NCBI GenBank assembly: GCA_002104905.1
Contig: MCFE01000256.1
Location: 48,680 to 112,679 of the forward strand
Length of the DNA stretch: 64,000 nt
Direction of reading: 5' to 3'
From: Basidiobolus meristosporus CBS 931.73
Lineage: Eukaryota > Fungi > Basidiobolomycota
The notes under the pieces are model-generated. The model was not told where the DNA came from and ran no database searches. It saw only the letters and a list, made by a program, of their open reading frames with translations. Numbering within the stretch: position 1 is the first letter of the stretch; every line of letters starts with the position of its first letter. Below are positions 1-64,000 of the stretch, one piece after another. The position numbers and the translations under genes are program-made.

Positions 1-2064
1 ATCCAAGTTTGAAATACTAACCACAAGGTGCAAAAACCCCCAGATCCCAATTTTGCACCCAACCCACGAGGTCTAATCGGCGGCTTTCTTATAAGTTGTG
101 GACAGCAACATATTTTTGGTTTGGTGTGGAGTGAATCGCATTTACCAGGAATATTTGGGACCATGATCCATTTGCACAATAACATACTAGCACTAAACTT
201 CCACTGGAAATATTTCAGAATATGAGGCGCAACTGCCCACTAAAAATAATTAGAGGCCAAGTAATGGTTCCGTTTAGTCAGCTTCAAGATCGCAGGCACG
301 AACCAATAAATACGATGAAAGCGAAGCAAATGTCACTAAAAAACGAGCAAATTGAGACGGAGCCATCGGGATCAAAAATATTAGAATATTATAGACTATT
401 AGTACGTCCCATGGAAAGCACATGGAGTATGTTTGGCTCTAGTATTGAGTCGGCTATCTGGTGTTCTCATCATCTATATCATCCAGTATTATGACCTAGC
501 CCCACCCTATGGCGCTGGAACAGAAATTACTGGGACCAGATATAAATATTACAATTTTATGTCTTAAACTTGGGTATATATACAGCCTTACTTCAACTGA
601 TATAACTTCGCCATCAGGGAATCGGGGGGTATATCTCACAGAACTCAGCATCTCGGAGTATTGGCAACCTTCTGGGAAACCACAGGCACCTTAGGATCAC
701 CGGATCATGGAATATTTAATGTGAACCAAGAGGGATGGATTTCGCATGAAATCTCACTTTAATTGGCCCATATGTAGATTGTCCTTGCGATTGTTCAAGT
801 ATTGTTCGTTTTGCTACCATGCAATGTGTTCGGTTGCACCAATGGCTAGGTATTTGCCATCCCATCGCCAGCATTTGAATTTTGAATGGTTATCTATGCC
901 TGGATGTACCATCAATCAATCGAATTCTGCTCATGTCTCAGGGGAAGATAGGAATGCATGGGTCTTGAAGCGCACGTGTATCACGGAGTTTGATTGAGGC
1001 CACATGAATTACTATTATGGCAGAACCGTGTGCATGCGACTCCATTGATGATCAGTCGATTCTGTCATCGTGCCACTTTGAATTCACTAAATCAATCTGG
1101 AACCAATCGATTTCGGAATCAATACCTCAAAAAGGTTCAAGAATGGATTTTCAATTCATATATATGCATTTGTTGCTCAAAACCTTATTTCTTTCATGTT
1201 ATGGCGGTTGCGAGCGACGTGCCTCGAGAATGTCGCTAGCCAGAAGATTCGATTCTGCCGGATTGCTTTGGAGCACGGGTCTTTAAGCTAAGGAGAGTCT
1301 GTCGTTGGTTTGGGTTGCCGACATATACATGTGTGTATATCGTCAACGCGATACCTCTACAGGTTGCCTTTAAAAACGCGTCCACCACCCTTGTGTATGT
1401 TGTATTTCCCATGTTTCCGCGTGCATCGATTGTGGAATGGATCGTCGCTGTCTAAAATCGACCCGATTAATCGGATTCAACCATGATGCAATCGTTTATT
1501 CTTAGGAAGTTGGCTTATCCATTCTGGCATAAATCCGATTGATCATTATGACACCATGCATTTGCTGCTACACAACAGCCAGTGTGTATCAGCTCCCTTA
1601 ATACACAGTAAAAGTGGCTGACTATGTAATAGAATGCACTGGCTGTTTCGTCTCCATGAATATAGCTGTCATGGCTCGCATTCTTAGTGTTATCGCTCTG
1701 TGCGATAAACGCCGAGGAGAGATGCGGTGGAAGTTGCTTGACTTGGCCTGCTAATTAAGATGTTCCACCAGTACATGAAACCGTTTACCCCGTGACAACA
1801 CCGCTTAGATATCGGTTACTCGTTGGCCTCCAGTGAGCTATGTAAGACAAATCTATCCGCGCAAGATCAATATAAATTCGAGCGATCCAGCAGTAAATAA
1901 TCTCAGGTGATCCCGCCTATTTGAGTAATGTGCATCGAGGATGAGCTTTATAAACAGTGGAAGTCTTCATTAAGCAGGCCACCACAATCCCACATTTGCG
2001 GTTCCTTTTTAGGTGGCATCTGTTACGCACTCCCTTTTACCTTATACAAAGCTGATTGTTTTCA

Positions 2065-4336
2065 ATGCTGGACCCTGTAACTGCCGTCCCGGCTCTCCTT
2101 GGCGGGTACATTGTCGTTTTTGGACTCATCTCCATGGTCGTTAAAGAATGGCTCTTTCTTTCCGAGGCTTGTGAGTGTCGTTTTTGGGGAATACATGAAA
2201 GTCCATGTCTAACAAGAGGCGCAGTGGTGGCAACCCTGTTTGGGATCGCCATAGGGCCTGCTGTCTTCAATTTCGTAGACCCTTCCGCATGGGGGGATAG
2301 TAACAAGTTGACTTTGGAGTTTGCTCGAATTGTCATCGCCATTCAGGTTGGTCTCCAAGGCGCAATCCTCACTATCCAGCATATTGATCCATTGTTGAAT
2401 GTCCTCTATAGGTGATGGCGGCCGGAATCAACTTGCCCAAGTAAGTTACCCCACAATATGCCATTGAAGTGCGGATGCTTAATAGCAGTCTGGTTTAACA
2501 GGGCATACTTGGTAAAGGAATGGAAATCACTCACTGTGCTTCTGCTACCGGTGATGTTTGTAATGTGGATCATTAGCGCTCTTGCCTTGTACTATTTTCT
2601 TCCGATAAACTTCGTAAGTAGCCAAGAGTGGTAGGCACCAGCACTGCATTGCTAATGAACATATTTCAGCTTGAGGCGTTGCTTATTGGTGCTTGCGTGA
2701 CCCCCACTGATCCGGTAAGCATCTCCATGTATCGCCCCTTGTTGGCCTGTGTACTGAATGGATGGTTCGAAAAGGTGCTGGCAAACTCGATTGTTAAAGG
2801 CAGATTTGCGGAATCTCATGTTCCGGTTCATACCAGAGATATCATATCCGCAGAAAGGTATGACATATCACTCAGTACGCAGCAATAGTTGATACTTACA
2901 ATACTTTCATGTAGTGGTGCAAACGATGGTATGCAGTTCGGAAGTAAAAGGAGGTTTTCTTGCTTTTCCCTCTGATATCTTAATCTAGGACTGGGCTTCC
3001 CCTACTTGTTCTTCGCGTTGTACCTATTGCGAGAGCCTACTACTGGTGAGGCCATGGAAAAGTGGGTCTATATGGTTTGGGGCTATCAAATATTGTTGTC
3101 CATAGCTATTGGTGCCATAGTAGGATACGTGGCCCGCAAACTTCTTTATTATTCGGAAACCAGAGAGTACATCGATAAAGAGTCCTTTTTGGTATTCTCT
3201 ATCGCCTTGACGGTTAGTGCTTTTCTTCTAAATATGCAATTACATCGCTAGTGTACTAACTTGAAGCAGCTGTGTTTGATGGCATGTGTTAAAGTGATTG
3301 ACAGCGATGACCTGTTGTCGGTATTTATTGCTGGAAACTCATTTACATGGGAGTATGCATGCTGAAATCAATGTCGAATTTATTCCTGTAACTGACTGCT
3401 TCATTTGATACTAGTGACTGGTTTCGTAAGGCTACCAAAGAGGCACATTTCCAGGAAGTGATAGATATGATGTTTAATATCTCGTTTTTCGTATATTTCG
3501 GCACCATCATTCCTTGGGCAGCTTTTGAGACGCCCGGCCTGAATCTAAGTGTGATTCGCCTTGGGATGATCGCATTGATTGTCCTTGTTTTGAGAAGACT
3601 CCCAATAGTGGTTTTGATGTCCCGTTGGGTTCCTGCTATCAAAAACTACCGCGAAGCGATCTTTGCTGGGTGGTTTGGCCCAATTGGTGTTGGGGCTATT
3701 TTCTATTGCATGGTGGGAATCGAGGAGATGGATAAATATAATCCCAATGGCTATGTACGAGCCATTATCTTCCCGGTTGTAAGCTTTCTGATCTTGGCGT
3801 CCGTGATTGTCCACGGTGTGACAGTTCCACTGTTCCATCTAACAACCATTGGAACCCGCAGCCTGACCAGATCCGCCACCATTGCGAACTTCGTTAGCAG
3901 GTTGCCAATCATCACCTTGGGTCAAGAGATCATCATTCAGCGTAATAGTACATCTAGCACTACCTACGGCGCTACCTCGACAACCAGAAGAAACGAGACT
4001 ATAGAGCAAGTAGCCGGCTCGTCATCAGGCACTATTGACGCACGACCGAAGTCAATCAGATCAATCAAATCTACTCGCTCCACCGGCTCCTTCGTAGGAA
4101 GGGTTCTGGCTGTTGAAGAAATCGATGACAGTGATCTACCTTCCTTCAGAAACAAAAGGAAATCCATCATAGTAATCGAGCACGATGTTGATGACGAGTT
4201 AGAAAGCGAAGAGGAGCCACTGTTGGTACAGAATCCAAGCCTCCCAGTCACCAATATCTTACAATCCCAAGAAAACCGACATCAACTCAGTAATATCTCC
4301 GTTCATATACCGGCAGCCCCTAATTCCCAAACATAA
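2065..4336 (+). CDS. NHA1: Fungal plasma-membrane Na+(K+)/H+ antiporter (CPA1, Nha1/Sod2 family), 10 exons
   Basis: Joining ORF pieces across 9 GT-AG introns gives LSEALVATLFGIAIGP, IQVMAAGINLPKAYL, ACVTPTDPVLANSIVKGRFAE, ESGANDGLGFPY, DSDDLL, FRKATKEAHFQEVIDMMFN, LRRLP and FAGWFGPIGVGAIFY, then a low-complexity C-terminal tail. Includes a 14-nt micro-exon at 2915-2928. Confidence 0.93.
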
Positions 4337-4484
4337 TATACCCTTTCACCTGTTAATTAGCTCTTCCATATCTACTAGAAGTACCCGCCCGTTGGTGGCT
4401 CATATGCCGTGAATGTAGGCCAGCACTATGCGCTTTTGCTAACCTGATCAATAAATACAGCTACTAAACGGATCCAAAGCTCTA

Positions 4485-4755
4485 TGAAAAATCTCAGAGT
4501 TGGAATTCATTGGATTTTTAGCTGGTGTTTCTGCTTCATATTTTCATTTGCAATTCTTGGTGGAAGTAATGAGGAGCTGATTACCAAATTTGGTATGAGT
4601 GCCATTTGGCCTAGTCTCCCCCTGGAATGGATGTCTGCTTGTCTGTTGTGAAGCTAGTACCTGAGATACTGAGAGTAGTCACTTTTGGGAAAGTTGGAAT
4701 TCAGCTGATATGGTGATGGTATTCTGCTGGCCTTTTCTTTTTTTCTTAAGGTTAT
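4485..4755 (-). repeat. ~270-bp dispersed repeat, copy 1 (inverted relative to copies at 9630-9897 and 40626-40875)
   Basis: Its reverse complement aligns by eye to the other copies, e.g. CCAGCAGAATACCATCACCATATCAGCTGAATTCCAACTTT, ACAAGCAGACATCC and CTCATTACTTCCACCAA. Confidence 0.85.
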
Positions 4756-4983
4756 ATAATCATGATACTCCATGTAGCTGATAGTTGTTTGAATACTGAG
4801 AAGATTCAGGAAGTGAGAGGAAGCTGAGGCTATTTGGTGAGATTGGATGAGTACATGTAACTGTTTGCTAGTTAATCAGGTGAAGAACTGGCTCAAGGTA
4901 TGATGCATTTGCTCTAGTCAATGCCTTGACTACAATGTACCTACTTGCAAGAGAATCCAATACCATGGGATACAAGTACATAT

Positions 4984-7900
4984 TGTTGTAAGAGTCTTGG
5001 AGATATTGGAAGTGATTTGGAGAACAAGTAAATTATGTGGTTTTCACTTAATGATTTATTGAATGTAAAAGTAGTATTGTTGCTTTTACATGATATTGGC
5101 ATTATAAACACGTAGAATAGGTTAAGGAAGGTCCTAAGAACATGTGTGCAAAGTTTGGGGCTGTTTGGACAACTTTGAGAATTTTTATGTTCTGGGTAAA
5201 TATTCTAAGTAAATCCCAACAAGGAATTTGGTCAGTATTCTCTAGGATTTGAAGGTGATGATCTAAGTGACTAATTTAGGTGCATATTTAGGTGGAAATA
5301 CAAATTTTTACAACACTCCCACTCAGCTAAATGTTCATACTGACTAGTCCTAATTTTGACCTAAGATATTCAAACTTGTCTCTAGCTAATGGTTTGGTAA
5401 ATATGTCTGCAATCATTTCATCTGTAGGACAGTAAACTAAGCTAAGTAAGTTATTCTCTATAGCTTCACGTATGAAATGATGTCTAATATCTATGTGCTT
5501 GGTTCTAGCATGAAAAGTTGGATTTCTACCTCATGGTTTACATCCTTGATTATCTTGAAATAAAGTAATAGGCATTTTTTGACATAGGCCTAAATCTGTA
5601 AAAGTTTTCTTAACCAGATTGCTTCTTTTGTAGCTTCACAGGCTGCCATATACTCTGCCTCTGTGGTGGAAAGTGCTACGGTTGGTTGCTTTCTTGAATT
5701 CCATGAAATTGCTCCTTTACAGTAAAGAAAAGTGTATCCTGTGGTGGATCTTCTGTCTTCAAAATTTTGTCCCCAATCAGCATCAGAGTATCCCACAAGA
5801 TCCTGTTCTGAATCCTCATAAGTGTATCTTAAGCAGATATCAGCAGTTCCTTTTAGGTATCTAAAAATCCGCTTGACTGCTGCAATATGATCAGATCCAT
5901 AGTTCTGATTATGTTGGCTGACAACTCCCACTGAATATGAGATATCTGGACGTGTTCCAAGCATGCTGTACATCAGACTGCCAACCATAGATTGATAAGG
6001 AAAGTCAGGGCTTTCAGATGGCACCAAGCTCTCTTGATTTGGTTGAGTTTTGACCAAGTTAAGGCTTGTCTCCATTGGGGTAGCTGCCAGTTTACAGTCT
6101 TCCATTTGGTACTTCTTTAGTATATCTTGAATATACTTGGATTGGCTTAGGGTGATAGTCTGTGTACTTCTGTCTATGGAGAACTTAATCCCTAAGTAGT
6201 AATAAAGTTCTCCTAGATTGGACATCTTGAACTCTTTAGATAGGCTTGATTTAGTCTCTTCCAATGTTGCTAGGTTATTGGCAGCTATAATAAGTTCATC
6301 CACATATAGAGCCAATAGAACTGGATCTGCTCTATCTGGCTTATAGTATACACTATAGTCAGCATTACTTCTTTTGAAACTCAAAGATTCCAAATAGGAA
6401 TCTATCTTGCAATTCCAGGCTCTTGGTAATTGTTTGAGACCATATAGTGACTTTTTAAGCTTGCAGACCAAATGGGGGTTATCTTAGTCAACAAACCCAT
6501 CAGACTGGTCCATATACACATCCTCATTAAGTTCTCCATTCAAAAATGCAGTTTTTACATCCATTTGATGAATAAAAAACTTATATTTGGCTGCAATAGC
6601 CAATATTAATCTGATGGAATTAAACTTGGCTACTGGTGCAAAGGTCTCAGTATAGTCAAGTCCTTTTGTTTGAGAGTATCCTTTGGCTACAAGTCTTGCT
6701 TTGTATCTTTCAATTGTACCATCAGCCTTGTATTTTGTCCTGAAGACCCATCTGCATCCAGTTGATTTTTGGTTGATTGGTAATTTGACTAAGTCCCAAT
6801 TTTGATTTCCCATCAGGGCCTGCTATTCCTCAGTCATTGCAGATCTCCAAAACTTTGTCTGAGGGCTATTTAGGGCCTCTTTTACAGTCTGGAGTTCATC
6901 AATATGGACTGAATAGGCATAGGCTAAGTTTGTACCCTCATTAATATAGTATTTGGGCTATTTCTTGTCTGATTGGATCTCCGGGCATTTGATACTGGAA
7001 TGATCACTTTTGAGATATTCCTGGGCACTGATTCTGGCTGAACCACGGTTATAGAGTCCTCTGGAGTGAAAAAATCTTCATTTTTTTGCTCTGATTCAAT
7101 CCTGACAATTGGTGGACTTGACCAGCTTCTTTACTTTGGTATTGTAGAGTCTGTATGCCTACTCTCAGTGCAGTAGCCCAAAAATATGCATTTTACACTT
7201 TTTGGCTCAAATTTTGACTGATTTCCGGCCAGTTTTTTGGCATATGCTGTACATCCAAATATACTTAGATGTTCTGCACTTGGTCTGTATCCATGCCATG
7301 CTTCAAATGGAGTAGAATCACAAAGTATTCTGTTATAACTCCTATTTTTAAGGTATACAGCAGTGGCAACTGATTCCACCCAAAAATCATAGGATAATTT
7401 TTGATCATGGATCATAGATTTTGCCATATCAATTATTGATCTGTTAGCACATTGTGCTACTCCATTTTGCTGTGGGGAGTATGGTACAGTAGTCTCTTGC
7501 TTTATCCCATGAATTTTGCAGAAGTGGATGAAGAGTTTTGAGGTATATTCTCCACCATTGTCAGAGCATATTTTCTTGATTTTTTCACTAGTTTCTGTCT
7601 CCACCATGGCTTTAAACTCCCTGAACTTAGGCAGAGCTTCTTCCTTTCCCTCCATGAAGAAGACCCATGTGTATCTTGTATAATCATCAATAAAAGTGAT
7701 TAAATACTTTATCCCGCCTAAGGATATATTTTACATAGGTCCACACAGATCTGAGTGAATTAGATCTATTTTTTTTTAGTTTTGATTAATCCAGAGCTCT
7801 TGAACAGTTGTCTGGCTTGTTTCCCATATATGCAGGCTTCACAGTGCTCCAAATTTGCAGGGGGATCAACTTTCACTCCAGAAATTAGCTGATCTTTGAT

Positions 7901-9567
7901 CATTTTGAGCAAATAATACAAATTGATGTGTCCAAATCTCCTGTGCCAAAGCATTGGTGTTTCTTCACTGAAGTTACTTATATTGGCTTCCAAATATGAT
8001 GGAATATAATTCAACTTGTATAGATTCTGATCTCTGATGCCCAAAGCAATATGGGCATCATTTTGATCAGTGATCCTGCATCCAGAATTGTCAAAACTGA
8101 AACTGAGTCCTTCTGCTGTGGCCTTTCTTACAGAGAGTAGGCTCTTGGCTATTTGTGGTACATAGAGTACTCCTTTAAAGGTCAGTGTATGGCTTCCTTC
8201 ACTGCTTCTAAGGTTTACTTGGATAGTTCCTTCTCCCACTGCATCAAGTGTTCCACTGTCACCCATTAAAACCTTCTTAATTGGAATTTCTTGATATTGG
8301 GTAAAAAGTTCTTTTTGGTGTGTAAAGTGTTGAGAAGCTCCAGAGTCAATATACCACGTCTGAGAATCCTTGTTTGTGGTCATATTTAGTGCAGATATGA
8401 ATAGTCTATCTTCAGTTGTTGCAGCATTTCCATATTCAGGCTTCTTTTGCTGATTATCTTTCTTTTTGAGACACCAGTCTGATGTGTGTCCTTTCCTTTT
8501 GCAGAAGTTACAAAACAGGTTGCTGTTGCCTTTGTAGGGTCTTGGGTACCTCCTTTGTTGGTTATCATTGCTTATTAAAGCATTTTCTTCTTCCTTCTTA
8601 TTGGCGCTTGATTTTCTTAATTCTTCATCCAGGAGCCTTCCATATACGTAATTTAAGGTCAAATCTTCAGTTCTGGACTCTAGGGCTGATACAAGGCCTT
8701 AAAACACATCTGTCAGGCTATTCAGGATGGTAACTATCACATCCTCATCAGTAGTTGGTAAGCCCACAGATTCCATCTCATCTACCAGCAGGGTAATTCT
8801 GTTAATTAGATTTTTCATTTCTTCTCCTGGCAGCATCTTTGTAGTAAAGAATTTTTGTCTCAGATACATTTTCTTAGCAGCTGAACATGACTGGTAGGTG
8901 TCTTCTAATGCTTTCCAGGCATTCTTTGCCGTTTTTGCTCTTGAGCATTGAATTAGCAATTTGTCCTTGACATTAAGGCAAATGCAGTTAAAGGCACTTT
9001 GTTCTTTCTCCTGGTACTTTAAGGCTTCCTCTCCCACGTTTTTAGAAGGGCATTCTTTTCCCATGACAATATCCCCAGGGCCTCTTTCTTGTAGCAGCAT
9101 CTTCATCTTCACCTTCCACACTTGGTAGTTAGATCCATCCAACTTTTCAGCAGAGGGATAAATTCCAGTAATAGCAGTAGTAGACATTGCAGAGAGTGAC
9201 AGCTTGGGGCTCATAACCTGTTGTAAGAGTCTTGGAGATATTGGAAGTGATTTGGAGAACAAGTAGATTGTGTGGTTTTCACTTAATGATTTATTGAATG
9301 TAAAAGTAGTATTTATGCTTTTACATGGTCTTAGCATTACAAACACGTAGAATAGGTTAAGGAAGATCCCAAGAACATGTGTGCAAAGCTTGGGGCTGTT
9401 TGGACAACCTTGAGAATTTTCATGTTCTGGGTACCTGGTATTTTGGTGAAAATATTACTAGTAAATCCTGACAAGGAATTTGGTCAGTATTCTCTAGGAT
9501 TTGAAGGTGGTGATCTAAGTAATTAAGTTAGGTGAATATTTAGGTGGAAATACAAATTTTTACAACA
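4984..9567 (-). mobile_element. Ty1/copia LTR retrotransposon, full-length but decayed (copy A)
   Basis: TG..CA LTRs at 4984-5315 and 9219-9567 differ by roughly 7% plus a ~17-bp indel. PBS GGTTATGAGCCCC at 9206-9218; PPT GAGTGGGAG abuts the left LTR; flanks CATAT/CATAA. Gag (CX2CX4HX4C), protease (WYIDSGAS), integrase, RT and RNase H (YSDADWG) are in copia order but broken by stops, frameshifts and an 80-bp deletion. Confidence 0.97.
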
Positions 9568-9629
9568 CATAATACATTGCAAACAAATTTCAGTAATATC
9601 TTTTCCAAAAAAGCTACTGTAGTGCAATA

Positions 9630-9897
9630 CATACCCTAAGAAAGGAATTAAGCACAGACCAGCAGAACACCATCACAATATCTGCTGAATTCCAACTTTG
9701 TCAAAAGCAACTGCTCTCAGTATCACATGTACTAGCTTTACAGCATACAAGCAGACATCCTTTCCACAGAGAGACTAGACCAATTGGTAACTGGCTGCTC
9801 ATTACTTCCACCAAAAATTGCAACAGAAAACATGAAGCAGTTATACCAGCAAAATACCAGATAAAAATTCAATGAACTCAAACTTTGAGATTTTGCA
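9630..9897 (+). repeat. ~270-bp dispersed repeat, copy 2
   Basis: Aligns by eye with the reverse complement of 4485-4755. Confidence 0.85.
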
Positions 9898-11479
9898 ATG
9901 GGGTATTGTGGTGCTATAGCATACCCTAAAATGTATCAGCTTACTACAAATATCTGCATTGTACTTAATGGAAAATATTACCATAAGCTATAAAGCAAAA
10001 GCTAATCTGAGGATATGTGCAGCTATGCCTTAGTGTTAGAGCTTACTTTATGTGCACTTAGCTAGTGAAAAACCAGTAAAGCCTGCTGGCTACTGATTAT
10101 CATAGGTTTGAATATGACATTGTCACTGTTGTATTAGGGCAGATATTTGCTGGTTGTATTAATGCAATATGGTCCCTAAATTCTGCCTAATCTTTATAGC
10201 AACTTGCATCCATATTGAATGATGTTTAGAAGTTACTACCACAGGCCATTACCAAATTGGCATTAAGTAAAGTTCACAGTCTCATAGGCAAGGAGGATAT
10301 AAAAACTATAAGTAAAACCTCTAATATTTGTGATCCCAATATATTGTGTAAATGGTGGATGTGATAGATTTAGCAAGTTTAATCATAACTCTTATGGGTT
10401 CTCATTCTCCAAGTACTAGCAATATGAACATTCTCCTTCTATAAAGCAAATATAGAGAATCCTCTGTTTAAGCTTCTCACAACAGATATGTTGAAGTGAG
10501 TTAGTTAGACCAAAGACTCTGCATTAAGGTACAAGTATTTACTTTATATCCAATACTGGTTACACATATGTTCAAAAGGCATTTGAAGCTTATTGAGCCA
10601 CTTGCAACACTAAGTCGCCATGAGGGAATATGTGGGATATTGAAGTGTGCAAATTACTGTAAATAACTTGTATGAGTTTCAATTGATACTAAAAGCATAA
10701 AATCATGTAAATGTTAAGGGTCGATGGGTTGGATATATATATGTACAACAGACCTTCTTATTCAGCTTCTATCAGTAACATACTGGAGGTTTTGGAAACT
10801 GTATGCAAAGGTTGCCAGAATATGCATCCAGAAAGAGATTGTCCGTGTTCATCTATTATATATGTTGCTATCATGCAAAGAGTTGGTGATGGGATCTGAA
10901 CAGCTCTTTCATGAGCATTAAGCAGAATGCATGGATTTATGCTTCCGTGATGTGTATTCTGTACTCCTTTTTGCTTGACATGTAAATACCTGAGCTATAA
11001 TCTCGCCTTCTGAGAACTTCTGTGGAGCAGCTGTGCTGAGAGATAAGGCAAAAAGTAAAATCTCATTTAATTGTAAGGAACCATTAATATTGAAGGGTGT
11101 AAGCTTGGGGGAGCATATAATTGTGTTGATACTATGATGGCATTTTACTGGCCTTTCAATAAATTTTCTCATAGGGTATATGAGTTACTCCAGTAGTGAA
11201 GAAGAACATGATATCAGGAGTATGTAAATGGTACAAATGTGCGCAGCAAGAAAAAGAACGCAGCTTTAAGACAACGATTAGTAGCATAACTATATTAATA
11301 TGATATAACATCTATGTCCATTAAAAATATCAAACCTGGATACTGTATTGCATTCTGCCAGTGGTTTGCTGGCATTCCTCTGGCATTTTGCTTATGCAGT
11401 ACATGCATTTCTCAGGAAGCTGCATAGAGATAACAAAAGTTATAAGACAAATAAGTAGAAACTATTGCTTCTGCTTGGC

Positions 11480-11690
11480 AATTTATTGAATGGCATAGTA
11501 GTACTTATACAAGGTCACGGCAAATCCAACCACTCAATATACTTAGAAGGAACCAAAATGCATAATATGCTTAAGAAGATCCCAAAGAGTGTGCGGAATG
11601 CTTTGGGGCTGTTCGGCAGCTTTGAGGCCTTTCCTGTTCTGAGTACCAGAAATTTTAATAAAATATTCCTAGAAGATTCCAACAAAGCGC
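11480..11690 (-). mobile_element. Highly degraded LTR fragment of the copia family
   Basis: Collinear residual matches to the LTR: ATTTATTGAATG, CTTTGGGGCTGTT, TGTTCTGAGTACC, AAAATATTCC, CCAACAAAG. Confidence 0.6.
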
Positions 11691-14600
11691 AAGGATTTTA
11701 AGCTATAATCCAAGGGAACAAAATTATGCACAAATACCAAACTTACAATGAATAGTGGCCAAATTCCGATCTTCGTTGCATGGCAGCTATATGGTATCAG
11801 GGGAATGAATTTGGGGCAAATATTGTGACTTACATAATACCCTCTTTTGACTGATAAGTTAGCCTTGGTAATGACAAGAGAAGCGCATTGATCCACCGGG
11901 TTAGGTGCCATTAAGATGATTAAACTGAAAATGGGCTACTTCCCACTAAGTGTGGTTGATGAAAACCCAGAGGCGTTAGAACGGACCTACTTGGCTGAGT
12001 AGCAACGCATGAATCAGGATTAATTATCGATGGGATAATTTTAGGAGTATAAACGTTACTCTGAATATGCAATATGCTGGGGCAGAATAATGAGTTTTTA
12101 CCAACAAATCTAACCTACCAGCCCTCCTCCTTCATGCATTAAAAAACAGAGCTAGTTATGGCTATAGTACTGCGAATATAATCACCGGGACTGCGCACGG
12201 ATGAAGTTTGACATTTGGCCTAGAGCAGCTGATGACCCATAGATTTCCTTCAGATACAAGCTAGTAGCCGAACGATGGCTGACATCATTCCAAGACGTAT
12301 TGGAGAGCAAAGGTAATATAGTAGATCAAGTGAATAAACTAGCCCGACATTAGTTGTAATGAAAGGAGAATTTCTACGGGTCCAACAAGCAAGTAGCCAT
12401 CATGCAAGCAACACGTAAGCGTCTACATATTCTAGTGAATATCCCCGTATTATAAACTATCCCATGAAAGCCAGTATGTTGCTGATATATGGGCGATTAA
12501 TTGGAAAGACACACCTAATGCCATATCACAGACCACACTGGAATTTCATCTAGTGCCAGAACTGCTAATACGGCTGGCATGTGATGGCTCACGGATCGTA
12601 ATGATTCAGAATTCGGCTGGTGTGTGCAATCTTCTCACCTATTTCGCTGTGTATGATTGATCAAGGAATATCATCCTTGCAGTAGAGAAGCACTAGCACC
12701 GCTCTGGTTGTATGGTGATGGCCCCAAGGGAGGCACAGCAACCACAGGTCGCATAAAGGATGCAGCAAACGCTGATTGCTGGATAGTACACTGGTTTACA
12801 TGTTTACTACAGAAAGGTCATGGAGGGTAAATAGGAGGGCCATCTGGAGTGCCCAATGAACAAGGAGTAATATGTAACATAGAATACCTGCTGCAAACCT
12901 GGGATACTTTTACTGGAGTTATACGTGGGCTCATTAACCCTCATATAGAGGGCTCTCCAGAAGCCACTACGCATTTAATCAAGATGCCCAGAAGATACAC
13001 AGATGTTACTTCATTTCATGCATTCGGATATAATCCATCCCATGTGAAAGCCACCAATCGCTTATGTTGACATGGACTTCAAAGGACCACCAATGGTGGG
13101 ATCAATGATCGAGCACTTCGTCTTGGGTGCGAATCAAGCAATGCGCAATTTACTGAGGAGTTTGGCCCTTCAATCGTTCTGCATATGAGGTGTGTGCCAT
13201 AAGCCTAGGAAAGGCTTTTATTACCTCCGCTAATGGCATTAGTGATCTGCATCTACCACATTTCGGCCTCAATCCTGTAACCAGTGGCTTAGTCATGACT
13301 TCCGCAAAGTTCGAGCATCCTAGTAGAAGGGCGGTGGAGCAAAGTGCATGATAGGTTAGGACGGCACCTCACGGCATTTCTGGGAGTGGGACTCGCTGTC
13401 CATTGGGCTCCCGATGTCTCTCTCACCTATATGGAAAATACAGACCATCGTGCATTGCACCCATACCATCCGAACCATAGTTGACAAGGGAGGCCTAGTA
13501 ACACTACGAGGCAATTCGTAATTTCTGCACGTTGTCATATACTCGAAGTTCATTCAGCACAGATGAAAATATTGAATTTACCTGTAAAAGGAAGTTGGTT
13601 TTTGGGCAGAGGGAATTTGGGGAAGACTCGCCAGTTGGAATGGCCCAAAGACCCCTGCATGTGTCCAGATATTGGGTAACTGATAACTACATCTATCGGT
13701 GTATATCCTACGGCCCAACCATATGCTTCTCACTAATCGGGTGGGTTGAGGATCTCAGGTACTCGTAGTAACCCCCCCCCCTGGAAGAGGTTCCCGGATT
13801 GAGCAAAAGTGATTGCGATGGGCACTGAGGCTTCAAAGCAGTCACTGTCGCCTATGGTTTGGCCAGAGGGTGACGCCTCGTATCTTCGAGGATTTTCCAG
13901 GCCTAGTCATGGTTTCTGACATGATCTTTGCGGATCAGCATATGTTTGCAACTCAAACTCGACTTCCCCAAATGGTGCTCTGAAATTGGTTTAATTAGCC
14001 GAGTCCTGCTCCACGTTCTACGATGAGTAATGTGCGTATATATGAATCTTTAATTAAGCTTGGATCCATGCGAACAATCTCCATTGGACTTCAAATAAAC
14101 AGTGAGAACCGCTGGCTATGTGTGGGATCCCAGTCATCATACGGTTTGAGATTTCCTTTGGGTGGACTATTCAAGCAGAGCCTTGGATCTGGCTGTGTTG
14201 GCATCACTAAGCGAATAACTTGTATTCTGGAAGATGATACCGGATTCGTATATTAAGCGGCCTTTGTGAAAACAATCCATTTGTTACACATATGGTAGCA
14301 TGTATATTTCATGGCGGATCATGTCATCAATAACCATTCACTTGTCATGAAGATGCGGCCATAGAATCTCGCTGGCATTGTTGCCCAATTCCTCATTCCT
14401 GCATTCGACGCTCAAGGAGACTGCCACAAATCACTTACCTCGCATTTGTTTGGCCCGCCCAAAAGCATGGCCATTGGAATCCCGGATGTTATTGGAGTGT
14501 AGATAGCTTCATCAATCATGGCACTCTGCAATGGAGCAATCGGATATCGATGAGATAAGGATTGGCTCACACTCTCCGACCATTCATTGCACGGCTCCTG

Positions 14601-15740
14601 CCAGACCATAAAGTTTGTCGCTGATGTGAAGCCCTATATTTCAGTGTGCTCTGTCAGTGGGTCTGAAGAACGGCCCGATTTGAATAGGAAGAGAAGGTGT
14701 GGCCCAAGGCCATATTTGAAACATACACACGGTTTCTCTGCAAGATTGGGGCTCAAGGCATGAAATTGCAGTTTTGGGTGGATGATAACGACTGGGTATG
14801 GGCAGCATGGCAGAAAGGCTGGCCTCAATGTCCGTCCCAGCATTCAGGTTTAGGCGTTGGGCCGGTGGTATTTCTCTTCTAAGCTAGGCCTGTCCCAGCC
14901 CTACAAATGTAACAATAGACCAGCAACATTTCACAATTGATTAGTTCAAATAGCATCCGAATATTGATCTAATCAATGAAACATGGATGTCAGAAAGTGG
15001 TAAAAGTACTATCATGGTCCAAGAGAATTACGTGTGAGATTTAGATGCTTCGGTGAGTAAAAGTACCAATGGATAGCTCATCCACAGGCAAAGGAATGGC
15101 CCAACACACTTTGCAACATGGAATGATGGGATCGCAATGACTAGTTTGCCCATGAATTCTGGATTTGGACTTGAACGGATATATTTCAGTATATAAAATG
15201 AGCGATTGAACTGCAGAGTCAGAAGAAAGACGCATCAAATATGGAAGATATCTACTGAATCCCTGATTGATTCTTGCCTTACACCGGCTTGAGATTAGCA
15301 ACAGAATGGAGATACATATATTCGCAATATACTAAGCTGATTAAATGCCATGGCTCGGTTTTGCTTTGTATTGCTGAATTGGAGAAATACCGGAATGGCG
15401 GCGGAAATCGCATGAAATTATTTATCTAGAAGTGGGCCTAATGGCCGGGATCTTGATTTGCTCCCTACTTGTAATTTCACCTCATCCAATGAATCAGCTT
15501 GTGGAATCCCTCGTCGTGACTGGCCTCCACTGGAATATAAATTCACCAGGTTGTAGCTATTATCTGCATCTCGGCTTCCACTTTGAAAACTGGGCTTGAG
15601 GAGTTATCATTACAGCTTGAAATTCTCTCTTCTACTCTGTTTCGCATTTGACGCCGTCATTGCTACTCGTCAAAGTACAGCATTACACCCAAACCCCCAG
15701 CGTATCCCAAATTCCTCCCCGCACTCTCTATTTCCAAAGT

Positions 15741-17266
15741 ATGCTCTCTATTGGACAACTGGAGAAGATGAGCATGGATTCGTCGCTGTATTTCAATCTA
15801 AACACTGACGACGGATTGATGCTGGATGAGCAACTCTTGCTGTCATCCGAGGACTATTATCTGTCGGAGAAAATGGAGCAAGCCACCAAACCGATTGATC
15901 CATCGCACTTGCCATTCAAAGGGACAAGTGACATGTTGGGCTTCAATTTCACACTTGCGTCAGAACCGCACGGCAATGCGGACTCGCTCTCGATCAATGA
16001 GATCAGCCCTTACCACCTGCCCCAGATCATGAACCTCACCCGGAATCCCCAAGGTATTAATGCACCCGATACATTTCAATGACACCCTCCCGTCTCACAT
16101 GCATATCCCTAAAATGTTTGAGTTTGGATGGCTAACGGCTTGCTTGACTTTTAGGGTCTGTCAACCAACCGCCAAGGACAAGCAGCTCCATGGAGAGTAA
16201 CCTGAACTCAATGCTGTTGCTTTCCTACTCGAACCCGACCCCTGTCAGCAAAGGAAATTTCAAGAGCGACCTATCACTTCATTCCCAAGGTCCCCCATTC
16301 CCATCCTTCATTTTCCCAAACCCCGACTCGGCCATGACTACCTCCCCAATTTCTTATCTCGTTACCCCGATATACGAGGACTCCCTCGCTGTCGACCCTA
16401 CATCAATCTGCAGGCCGTGCGACCTTCTAGAGTTCGACGACTCTTTGACTAAGTCCCTTAGTTCGTCGATATTCCCCGAGAAAGTAGAGCCCCCAACGTC
16501 CAGGCTTTCCGCCAAAAGGCCGAGAGCAGATGAACCAAGCGAACTACCGTTCCCCAACAAGCGAAGAGTTCTTACCAAAGATAATGAGCGCGCTCTGTCT
16601 GAATTTGAGATGGGAAATCAGTCCCTTTTTGATGACCTATTCAGAGACCTAGAAACGGAGGAAGTAGAGTGTTGCCAACCTTCGGAAATCACCGAGCCAA
16701 ACGATCTCACGGAGATGATCAATGAGTTTTTGGATACCGAGAGCAGTGAAGGCACTTTGGAGAAGGAAGATGTCGACTCAGACTACAGTCCGTCAAGCAG
16801 TCGGCGCTCCAGCATCTCCTCATTGGAGCCTCATGAATCGATGGGCAAAGACATTGATGAAGGAGACTGCATCACGGGCACCTCCTCCGCCTCTAACAGG
16901 CAGGGTAAATCATCCACACGCAAGTCGTCTAGGAAACGCAGCATCTGCGAAAACTTAGACATGCAAGGGCCAAATGAAGGAGACCCAGACAAAGCGATCA
17001 CTGTATATTCTTGCGACTTCCCTTCGTGTGGAAAAACGTTCACGCGACTGTACAATCTCAAATCTCACTTCCGTACTCACACCGACGACCGCCCTTTCGC
17101 CTGTGATAAATGTGACCAAACCTTTAGCCGTAACCATGATTTGAAACGCCATTACAAGATTCATTCTGGTGTCAAGCCATTCAGTTGTGAGTACTGTGGC
17201 AAAAAGTTCTCTAGAATGGATGCGCTGGGCCGGCACCGCGCAAAAAGACCTCAGTGCCGCGAATAG
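15741..17266 (+). CDS. C2H2 zinc-finger transcription factor, Crz1/CrzA-like, 2 exons
   Basis: Three C-terminal fingers (CDFPSCGKTFTRLYNLKSHFRTHTDDRPF; CDKCDQTFSRNHDLKRHYKIH; CEYCGKKFSRMDALGRH), with finger 1/linker close to Crz1 TRAYNLRSHLRTHTDERPF. A GT-AG intron at 16054-16154 joins ORF 15648 to ORF 16190 in frame. Acidic Ser-rich N-terminus. Confidence 0.85.
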
Positions 17267-20200
17267 AAGATCTCGTAATGAGCACTTTACCTCATGGATT
17301 TATTTTGTTGAATAGCACAACTAATGCACACTGTATTTCATCCCACCTTCTGTACCGACCACCATCAATTACATCATGTTTATTTCATCCAAGCTCAAGC
17401 CCAAGCCCAAGCCCGCCTCTCATCTATGTGTTATACTTGCAAATACCTCTGTCAACTTTATCATTGCCCCTGCCCGTGCCCTTCAGATAATCCTTTCATC
17501 CGGCACTTGTACTTGCCTCACCCTTCTCCCTCGAGCCAAAAGAAAAGAGTGGTATATGCTCTTATTTGATCCGATCCACATGCGTACCTATCCCACGCCC
17601 TGAATAAACTGAAAGCACTCGAATGTATATCACGAAGCAAGAGCAACATCATCCGGACTACTTGTTTGCTTGAAACCTGCCACTCAACCCTCATGCCAAT
17701 GATATTGTCAAGAGGAAGCTCACTTCATTGACTCTTATGGTAACGACATTTGAAACGAACTGGTTGTCAGTGTAGGATGACGAGCGAGCGAATTCCCACC
17801 ATACAGTTGGAATGATGATTGATCCGGCCATCGGAACCATAAGCATCCAACCAGGTGGACATGACGCCCGACGTTGGGTCATTGGCGAAAAAGCCAGCTG
17901 GCTCATTGACCATGATTTTTTTCTTCCCAAACTGCGGACCATGGTGCGATGAGAGTTGCACTGGATTGGAGGATGTATATGGGAAATGATTTGTAGGTCC
18001 TGCAGGGCATGGTCCATAATTGACGGCCCTTGTGGGTTACCGTCATCATCCCGCACGCTTTTCCAGGAATTGGTTGCAAACAAGGGTTAGGCATGCTCAT
18101 GGCCAGCATCCAAGCCCCAAAGTCTTCACTGTGGAGCACCTGCACCGCCAGCTCCGGCCCAAATACGGTGATCGGCATCCTAGATTTCACATGCTTAGTA
18201 ACCGCATTTTTGCTGAGAAATGGGGCGGAAAGTCGTCCAGACAGTCCGCCAAACCAGGGAAGCTGGACGCTGTCTTTGTGTGCCCATCGTCGTCCTCCCG
18301 CGTTGGCGACAAAATGTGAACGGTGAACCCATTTGTGTCAGGCATCGAAATTCCTTATCTCCCTCATCACCAATAGCTGAAGTATCATTCAGACCATCTT
18401 AATTGCCTGAGTGACAACGCTGCTTCAGTACTGGTTTTGATCACTCTTGGTTTGTGTGTCAAGGATCCAGGTTAACGGATCCGGGATACTCCGAAATGGA
18501 TACCCGCGTTTCTCTCGATTGATTTCAGTATAGCCTAAGGATTGACGATCAAGGGAAGAAAAGCACAGTCGAATTTCCGTTCGGCGTTGGGAGAGCCCCC
18601 CATTACCAATGGCCATTACGTACCTCTCCCCCGTCCCTACCTGATGGAGCGACTCCTGGCCCAACCTATACGCTACTGGGGTAGATCGTCGGTGTGCACT
18701 GTGCGGAAGGTGATGTGACAGATGAGCGAATTAGGTGCTCCTAGGGCATCATGCTTCCAACCTGTGATCCGATTTTACAAGGGAAATCCATTCATAGTGA
18801 TATTCCACAACCTCGCTTGTTCAACTAGTCACAGCACGCTAACCCACCGCACCGATATAGAAAGCGATACCATTATAGGACTGCAAATGGCCACAATATT
18901 GCCGTTCCCAAATGGAGATTGCAGGCTAGATCTACTTCTCGACTTTCTACCGAGGGCCATGGTGCGAAGGGCGCCATCCAAACTCTCGTTTGTCGAAGCA
19001 ATTATAATCTGATCACAGACGAACGAAGCAAATGATCCATAGAGGTGAGCAGTCGCGGTTCCACCAACAGTCCTGACACAACAGATATATTGGCGGAAGG
19101 GTGGATTGGTGCATATCACCATATTCGACGATAAAACAGAACACATTTGGACACTACATTGATCCGGTTTTGATTGCTGTATCACCGGCCTGAGAATTGT
19201 CAGGCTTTAACCGGTCGCATTTTAAGGGGAGAAAAGGTTGCATCTAGGCTATTCGTACACGTAGAGATTTCCGTCACTTTCCCTTCCGCTTCTTGGCATG
19301 ATGCGATATCGGACAAGTCAACATGCGGTGACCGAGAACGCCATGACAGGTTTGATCAGGAAGGGATGAGGTTTCCCCTCGGCCTCTGTATCTGCTGCCC
19401 CCACCTATTCGACAACAATCAGGGCTGGGATGACTTTTGCACTTGACACCAAGTGCGGTACTTCGCTTACATCACACTGATTGCTGGTTTTCGTTTGCAC
19501 ATGACGAGGATTTCATCATTCACAAAACAATTTGTTCTGGGTAGGTGCTATGCCAACGACAGGGCCAAAAGGGGATAGTATGGGTGGGAGATGCACTTGG
19601 ATACGGATGCGGGACCCGATAATCCAGCTGTGGTGGCGAAATCCTTCATTTGGAGACTAGAAAAGGTAGCATGGATGGAGGGTGATGTGGGTCTGGTTTG
19701 CCGATCGTGAAGATGGCGGCAGGCATATGCTAGTGCATGGACAATTGGGTTGCATGGCTCGGAGGCTGGCCAATAACTACCCCTCTCCATTGCACACGAC
19801 AACCATTGCGTCAGATACTGGTTTGATGGATGGCCGGGCTGGTAGGGTTAGGTAAGCCGGCATGAGCCGCAAAATGGTGCCCCATAGTCGCAGTGAGGAT
19901 GCTGACAACATTCCCTCATTCCATATAGAGTAAGGATACACAGTTACAACGGCTGATCAGCCAATTTCATCGCGCTTATATCCAGATTGTCACGCCATCC
20001 ACAGGCATCCCGGATTAGTGTGGCAACATCCTTAATAGATGGACAGAAATGTTATATCTCTATGAGATTTGTTTCGGACCAGACGCTTGTCTTACATTAA
20101 GTATGGCTATTGGGAGATATCTTTCATAGAATGGAAGCGGTCAGCATCAATTTTCCGATGGCCACATGCAACCACCATGGTCTGCCAGCTTAAAATTAAC

Positions 20201-22243
20201 AGTCAGGAGAAGAGCATCTTTGGAAAGCCGATGAATGGTCTTCGCAAAGATGACACCTGGATGCCTCAATTGCGCCTGCGCTCTTACCACATGGCTCTAG
20301 TAATCGTCTTTGATGGATTCAAGCTAGCCTATAGCGCACCGAAGGTGTGCCGACCGAGGGGGCAATAGCGACAATTTACATCCTCCAACTCTGCTCTGAG
20401 TGCTAATGATCACGCATGAGCCTGTCCGACAACTAATCATCAGCTTCGAAAATGCAGTTCCATTCACAGGAATAACGGAGCTTTGTGATTTACCACCATC
20501 GATGTGAAGTCAGACCCATCGAGCTTGGCATCAATCAGCTTAATCGTTGAAGGATGCGCCAATCAGCCAGCAGACCCATGTTGATTGGATATATCGGCAC
20601 TGATTTATGCCAGCTACAGCTAAATCAGTCCAATCATGAATAACACCCCTATGTGTTGCAAGGCATTTCAGGTTGCTCCTGTTTCAAAATGGGGTGATTA
20701 TCAGCCGTTCTCTTTGAAGAATAATCATTTTGAACAAAGATCGTTTAGTGTAGTCCCACCGACACGCATACTCGTACGTATTTTACCTGATTGGGTTGGG
20801 CATATTCAGGAATGTCCGGCATACAGAGTGTGCTAGACATACAGTTCGATGTCATTGGACCACGGGCAGCGCTATTTGCCAAGTTCAACAGTTTAATGAA
20901 TTTGCATGGTACAAATGCTTTATTCATTTCGACGGCTGCGATTTGTTTCGGGTTCGATAGCGCGGTATTGTGTTCAACTTCGGGAAGCCTTATGCAGGGA
21001 GCCTGGGGATCTGAGCTTGAATTACGCTGTATGACTTGTGATTGATAAAATGCATATATTGCAAGATAAGGGTATCTAACTGAACCAAGTCTAAAATCTA
21101 CTTTGACAATCATAATTGGCACTTACTACCAATATGGTTGCAGCCCAACCAATGCTCGGATAAAGCCTCTGCAAGCCTACCCATTGCACTAAGGAAATGT
21201 TGTGAGAATTGCAGGTGACTGTTTTACCCTTGTTGCACAGTGCTGATGCTGCTAACAATGTGAATGCAACCAATTTGGATATCAATGTTCATCTGCGAGA
21301 AGCCCATGTATGCTTGTATTCCTCGAATATGTCAATTATGAGGATCTGTCAAAGTTGGTGCTAAAAAATCCCATTTTCGATGTGTTCTTAGTGGATTCAC
21401 CAAGGGACTTCTCTTTTATTAATGTATCACTTCTGTATCATGACAGCTGGAGGTTTTGTATCTAATAGAGTAGCCTCACAGTTTAAGGGTATTTACACAA
21501 TAGGGAATTATAAGCTTCTCGATAATTCATATTCCAAGGGATGGTGGTCTATAGGTTATTCTCATACCCAACTACATTAACGATATTTAAATATCTCATA
21601 TCTCATACCTCATATCCATTGCATCCAAGATATGTTCATAGTTCTCTATGTACAGGTGCTTTTCTGGGAGCGCAGCTATTATTTGTGATATCTTGATCAG
21701 CCACAAGATAACAAGTGTATTGGCAAGTTTTGACCCATTGAGCTGGTGGATAGGCACGACTGACAGTCCGAGGGTTATATAAACAGATACACGCCTAGGA
21801 ACCTAACTGAAAAGAGGTTCTTGTAGTTGTTTTTACAACTTCACCACTAATCTAACCCAAAATTGAATACCGGGCTTTTGTACACTGGTAAAATGACTGA
21901 TTGCCCTGCCAGTGGCCCTTTTTCATTGTAAGTGCCAATGCTGGGTAGATTATGCTGAAGACAACGAGAAATATGCTAACAATTGGTACGATATCTCAGC
22001 ACGTAGGGCATTGATAGACCTAGCTCTAACTCTAACTCTCACACTGCAACTGCCAGGTGCCTTAATACAGTGTTAGCTCAAAGTTGTTCAGGATACTACT
22101 TTGAATGAAACCAAGTGATATGAGGATTCCTATGTATGTATAATGTAACAATGCATCACCCTATCAACCATTTCAATACAGCCCCACATTCTTTGTAGCA
22201 CAAAATAATTTAGATGCTACAGCTAGTCCTCACACATTATTAG

Positions 22244-22565
22244 TGTGATGTGAGTCTTGGAAGTGGTAGAGTATGTGGTTCTCACTTCTTGAATTAATTT
22301 AGTGTAAAAGTAGCACTTATACTATTACATGGTCTTGGCAAAGCAAGCGCGCATGGTATGCGTAGAGAGGTCCTTAGAGTATGTGTGCAAAGTTTGAGGG
22401 TTATTAGACGGCTTATCAAATTCTTATATTCTGGATACTTGACGTTTGGTGGAAGTATTCGAAGTCCCGCCAAACAATTTGGGCAAGAAATACTAAGGTT
22501 CATAAGTGATGATCTATGTGATCAAATTAATGGAATATTTAGGTGTAAATACGAAATCTACAACA
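22244..22565 (-). mobile_element. Solo LTR related to the copia family
   Basis: TG..CA ends, collinear similarity to the copy B LTR, and a perfect 5-bp target-site duplication ATTAG on both sides. Confidence 0.9.
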
Positions 22566-22935
22566 ATTAGGAATAGTCCATTTTAAGGGCAACAAATAGC
22601 AGCAGTATTTTGCTTAAACATACCTCCCAATCCTCATTTTCAAAAGATTGCAAGTTGAATCTAGGTAGACTTCTAGGAATCGAATGGCTAATTCAGAGTG
22701 TTTCAAAATACCACAATCAATTCGCAAGCAGCATTATGTGACTCGTTAGTTTTGAACCTACTCGTACTTCATTTCGTGCGTTTATATCACATATACATTT
22801 GTTGGCTAGATACATGCCGCGAGCCTGTTGAGCATATAGCCACTTATACCAAGCTATGTCACAGATTACAGTAGCTAAATTACAATATGTAGCGAGGCAA
22901 TGGTAATGGAACTCTACTGGCAGCTTAACAATAGC

Positions 22936-23148
22936 CTAAAATATACACTGGAAGAGACCAGCACATATGGCCGATGCGGCATAACCCCAAGTTGACATGT
23001 AACGGATATCACTATCTGAATCGACCTGAGGGTTGGAGCGCATCGACTCCATCCCAGCAGAGCTCTCAAAGACCAGCGCACTATAAGGAGGCGGATCAGA
23101 AAACGTAATTAGTGGAGGAGGTTGGTTCGTCGTGGTTTCACTGGACAT
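22936..23148 (-). CDS. Possible small membrane protein with PPPY motif (70 aa)
   Basis: ATG-initiated ORF with DPPPYSA and a hydrophobic C-terminus (WGYAASAICAGLFQCIF). No family recognised. Confidence 0.3.
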   Translation of the reverse strand: MSSETTTNQPPPLITFSDPPPYSALVFESSAGMESMRSNPQVDSDSDIRYMSTWGYAASAICAGLFQCIF

Positions 23149-24525
23149 TTGGGATTCGGGGAGAAGCAGTAACTCTCAGCAGAAATACTTTATTGGTATT
23201 TATATGTACAGTTATATGTTGCAAGCAAACAACTCCATTCGCCAACCCACAACCCACCTTTCTCAGTATTACATAGAGGTGCTTAATGACCACAATCCGA
23301 ATTTCCTGACTCATCAATGTTTAAGGAACTGGGATTCTTAGGATTCTATTCAGATGTTCCACCGTTGTCAGTAATGTTGTTGTAGTGGTATCAACTTTTA
23401 TGAATCCAATCAGTTCTGCTCTATTATTAGAGCTTCTAAATATAGACGGATATCTGGGCTGTTCATGCAACGAGAGATTTGTAGTTAGTATCAAGTAAGA
23501 TTTGCTACAGGTTTGACAGGAGTACTGTGTCCATGATTGAGTAGCCGTTTAATACTCAGAGGCTTGTGACCAGATACATCAGTCAACTCATCTGAAGGAT
23601 GGAAATTTCGATTAAGATCTAACCGTAAAAAGTGTGTAACATGCCGCATATTTGAGTTACGTAATGGGAAGAGAAAGGTATAGTTCGGGTACATCAAACC
23701 CCACCGTAATATCGTTTGAAATAAACTCTACCGTCATGATTGATACACTCGTGGGTTGGAAATTTCGATCATGTGGTGCTCTGGCGTGGGCGTCATTTAG
23801 CAGCAATGCGCGTGTTTTGCTAGGGCAAATATAAGCTAGGTGAACAAGAGATAACCGATGGTTGGGAAATCTAGCGCTGGCCTGGGTGGGGATTTCCATC
23901 AGACTGGAATTGCAAAGTTAATGCCCTAGCATCACTGCATCTACTGATACATTCATTTCCATATTCGCTCACTAACCGTCTGATTAGTGTTGATATTATA
24001 AATGATCTTTGCAGTAGCACACTAATGCTACTGCCCCATGAAGCAACTTTGTGCATGACTACTATCCTACATTTGAAATATCTCTGCATTCCGGATGTGT
24101 ATGGCCGCTGCTTCGAGAGTCAATATCTAAATTAGATTACTTACGGAAATATAGGTTAAAATTGCTGGTTATAGTTTCATCCATTGCAGGCAAAGTACTC
24201 AGCTATCGATTGCCAACATAGCTATCGTCAAACGGCAATAGAGAGCAACCATAAGCTGCTTTGATCCACGTTATGGGACCATCGAGTGCACTACCTATTG
24301 AGCTGAGCCCAAAAATTGGCTATTCCGAAGTGAATCCTAAATATTGAGCTGGGCGCTGCCTAATATGAATTGCGGGATTGCGGAAGCAGGCCATCTAGTT
24401 AATGCTACATGAAACCGATACAGGTATCGCCAAGATAAAACTGGCGGTTGGTGCCGCTTCCAACACCTCAGCCTTTTTCAACTTATAGTTTCATTGAACT
24501 GGTTGACGAAAGACAAAGAACAGTA

Positions 24526-27500
24526 ATGGCTTCCGCATTATCACAAAACGACTTTCCAGCAGCTGCCAGTGTGCTCCCGAGCAACGCTTCAGGCCTTCTA
24601 TCCCTTTTTGAAGGCCAACCTTTCAGGAGAAAGGCCAAACTCATATCTCACTTTGTTTCAACCTTCAGCCCCGAGGAACTTATACCACTCTTAGAGGAGA
24701 TTCTCGATACCCCACTGAATACTCCAACTTCCATCTTAATTCTTCAAGCCAAACCTGAAGTAGAACTCTTACCAGATGGTAGTGATCCAGCACCTGTGAC
24801 AAGACCTGTCTCCCTTTTGAAGGTGGGAAATAATGGCCCTGCTTCGAGCAATTGCTACTTTCATCGCAGCATTGCTCTCACCTTTGCAAGCATGATTGTA
24901 AAAAGATACCCAACAAATGAGTGGGGTATGTCTTTACTCTTGAGGCATCTCAATGACCCTTCCAACATTGGTCGGACCCCACTCATCAATACCCTGGCGT
25001 GCTGTGCAACAGATGAACAGCTGTTACCAGCAGTGCTCGATTGTGTGAATGCAGTTCGAGACAAAATGATTGAAGCACTCCGCCGGAATGATAGAGAAAG
25101 CACCGTGAAAAGGATCCTAGGAGTGCCAATCAATGCAAGGCGACTTATAAATGAAAGTTCTTTTCAGCTGAATATTCATTTTATGCATTTATTATAGGCT
25201 ACAGAAGAGATACCAGACATTCCATTCTGCACCCGGCTCCGGCAAGCGCTTTCCTCTTGTGACACGCAGAACCGCGCTGAGATCTGGCAGAAGTTCTCTT
25301 ACGACTTCAAAAAGTTCAGAATTCAGACAAAGACACAAGGGCGTGAGTTGTGGGATTGTTCCATGGATGAGATCTTAACGCTACAGGAACAATATCCCCC
25401 TATACGCTACCAAGAAACCACCTACAAAAAGCAGAAGTTTCCTGCCTTGGCACCCATCATTGAGTGCTGCCTCTTCGATTTCATACATTACGATGCTAAA
25501 AGGGTCATGGCGATCGCTGAGTCAACCTCGTGGTATATTAGTGTAAATGGTGACCACGTGGTATCCCTCCCTGCTATATGCGACAGGAAAAAACTCCGTC
25601 GGTTCTGGACACGTTACCAGGACGATGGATTGGTGCTATTACGGTTCGCAACAGCCATGCTCAACGTTGCTAATGGGAAACTGGTCAAGCTGGGGCTTTT
25701 CCCAACTCGCGAAATTTTGGCTGTGTGCAGGCTCTCTACTATCGAGAAGCTAATCCCATCTATTCTTAAGATCTCAAATACAGAACCAGCATTCTTCGCC
25801 GAACCTACAGATACCAATGCTGCTCGACCTTTGTTGTCATTTTCGAGCCTCAGACGATGCGATGCAGTCTTTCAAGCAGTCAGGTTAGGAATTGAAGTTC
25901 TTGCCAGACGCCTCATCAGCGCCTCCAAAAAAGAGATTCATACAGATGTCGTACCATTGTTCCACTCAACCCTTGAGCAATCAGTCAAACAATATATCCA
26001 AACTCTCATCCCCCAACTGCTGGAGCAATCTAATGACGATCATTCGTTCCGTGCGGAGCTATACAGGAAGCACCTGAAGTCGCTCGGCGAAACCTTCAAA
26101 GAATTCCCGCCCTTGGTGCAAACCATATTTGAACAAGTCAAGAGTCTCTTCCAAGCACCCTTCAACATCACCGACGAAAACATGGTCTCCATGACCTGCA
26201 AATTTTTTGAACTCTTGGCTGCCAGAGACACTTCAGTCCGATCTTTTCCTAGTCCCGATCTGGTCCCTCCCTTTTCGAGCGTCCCACCCTGGTCAAATGA
26301 GGAGATATTTGAGACTGTTCTCGCTAGTTGCATGGCACTGCCGGCCGAATCAAGCACTCCGGTGTTCGACGATACCTCCGTCAAGCTGTGGTGCAAGGTA
26401 GCACGCGTCATTTCTGAGGCACAACGCGCCCGTATTGTGTCTTTGATATCTCCGAAACTCTACACATCTCCGATGTACATCACACACGAAACGCATAGGG
26501 TCCAACTTTACGAGCACCTCCATACGTCTATTGAGACCCGACATGATGCAGCATACCCCATAGTATTTGGCGAATGGAAGGAAAAGCCGGAGACAAAAGC
26601 GGAACGGCATTTACTAGCACAGTATCTGGATATTCGCATCGCAGAGATCCGAGACCTGATGACTAAAGAGCTTTCCAAGCCATTGTTTGATGATCGGATT
26701 TTGTGGATTGAGGCCATTTTACATGCGACGAGCTGGTCCGAATCCACTCAAGAGTGGATCAAGACTATACGGTGGTTAGGCCTGAGGTACTCTAGCCATC
26801 CATACAATTTATTGAAATTGCGCACCAGCACCACATCTGTACTCATGATTGTTTTTGATCTAGAACGAGGAATGAAATTGCTCCAAACCAGGATAGTATT
26901 GACTATCGGATTCAATCGGCTGGAAATCCCGCCAAATACTTTGAAATGGCGACGCTGGACGAGGCTGAGGAACTTTGCTCACTTTACTTGGCTCTAGATA
27001 CACAGGTTAGACCTTGGCACCGACAATTTGGTTTCTCTTGGAATCCGGTTCTCGTAGACCGTTCATGGTGACTAATCCTCCCTCATTTGGGGTTTTTCAG
27101 AATTTAACAGCGGTTTCGCGACAATACAACACATGGATCGACAAGATCGCAGAAGAGGCCTACCCTCTTTTCTTGTCTCAGACGTCCCACCCATTCTTCA
27201 AGTTTTCTACTGAGATTCTGTGGCGACGCAAGATAGAGCAATACGGAGACAAAGGGGCGTTTGCTAATTACAAGATAGCCATTTGCGAGCCTCCTCAACA
27301 CGTGATTGCCCAATCGGAGCAACTGGAGATATTGAGGCGACAGGCCCTCCAGGCCAACAAGAGCCATCGAAAAATGGAAGGAGGCCCCTGGGGCTTGTGT
27401 TTGATAAAGTATGGAGAAGAGGAAGCGTTTGTCAGGGATACTCTAGATCTTTATCGTATTCGCTGGATGTCGGTTCGCGCAAAGATGAGTCCAGATTTAC

Positions 27501-30500
27501 CCGACAATGCCACATTTGAGAAAAGTGAACGAATCTTCTGGCAAAGGCTCTGTGGGGAGATGTGCAGTGCTCTTGGTTGGCGATGGAAACGCTCGTCTAC
27601 ATTGGTATCTTACGTAGATGCCCTACTGCAACAGCTCCGTGGCGCCCCCATAATTCGTTTCGGGTCGGATTCGGTTTCCAATTGGGCAAAAGTCCAAGAG
27701 GCTGAAACGCTATTAAACATGCTGGTTGCTATCTATGATCGTTCATGGTTGGAGAAACACCGTAGTGAGATACCTTGGTATGACACTTTTCGTACTTTGC
27801 GACTCCACTCTACACGAGCAATTACTGAAGTAGAGACACTATTCAACGAGTGCCGGGACGAAAAGGGAAAAGTAGACAATGTGAAGCGCGAAGGAATCAT
27901 TCTTCATCTCTTAGAGACCTCGCCTTCAGCGATATATCTACAGCAGGTATGGTCACATATAACTAATGAGCGCCAAGACTTGATCAAAGATGAATACCTT
28001 GCTACCTCGCCAATGATCTCTGGCTTGTTCAACCAAGTCAAAGAGAAGGATTTAACGCCGAACCCTTACTTTTTTGTGGTCAACAACCCAGAGAGACTCA
28101 ATCCACACCAGGGTGCATTATACAAGGGCCTCATTCATAGTAACCTGATGGATGAGTCACTGCCATTCGCAGCCCGTCAGTACATGGCTGAGCTGTATGC
28201 CGCACTCCCATCATGTACAATTCAGGATATCGCCAATGTACTCTGTACGCCTGCCCTCCATATAAGACTCGTCGAAGCGATTTTGATGCATTTGCCGAAG
28301 CACAGTGAGCCTGTTAATACTCTACACATCTTGATTGCACCCGTTTACATTGGATCTCATCTTGCCAGAACATCCATCCATGCCATGAAAAATGTTATTG
28401 AATATGCAACAATCGAACAATCGGTTGCCCTCATTCAATCTCTTTTCCCACCAGAAGGTGAGAAGCAAAACAAGATTACAGTACAGAAAGAAGCCGTCCG
28501 GTTAGCGACCTCGAATCTCTCTAGATTTGCTACGACAGAGATGCATCAATTCATTTCACAGCTATGGAAAAGATCCAAGCTGCATACGGACACTCGAATT
28601 GTAATTCTCCAAGCTATGTTAGGTGTTCTTGCAGGATTCCCCAAAGGCAGCGTATCCTCAGAGGGGCAATGGAAGCCGGCGTATGATCTTGCTTGGACCA
28701 TTCTCCAGGATACAGCTAACCGTGCTGACTTGAAGGAGGCAATGGTAGCTTTAGCACTTTTGGCTGTCAAAGCAGGGTCGCCATCGAAAAGCCCTCTCGA
28801 GAAGGCACCTACACGGCCATACATAAGCGGTCCAATACCGTCTCCTTTGTGTGATAAATCTGCCGAGCTGAGCGCAATAGCGGTCGTAACCTTACCATAT
28901 GGGCTCGTTGAGCGTTACACACAGGAGGTCTTGATACCTATGTGTTTCAGCGACGACGTCGAAACGGAGAACCTTTGTGAAATGAAGCGACTAGCAATGG
29001 ATCGACTTGTCTATACCTCTGGTTGGATCACGTGCAGTAATGCTTATGAACTGGCGGTGCAATGGCGCAAACAGGCAGCCAAGCTCAAGTCCAAAAACTC
29101 CAAAAATGCCATCAATTGGTCAGTGTACTTCGATGGGATAGTAGCCGGTTTTAATACCTCTGCAATATCTGACCACTGTCATCAACGCACAAACGGCTCT
29201 ACCGACAGGATCTGGCATGAGCTTGTAGGGATGATCGACGATATGGCCGCGGTGATTGCCGACAAGGCGTGCTCGACCACTGATCGCCAAATAGCAATCA
29301 AGAGAATTGGGCTGCTAAACTTGGAAACCTCGTTAATGCTTCACTCTTACGAGGATCTTGTGAAGACCAACCTCTTTCATGGCCACGATATGGACCTTGT
29401 TCGACCATTCCAGCAGCGGCGATTGGAATCCCTGTACTGGAGTACAATTCTTGACCGAGAGATCACACTACAGCAAAAGATCAATGCCTCCGCTCAGCAT
29501 AAAGATAGTAAGGCCTGCATCCAGCAAGCGCTACGGCTGTTTAGACAGGTGGTTCGCTATTCAACCAGCTATATATCCAAATTTACACAAGCAAAACCGT
29601 GGATCGATAAAGTGATGAGTTTGATCACGAAGAAATTCCCAGATGGATGCAAGCAATTGGCCCATCGCATTATAAGAAATATTGACGTTATAGAGGATGC
29701 TGAGGAAGACATCCACCTAGAAGACTGGATATTTTATGAAGATTGCTGCCTCCACTTGATCAGCACCTTTGGATCCACGTTAGAGCTGGACGATGTAGTG
29801 GAGGTTGTTGGTCGATTTACGAATGCCGAAAGTGACGTTGGCTTCTACGGTCAACACATCCATGTTATGGTCAACAGCCTTTCGGAGGTGGGGACGCGGA
29901 CCATCAATGCATTTGATGCCATTAAAACCCGCGCCTTGCCTGCTCGTCAATTCGATGTAATGAATCAGGTCGACCAACTTTGCCACCATAAACTCACTCC
30001 CCTGGTTGATTGGATTCGAGGGATTCTAACTCGCGCCAAGGATCAGCAATGGAGCATGTATTCGGTAGATACAGTGGCATCCATCGCAATGTTGCTCAAA
30101 ATGCCCTACTTTCTGTATCGCTATGCGCCAACCTTGAGCATCGAGCTATTCCATGCAGCGATGGAGCAAAACGCATCCGACTACTCGAAAACGGGCTATT
30201 CTGCAATGACGAAGCTGACTACAAACCTACTGGAGTTTCTATCTGCTGGCCCGATCCGCAACCACTCGGAGAGGTATGTCTATGAGAAGGCGGCTCAATT
30301 GATACCGTTCAACCATAGAATAGCACCTGTGACTGTGATCTTTATTGAAGCGATGATGCAAAATCGCACCGAGTGTATTGATGTGGCTCCATTCATGAAG
30401 GCCCATGAGCTGCCTTTGAATGTTGTTCAAGGTCAGTTGTTCCCATTCAGAACAGATGCCGGAACCGATGGTGGTGATATGTATGCCACTCGATCGCAAA

Positions 30501-31341
30501 AACAAACCATCGAGCAAATGGAGGAACGATGGGCAGAGCTAATGAACGGATGGGGAGGTTACTTCCAGGAGATAGTCGATGGTACTGTGCTCTGCTATAT
30601 AACCACCTTTTCTATTATGTACCATATTCTCATGTTCGCTATGATTCGATCGTATATCTAGGAATTGCCACTGTCTTTTCTCCCAAGCCCTCGCGAGCAC
30701 TGACTTTGGCGTATGCGCAGCAAGTTCACCGACTTTTACAGCTCTATCCTGGCTTTATCCTTGCTCGCCCGAAACTCTACCTCGACTATCTGCGTGTGAC
30801 GTTAACGGCTCCCCGTACACACTACTGCCCCAAGGATGCGGCGAGAGATATAATTGGTTGTCTTACCATTATTCCGGAACTATATCAGCCTAATCCCAAG
30901 AAAGCTCGAATCTTTGCCTGGGCCCCTCCTTTATCTTTGGGCCTGGACATTGTGGAGCACTTGGCCACCACCGTTCGAGAAGAAGCTGCTCTGGAAGGAG
31001 ATCGAGAAGCGAAGCTGATGGAAGAGGTAGCAGGAAGGGTCTTGAATGATTGGCTGAAAATGATTGTCAACGGCACTGAAGGCCAGTGGCTGCTTAAGGC
31101 TGAACACCCCAAAGAAGTGGTCAAGTTACGCCGACGTGATGAAAGTAGTAAGAACCTGAAGGACGAAGATCTTGAATCCTATGGGGAAATTGACATGGAT
31201 ATCGATTTGGAAGAAGAGGAAGAGGGGCTTGTGCGCCGCTTTGAGAGGCTGAGAGATTTGCTGAACGTCGATGGCTCAGGTTCTCAGCAGTTTGTCATTG
31301 CGCTGAAAGACATCAAAACCCCCACGAACAACAAGCACTAG
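24526..31341 (+). CDS. Large hypothetical protein (~2,166 aa), probably alpha-helical solenoid (ARM/HEAT-like), 5 exons
   Basis: Four long same-strand ORFs join in frame via introns 25135-25197 (GC-AG; alternative donor 25123), 26787-26863, 27006-27100 and 30582-30661; spliced length 6501 nt is divisible by 3. Leu/Ala-rich helical composition; no catalytic motif recognised. Confidence 0.75.
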
Positions 31342-34141
31342 GCTACCCCAACCGGGATACCCCTTTTCGTCGTTATGCCAAATGTATATGATTTGTACGG
31401 TACTCTGGAACATGTCGGGTAATTGAATGGATTTCCACGATAAAACGAAAACCAGTTGTCAGACAGGTGTTACTAGCAGGGCATCAACCTGGAGCATAAT
31501 GAATAGGTTGTTGCTGGTGGCATGTAGATTTTACAATAGCATCTAGTAGTCACTATGAAGAAACTGAGTTGTGGCTTCAGTTTCCCGCCCAATCATGGCC
31601 CTTAGTTGGACTTCCTAAGTGCTAATGGGGTGGTCACACAATGTTCTGAAAAGGTTTGTGTCGCGCATCACAATCTGCCCTCAATGCTAGTCCATATCTC
31701 CATCACCAACTTCCCCCGATGACCATTGCACTAGCGTATACTTCGGGAAGCGGTGTCATAGGAGACAATCCACTATACTAGATGCTCAGATCCATTGAGC
31801 CCTTCATCTTTTATTGGTTCGGTCATTTTCCAAGCCTGGTGTAGGATACGTCAGACCCAAGCTTTCTATTCATGATAGAGGCATTTGCACTATCGTTGTA
31901 GTCAATATGATCTCGGTCGTAAGTGAACCAGATTTGTATGCGCATTGGTGAAGCTAGATTTTGTCTACGAGCTTGCTTATTTAGCAGCCTCTTTCTCTCC
32001 ACCATCGTACAGTCCTGGATACTGGAGTTCTAGAAGCCCAATACCCTGCAGCATTCACACCATTTGACTCAGAACACACCATCTCGACACGACACTTGGC
32101 TGGCCCCAGTGCCAGTTCCTCACTCAACACTGTAATAATGATGCAAATGGCAAATCGCTGGCGCATTGGCCACTGTGGGTCCCAGCTCCAGAATGGGCAA
32201 ATAACGCAGATAGAGATCTTCCAATGCCACTTGACCTTCAATAATTACCCCAAGGAGAAGTGGCTTAGGACGTTTCATATTGCTATGCCGCCCAAAGACT
32301 AGAGGAGGACTCCAATAGATCACCAACCAACCGAACCGCTGCCCATGAAACAACCATCTCACATGCAACATCGCTTCTGCAGAGCTGTGCCGAACAGTCC
32401 AATTTTTCAGCAACCCATCGCCAACTGTGTAGCAGTTGAAGATGCCATGCGAGGAACCGCATCTTCTCGGTTGGTCCTCATATCTATGTACTGACTGTTA
32501 TTGCTGGCATTGGGATTGACATGCTATCTAACTGGATTCCAAGGGGAAGACGCATTGGGACATTGGTAACAAACAACACTCTAACGATAGGGGTTGAAAT
32601 CTTTGGTTTAAGGCACTTAGACCAAAATCGGCTAGTAGGCCGTCAGTGATTACACTAGTCAAAAAAGCGGGAGTTTCTCACGCTGGAATCAAATTACAGA
32701 CTTCAATTTATGTATGCAGGGTTGAGTTGGAAGAATCATTACGTGTGTGCTGGAATGGAGTGGGATTATATGAAAAGTAATCATGTGTGCTGTAAGTAGG
32801 CTCACCGAATGAATAACCCGAGAGAACTACTCCGAAGCAGGGCTGAGTACCAGTGGACAAGGTGAGGTAGTAATCCTCGGAGTGATACGATATGAAGTAG
32901 TGATTCCGTCAATTCTGTTCGCTTGTGAATACACTGATCTGGAAAAGTACATACGAAGGTGTTGCACAGATGCGGATATGGATGCAATCCCATCAACAGC
33001 TGATCTAATATTGCCAAAGAAAACGGATAGAGATAGACTTGATTACAAGCGCAATATGCCGTTTTGTTTGGTAGAAACAGTCAGGATGCCCATCCTGATT
33101 CAACACATTGAAGGCCTACCTAGCAATGTAGATGATTCGCTACCAGATCTGATACACATATGAATATCGGTTATTGCTGAGGATCAGCGTGCATAGTTGA
33201 AGGGCATTATGCATCACATACATTATCATGTCAGCCCTACAGTAGCAAGCATGCCATTAGATAAGAAATGTGGTCAGAGTTCTATCGATGCTCTAACCAA
33301 GTAAACTGTTGGGATTGGAGGATTTAATCGGATGTCAATGCACCAGATCACAGCGATCATCGCGGCATGATCTGTAGCTCATTCTGGTTTGGCGATATTT
33401 TCCAGATTGGAGAACCCTAGGGGCGAAATTCTAACCGGCAGCATGACACAGTTGACTTGTTTCTCCTATATTGGAATGTATTGCCAATATTAGCACTACG
33501 GAAGAGTCGGCGATGCCCGTTGGCTGCTACGAGTGAGGAGCCACTCATTCCTGGCACATCAGCAAGAACAGTGACAACATATACTTGGGATGAGGTCGGC
33601 CTCCGCCCAGGGTCATTGAGTATCCAGTTTTGTAACTTCGGCTTTCACCAAACAAACTTCATTGGCGTGAATCAAGCAAAAGTCGTGCCCGTGCTCAAAC
33701 CCAACCTTGCACAGTAGCATGACTACTCAAGCTGTTGTTGTGATTTGGCTACGTATTATGTGACAAAAACTTTGCGGTTTACCTCGCTAGACTGCTCACG
33801 GTATCTGACCCCTACAATATCATAGTATGGTATTCTACATTAAAAGGCCACGATTGGCGTGTTGGTATAACATTATGAAATAGGTATTAAATTTCTTAAA
33901 TGCAGGAACATCCTTAACCTGGTATATAGCTTCAAAATGACTTGACAATATTTATAAATCTGTGTGTAATGACCCGAGATTCATCCTCTCATATACAAAT
34001 ATACATTGGATTCTCTGGTTCTCCCTCCTTACAACCTCTTTCCTTATCGATACCTCAGAAAGCCTCTAAAGATTATCAAGAGCAGCATATATAACCCCGC
34101 TCTACCCATTGATCCCGCACCCCTTTCTCGTATCAGCCGAG

Positions 34142-37100
34142 ATGGCAGCCCTTGTATCCGCGATGAATTTGTCGCGAGCAGCCACCACAAACGACATACA
34201 CTCCGCACGCCTTTTGCTTGATCTTGGTCATCATCCCAATGAACGCGTGACATGGAACATTAGATTAACTGTCTCCCCAGTGCTATTTATTGAAAGTGAG
34301 GAACGCTGGACCGACTTCAACACCGAACTATACCAATCCATTCCACTGAACATAGCGGTTTTTAGTGGGCACGAGCAGATGGTCGACCTACTTCTTTCTT
34401 GCGGAGCTAATCCAATGCTCAAAGATAGCCTCGGCCGGTAAATTGTCAATTCCATGATGGCCCTTGGAACCTCTCTAACGACAGCTTTCTCTAGGAACGC
34501 CCTAACCTGTGCGATATATGGTGTGGATACTAAAACCCTTACCTTGGAAAATATAACCCAGGCTTCATTTGTACATCCTAGTCATCTGACTATCCTACGC
34601 AAATTAGTTCTCGCTGTAGACAAACCAACGCTTAATGAATCAGACCCGGACCTCAACGGAATCACCCCTCTCTGCCTAGCCAGTTATTTGGGGAAGAGTG
34701 ATGTTGTGTCAGTGCTGATCAAAGAGGGTGGTGCAAATGTCGATGCCACCGATTCGAATGGAGCAACTCCTCTGATGTATGCAGGTACTATACTTCTGAA
34801 ATATCGGACTAGAATGTGGCCAGATGACTCAAGTGGCTCCCTTAATAGCACGCGATGGGCATGAGAATATTGTACAGCTACTTCTTGAATATGGCGCCAA
34901 GGTTGATACGGTTGACTGTAATGCTTGGAGCTCTCTACAATATTCTAGAGCCTATCCAGGGATAACCCGATTGTTAGAGGAGCATCTCCGGAAATCTCGG
35001 CAGATTACTCAGGTATTGGAATCATCTGTATTCAATCCAAATGCTATGAGGATAGTAACAGTCGCTTTCTGTAGAACAATCTTTCGCTGTCGCATCGATT
35101 CACAGGGCTAACAGCGGTCATTTACCCAAATTTTCTTGATAGATTAGCAGCAATCCTCTCTGGCCTGCCATCCTCGATCGAAAATACATCAGCTGACCTT
35201 GCAAACCTTGACAGTAGTGCGGCAAACCACCATATCATTATTCAGGATCTGATGAAAGCCATCAGGCACAACGACCACATAGAGCTCGAAAGCCTCTTGT
35301 TTTCGTCAAATGGATATCGCTCACATCTGTTGGTAAATCACTTTCACCCAAAATCTGGATCTACATTGCTGCACCACGTGGTTAGAGTACGGCCAGTCCC
35401 CTCTTCCGAGAACATTGTACTGCTTTATCAGGCCGGCGCTGATGTTAACGCACAGACCTACGATGGAAGGACAGTTCTACACCACCTATGTCGGCTCAAA
35501 CCCCAGAGTGTCGAGCGGCCTTCATCCGAACCGCAGAGTGCACTTATAATCAATCAGGATAGACAAGCCACATCCATTGACGAGATAGGTATTCAACAAG
35601 TTACGTCCTGTGCAGACTTGCTAATCTGCTTGGGCGCCTTGGTGAACGTCCGGGATAAACTGGGCAATATACCAGTTCATTACGCAGCCCAGATAGAGAA
35701 CGGGTTCGAGCTGGTGCAAATCTTGGTGAAGGCCGGCTCCGATCTTGCCATGCGAAATAATACCGGAAAAACGCCGGCTGACTATGCCACCACCATGGAA
35801 ACGAGAAAAATCCTGTTGGAGGGCAGGCGACCAGTGGACGACTTCAGAGGTAAGCTTATGTGTGAGTGTTATAGAGGGGTGGCATTAACATGTGCACCAA
35901 ACCAGATAATGCGCCGCTCAGTCGCCGAAAACCTCCGGGTCCGATATTAAGCATAAACACTAGACAAAATAGTCTCGCTGAACCCGATATTCATACGAGT
36001 CGGTCGGAAGCACGGACCGCCAAGGATGATAAGAAACATTTCTCCTGGTCGTCGATTATCAGGATCTTGCGAGAGAACAAGAAGAATCCCAGCCCTGCCA
36101 ATTACTCAGGGAGTTCTCGCCCATCCATAGATGGCACTTCTTTGAGGTCCAATCAAACGAATTTGGCCGAGGAAATGTTCGAGCAGATAGGTGGAGGCAG
36201 CATGCAACCAATGGGAATTCCCCGGACGGGGCATGGCCACACTCTTAAATCCCAATACTCCAACTCTTCATCATCCATCTCCATCTTATCCCGATTACGG
36301 AAGGATCGAGTGGTGGATGAGTATCAAGCTTTGGAGCACGCAAACTACTCGGTTGCAACATTCGAAAGTAGAAGCTCGAGCTTATCCTCGTCAAGCACAA
36401 CACCCACTCTGCTTGTTGCCAACTCTGACCAAGAGGACAGGCACTCCATTGTCACAGATGCGTCTTCAGTCACCAGTGAATCCAGTGTTGAATTCTCCAC
36501 ACCAACCAATGATCAAATCCTTATGTCGCGCATCAGGTCAGACATCTCTCTGGCGTCGAGTAGAAACTACGATATCTCGGAATCTGTGCAGCTGAAAGAG
36601 TGTAACCTTGACCAGAAGCTGTATTTCCACGACCAGAGCTCAAAGACCGTCCAATACATGAATCAGTTCGCTAACCCTGGACTCGGCCTTAGCTTACCTC
36701 TGGCCCATACGTTAGGCAGAGTGGACCCTCCGTCTGCCAAAAGTGGTGCGACAGCATTCAAATCGGTAGATTCCCCAGCCTCGGTATCCCAAGTTGGTGC
36801 CAGCATCGGCATGGAGTTCAAAGCACTGGCCCTCGAACTAAGATCAATTGACAATACTATCTCCACCTCCATTGAGGGCTCCTTACAACTCATCGTTGAA
36901 GACCTGCTTTTTTCGCCATCACCACAAGGCAAAGAGGTGCAGAATTCGGAAAGTACTTCGCGGCAGCACTATTCGATTGACTTCCAAAAACTGATCCGCA
37001 TTCAGGACGTGATCAGTCATTTTCACCCCGAGCTTGAGCAGGCTTCTTATCAACTATTCTGTGCTGGACAGGAATATCACCGAGCCATCGAAGCACACAA

Positions 37101-39694
37101 GATATCTATCGAATGCCAGAAAATCGAATGGCTGAATGTGGTGAAGGTACTAGAGAAAGATATTGTGGAAGTGGATGAAATTGACAAGTCCAACCAAGCT
37201 ATCCAACAGGAGATCAATACCATGGAAAGTGAGGTCAAGGGTTTGCTGAGTGAACTTAAGTTGTTTCGAGAAAAGAAACTCTGTCAGATTACCAATAGAG
37301 CGGTATCTGTAACCACAGTGCAAGGGCAGGATTCTCTCCCCTTTGATATAGAACTCGATTTCAGCCTGGCCTTTCCTAATCCATCCTGGGAAGTGATCGG
37401 GAGATTGTCCTCGAAAGTACGCAATCTGGAACGGAAACTCAAAATTCAAAATGAGAGAGAAGAGCAACGTGAGCTTTTAATCCAAGAGTTTGCAAAGTTC
37501 CTGGAGGACAACATCCATGATGCTGAGCGGGACTTGTTGGGTCAGTGCAAAGAAAAGCGCTCCAACACAAGTGAATGTTCCTATGAAGACTCGAAACATC
37601 TTAATTCTAAGGGTGTCGAGGATCCCCTGGTTCAAATTCTTAAACGGCAGATCGACTTCAAGGATGGTCAAATCGTTCAGCTTAAAAAAGTCGTTCACTC
37701 CCTGAAGGAGAAACGGAGCAATGATACTACTGTATCCTCACTCCACCGCAGTACCGGTCACTGTCCGCCCAAAAAGCATATGGGCAGGGGCGAAGTAGCA
37801 CTCTCGGAGGAAAATCAAGCCGAATATTCTCGCCTGCACTCCCAACTTCGAAGTGTTGTTGGCCATTTGAAGGCATTGGAGCTGAATATTAATGACACTG
37901 ACGAAAAAATCCGTCAGATAGCCCTCCATAAACAGCGGATACATGCCCAATCGCTTGCTTCTGGTTCACATTCACCGGATGCATCTGCCGAACTTTCCTG
38001 CGAGAAAAATCCTCAGATTTTGCTGAAGCAGGCCAACAGCCTTTGTATAGAGCACAGCCACTGTATCTCCCAGCGTAGAAAGTTAGAGAAGAAGAAAATG
38101 AACATTCTGCACCGCTTGAACCAAATTCGCCATAGAATCAACGGCATAACTCGTGGAAGAAGCAACATCGATCAAGAGAGCCCCAGAGCAACCTTATATA
38201 AGCAGCATAAAAATTCACCCTCACAAATAACCGAATCCAAACTCTCAATTCAGTCTACGGATTCGCTCATCTTCAATTTGGAAATTGTCCTCGCCCAGCA
38301 CCTTCGACTGCTTAGCTCTGGCTTAGTAACAAGTGGCCTCCAGGTTGACTCCATCAAGGAGAGATTGCCTTCGCTTGTGGAACAAGTAAGGACGTTGATT
38401 GACGGCTTAGATTCAATGAAGAAGAATGTGGATGTGCTAAGCACTCTAGTTGACAAAACGTTTACCAGTCGCAAGACCCTGCTTTATTGTTATGGAGAAA
38501 TTGGAATCGAACTAAACCGGATTGTAAGCACCGCATACATTCATAAAATCAAGCGATCCAGCCCTGGCAATAGCACTCTCTCGGAGATGCCAGTATTTTT
38601 GCCAAAACTAGATGACTGGATACAGAATTATAAGGGGAACAACCTCCCTAGCGATGTATTAAATCAAGAAGTCGAAAACCTTGATTCGATGTATTCCCGT
38701 TTTGCTGACTCTTTTGAGGCTCTGTACGCGAATATGGCCCAACTCCAAGGTGTTCATGCACAGATCAAAGAGGTGCTGTTGCGTGAGGAGCAACTGACAA
38801 GCGAGAGGGGAATGAAGAGCGAGAGTGGACTTTCAAGCGCTTCGCAAACTCTACGCAAAATTCGAGATCAATGGAATGGTTGGAAAATCGAGCCATCGAC
38901 CTGCTTAGATCTTGACAACCAAGACTCGTCAATCTCTGATGATTCATTATCAATCAAAGGAAGGTGTCCATATACACAGAAACAAGCACGACATGACCCA
39001 AAAACTCATAGAAAGTCGTATAATGCTCGCGGAAAGCCTCGAAGAACTTTTTCGCTATCCCGGGAATCCAAAAAAATCCATAGAGAGGTTCGTTTCTTCC
39101 ATGACATATATTTGAAGCATCCGATACACTAACTACTTGCCGCAGAAATCGCGCCTATCATGTCCAGAACCTCTAGCACTGATTGAGCAAAACCCTCGGA
39201 TGATGCTGACTTTAGAAAGCGTATCGGAACACAGCAAGATATCCTCGCTCAAGGGATCACATTGCATAAATTCACTCAACTTGTATGAGGCATCGGACGT
39301 TTGTTCTGCCAGTAGACATCCTGCCGGGGCTGATAGGCCTTCACGAGAGAATCAACTACTACGAAAGATAACCTCAACTTCATCACCACAAAGGATATCC
39401 TCTACCAATAGCTGTCGCTTCTTACTGCGTTCCACTGGTATCACGAGAGACAGTGATCAAAAGCCGAGCAGTCGCTCAGATGCACTACGGAAAAAACTTT
39501 GTAAACTCTCTCAATTACGCAAAGAAATGAAAATCTTGGAGCGGCTCAATGTCTCACATGAGTCATCTGACAACGCTTCTGAGAAGCGGCGTCGGCATCA
39601 AGCAATGTTGGGTAAAAAACGGGAATACATCGTTCGTCTGAAAGATTTAACTAAGGAGTGTCACTCGGTATTGAGGCCGCCTAATAGCACATAA
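34142..39694 (+). CDS. Ankyrin-repeat protein with long coiled-coil C-terminus (~1,750 aa), 6 exons
   Basis: Ankyrin consensus segments (PLNIAVFSGHEQMVDLLLSCGANP; GITPLCLASYLGKSDVVSVLIKEGGANVD; GRTVLHHLC; GNIPVHYAA) link across GT-AG introns. The last intron, 39088-39145 (GTTCGT..CTAAC..CGCAG), joins ORF 35890 to ORF 39137 in phase 0. Confidence 0.85.
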
Positions 39695-39769
39695 ACATAA
39701 TAATAAACATATTAGACTTTTCGATAGAGTTTCTGGCTTTCACAAGTACCTACACCATAGTTTACTTTC

Positions 39770-40018
39770 AAGCTGTATTGTTAAGTCTTACTATCTTACG
39801 TCATAATGTCCTAACCCTATCCCTAACGCATACTCTACCCCCTGTCACGTTACACACCATTACCACCTTTATCTTCTCCGGTTCCATCAGTCTTAACATC
39901 CTAAACACATTTTTCTTCGGCAACACTTCCAATTTTGACTCTTTTAACGTCTTTAACACTCTCCCCAGTATATCTCTGTTCTTCTCCAAAAAGTCTTCCC
40001 CCCCCCTTTTATCATCAT
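39770..40018 (-). pseudogene. Uracil-DNA glycosylase-like remnant (family-1 N-terminal segment), catalytic motif absent
   Basis: LPKKNVFRMLRLMEPEKIKVVMV (39855-39923) matches by eye the family-1 UDG pattern [24 protein letters not shown], but GQDPY is replaced by CNVTG. Linking it to the nearby ATG and a downstream GIGL segment needs frameshifts at G homopolymers. Confidence 0.45.
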
Positions 40019-40352
40019 GGATCCTCCACCTACCGAATCTTCTATCCTTGAAGACGCATATACCCAACTTTACATCCAAACTCTTATCGATGATGATAAT
40101 ACCTCCGTTCTTGTTAAACATAATATCATTTCTGCCGACGAACAAAATCAAGACCTTCCTTATTTACTAAATTCCGTCAAAAAATACCTTTCCGCCAAAG
40201 TACCCAAATCTACATCCACTAACAGCAACACCCTCTGCAAATACTGCGGCGCCAACAACGTCCTTGTCCTTGAATCTCAACTCCGCTCTGCCGATGAAGG
40301 TAGCAACTTGGTCCACGAATGTCCCGATTGCCACAAAAGTTGGACCATATAA
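40017..40352 (+). CDS. TFIIS/RPA12-type C-terminal zinc-ribbon protein (111 aa), intronless, no N-terminal ribbon
   Basis: CKYC...QLRSADEG...CPDC is the RNA-cleavage-stimulating ribbon with its acidic DE hairpin. The first ~73 aa contain no Cys. Confidence 0.85.
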   Translation: MDPPPTESSILEDAYTQLYIQTLIDDDNTSVLVKHNIISADEQNQDLPYLLNSVKKYLSAKVPKSTSTNSNTLCKYCGANNVLVLESQLRSADEGSNLVHECPDCHKSWTI

Positions 40353-40625
40353 ATTATCAAATCTTTTTCTCCTTTTTTTGAAAATCCTTTCCTATTACCT
40401 TATCTTTTACCCCAACCCCCGTCCATTCTGGCTTTGTCGCTGAAAGTTCCGTCTCTCACGACCTCTACAGTATCCGGATGGAAAAGGTCGAACTCCTTTC
40501 CCAAGTTTATCATGATGCCGTCTCTGACATCGCGGTCCACTCCTCCCTAACGTGAAACAATAAATATAGCCAGAAGCAGTATATTGGACCATGTAGGCAC
40601 TATTCCAAGGCAAAATATGGAGCCT

Positions 40626-40875
40626 ACCCTAAGAAAAAAATCGAGAAAAGGCCAGCAGAATACTGCCATAATATCAGCTTAATTCCAAGTTTCTCAAAAC
40701 TTGCCACTCTCAATATATCAGGTTCTAGCTATTGGGCAGACGAGCGGACATATTTTCCAGGAGGGGACTAGGTCAACTGGCATTCATACCAAACTTGGTA
40801 ATCAGCTGCTCACTACTTCCCTCAAAAATTGCAACTGGTAATTTGAAGGAAAAACACCAGCTGAATTCCAGCTAA
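40626..40875 (+). repeat. ~270-bp dispersed repeat, copy 3
   Basis: Shares CCCTAAG..AAAAGGCCAGCAGAATAC..ATATCAGCT.AATTCCAA and CATACCAAACTTGGTAATCAGC with the other copies. Confidence 0.8.
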
Positions 40876-41013
40876 ATACCACCGACCCTAAACAGCGCGA
40901 CGCAACACAGCCCAACGTAGCGGGAATGGTAGCAGCTCTGCGTCTAGGAAGCAGACCTTTTGCACCGGACGGGGGCCAAACTACAGACAGCGCAGCAAAA
41001 AGCACCCGACACG

Positions 41014-41237
41014 ACACACCAAATATGTTTAAGAAGGTCGCAAAAAGATGTGTGCAAAGTTTGGGGCTGTTTGAACAACTATGAAATATTTCATGTTCTG
41101 GGTACCTGATGTTTTGTTGAAAATATTCGCAGTAAATCCCAACAAGGGATTTGGGCAGAATTCTCTAAGATTTGTAGACTGTGATATAAGTGACTACATT
41201 AGGTGAATATATAGGTGTAAATACGAAATATACAACA
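41014..41237 (-). mobile_element. Truncated LTR of the copia family
   Basis: ATGTGTGCAAAGTTTGGGGCTGTTTG..CATGTTCTGGGTACCTG..AAATCCCAACAAGG..TACAACA match part of the LTR. Confidence 0.85.
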
Positions 41238-41363
41238 GATCCTGACTTTACTACCAAGGGATGATATTAAAATATTTATACTAGTCATTCTATAGCAAGA
41301 ATAATAAAAAGGGAAAGAAACAAAAATAACACTACCCATAATATTACTCAGTATGGTTTCAAT

Positions 41364-41634
41364 TGTTGCTAGACTTATGGAGAAGCTGGAAATGGTTGGG
41401 AGAACTAGTATATTATATGGTTATTACTTACTAATTTATTGAATGTAAAAGTGGTATCAACACTTTTACAAGGATATGGCAGAACATATATGCAGGGTAT
41501 ACTAAAAAATGCCCTTGGTGCATTTGTGCACAATGTTCTTGGTAACTGTGGCAGGAAACAATAGAGTTCTTTAATCAGGATCAAAGTGACCAATTCAGTG
41601 TAAATGTTTAAGCGGAAGTACAAAACTCACAATA
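41364..41634 (-). mobile_element. Degraded, internally deleted solo LTR
   Basis: TGTTG start, TTTATTGAATGTAAAAGT block and terminal CACAATA resembling the LTR end. Confidence 0.6.
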
Positions 41635-42809
41635 CCAGTAACTATATACACAAGCCAAACTATGGTCACTCAAAACTTCATAATCTATATAAAACAGGGG
41701 TTGGTTCATTATATGGCTGTGGAATCCGATATCAGTAGAAGTGAACATGGAAACGGAGTATTATCAAGTCATAAGTCATTATGCTCTATTTTTTTCGGCA
41801 TTAAATATTGGATTGAACTGTACAGGATCATTGAAAGGAATCTGTGAATACTTTGGTAACTTTCAAATTCAAGATTTACTTTTTATTAATCTTGTTTCTC
41901 AGAAATGTAAAATTTTCGGCTTAGTACAGTTGATCATGAATAAAGCATAGTGTAAAATCACAAGGTTATGGAACCAATGTAAAAGGAACACCCGAGTTAT
42001 ATCACATCAACAACTTTGGAAGTAGCTCTTATCTACAATGGGCGTTAAGTCGATACAATAATGTAGTGAATCATTCAATATCAGGGATTGCGCACTAGGA
42101 TTATAATATAACTCATTATCATGGGGAAGCGTGCAACTTCATCGCATTCGAATGATCAACCTCAAGTATTTGATGAACAAATACCCAAACTGATACCCAG
42201 TTATTCCGAGCATGCAGATGCGGTACCTCACGAAGTTTGAACGATTACACAGCCCTTTAGCCGATAATGCCCTTGACCCCATGATATGGCGGGGGGATTT
42301 GATACAATGGAACACCCTTGAAAGTATCAGCACGTCACATGGCCATCTACCACTTGTGAATTTAGTTCTATCCCATTTGCGGATATGGATTTCATGGTTG
42401 TTTTGGAAATGCCTTTAGACGCGGAAAATAAACCCACTTTAATCCTTCAAAATATATAAGTTATATGACCCCTACTATAGTTCCTAATCAAGGAGGGTTT
42501 TCTAGGCATCTCCAGCTGATCTATTTATAGTCCGAGAACCATGAGGAACTGTGATAAGACCTGGCGAATGATATCCCATCATTACGTAGCATGGCCGTTC
42601 CAAAACAATTGTAGGAATCATGCTATTAACCCATGAGGCTTAAACCACGCAATCAATCATTCAGCGTATTGATGAATAATAGTGGTGAATCTAACACTTG
42701 GAAGATCACCCGAACTATCAACAAACAATGAAAGAAAAACAATGTCAAGACTAACCAATATTAATTCTCTATCTTCATTGTTCAGTCCTCATCAGCTATA
42801 TCTATTTAC

Positions 42810-43052
42810 ATGTGCGACTCGGCGGGCAATCAAGCCCTTCTCGACCTAGAGGAGGCTAACGTTAAGGAAATGAAATGCTCAGAATTGCGTAGGATTCTGA
42901 TCGAACATGGTGTAGAATTCAACTTGACTCTCAAAAAACCCGAACTGGTGAGCCTTGTTAGAGAAAAAGTGATACCCCAGTTGGTCAAATGCCGTGCCAA
43001 CATCTCGGAAGTTCAACCCAGTAGTGAGGGAATCATTTTTGTTGGCTTCTAA
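42810..43052 (+). CDS. HeH/LEM/SAP-like helix-extension-helix domain ORF (exon or gene fragment)
   Basis: KEMKCSELRRILIEHGVEFNLTLKKPELVSLVREKV fits the HeH/Ish1-type pattern L..L..HGV.....KK.EL..L. A CTAAC..TTCAG acceptor at ~42787 suggests an unresolved upstream exon. Confidence 0.5.
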   Translation: MCDSAGNQALLDLEEANVKEMKCSELRRILIEHGVEFNLTLKKPELVSLVREKVIPQLVKCRANISEVQPSSEGIIFVGF

Positions 43053-43772
43053 GCATTAGTGTGCTAGGTTAGACAAGGCTACAACATCGCGTTTAGCTCA
43101 TTGCCAGCTTATTCATCTTCGTACGTAGCAATTGAGCGTCTACAACTTCGTTACCAGTACGAGTTTCAAAGAGGTCAAATACCAACTCCCCTCGGACACT
43201 TTCATTTGCGTATAATGGCAGGCACAATACGGTTAAATAAAATAAGAAAGTAACCAAGATACAGCATACACTCCATAACTGATGCTTGACCAAGAAAACT
43301 GAATCAGCCAGTACCCATTGATTGTTAAGACGAAAATAAGTGCTCATGATTGGGTAGCATGGCGCTAGTAGCAACACCAGGTGATGCTCCGCTTTTGAAT
43401 TGAAGGAAATCTCTCACTTGCAGACCAAATAGCATGGTAAACCCTAATATACCACACTATATGATCCAATTCTCAAAATGGTCGAAAATGTATCCGTTTA
43501 AATAACCACCCAAATTCAGTGAATATATATCAGTGCAGTCGTGACTGCCTAGCAAGCCCTACCTACCATCCAACAAAGCAAATTTAGTCAGGGTGCTCTT
43601 CCTTCAGTTGGTAAGTGTATACTTGACCTCCTGCTTTAAAAGTCTACCTTCGCAATTAAGCCATACAGTAATAACCAAAATAACCTACGAGAAGAAAATT
43701 TAGGTTCCTTCAACCATCCACTAACGAAATTCAGCCCGATTCACAGAGCGGACGTTCTAATCGTAACACACC

Positions 43773-44276
43773 ATGTCATCTCTAGACAAACTCAAAAATC
43801 ACGAGATTGTCAGCATATCTCGAAAAAATACCTTTCTGTCTTACTGATACTTATCAATAAGGGCTTCTAGTGAGCAGAGGCATCTTTCTGATAAAGGCCG
43901 TTTCCTCTTTAGATACATATACATGCTTATATATATCATAGATTTGAAATGACCTATTTCTTTTTTTACTGTTTTATGGAGGTTTTGCATTTCTACCTTG
44001 GCTATGGCTGGTGAACTTCATCTACTTTCGTCCGGCAATCAACCGAGCCGATATGAACCCAGTCTTGCGGAAGTGTATGTATGCCGTAAACCCATTTGGT
44101 AGATAAGGAATTCCCTATGCATACATACTAACAGCTTTTTAGATGTTTACGGATCATTGGTGGGGGCTTCAGTCTGGCTAGCCATTTTGGTTGCCTGGTT
44201 GAGCGTCTTTTTGATACACAGAGACTCATGGAACCAGCTTGGTGAAAAGTTAACCGTAGTGATACCCAAAGGCTAA
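43773..44276 (+). CDS. PSENEN: Gamma-secretase subunit PEN-2 (presenilin enhancer 2), 3 exons; absent from the ORF track
   Basis: Exon 1 MSSLDKLKNHEIVSISRK; exon 2 FYGGFAFLPWLWLVNFIYFRPAINRADMNPVLRK; GT-AG intron 44075-44142; exon 3 YVYGSLVGASVWLAILVAWLSVFLIHRDSWNQLGEKLTVVIPKG*. Compare human PEN-2 YLGGFAFLPFLWLVNIFWF and RPRWGALGDYLSFTIPLG. Confidence 0.92.
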
Positions 44277-44714
44277 CGAGTAGCTGACATCGAAATATTC
44301 TTGCAGTAGTATTGCCAATTCTTATGTTGCTTTAAAACCCCCTTTCTATTTCTCTTACTGATAGTAAATGTAAAATTCCTCGTCATGAGATTAAATTGCA
44401 GGATTAGTTGCCCAATCAAGATACATTGGAAACTGTATTTGTCGTATTTTCACAGTTTATTATGTGTGGTATGTACGTGGATACATGAAGGAATGAGTTA
44501 AGTAAAATTGTCTTCATGTGGCCGATCTTCTAATGGGACAGCATAGGAAAATCAATGTTCACATGAGCCATGGCAATGATAATGGATTGACATCGAAAAG
44601 GCAACGTATGTTGAATGACCGCGTAATAACAAGTTGAAAGTGAAGTTATAGGTTATAGAAGAACTGTACACAATTAATGAAATTGAACGCTCTGCAACTG
44701 GTCCCATAGTCGAT

Positions 44715-47183
44715 CTATCCAAATATAACACGGAGGACCAGGTAGCTCAGACACCCGATGAATTTGATACAAGAGAGGAATGCAACTGCCCAGAAGATGA
44801 ATGTCAAATAACCTTGACCATCCGTACTGCCTGAAGTGACACCGATCAACAAGATCGCATTGGTAATGATCCAGAGCAAGACCACCCGAGTACGGAACAG
44901 CTTGTAATAATCCTCCTTCTGGGTGGAGGCATCCTCCTCGTGCTTCTTGGGTTCCGGGCGAATTCTTAGTTCACTCTCCAGTCGGTCATAGATAGCATTG
45001 ATGTCCGTTTTCTCAGTGGGAACTTCGACCTCGGCGACTTCAACACCTTGGTTATTGGTGGTTGACGTGACGTTGCCCTGGGCTGGCTGGATTTCTATCT
45101 TGTTATCGCCCTTGGTGCCCCAGGAAACATCGTGGGTGTTGCAGAATGCATACACCATCAAGATATTGACAAAGGAAGGGAAGATGAAAATATACTGGAT
45201 AAAGCTAGTAAACATGTGCCATGGCTCGAAGTACAAGAAGGAGGAGGCAAAGTACAGTCCATACGTGGAGGCAAGCGCAATGAAAATATTCATACTATTC
45301 GAGGTAAATGGATGGGCCTTGAGAGCTTCGATTGTGGCTGCGTCGGTGAAGTAGATAACAAGGTTGAAGATGATCGTATATGTCATGACGAGCATCACGA
45401 AGGCGAAGAGGTAGACGCAAATGAGATAGATGGATCGAGAGCCTTGAGGACGGTTACCAAGAGCAAGAATAAACTGTACAATTAATCCAATGCAGAAAAG
45501 ATCGCGAACAGCTGGGTAGATAAACCATGAGGCACCAAAAAACGGGTCCGGTTTGGAGGGATCACGGCCTTTGATGATATTACCAGCCGTGTCTCTGGGA
45601 ATTGAGTTGTAGCACAGGAAGTAGAAGGTGAGGAAGAAGTTGCCAATCGAGAACCAACTGAATAGAAGCGATATCGAGTTGTAGATAAATTCGATCAAGA
45701 AGAGGAATTTTCGGCCACTTCCGTGGTTCGTTTTGAAGATTTGGAACCAGTGAACCATGGCGAAGAACGCGGCGAACAGGGATCCGTTCAACCAACGACG
45801 TCTCTGTGAAATGAACTCCGCCCAGGAATCGGGAGCATCAGTCTCGGCCTTCGCGGATTTAACATACTTGAGCACCCATTTACAGTTCTTCTTTGCGACT
45901 AGCTCGAAACAGAGGATACGATCTTCAGCAAGGTACATATTTGCTTCGAAAATACCGCCAGTGGCATTCGCACCATGCATTGTTTCACCCTTGAAATAGG
46001 AAGCAAGTGGTCCCACACCAGGAGCAGTATTTTTCAGAGCCGCGTATCTGTATGCGGAGAAGGCACCAGGGAGCACACTGATATATCCAAATACACTCTC
46101 CAGTGGTTTATCGAGGATGTTACTCATTTTGTACTCGAAGTTCTGGGCGGCAATCAATGGATTTAACAGGTTTTTCCAACCACGGCCAAGTTCAACACAA
46201 ATTTCTCCACATGCACCTCCCAAGTTGGGGTCACGGTCGAAGGCCTTCCAAAGATGGTAGATTGAAGTGCCACTGGGTTTGGTTCCAACATCGAGAAGGA
46301 CGCACACGTTGGGATTAAGGAGTGGAGCAAAGGCATTGAAAAACCAACGATGCGAGTTCAATTTCTTGGCGTTCTTCTCCTTCAAACAGAATAGAATCTG
46401 AATGGGATCCATGTTCTTCTCCTTGATACTATGAACTTTGAAGTCGCTGTCAACATACTTTTGAGTAGAGAATTCATAAATATGTGCAGTGACGGGCTTT
46501 CCATTTACAGATCCTTGGTTGATGCCGTCCTGGTAAACACCCATCAAACCAAGAACTTGAAGGACACGGGGATGGATCTTGGTACGACCATCCGACACAA
46601 TGCACACCACTGCTTTTTGCCAACCATTGTTTCCCCAAACACGAGATTTGGAACGGTTACAGAGGTGGTGAATATTCTTCAGAACTCCGGAAAACGTTTT
46701 AATGAAGAGCTCCTCATCTTCGTTGTACATGGTCATGACAATGAAGAGTTCGGTAGACCTTCCATAGAGTGCTGGTCTCAATGTATAACGCTCTTTCAAG
46801 AAATTGTTGGGGTCACAAGTAGCGGCAGTGTAGCGCATGTGAGTAAATTCTTCGTGGTCAGTGAATGGCACGTTTTGAAGGACTTTATCCGGAACAGGGC
46901 AGTCAAGGACCAAGTTACCCGAAATGAGCTCAACATAGCGCATATTTTGCTTTCTTTCCTCCATGAATTGCTGGTATCTTCTGGCATTAGGCGGGGGAGC
47001 AGTTCGGTTATCATAAAGATCTTCAATGGTGGAGGAGGCATGAGCTAATGGAGGAACTCCCCCCTCTGTGGACATGTGTCGAAGATTGATATCCTCTTCA
47101 TCATGAAAACTGTCGGTGGAAGGCATTGGAGAGCCGTATTGGCTTGGGACAGTGTAAGCCGGGTTATTGAAAGGGTCAGACAT
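44715..47183 (-). CDS. chs: Chitin synthase, division 1 (class I/II/III type), intronless, 822 aa
   Basis: Motifs [45 protein letters not shown] and QRRRW, followed by multiple TM segments. Confidence 0.97.
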
Positions 47184-49689
47184 CAAGAGGGTTATTTAAG
47201 AATGATGCAACAGAAAACTTTATACGAGGAAGGGGTGAAAGTCGGATGTGTTCAATATTTAGTAAGTGCGCTTCTAAAGAAAATAATAAGATAGACAAAG
47301 GGATTAAGAAGTGAAGGGTAAACATACAAGGCACACTTTCGAAGCAATAAATAACTCCCACCAACGAGAAAGGCCGCAGTAGATTGGGAGGATAAGATCA
47401 GAGGAATCAAGGATCCGAAGCCAAATATATCCTGAAACAGATGAGATTGAATCTCATTGGCACCTTCAGCCATAGCTCATCAAGGACCCAGTTTCTAACG
47501 AGACCAAGTGTAAATTTAGCCCAACCCCACCAACAATCCCAGCCTTTTCCTAACTGTGTAGATAATAATATCATTAATTATACTTTTGGAGTACAAAACA
47601 TCATCCGATGATCATTGAGTAGACTAATTTGGGTATTCAATGAATGTAAATGTAGTAAATACCGGCTCATATCTCGATATTGATTTAAGACCAGACACGG
47701 AGTTTAAAGCTCATCTATGTGGGCTTCGCCATCATTAATATGCACCATTACCAAGCCAAGGAAACTGTATCCAGTTGACATAGAACATCCTCTGCTGAGA
47801 TACCGCCAATCTTTACCCCTGTGACCGCCGACAAAGCCCATTCCCACTTGAGCCAATCTTTTCGATTGATTTATTTAACTATATTTAGCGGATTCAAAGC
47901 CTAATAGGTTTTGGCGTTTCCAAATGCCAAGAATGTTGAGTTTTAGGCTTTTCATCAAAGATAGCAAAATCGGAAATTGTGAGCAGTGCCAAGCCTATCG
48001 TAACCAGATGGTTGGAACATTCTATTCCAGAATATACGCTACTTTGATTTACCGTGTTGCTTGGCTTGCTGGTGACATACCATTGGAGGCAACAAATAGG
48101 AAGTATCTAGTCTCAGTGATTTCGGCCAAATAAATATATATGAAGGGTGGCTACTTTAACGGCTCATTCCCAGAACATTCAATATACTGCTCTTGCTCAC
48201 CATAGACGCACGATGAGGCTCATCATTTCAGAAGGGTTCCAAAGCAGAGGCAATTAACGCTCAGTATAAGCAATTGGGCTTGTCGATCATGATTATCTTC
48301 AGCCCACAAGAAAAATATGGCCGGAAACGGGTTTGTTGCTAATAGGGATCCAGCACTGGGCTTATTCCGTCAGCTTTTCATGGAATCTTTGCTACATTCT
48401 CAGCTGAAATTGCTTGTGCTTATAAGAAGTTGGCTTGGTTATTTCCTAATCAATTCAAGACATGCATGTAGCGATCGCAATGTCGCACATACTACACGAG
48501 GTGTGATGAGTACCAGCTAATTGCATGCAGCTCTATCTTTGTTGGTCATGATTGTCATACATATTGCTTCTGACGGTGCTGATTGTTGAATTGAAGCTTA
48601 CCATTTGTTTTGATTTGGAATGTTTTCATTTAATGAGGGCTTACATGGCCATGGGGCCACAAATGGCTTCGATCCTAACAAAGCAATTGATTGCCTCGTA
48701 GTCATTGGTCTGCCTTCACAGCCCTGGATTTTGATGGTAAATGTTTGACGAAGTCATACTGAGCCGAAACTGGGTGTTCGAAGCTCCGCGTGTATCACTG
48801 TGGTCTGCTGTCTGATATTTTTATGTGCAGATAAGCTCCTTTCAAGTTGACTAACATGTGTATTTCTTATTGACAGACTTTGTATACTTCACCATCCTTA
48901 TATTTTTTTCGCTATTGCCTAATGCGTTGGGGTGGAGTTTATGGTTACTCCCATGTGATGTTACCTGGTCTATCAATTTCATAGCGTTGCACCAGATTCT
49001 GGGCAATATTAACATACTTAGTGAGGAGTGCTGTCGAGGTCAAATTGTTGCTGGGCTTCGAAATACACTTTCGTTACGTCAAAATCCAACTTATCTACTT
49101 TACCAGAAACAAGATTAGGGTGGCTATAGAGTGTAGTTAAACATGTTCCTATTGTTGCCTATTAACTTGAAATATAAGTAGGTATTATCAGTGTGTATGA
49201 CAAAAGCTGGCAAGGTGTGTTAGCTCTACTTAGGCCCATATTGTATCATAATGAAAGGAATATATACAAAACAATATGTGTTTGGTTTGTGTAGGCAAAA
49301 GGCAGATATCTTAGAGTATTTACAGATAGTTGGCATACTAACTGCAATTCAGCTTATGACTTTCACATCAATATGCTTAAAACTAAAAGATACTGATGTG
49401 CAATGTTTTGCAAGAAGATGTAAAATATTGCTGTTGATTTGGTAAACTACAAGGCTTGCATAATATTCTTAGGCTGATTTGGATGCAAATTTGATATTCA
49501 CATTAAAATATTTTATTCACTTAGTTACTGGGAGCATAGTTCATATGCTGTATTTGTTCACGAGATTGATTAAGAATATTTTTACTAATGCAAACAATAC
49601 ACTGAGCATAGATACCCTGGGAGTACACCAAAGGCCAAAAATCTGCACAATTGCATTTGAAATTCTCTTTAATATAGTGCTTATACTTA

Positions 49690-50038
49690 GTTTTGCTTTA
49701 ATTATTAAGCTGCCACCGAAATATTCATGCTAACTTAGCCACATAAATCTTATTCTGAGATTAGCATTCCGTCCTGACCAAATTTCTTGTTGGCACTTAG
49801 AGTATTCTCACCAAATTATCAGGTACCCAGATTGTGGCATTTCTGAAGGTTGTCTAAAAGGCCCTAAACTTTGCACACATACTCTTGGGACCTTCCTTAA
49901 CAAATTCTACATGTTTTATGCCCCTAATTTATTGAGGGTACAAATACCATACTTTTGATCAATAAATCTATAAGTAAATAACATGTGAATCCTCTAATTC
50001 TCCACACCACTTCCAATACCCGTCAGAATATTGCAACA
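49690..50038 (+). mobile_element. Old solo LTR of the copia family (start approximate)
   Basis: Collinear matches CTAACTTAG, CTGACCAAATT, AGGTACCCAG, CTTGGGACCTTCCTTAA and CACTTCCAATA; ends GCAACA. Confidence 0.8.
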
Positions 50039-50430
50039 ACTTTGAAAAGACTGGCTAAAGACTTTATAATGTTGTAAGAGTCTTGGAGATATTGGAAGTG
50101 ATTGGGAGGACAAGTAGATTATGTGGTTTTCACTTAATGATTTATTGAATGTAAAAGTAGTATTTATACTTTTACATGGTCTTGGCATTACAAACACGTA
50201 GAATAGGTTAAGGAAGGTCCCAAGAACATGTGTGCAAAGTTTGGGGCTGTTTGGACAACTTTGAGAATTTTCATGTTCTGGGTACCTGGTATTTTGGTGA
50301 AAATATTCTAAGTAAATCCCGACAAGGAATTTGGTCAGTATTCTCTAGGATTTGAAGATGATGATCTAAGTGACTAAGTTAGGTGAATATTTAGGTGGAA
50401 AATACGAATTTTTACAACACTCCCACTCAG

Positions 50431-53400
50431 CTAAATGTTCATACTGACTAGTCCTAATTTTGACCTAAGATATTCAAACTTGTCTCTGGCTAATGGTTTG
50501 GTAAATATGTCTGCAATCATTTCATCTGTAGGACAGTAAACTAAGCTAACTAAGTTATTCTCTATAGCTTCACGTATGAAATGATGTCTAATATCTATGT
50601 GCTTGGTTCTGGCATGAAAAGTTGGATTTCTACCTAATTGTATACATCCTTGATTATCTTGAAATAAAGTAATAGGCGTTTTTTGACATAGGCCTAAATC
50701 TGTAAAGAGCTTTCTTAACCACATTGCTTCTTTTGTAGCTTCACAGGCTGCCATATACTCTGCCTCTGTAGTAGAAAGTGCTACGGTTGGTTGCTTTCTT
50801 GAATTCCATGAAATGGCTCCTTTACAGTAAAGAAAGGTGTATCCTGTGGTGGATCTTCTGTCTTCTAAATTTCGTCCCCAATCAGCATCAGAGTATCCCA
50901 CAAGATCCTGTTCTGAATCCTTATAAGTGTATCTTAAACAGATATCAGCAGTTCCTTTTAGGTATCTAAAAATCCGCTTAACTGCTGCAATATGATCAGA
51001 TCCATAATTCTGATTATGTTGGCTGGCAACTCCCACTGAATATGAGATATCTGGACGTGTTCCAAGCATGATATACATCAGACTGCCGACCATAGATTGA
51101 TAAGGAAAGTCAGGGCTTTCAGATGGCACCAAGCTCTCTTGATTTGGTTGAGTTTTGACCAAGTTAAGGTTTGTCTCCATTGGGGTAGCTGCCGGTTTAC
51201 AGTCTTCCATTTTGTACTTCTTTAGTATATCTTGAATATACTTGGATTGGCTTAGGGTAATAGTCTGGGTACTTCTGTCTATGGAGAACTTAATCCCTAA
51301 GTAGTAACTAAGTTCTCCTAGATCGGACATCTTGAACTCCTTAGATAGGCTGGATTTAGTCTCTTCCAATGTTTCTAGGTTATTGGCGGCTATAATAAGA
51401 TCATCCACATATAGAGCTAATAGAACTGGATTTGCTCTATCTGGCTTATAGTATATACTATAGTCAGCATTACTCCTTTTGAAACTCAAAGATTCCAAAT
51501 AAGAATCTATCTTGCAATTCCAGGCTCTCGGTGATTGTTTGAGACCATATAGTGACTTTTTAAGCTTGCAGACCAAATGGGGGTTATCTTGGTCAACAAA
51601 ACCATCAGGCTGGTCCATATACACGTCCTCATCAAGTTCTCCATTCAAAAATGCAGTTTTTACATCCATTTGATGAATAAAAAACTTATATTTGGCTGCA
51701 ATAGCCAATATTAATCTGATGGAATTAAACTTGGCTACCGGTGCAAAGGTCGCAGTATAGTCAAGTCCTTTTGTTTGAGAGTATCCTTTGGCTACAAGTC
51801 TTGCTTTGTACCTTTCAATTGTACCATCAGCCTTGTATTTTGTCTTGAAGACCCATCTGCATCCAATTGATTTTCGGTTGATTGGTAATTTGACTAAGTC
51901 CCAAGTTTGATTTTCCATCAGGGCCTGATATTCCTCAGTCATTGCAGATCTCCAAAACTTTGTCTGAGGGCTATTTAGGGCCTCTTTTACAGTCTGGGGT
52001 TCATCAACATGGACTGAATAGGCATAGGCCAAGTTTGTACCCTCATTGATATAGTAATTTGGGCTATTTCTTGTCCGATTGGATCTCCGGGCATTTGATA
52101 CTGGAATGATCACTTCTGGGATATTCCTGGGCACTGATTCTGGCTGAACCACGGTTGTAGAGTCCTCTGGAGTGAAAAAATTTTCATTGTTTTGCTCTGA
52201 TTCAATCCTGACAATTGGTGGACTTGAGATCAAATTTTCGTCATCATCTGATGTCATTTTTTGTGAAAATTTTGAATTTTCATCAAACAACACATCCCTG
52301 GACTTGATCAGCTTCTTTGCTTCGGTATTGTAGAGTCTGTATGCCTTACTCTCATTGCAGTAGCCCAAAAATATGCATTTTACACTTTTTGGCTCAAATT
52401 TTGACTGATTTCCGGCCAGTTTTTTGGCATATGCTGTACACCCAAATATTCTTAGATGTTCTGCACTTGGTCTGTATCCATACCATGCTTCAAATGGAGT
52501 AGAATCACAAAGTATTCTGTTATAACTCCTATTTTTAAGATATACAGCAGTGGCAACTGATTCCGCCCAAAAATCATAGGATAATTTTTGATCATGGATC
52601 ATAGATCTTGCCATATCAATTATTGATCTGTTAGCTCGTTCTGCTACTCCATTTTGCTGTGGGGAGTATGGTACAGTAGTCTCTTGCTTTATCCCATGAA
52701 TTTTGCAGAAGTGGATGAAGAGTTTTGAGGTATATTCTCCACCATTGTCAGAGCGTATTTTCTTGATTTTTTCACCAGTTTCTCTCTCCACCATGGCTTT
52801 GAACTCCCTGAGCTTAGACAGAGCTTCTTCCTTTCTCTCCATGAAGTAGACCCATGTGTATCTTGTATAATCATCAATAAAAGTGATTAAATACTTCATC
52901 CCGCCTAAGGATAAATTTTGCATAGGTCCACACAGATCTGAGTGAATTAGATCTAATTTTTTCTTAGTTTTGATTAACCCAGAGCTCTTGAACGGTTGTC
53001 TGGCTTGTTTCCCATATATGCAGGCTTCACAGTGCTCCAAAATAGCTGGGGGATCAATTTTCACTCCAGAAATTAGCTGATCTTTGATCATTTTATGCAA
53101 ATAATCAAAATTGATGTGTCCAAATCTCCTGTGCCAAAGCATTGGTGTTTCTTCATTTAAGTTACTTATATTGGCTTCCAGATATGATGGAATATAAGTC
53201 AACTTGTATAGATTCTGATCTCTGATGCCCGAAGCAATATGGGCACCATTTTGATCAGTGATCCTACATCCAGAATTGTCAAAACTGAAACTGAGTCCTT
53301 CTGCTGTGGCCTTGCTTACAGAGAGTAGGTTCTTGGCTATTTCTGGTACATAGAGTACTTCTTTAAAGGTCAGTGTATGGCTTCCTTCACTGCTTCTAAG

Positions 53401-54402
53401 GTTTACTTGGATAGTTCCTTCTCCCACTGCATCAAGTGTTCTATCGTCACCCATGAAAACCTTCTTAATTGGAATTTCTTGATATTGGGTCAAAAGTTCT
53501 TTTTGGTGTGTAAAGTGTTGAGAAGCTCCAGAGTCAATATACCACGTCTGAGAATCCTTGTTTGTGGTCATATTTAGTGCAGATATGAATAGTCTATCTT
53601 CAGTTGTTGCAGCATTTCCATATTCAGGCTTCTTTTGCTGATAATCTCTCTTTTTGAAACACCGGTCTGATGTGTGTCCTTTCCTTTTGCAGTAGTTGCA
53701 AAATAGGTTGCTGTTGCCTTTGTAGGGTCTTGGGTACCTCCTTTGTTGGTTATCATTGCTTATTAAAGCATTTTCTTCTTCCTTCTTATTGGCGCTTGAT
53801 TTTCTTAATTCTTCATCCAGGAGCCTTCCATATACGTAATTTAAGGTCAAATCTTCAGTTCTGGACTCTAGGGCTGATACAAGGCCCTGAAACTCGTCTG
53901 TCAGGCTATTCAGGATGGTAACTATCACATCCTCATCAGTAGTTGGTACGCCCACAGATTCCATCTCATCTACCAGCAGGGTAATTCTGTTAATTAGATT
54001 TTTCATTTCTTCTCCTGGCAGCATCTTTGTAGTAAAGAATTTTCTTCTCAGATACATTTTCTTGGCAGCTGAACATGACTGGTAGGTGTCTTCTAATGCT
54101 TTCCAGGCATTCTTTGCCGTTTTTGCTCTTGAGCATTGAATTAGCAATTTGTCCTTGACATTAAGGCAAATGCAGTTAAAGGCACTTTGTTCTTTCTTCT
54201 GGTACTTCAAGGCTTCCTCTCCCACGTTTTTAGGAGGGCATTCTTCTCCCATGACAATATCCCAAAGGCCTCTTTCTTGTAGCAGCATCTTCATCTTCAC
54301 CTTCCACACTTGGTAGTTAGATCCATCCAACTTTTCAGCAGAGGGAAAAATTCCAGTAATAGCAGTAGTAGACATTGCAGAGAGTGACAGCTCGGGGCTC
54401 AT
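50431..54402 (-). CDS. Copia Gag-Pol polyprotein (~1,323 aa from the ATG within the PBS)
   Basis: Gag (KLDGSNYQVWKVKM; CNYCKRKGHTSDRC), protease WYIDSGAS, GAG-pre-integrase HRRFGH..CEAC, integrase (HSDLCGP, SDNGGEY, ERANRS), RT (YVDDL) and RNase H (YSDADWG, EAEYMA, ADIFTK). Confidence 0.97.
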   Translation of the reverse strand: MSPELSLSAMSTTAITGIFPSAEKLDGSNYQVWKVKMKMLLQERGLWDIVMGEECPPKNVGEEALKYQKKEQSAFNCICLNVKDKLLIQCSRAKTAKNAWKALEDTYQSCSAAKKMYLRRKFFTTKMLPGEEMKNLINRITLLVDEMESVGVPTTDEDVIVTILNSLTDEFQGLVSALESRTEDLTLNYVYGRLLDEELRKSSANKKEEENALISNDNQQRRYPRPYKGNSNLFCNYCKRKGHTSDRCFKKRDYQQKKPEYGNAATTEDRLFISALNMTTNKDSQTWYIDSGASQHFTHQKELLTQYQEIPIKKVFMGDDRTLDAVGEGTIQVNLRSSEGSHTLTFKEVLYVPEIAKNLLSVSKATAEGLSFSFDNSGCRITDQNGAHIASGIRDQNLYKLTYIPSYLEANISNLNEETPMLWHRRFGHINFDYLHKMIKDQLISGVKIDPPAILEHCEACIYGKQARQPFKSSGLIKTKKKLDLIHSDLCGPMQNLSLGGMKYLITFIDDYTRYTWVYFMERKEEALSKLREFKAMVERETGEKIKKIRSDNGGEYTSKLFIHFCKIHGIKQETTVPYSPQQNGVAERANRSIIDMARSMIHDQKLSYDFWAESVATAVYLKNRSYNRILCDSTPFEAWYGYRPSAEHLRIFGCTAYAKKLAGNQSKFEPKSVKCIFLGYCNESKAYRLYNTEAKKLIKSRDVLFDENSKFSQKMTSDDDENLISSPPIVRIESEQNNENFFTPEDSTTVVQPESVPRNIPEVIIPVSNARRSNRTRNSPNYYINEGTNLAYAYSVHVDEPQTVKEALNSPQTKFWRSAMTEEYQALMENQTWDLVKLPINRKSIGCRWVFKTKYKADGTIERYKARLVAKGYSQTKGLDYTATFAPVAKFNSIRLILAIAAKYKFFIHQMDVKTAFLNGELDEDVYMDQPDGFVDQDNPHLVCKLKKSLYGLKQSPRAWNCKIDSYLESLSFKRSNADYSIYYKPDRANPVLLALYVDDLIIAANNLETLEETKSSLSKEFKMSDLGELSYYLGIKFSIDRSTQTITLSQSKYIQDILKKYKMEDCKPAATPMETNLNLVKTQPNQESLVPSESPDFPYQSMVGSLMYIMLGTRPDISYSVGVASQHNQNYGSDHIAAVKRIFRYLKGTADICLRYTYKDSEQDLVGYSDADWGRNLEDRRSTTGYTFLYCKGAISWNSRKQPTVALSTTEAEYMAACEATKEAMWLRKLFTDLGLCQKTPITLFQDNQGCIQLGRNPTFHARTKHIDIRHHFIREAIENNLVSLVYCPTDEMIADIFTKPLARDKFEYLRSKLGLVSMNI

Positions 54403-54406
54403 AACC
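54394..54406 (-). promoter_or_regulatory. Primer-binding site for a half tRNA-iMet
   Basis: GGTTATGAGCCC directly follows the 5' LTR and is complementary to the tRNA-iMet anticodon arm GGGCUCAUAACC. The same site is at 9206-9218 and 58425-58437. Confidence 0.9.
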
Positions 54407-54790
54407 TGTTGTAAGAGTCTTGGAGATATTGGAAGTGATTGGGAGGACAAGTAGATTATGTGGTTTTCACTTAATGATTTATTGAATGTAAAAGTAGTAT
54501 TTATACTTTTACATGGTCTTGGCATTACAAACACGTAGAATAGGTTAAGGAAGGTCCCAAGAACATGTGTGCAAAGTTTGGGGCTGTTTGGACAACTTTG
54601 AGAATTTTCATGTTCTGGGTACCTGGTATTTTGGTGAAAATATTCTAAGTAAATCCCAACAAGGAATTTGGTCAGTATTCTCTAGGATTTGAAGATGATG
54701 ATCTAAGTGACTAAGTTAGGTGAATATTTAGGTGGAAAATACGAATTTTTACAACATATAAGAGTACATTTACTACTTGTACATCACTAT

Positions 54791-55126
54791 TACTGTAAAA
54801 TCTTGTGATTCCACCTAAATATTTATCTAACTGATTACCTACAAATCTCAGTGAATACTGACCAAATTCCTTGTTGGGATTTACTTGGAATTCTTTTACC
54901 AAACCACCGGACATCTAGAACATGGCATTTCTCAAAGCTGTCAAAGAAGCCCTAAACTCTGCTGAAATGTTCTTGGGTCCTTCCCACATATATGCAATGT
55001 GTGTATTTTGCCAAGACAATGCAAAAGTATTGATACCACTTTTACATAAAATATATCATTAAGTGAGAATCATGTAATCTACTGCTGCTGCCATTTACTT
55101 CCAATATCTCCAAAACTCTTAAAACA
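54791..55126 (+). mobile_element. Old solo LTR of the copia family
   Basis: CCACCTAAATATT, ATACTGACCAAATTCCTTGTTGGGATTTAC and ACTTCCAATATCTCCAAAACTCTT match the LTR along its full length. Confidence 0.88.
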
Positions 55127-55641
55127 AGTATACCATTAGTCAAGAATTACAAAGCATACTTTGTGTGCCATTCACTACCAATAGCCCCACAATTTCTGTA
55201 AGAAAGACAACCCTGCTGCTACAGCTGTATAAAGAAGTGTTATTCAGTATATCAGTATATTGAGGAAATCTCATTGGCAAAAAATGTTGAAGCTTCAGGT
55301 GCAAGAATTATCACAGGAAACCCTATTGAAAGTAATTCTGATGATCCTTTCAAAAGGCTGTCACAAAATATATATCCTGTGAATAAGAGATATTGATTCC
55401 ACTAGGACACTGCACAAAACTAATTGGAAAAAACTGCACCTCAGATTCCACAAAAAACTTGGTCAACATATTTATCACAATGGTCCCAGAGTTACTTTTA
55501 GTTGGCTCACTGCCATTTCTCTCTCTTACTGATCCTGAGCACACAATCATCTCCTACATTTGTGAACAATGATTAGCTTTTGCCTTTTGATCACACTCCT
55601 TACTTTCTGACTCAGCCAATGCTCTTACTTTTCATGGATAC

Positions 55642-56111
55642 TGTTGTGAAGTATGTAATTCCACCTGAATACTCATATAACTAATCAACTTAGATCACAA
55701 CCTATACATATTAGTGAATCCTGACCAAATTCCTTGTTGGAATTTTCCTAGAGTAATTTCACTAAGTCATCAGGTACTCAGAATATCAAAATTCTCAAAG
55801 CTGTCCAAACAGCCTCAAACTCTGTACAAATGCTCTTGGGATCTTTCTAAACCAACTCTATGTGCTTATTTTGTCAAGACCATGTCAAAGCTTAAATACT
55901 GCTTTTGCATTCAATAAATCATTGAGTGAATACTGCATAATTTACTTGCTCCCCCAATCACTTCCAATATCTCTAAGACTCTTACAATAAGCAATGTGCT
56001 ACAAGCAGTCACTCTCTGCAATGTCTACTACTGCTATTACTGGAACTTCTCCCTCTGCTGAAAAGTTAGATGGATCTAACTACCAAGTGTGGAGGGTGAA
56101 GATGAAGATGT
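55642..56111 (+). mobile_element. Outer nested copia: 5' LTR (55642-55989) plus gag start, interrupted by the next element
   Basis: Degraded LTR and PBS, then ATGTCTACT..GTGAAGATGAAGATG cut abruptly by a new TGTTGTAAAA. Confidence 0.9.
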
Positions 56112-58075
56112 TGTTGTAAAAATTTGTAATTCCATCTAAATATTAACCTAACTTAGTCACTTAGATCATTACCTTCAATCCTAGAGAATACTGACCAAAT
56201 TCCTTGTCAGGTTTTGCTTAGAATATTTTCACCAAAATACCAGGTACCTAGAACATGAAAGTTCTCAAGGTTGTCCAAACAGCCCCAAACTTTGCACACA
56301 TGTTCTTGGGACCTTCCTTAACCTATTCTACATGTTTGCTATGCCAAGACCATGTAAAAGTATAAATACTACTCTTACATTCAATAAGTCATTAAGTGAA
56401 AACCACATAATCTACTTGTTCTCACAATCACTTCCAATATCTCCAAGACTCTTGCAACAAGTAATAAGCCCCAAGCTGTCACTCTCTGCAATGTCTACTA
56501 CTGCTATTACTGGAACTTTTCCCTCTGCTGAAAAGTTAGATGGATCTAACTACCAAGTGTGGAAGGTGAAGATGAAGATGCTGCTACAAGAAAGAGGCCT
56601 TTGGGATATTTTCATGGGAGAATAATGCCCTCCTAAAAACATGGGAGAGGAAGCCTTAAAGCACCAGAAGACAGAACAAAATGCCTTTAACTGCATTTAC
56701 CTTAATGTAATAGACAAATTGCTAATTCAATGCTGATGAGTAAAAAGGGCAAAAAATGCCTGGAAGGCATTAGAAGTCACCTACCAGTCATGTTCAGCTG
56801 CTAAGAAAATTTATCTGAGATAAAAATTCTTTACTACATAGATGCTGCCAGGAGAAGAAATGAAAAATCTAATTAACAGAATTACCCTGCTGGTAGATGA
56901 AATGGAATCTGTGGGCATACTAACTACTAATGAGGATGTGATAGTTACCATCCTGAATAGCCTGACAGACAAGTTTCAGGGCCTTTTATCAGCCATAGAG
57001 TCCAGAACTGAAGATTTGACCTTAAATTACATATATGGAAGGCACCTGGAAGAAGAATTAAGAAAATCAAGCACCAATAAGAAGCAAGAAGAAAATGCTT
57101 TAATAAGCAATGATAACCAACAAAGGAGGTACCCAAGACCCTACAATGGCAACAGCAACCTGTTTTGCAACTACTGCAAAAGGAAAGGACACACATCAGA
57201 CCAGTGCTTCAAAAAGAAAGATAGTCTGCAGAAAAAGCCTGAATATGGAAATGCTGCAACAACTGAAGATAGACTATTCATATCTGTACTAAATATGACC
57301 ACAAACAAGGATTCTCAGACGTGGTATATTGACTCTGGAGCATCTCAACACTTTACACACCAAAAAGAACTTTTTACCCAGTATCCAGAAATTCTAATTA
57401 AGAAGGTTTTCATGGGTGACAATGGAACACTTGATGCAGTGGGAGAAGGAACTATCCAGTAAACCTTAAAGGCAGTGAAGGAAGCCATACACTGACCTTC
57501 ATAGAAGTAATATATGTACCAGAAATAGCCAAGAACCTACTATCTGTAAGCAAGGCCTCTGCAGAAGGACTCAGTTTCAGCTTTGACAATTCTGGATGCA
57601 AGATCACTGATCATAAAGGTGCCCATATTGCTTTGGGTATCAAAGATCAGAATCTGTACAAGTTGACTTATATTCCATCATATTTGGAAGCCAATATAAG
57701 TAACTTAAGTGAAGAAACACCAATGCTTTGGCACAGGAGACTCGGGCATATCACTTTTGATTATTTGCACAAATTGATCAAAGATCAGCTAATTTCTGGA
57801 GTAAAAATTAATCCCCCAGCTAGTTTGAAGCACTGTGAAGCCTGCATATATGGGAAACAAGCTAGACAACAGTTCAAGAGCTCTGGGTTAATCAAAACTA
57901 AAAAAAAATTAGATCTAATTCACTCAGATTGTGTGGACCTATACAAGATATATGTGGGTCTACTTCAAAGAGAGAAAGGAAGAAGCTCTGTCTAAGCTCA
58001 GGGAGTTTAAAGCCATGGCAGAGAGAGAAACTGGTGAAAAATCAAGAAAATACGCTTTGACAATGGTGGAGAATA
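56112..58075 (+). mobile_element. Middle nested copia: 5' LTR (56112-56459), gag-protease-integrase with stops, interrupted in the integrase DNGGE region
   Basis: LTR, degenerate PBS (AGTAATAAGCCCC) and broken gag/pol; ends at GACAATGGTGGAGAATA followed by a new LTR. Confidence 0.93.
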
Positions 58076-59736
58076 TGTTGTAAAAATTCGTATTTCCACC
58101 TAAATATTCACCTAACTTAGTCACTTAGATCATCACCTTCAAATCCTAGAGAATTCTGACCAAATTCCTTGTCGGGATTTACTTAGAATATTTTCACCAA
58201 AATACCAGGTACCCAGAACATGAAAATTCTCAAAGTTGTCCAAACAGCCCCAAACTCTGCACACATGTTCTTGGGACCTTCCTTAACCTATTCTACGTGT
58301 TTGTAATGCCAAGACCAGCTAAAAGTATAAGTACTACTTTTACATTCAATAAATCATTAAGTGAAAACCACATAATCTACTTGTTCTCCCAATCACTTCC
58401 AATATCTCCAAGACTCTTACAACAGGTTATGAGCCCCAAGCTGTCACTCTCTGCAATGTCTACTACTGCTATTACTGGAATTTTTCCCTCTGCTGAAAAG
58501 TTGGATGGCTCTAACTACCAAGTGTGGAAGGTGAAGATGAAGATGCTGTTACAAGAAAGAGGCCTTTGGGATATTGTCATGGGAGAAGAATGCCCTCCTA
58601 AAAACGTGGGAGAGGAAGCCTTAAAGTACCAGAAGAAAGAACAAAGTGCCTTTAACTGCATTTGCCTTAATGTCAAGGACAAATTGCTAATTCAATGCTC
58701 AAGAGCAAAAACGGCAAAGAATGCCTGGAAGGCATTAGAAGACACCTACCAGTCATGTTCAGCTGCCAAGAAAATGTATCTGAGACAAAAATTCTTTACT
58801 ACAAAGATGCTGCCAGGAGAAGAAATGAAAAATCTAATTAACAGAATTACCCTGCTGGTAGATGAGATGGAATCTGTTGGCGTACCAACTACTGATGAGG
58901 ATGTGATAGTTACCATCCTGAATAGCCTGACCGACAAGTTTCAGGGCCTTGTATCGGCCCTAGAGTCCAGAACTGAAGATTTGACCTTAAATTACGTATA
59001 TGGAAGGCTCCTGGATGAAGAATTAAGAAAATCAAGCGCCAATAAGAAGGAAGAAGAAAATGCTTTAATAAGCAATGATAACCAACAAAGGAGATACCCA
59101 AGACCCTACAAAGGCAACAGCAACCTGTTTTGTAGCTACTGCAAAAGGAAAGGACACACATCAGACCGGTGTCTCAAAAAGAAAGATAATCAGCAAAAGA
59201 AGCCTGAATATGGAAATGCTGCAACAACTGAAGATAGACTATTCATATCTGCACTAAATATGACCACAAACAAGGATTCTCAGATGTGGTATATTGACTC
59301 TGGAGCTTCTCAACACTTTCCACACCAAAAAGAACTTTTTACCCAGTATCCAGAAATTCTAATTAAGAAGGTTTTCATGGGTGACAATAGAACACTTGAT
59401 GCAGTGGGAGAAGGAACTATCCAAGTAAACCTTAGAAGCAGTGAAGGAAGCCATACACTGACCTTTAAAGAAGTACTCTATGTACCAGAAATAGCCAAGA
59501 ACCTACTCTCTGTAAGCAAGGCCACAGCAGAAGGACTCAGTTTCAGTTTTGACAATTCTGGATGCAGGATCACTGATCAAAATGGTGCTCATATTGCTTT
59601 GGGCATCAGAGATCAGAACCTATACAAGTTGACTTATATTCCATCATATCTGGAAGCCAATATAAGTAACTTAAATGAAGAAACACCAATGCTTTGGCAC
59701 AGGAGATTTGGACACATCAATTTTGATTATTTGCAT
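58076..59736 (+). mobile_element. Inner nested copia: 5' LTR (58076-58424), intact PBS, open gag-protease, interrupted by a gypsy element
   Basis: The ORF is uninterrupted to HRRFGHINFDYLH, where the sequence switches to TGTGGTGG. Confidence 0.95.
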
Positions 59737-62700
59737 TGTGGTGGTGTATAAGTCCAAGGGAGAGATACGTCCAACACTTCTCAAGTGTTTTGTGTGTGGG
59801 GTGTTCACTGGGTGCAATAACCTCTGGCAAAAGCTTGCTAGGAATACTTGGGTTCTGTCTCTAATCTAATGTGAAGGGGAATAAAGCCACAAGCTTGTCA
59901 AGGGAAAACTATTGAGCTACAATCCCCAACTTAGTTGGCGTCTTAACAAAAGTATGTGCTGGGTTCAGCGTCATTTGAGATGACAATGTACTAAAGCTTC
60001 CAAAGTCAAAACAACTGTAAACTCCGCCAGCAGGGACTTGATAAGAATGCAGCTTTGGTCAATAGTTACAAAGACAGAAAAGTATCTTTGCCTGTACAAG
60101 AACAAACTTGGGAAAGAATCAAATATAATAAAAGATACCTACTCTGAGTATTCCTCACAAGTAGTGCCTCCAAGGTCAGTTGGCTGTCAGCGCGGTTTCC
60201 TGGGAGTGTCCTGTGGTCTAGGGTTGGAAGTTCAGGTAGCAGCAGGTAGCAGTGATCACACTAATCAACAAGTCGGTATATTGATAAAAGGGATGATGAT
60301 TTATTGTTGAGGGATAGCCTCCCTTATATACTTTTCTTACTGGCTAAGTGATTACTAATCATGGTGTTCCAGAAGGTTCCGGATATCAATAGAAATCTTA
60401 ATGACATCAGAATGACCTAAGAATGTTCTAAGTAGGTGCCGGAAGGTTCTAAGAGGCACAGCACATCCAACCAATCAGGAATCAGTATTCTGAAACCTGT
60501 GTAACATGGGGATACCATATACGGTATGGAAATGGTAGGGATGGTGACACGGGCTGATCATGTGTCACGGGTACTGGCGCGGGTACTTGCCTAATTTAGA
60601 AGTACTTATAGCTAGTAATCTTACATAAAGTGAGGGGTAACTTATGCAATAAGGTAAGCAGGTGTGATAGTCAACCGGCTTATGGGATAGTACTGATTGG
60701 GTAAGACAAATGGGATAAAACTAAAATAAGTGTAGTAGAGATATAGGGAAGTAGAAAATAAGGGAATGAGCACATCTGTCAGTGGGTGTCACTGTCACCC
60801 CACTACATCCACCCCCCTCTCAGCTTTGAACTTGGGTCAAAGCAAACTAATCTTGATGTGCAAAATTCCTATGCTTGAATAACTTAAGTCAATTTCCAGC
60901 AACTGGTGCTCTCAACTGGGTGTTGTCAAGCTCAGATATGTAATAACTTCCATTTCCAATCACTTTGGAAATGAGGTAGGGGCCAGTCCATTTGTTGTCA
61001 AACCTCCGACTCCATTGCTTGTCCAAGGTAGAATCATAGAGTAATACTGGGTCTCCTAGTGATAGTGGTTTTGGCCTTGTTGGGTGTGATTTGTCAAAGG
61101 GCACCTTGTTCTTTAGTCGTGTGTCCTTAAGTTGTTCAGCAGCTCTGCTAATATTCACATCATGGTGATCAAGTTGCTGTATGCAAGTTGCAAGGAGGTC
61201 TTCAGTCTGCATGTTGGATCTCCAATTCAATGAGTTCCAAGTGACTGTGTTTAACTCAACTGGTAGTATGCAGTCATGTCCATAGAGTAGCTTGAATGGC
61301 AATAATCCAGTTGTTCTCTTGGTAGTAATTCTATCTGCCCAGAGTGCTAGATGTAATTGCTGTGGCCACAGTGTTGTGTTATTCTCACAAGTCTTGACAA
61401 GAGAGTTCACCAATGGTCCATGTCCTCTCTCTATCATTCCATTGGCTTGAGAGTGGTAAGCTGTTGTAAAAGCAATATGTATCTTGTACTTTGAGCACAA
61501 CTCCTGGATCATTTGGGATGTCATCTCTCCTCTGTCAGCAACAAACTGCCGGATGCAGCCAAATCTGCAGATGATGTCTTCAAGTATAAATCTCCATATG
61601 GTATGGCTCTTGTTGTTGGGCAAGGCTTGAGCCTCTGCCCATCCACTAAGGTCATCTCTAGCAACAATCAGGTACTTTTTTGATCCAGCTGTTGGCATGT
61701 GGACAAGGTCAATGCCAACCTTTTGCCATAGACAGATTGTGTAAGTAGGATGCAGTGGTTCTTCATAATGCTTGGAGGATCTCTTCTAGCAGGCTACACA
61801 TGACTCAACAAAGTGTTGGATATCATAGTACATGTTTTCCCAGTAGTACCTCTGAGCTGTAGTATTGTATGTGGCTTCTTGTCCTCTATGTCCTCCTGGT
61901 TCTCCTTGGTGGATACTTGTCATGATGTTCAGTTGCTCTTGAGGGGTAGTGACTACTCTTCTTGGCATAAGTCCAGGTTTCACTCGCTTAAAGAGAAGAT
62001 CATCTTTAAGATAGTAGTGGTGTGCCTTCTTCCTGAGTTTTCTAAACTCCTGAATATCCATCCAACTAGGTTTCTTAAGTGTCCTTAGATATTCCTTGAT
62101 CAGACTCCAGGTAGTTCTCTCTTGGTCTTTGATGGCAATCTGTCGGATCTCTGCATCAATAATATCATCAAAGTGAGGGTCCAAGTCTTCAAATAATTGT
62201 GGTCCCTTCCTGGAGAGTGCATCAGCCACAACATTTGTCTTGCCAGGGATATGTTTGACCTCAAAGTCAAACATTTTCAGCCATGCCATCCATCGGTTTG
62301 TGGCATCATCAGGTAGGTCAGGCTTGTTGATCATTCCTATAAGTGGCTTGGCATCTGTCTCCAGGATAAAATGTGTCATGTAGAGTTGTGACTTCAGTTT
62401 CCTCAGCATCTTCACAACTCCTAGTAGTTCTCTCTTAATCTGTGAGTATCTTTGTTCTCTAGGAGAGAATAGGCAGCTCTCATATCTGCAGGCATAGCGG
62501 TTGCCATCTTCATCATCTTGTCCAAGTAGTGCTCCAGCTCCTATAGGGCTTGCATCCACTGTCAAAATAGGTGGGCATTCAGTGTTTTGATAGTCAAGAG
62601 GTCTTAGAACTGGTGGAGATACTAAGGCCTCTTTCAGTAATTGCATGGCTTCTTCTTGCTCTTCTCCCCAGATAAATGGGGTATTCTTTCTCTGTAGTCG

Positions 62701-64000
62701 GTAGATTGGTTCTGCTATCTCAGAAAATCTTGGGATCCAGATCCTAAAGAACCCACAAGCTGCCACAAAGCCACAAGCTTGTGTTAGATTTGTGGGGGTA
62801 GGCCAGTTGCATATCTTTTGTGTCTTGGAATCTCCAGGTGAGCGACCAAAGGTATTGCATTTTTGTCCAACAATGGATATCTCTGATACACCAAAGCTGC
62901 TTTTCTCACCACTGATGGTGAGTCCAGCTTCTTCAATGGCTCCTAATATGGCATCATTGTCTGAAATATGATCATAGACAAACTTTCTGACTCCAGGCAT
63001 GACTTCAGTGGTGTCCCGGGTTTTTGGTCCTTTGATGCCTATGTCATCAACAAAGACAGCAAGTTTCTCAGGTATAAACTGATACAGCACATTTACCATG
63101 CATCTCTGGAACTGAGCCACGGAGTTTGTAGCCCCTTGACTGAGTCTTGTCATCCTTAACAGTCCAAATGGTGTCTGTAGTGCAAACATATCTCTTGATG
63201 TCTCATCAAGGGGAATCTGGTCATATCCTGAGTAGAGATCATATGTTGAGTAGATGGAGTGGCCACTAAAGCTTTCTGCAAAGTCATCAATAGATGGAGG
63301 TATAGCAGCATCTCTGATAGTGACAGCATTTGCAGGTTGCATGTCTTGAATGAATCGGAGCTTTCCATTCTTCTTTTTGGTCACAAACCATCTGTTAGCA
63401 TAGGGTCCATGGCAAGGTTCTAGGATACCAGCTTCTATCTTCTTCTTAAGTAGGTCATGCACATCAGCTTGGAGTCCTCTGGGCAGTGGGTAAGGCTTAA
63501 ATGACCAGGGTGTGTGGGGCACTGTATGAATCTTGATGGGTTTTTCAACCGATGTCTTTAAGAGTCCCATCTCCTTGTCATTATATGAGAAGACCTTATC
63601 ATGCCTTTTCAAGGTCTCCTTGAATAATAGTATCTCCTCTGGTGTTAGGTTTCCATCACCAATGATAAGTTGCTTAAGTCTCTCAGGTGTAAGTCGTATA
63701 TCATCTGATGTTTCTTCTGGTGGTCTAATGTAATCAGCAGGTCGAGATCCATCAGTCAGTGGGGTAAGTGATGGTCTAATCTTCTGTTCTACTGTCTTGT
63801 ATTTTGTTCGAACCATAGCTGTTTGCTCCTGTATACCTAATGAGCAGCTCCAAATGTTGGGGTGTATATTGTCAGGCTCTTCATCTTCTTCCATAACAAG
63901 ATGTGTCTTCTGGCAAGCAGTATGTGTCCTCTTATTGTTGGGTGTTACACCACAGAAGGTTGACTGTAGTCCTGGATTGGATCCTTGTATGGTGTACCAT
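59737..64000 (-). mobile_element. Ty3/gypsy LTR retrotransposon (3' part; continues beyond the window)
   Basis: 1,071-bp 3' LTR at 59737-60807 (TGTGGTGG..CCACTACA), PPT at 60808-60821, and pol in RT-RNase H-integrase order. Confidence 0.95.
60889..64000 (-). pseudogene. Gypsy pol (RT, RNase H, integrase) with two in-frame nonsense codons
   Basis: RT (DLYSGYDQI, FVDDIGI), RNase H (TVDASPIG, ADALSR), integrase HHCC and core (ARDDLSGWAEA, WTGPY). ORFs 61786 and 60889 share a frame and are split by one TAG; GN*LKLF looks like GNRLKLF with CGA>TGA. Confidence 0.92.

What the first reader, a model, noticed from the sequence alone, without database searches (positions are those of the whole stretch)
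39740..40560. Compositionally alien ~0.8-kb island: candidate endogenous large-DNA-virus relic
Seen: the + strand here is almost devoid of G whichever strand codes. In the + strand ribbon gene only 3 of 111 codons end in G (ATG, TGG, one TTG). In the - strand UDG-like frame 26 of 48 core codons end in G and only 2 in C. The skew is therefore strand-linked rather than transcription-linked, unlike the flanking host genes. The two frames are intronless, head-to-head, and their start codons overlap (CATCATG at 40013-40019). A third skewed open segment follows (about 40380-40554). Established: TFIIS-like factors and UDG are common Nucleocytoviricota genes, and large-DNA-virus insertions have been reported in early-diverging fungal genomes. 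Inference: this is a fragment of an integrated virus or linear virus-like element.
Basis: partly seen in the sequence, partly recalled or inferred. Interest (0 to 1): 0.82.

Follow-up and report, generated by a model that had tools for sequence, protein, structure and literature searches.

The report
G-poor relic of foreign DNA element
A 0.85-kb stretch of this fungal (Basidiobolus) contig is a broken-off piece of a larger, unusual DNA element, probably viral. Its genes on both strands avoid the base G on one and the same strand, and its only known relative lies in a sister species.

Summary
Window 39680-40429 has 9.7% G against a 21% mean, the strongest single-base depletion in the 64 kb. The 111-codon + ORF is a real TFIIS-type zinc-ribbon gene with 3 G-ending codons. 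Alone it matches nothing, but it aligns (61% identity, E 4e-18) with the start of an intact 226-aa ORF on a 1.9-kb Basidiobolus ranarum contig. That ORF is a divergent family-1 uracil-DNA glycosylase that has lost two key residues. The third segment is the first 36 codons of a large unknown gene on the same contig. In that fuller copy, silent sites of oppositely oriented genes carry 0-6% G on the same strand, so the skew is strand-linked. The window therefore holds an internal fragment: one intact gene between two truncated ones, beside retrotransposon debris. Viral origin is the likeliest reading, since giant-virus relics have been reported in Basidiobolus, but it is unproven. I found no hallmark gene, no viral or metagenomic relative, and no function for gene 3. 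The cause of the skew is unknown.

The parts
39680..40429 (.). Core of the G-depleted island (maximal-scoring segment): 9.7% G on the + strand, GC skew -0.51
39695..39812 (.). G-poor stretch between the stop of the neighbouring host ORF (39694) and the UDG-like remnant. It has no detectable homology to the relative; it may be decayed element sequence.
   Evidence: no blastn or tblastn match
39813..40018 (-). Broken remnant of a divergent family-1 uracil-DNA glycosylase (UNG-like) gene. It corresponds to residues 4-69 of the 226-aa B. ranarum ORF plus the conserved start codons. Breaks: 1 frameshift and 1 truncation that removes about 70% of the gene. There is also 1 in-frame one-codon deletion.
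   Evidence: tblastn 61% identity, E 3.8e-18; the relative's ORF is UNG-like; the window frame alone has no significant match
40017..40352 (+). Intact 111-codon gene. Residues 74-110 form a TFIIS-type zinc ribbon with the acidic hairpin (invariant Q88, R90, D93, E94 and four Cys). Residues 1-73 have no N-terminal zinc ribbon. Its start codon overlaps the UDG-like start (CATCATG, 40013-40019).
   Evidence: Pfam PF01096 E 3.8e-11; PDB RPA12 7aoc_I E 3.3e-5; 59% identity to the B. ranarum copy, omega 0.18; alignment A2
40353..40426 (+). Pyrimidine-rich spacer between the ribbon gene and gene 3, partly conserved with the relative
40427..40554 (+). Broken 5' remnant of gene 3, a large gene of unknown function (more than 345 codons in B. 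ranarum). 36 homologous codons remain. Breaks: 1 disabling substitution, 1 premature stop, 1 truncation of the rest.
   Evidence: tblastn 78% identity, E 5.5e-13; translations; gene 3 continues on L003
40625..40876 (.). Neighbour, not part of the element: a dispersed host repeat, with copies at 4517-4752 (inverted) and 9632-9865
41022..41530 (.). Neighbour: fragments of the Copia-type LTR (41022-41240 and 41357-41530)

Best explanation
Shown: window 39.7-40.55 kb is an internal fragment of a larger DNA element that is so far seen only in Basidiobolus. The fuller copy is a 1.9-kb B. ranarum contig (L002), with a further piece on L003. That copy carries three genes:
- on one strand, an intact but highly divergent UNG-family gene, probably catalytically dead;
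- head-to-head with it and sharing overlapping start codons, a small protein whose C-terminus is a TFIIS-type ribbon with the acidic hairpin that stimulates transcript cleavage in RNA polymerases;
- then a large gene of unknown function.

All three avoid G on the same DNA strand at silent sites whichever strand codes. The bias therefore belongs to the replicon's strands and not to transcription or translation.

Shown: in the window only the ribbon gene is whole, and both neighbours are cut off. The piece lies between a host ORF and retrotransposon debris.

Inferred: the element is most likely an endogenised piece of a large DNA virus (NCLDV-like) or a related episome. Its strands were replicated or exposed asymmetrically, and this fixed the skew before integration. 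The two remnants are inert. The ribbon ORF may or may not still be expressed.
For: - Island statistics.
- Ribbon domain.
- An exhaustive HMMER search of 1.84 billion representatives finds one real relative only: P0002, B. ranarum, 59% identity, E 1.4e-33.
- L002 is G-poor over its whole 1914 nt (11% G; 4-7% in the first 400 nt).
- The L002 minus ORF matches UNG over its full length: PDB 3tr7 E 1.1e-10, NCBIfam NF003592 E 3.8e-20, phrog_12143 E 8.7e-19.
- All three genes are represented in the window, with both outer ones truncated.
- Four-fold sites, expressed on the element's + strand: UDG(-) A .06, C .65, G .00, T .29; ribbon G .02; gene 3 G .04-.06. Host genes have G .15-.23.
- Lys/Glu/Gln codons: A-ending 86 against G-ending 3 in the + genes, and 9 against 30 in the minus gene. 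Host genes are about 1:1.
- Purifying selection between the two copies: omega 0.18-0.20 with saturated silent sites.
- At least two copies or branches exist in B. ranarum.
- The genes are compact, lack introns and have overlapping divergent starts, conserved in both species.
- NCLDV relics near retrotransposons are published for B. meristosporus (PMC7017919).
- Some weak full-length or ribbon relatives lie on NCLDV-like metagenome contigs.
Against: - No virus hallmark gene is in the window or on L002/L003.
- No relative was found in IMG/VR or in JGI metagenomes.
- The ribbon is as close to cellular RPA12 (P0006, 7aoc_I) as to viral ribbons.
- The UNG-like protein scores best against bacterial UNG (44 bits), against 37 bits for the mimivirus enzyme. 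That difference is not meaningful.
- Gene 3 gave nothing in Pfam, PHROGs, NCBIfam or PDB, and the single-sequence AlphaFold models had pLDDT 35.
- Skew of this kind and strength is not a known trait of giant viruses (my own knowledge). Its A/T component does not fit simple cytosine deamination of an exposed strand.
- I could not look at the rest of either Basidiobolus genome.
Confidence: 0.5

Rival explanations
1. It is a non-viral mobile or extrachromosomal element, such as a linear or circular plasmid or a DNA transposon of a kind not yet described. Its one-directional replication produces the strand bias, and a fragment of it has been left in the chromosome.
For: - The skew is strand-linked and independent of gene orientation.
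- There are at least two copies or branches on short contigs in B. ranarum.
- The window holds only a fragment, in a transposon-rich neighbourhood.
- Viral hallmark genes and viral relatives are absent.
Against: - No transposase, integrase, replication-initiator or terminal repeat was seen on the 0.85 + 1.9 + 0.4 kb available.
- A TFIIS-type transcript-cleavage factor implies an own or modified multisubunit RNA polymerase. By established knowledge this is typical of large DNA viruses rather than of transposons.
- Only one ribbon copy is annotated in the window's genome.
Confidence: 0.2
2. It is a decayed paralogue of a Basidiobolus-specific host gene cluster (UNG paralogue, RPA12-like factor, orphan gene). 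The odd composition would come from a local chromosomal mutational context.
For: - Relatives are known only from Basidiobolus.
- NCBI names the B. ranarum protein rpa12.
- The best solved-structure match is cellular RPA12.
- Host genes in this window can also lack introns, e.g. chitin synthase.
- CpG observed/expected is not an outlier against neighbouring host sequence.
Against: - The island's G content is the extreme of the window and ends sharply at both homology limits.
- Oppositely oriented genes show mirrored codon usage, which no host translational preference can give.
- The RPA12-defining N-terminal ribbon is absent.
- The UNG-like protein lies far below the family cut-offs (72.7 against 162 bits) and has lost key residues.
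- Overlapping divergent start codons leave no room for ordinary promoters.
Confidence: 0.2
3. Only the + strand ribbon gene is real. On this view the G-poverty is a property of one transcription unit (pyrimidine-rich UTRs plus C/T-ending codons), and the minus frame is a chance shadow ORF.
For: - The window's minus ORF alone has no Pfam hit, and its PDB matches are at E > 0.5.
- G-poor sequence is nearly stop-free on the + strand.
- The host prefers C/T-ending codons mildly (chitin synthase).
Against: - The minus frame aligns at 61% identity, E 3.8e-18, with an intact 226-aa ORF that matches UNG over its full length.
- On the C-poor strand a 226-codon ORF has about a 1e-9 chance of being open (my estimate from the composition).
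- Lys/Glu/Gln codons never end in G in the + genes, although the host uses them about 1:1.
Confidence: 0.03
4. It is an assembly chimera or contamination.
For: Composition changes sharply at both ends, and the B. ranarum relatives sit on very short contigs.
Against: - The island lies inside a 112,679-bp contig with fungal genes and fungal retroelements on both sides.
- A diverged copy (69% nucleotide identity) occurs in an independent assembly of a congener.
- The element genes here are broken, as expected for an old insertion and not for a contaminant.
Confidence: 0.03

Closest known systems
Endogenous NCLDV elements of fungi ('fundsalphaviruses', related to Pithovirus; Gong, Zhang & Han 2020, PMC7017919)
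   Same: Reported in B. meristosporus and B. heterosporus, often beside retrotransposon sequences and often with broken genes. TFIIS-like factors and UDG are common NCLDV functions (the latter from established knowledge).
   Different: Those elements were defined by PolB, with D5, an SNF2 helicase, a SAM methyltransferase and RNA polymerase subunits. None of these is present here. No sequence link to them could be tested, and the paper does not mention a strand skew (the word 'skew' occurs 0 times).
TFIIS / RPA12 / RPC11 / RPB9 transcript-cleavage zinc ribbons (Pfam PF01096)
   Same: A C-terminal four-cysteine ribbon with the conserved Q-x-R-x-x-D-E hairpin. This predicts insertion into an RNA polymerase pore to stimulate RNA cleavage.
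   Different: It lacks the N-terminal RPB9-type ribbon of RPA12/RPC11/RPB9 and lacks TFIIS domains I and II. Its N-terminal 73 residues resemble only the B. ranarum copy and, faintly, small ribbon proteins from metagenomes.
Family-1 uracil-DNA glycosylase (UNG). As a functional analogy, the poxvirus UDG that also serves as a DNA polymerase processivity subunit (established knowledge).
   Same: The B. ranarum ORF aligns with UNG over its full length (residues 15-224 against 28-225 of 3tr7_A), and the loop histidine is kept.
   Different: In the alignment the catalytic Asp of the water-activating loop is Ala and the uracil-recognising Asn is Ser. Scores lie far below the curated cut-offs. The poxvirus enzyme did not come back as a hit, so any structural, non-catalytic role is inference only.
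Strand-asymmetric replicons such as vertebrate mitochondrial DNA (established knowledge)
   Same: G is nearly absent from four-fold sites on one strand, whichever strand a gene lies on.
   Different: Here the G-poor strand is rich in C and T and low in A, whereas the mitochondrial light strand is rich in A and C. The spectrum is therefore not the classical deamination of a displaced strand.

Membership tests
RPA12 (RNA polymerase I subunit A12.2), the name NCBI gives the B. ranarum relative | N-terminal RPB9-type zinc ribbon (two Cys pairs; Pfam PF02150) | tested here: not met
   No Cys pair in residues 1-73, and no PF02150 hit at E <= 1. In alignment A2 the cellular RPA12 P0006 and P0016 carry it, but the window protein does not.
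RPA12 / TFIIS ribbon superfamily | C-terminal TFIIS-type ribbon with an acidic hairpin | tested here: met
   PF01096 E 3.8e-11, 43.1 bits against a cut-off of 21. C74, C77, Q88, R90, D93, E94, C102 and C105 are invariant in A2.
TFIIS proper | Domains I (TFIIS N-terminal) and II (central) before the ribbon | tested here: not met
   Only the ribbon is matched in Pfam, and the protein has just 111 aa.
Family-1 UNG | Alignment with UNG over the whole fold | tested here: met
   Met for the B. ranarum ORF: 3tr7_A E 1.1e-10, NF003592 E 3.8e-20 over positions 7-220 of 225. The window keeps only residues 4-69.
Family-1 UNG | Score above the curated family cut-off | tested here: not met
   NCBIfam 72.7 bits against 162; TIGR00628 68.4 against 185.75; Pfam UDG 15.3 against 24.3.
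Family-1 UNG | Catalytic Asp of the water-activating loop and the uracil-specific Asn | tested here: not met
   In the alignment these positions read Ala and Ser in the B. ranarum ORF. The His of the Leu-intercalation loop is kept. The alignment is of a very divergent protein, so a one-residue shift cannot be excluded.
Endogenous NCLDV element | Linkage to hallmark genes (major capsid protein, PolB, A32 ATPase, D5 primase-helicase, VLTF3, RNA polymerase subunits) | tested here: not met
   None among the window ORFs scanned or on L002/L003. Gene 3 shows no similarity to the AEP primase of L007. The rest of the genome could not be searched.
Endogenous NCLDV element | Genes nest among NCLDV homologues in phylogenies | not tested
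   The 40-residue ribbon is too short. UNG comparators could not be gathered, because the word search gave none and the exhaustive search was already spent on the ribbon.
Strand-displacement or unidirectionally replicated replicon | Silent-site skew that follows the DNA strand and not gene orientation | tested here: met
Strand-displacement or unidirectionally replicated replicon | Terminal repeats, a terminal protein with protein-primed PolB, or a defined origin where the skew switches | not testable with these tools
   Only about 3 kb of the element is available. No informative repeats were found in it.

The most novel reading that the evidence does not exclude
The fragment and its B. ranarum counterpart represent an undescribed lineage of DNA virus or episome of Basidiobolus. 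One strand of its genome is kept almost free of G at every unconstrained site. This would imply an unusual, strongly asymmetric replication or damage/repair regime. The inactivated UNG homologue might be linked to it, retained as a structural DNA-binding subunit rather than as a repair enzyme.
Probability: 0.3. Interest if true: 0.8.

Novelty: new variant of a known kind. Interest (0 to 1): 0.6.

Why it matters
Very little is known about DNA viruses and virus-like episomes of fungi. For Basidiobolus the only record is PolB-centred giant-virus relics.

This element adds a gene set not described in that report: a degenerate UNG, a minimal TFIIS-ribbon factor and a large orphan gene.

It also has a compositional signature, near-total avoidance of G on one strand at silent sites of genes in both orientations. 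That signature is easy to scan for. It could serve as a marker to find the rest of the element in fungal genomes, and it points to an asymmetric replication or mutation process not yet described in fungi.

The work also corrects a database annotation: the B. ranarum 'rpa12' model fuses the ribbon gene with the antisense of an unannotated UNG-like gene.

Tried and rejected
- My first working idea was that only the + gene is real and that the G-poverty is a transcript or codon-bias effect. I dropped it once the B. ranarum contig showed an intact UNG homologue on the other strand.
- G-to-A hypermutation or RIP-like decay: rejected because A is not raised (28%) and C is raised (30%).
- CpG observed/expected as a mark of foreignness: the island (1.08) is not an outlier against adjacent host sequence.
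- pN/pS to decide which strand codes in the overlap: uninformative. The + frame that shares third positions with the UNG frame scores the same (0.31) and is stop-free by construction.
- Gene 3 as a D5-like primase-helicase: a hunch from memory. It is not supported by Pfam at E <= 10, PHROGs, NCBIfam, PDB, or comparison with the L007 primase. Both AlphaFold runs were unusable, with pLDDT 35.
- Word-based protein searches: the ribbon found only itself, the UNG-like ORF found none, and gene 3 found only B. ranarum.
- IMG/VR (3 scans) and JGI metagenomes (2 scans) found none.
- P0003-P0005 in the exhaustive search are low-complexity matches, not ribbons.
- No tRNA, Rfam family, terminal repeat or shared flank motif was found near the island.
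- Papers naming the assembly accession: none found. The tools give only the accession GCA_002104905.1. I believe it is B. meristosporus CBS 931.73, but that is from memory.

Full report
**Context**

The window is the last 64 kb of NCBI contig MCFE01000256.1 (112,679 bp; assembly GCA_002104905.1). It is fungal. It carries a chitin synthase gene (44715-47186, minus strand), ankyrin and C2H2 genes, HeH and PEN-2 genes, several Copia-type LTR retrotransposon copies and a Gypsy-type piece. The only close relative of the finding is from Basidiobolus ranarum. From memory, the accession is B. meristosporus CBS 931.73.

**The observation**

- A maximal-scoring-segment scan puts the G-poor island at 39680-40429: 750 nt with 73 G, or 9.7% against a window mean of 21.1%.
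- Its score of 33.3 compares with 19.3 for the next best depletion of any base in the window, and with at most 12.7 in 100 permutations.
- The missing G is replaced by C (30%) and T (32%). A is unchanged at 28%.
- The + ORF 40017-40352 has 3 G-ending codons out of 111. G is normal at codon position 1 (26%) and almost absent at position 3 (3%).
- CATCATG lies at 40013-40019.
- The island has no other copy in the window.

**The + gene**

Residues 74-110 are a TFIIS-type zinc ribbon (PF01096, E 3.8e-11). The best solved relative is fission-yeast RPA12 (7aoc_I, E 3.3e-5). The four cysteines and the Q-R-D-E hairpin positions are invariant in an alignment with weak relatives. There is no N-terminal ribbon, so it is not a canonical RPA12.

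The word search found only the protein itself. Because the claim then rested on absence of relatives, I spent the exhaustive HMMER search on it. Among 1.84 billion representatives there is one true relative, P0002 (59% identity, E 1.4e-33). The rest are domain-level ribbon matches at E > 1e-6 or low-complexity hits.

P0002 is B. ranarum KAK9759425.1, named 'rpa12', on a 1914-bp contig (L002).

**The relative contig explains the island**

L002 is G-poor from end to end: 11% overall and 4-7% in its first 400 nt. Window 39859-40527 aligns with L002 654-1357 at 69% identity.

*The minus-strand gene.* On L002's minus strand there is an intact 226-codon ORF (134-814) that nobody annotated. It matches family-1 uracil-DNA glycosylases over their whole length:
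- Coxiella UNG 3tr7_A, E 1.1e-10
- NCBIfam NF003592, E 3.8e-20
- phrog_12143, E 8.7e-19

It lies far below the curated cut-offs. In the printed alignment the catalytic Asp and the uracil-recognising Asn are replaced, while the loop His is kept. I therefore read it as a probably inactive UNG derivative.

The window's minus frame has no significant match of its own. It does align with residues 4-69 of this ORF at 61% identity, E 3.8e-18.

*Gene 3.* Downstream of the ribbon gene, L002 carries the start of a third + strand gene, with 220 codons before the contig ends. Window 40427-40534 matches its residues 2-37 at 78% identity. Gene 3 goes on for at least 125 more codons on a second B. ranarum contig, L003. 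L003 overlaps L002 by 93 nt (98.9% identity), but its upstream 686 nt are unrelated. B. ranarum therefore has at least two copies or an assembly branch.

**State of the window copy**

Nothing else of the element is present in the 64 kb.
- The ribbon gene is intact.
- The UNG-like remnant has one frameshift and one truncation that removes about 70% of the gene. It also has one in-frame single-codon deletion.
- The gene-3 remnant has one disabling substitution, one premature stop and one truncation of everything beyond 36 codons.

Between the two species' copies, silent sites are saturated (pS 0.64-0.75) and replacement sites are conserved. Omega is 0.18 for the ribbon and 0.20 for the UNG part, and pN is 0.20 for gene 3. 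Most of the divergence therefore accumulated while all three genes were under selection, and the truncations are comparatively recent.

**The skew is strand-linked**

Four-fold degenerate sites, expressed on the element's + strand:

| Gene | A | C | G | T |
|---|---|---|---|---|
| UNG-like (coded on the minus strand) | .06 | .65 | .00 | .29 |
| Ribbon (L002) | .16 | .56 | .02 | .26 |
| Gene 3 (L002 / L003) | .13 / .09 | .40 / .39 | .06 / .04 | .41 / .48 |
| Window ribbon gene | .10 | .46 | .00 | .44 |
| Four host genes | – | – | .15-.23 | – |

Two-fold codons:

| Genes | Lys/Glu/Gln, A-ending vs G-ending | Asn/Asp/His/Tyr/Phe/Cys, C-ending vs T-ending |
|---|---|---|
| + strand element genes | 86 vs 3 | about equal |
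| Minus-strand UNG-like gene | 9 vs 30 | 10 vs 32 |
| Host genes | close to 1:1 | close to 1:1 |

One translation apparatus cannot favour both patterns. The bias belongs to the DNA strand.

This also explains a database error. Third positions on the + strand are pyrimidines, so the + frame that shares third positions with the UNG frame cannot contain stops. It was fused to the ribbon gene in the 204-aa NCBI model. pN/pS cannot separate the two frames (0.31 in both), and only homology does.

**What the element is**

Features that favour a virus-like replicon:
- a compact layout without introns;
- divergent genes whose start codons overlap in both species, leaving no room for ordinary promoters;
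- an own transcript-cleavage factor;
- a repair or replication-type gene;
- a foreign, strand-specific composition;
- several copies on short contigs in one species and a truncated insert in a transposon-rich spot in the other.

Endogenous giant-virus elements ('fundsalphaviruses') have been reported in B. meristosporus and B. heterosporus, sometimes beside retrotransposons (PMC7017919). Some weak relatives of the ribbon protein lie on metagenome contigs with NCLDV-type gene sets. One lies next to an AEP/PriCT primase on an AT-rich contig of another assembly.

Points against, or still open:
- There is no hallmark gene anywhere in what I could read.
- There is no relative in IMG/VR or in JGI metagenomes.
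- The ribbon is equally near cellular RPA12.
- Gene 3 is unidentifiable.
- I could not search the remainder of either Basidiobolus genome.

I put about 0.5 on a viral or virus-like episomal origin, about 0.2 on another kind of mobile element, and about 0.2 on a decayed lineage-specific host cluster.

**Mechanism of the skew**

This part is inference. The equilibrium composition (C > T > A >> G on one strand) points to a long-standing asymmetry in how the two strands are copied or exposed, as in replicons copied in one direction.

It is not G-to-A hypermutation, and it is not the classical deamination pattern of mitochondrial DNA, because A is low and C is high on the G-poor strand. Loss of cytosine from the complementary strand with a strong transversion component would fit, but I could not test direction with two copies.

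Whether the degenerate UNG is connected with this is speculation.

The species name, the poxvirus analogy and the statement that giant viruses lack such skew rest on my own knowledge.

While reasoning I at one point located a frame change and a point change in the two remnants.

Noticed in passing
L002:546-1178 (+) against L002:134-814 (-): The NCBI model KAK9759425.1 ('rpa12', 204 aa) appears mis-annotated. Its first ~82 residues are the antisense of an unannotated, intact UNG-like ORF. That + frame is stop-free only because its third positions are pyrimidines.
   Followed up: yes
window 50070-54738; also 4984-9570 and 55.6-59.7 kb: A Copia-type LTR retrotransposon with an intact 1367-aa polyprotein, plus an older copy and partial inverted copies. 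Its LTRs are themselves about 10% G on the sense strand (GC skew about 0.4). The element is strongly CpG-depleted (observed/expected 0.24, against about 0.8 in host genes).
   Followed up: partly
window 40625-40876, 4517-4752, 9632-9865: A ~250-nt dispersed repeat (69-80% identity) abuts the island on the right. It also flanks the older Copia copy on both sides, in opposite orientations.
   Followed up: no
window 25348-30661 and 35890-39694: Very long + strand ORFs (549, 1215, 1080 and 185 aa) have no Pfam match. The 1080-aa ORF just left of the island is not among the genes listed for the locus.
   Followed up: no
L007:1-1899 (GCA_041156785.1, JBFPEN010004450.1): A 79% A+T, 1.9-kb contig of another assembly has a 141-aa TFIIS-ribbon gene lying divergently next to an AEP_C962R + PriCT_2 primase gene. 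It looks like an NCLDV-like fragment. It has no strand skew and is unrelated to gene 3.
   Followed up: partly
L003:1-686: The sequence upstream of the gene-3 continuation in the second B. ranarum contig is A+T-rich, holds no ORF and is unrelated to L002. This may be a second truncated copy, an insertion or an assembly branch.
   Followed up: no
L002:6-19 and 56-69: An exact 14-nt direct repeat lies downstream of the UNG-like stop codon, in the most G-poor part of the contig (3.8% G). It is absent from the window.
   Followed up: partly
window 60889-63894: A Gypsy-type reverse transcriptase / RNase H / integrase ORF pair at the end of the contig.
   Followed up: no
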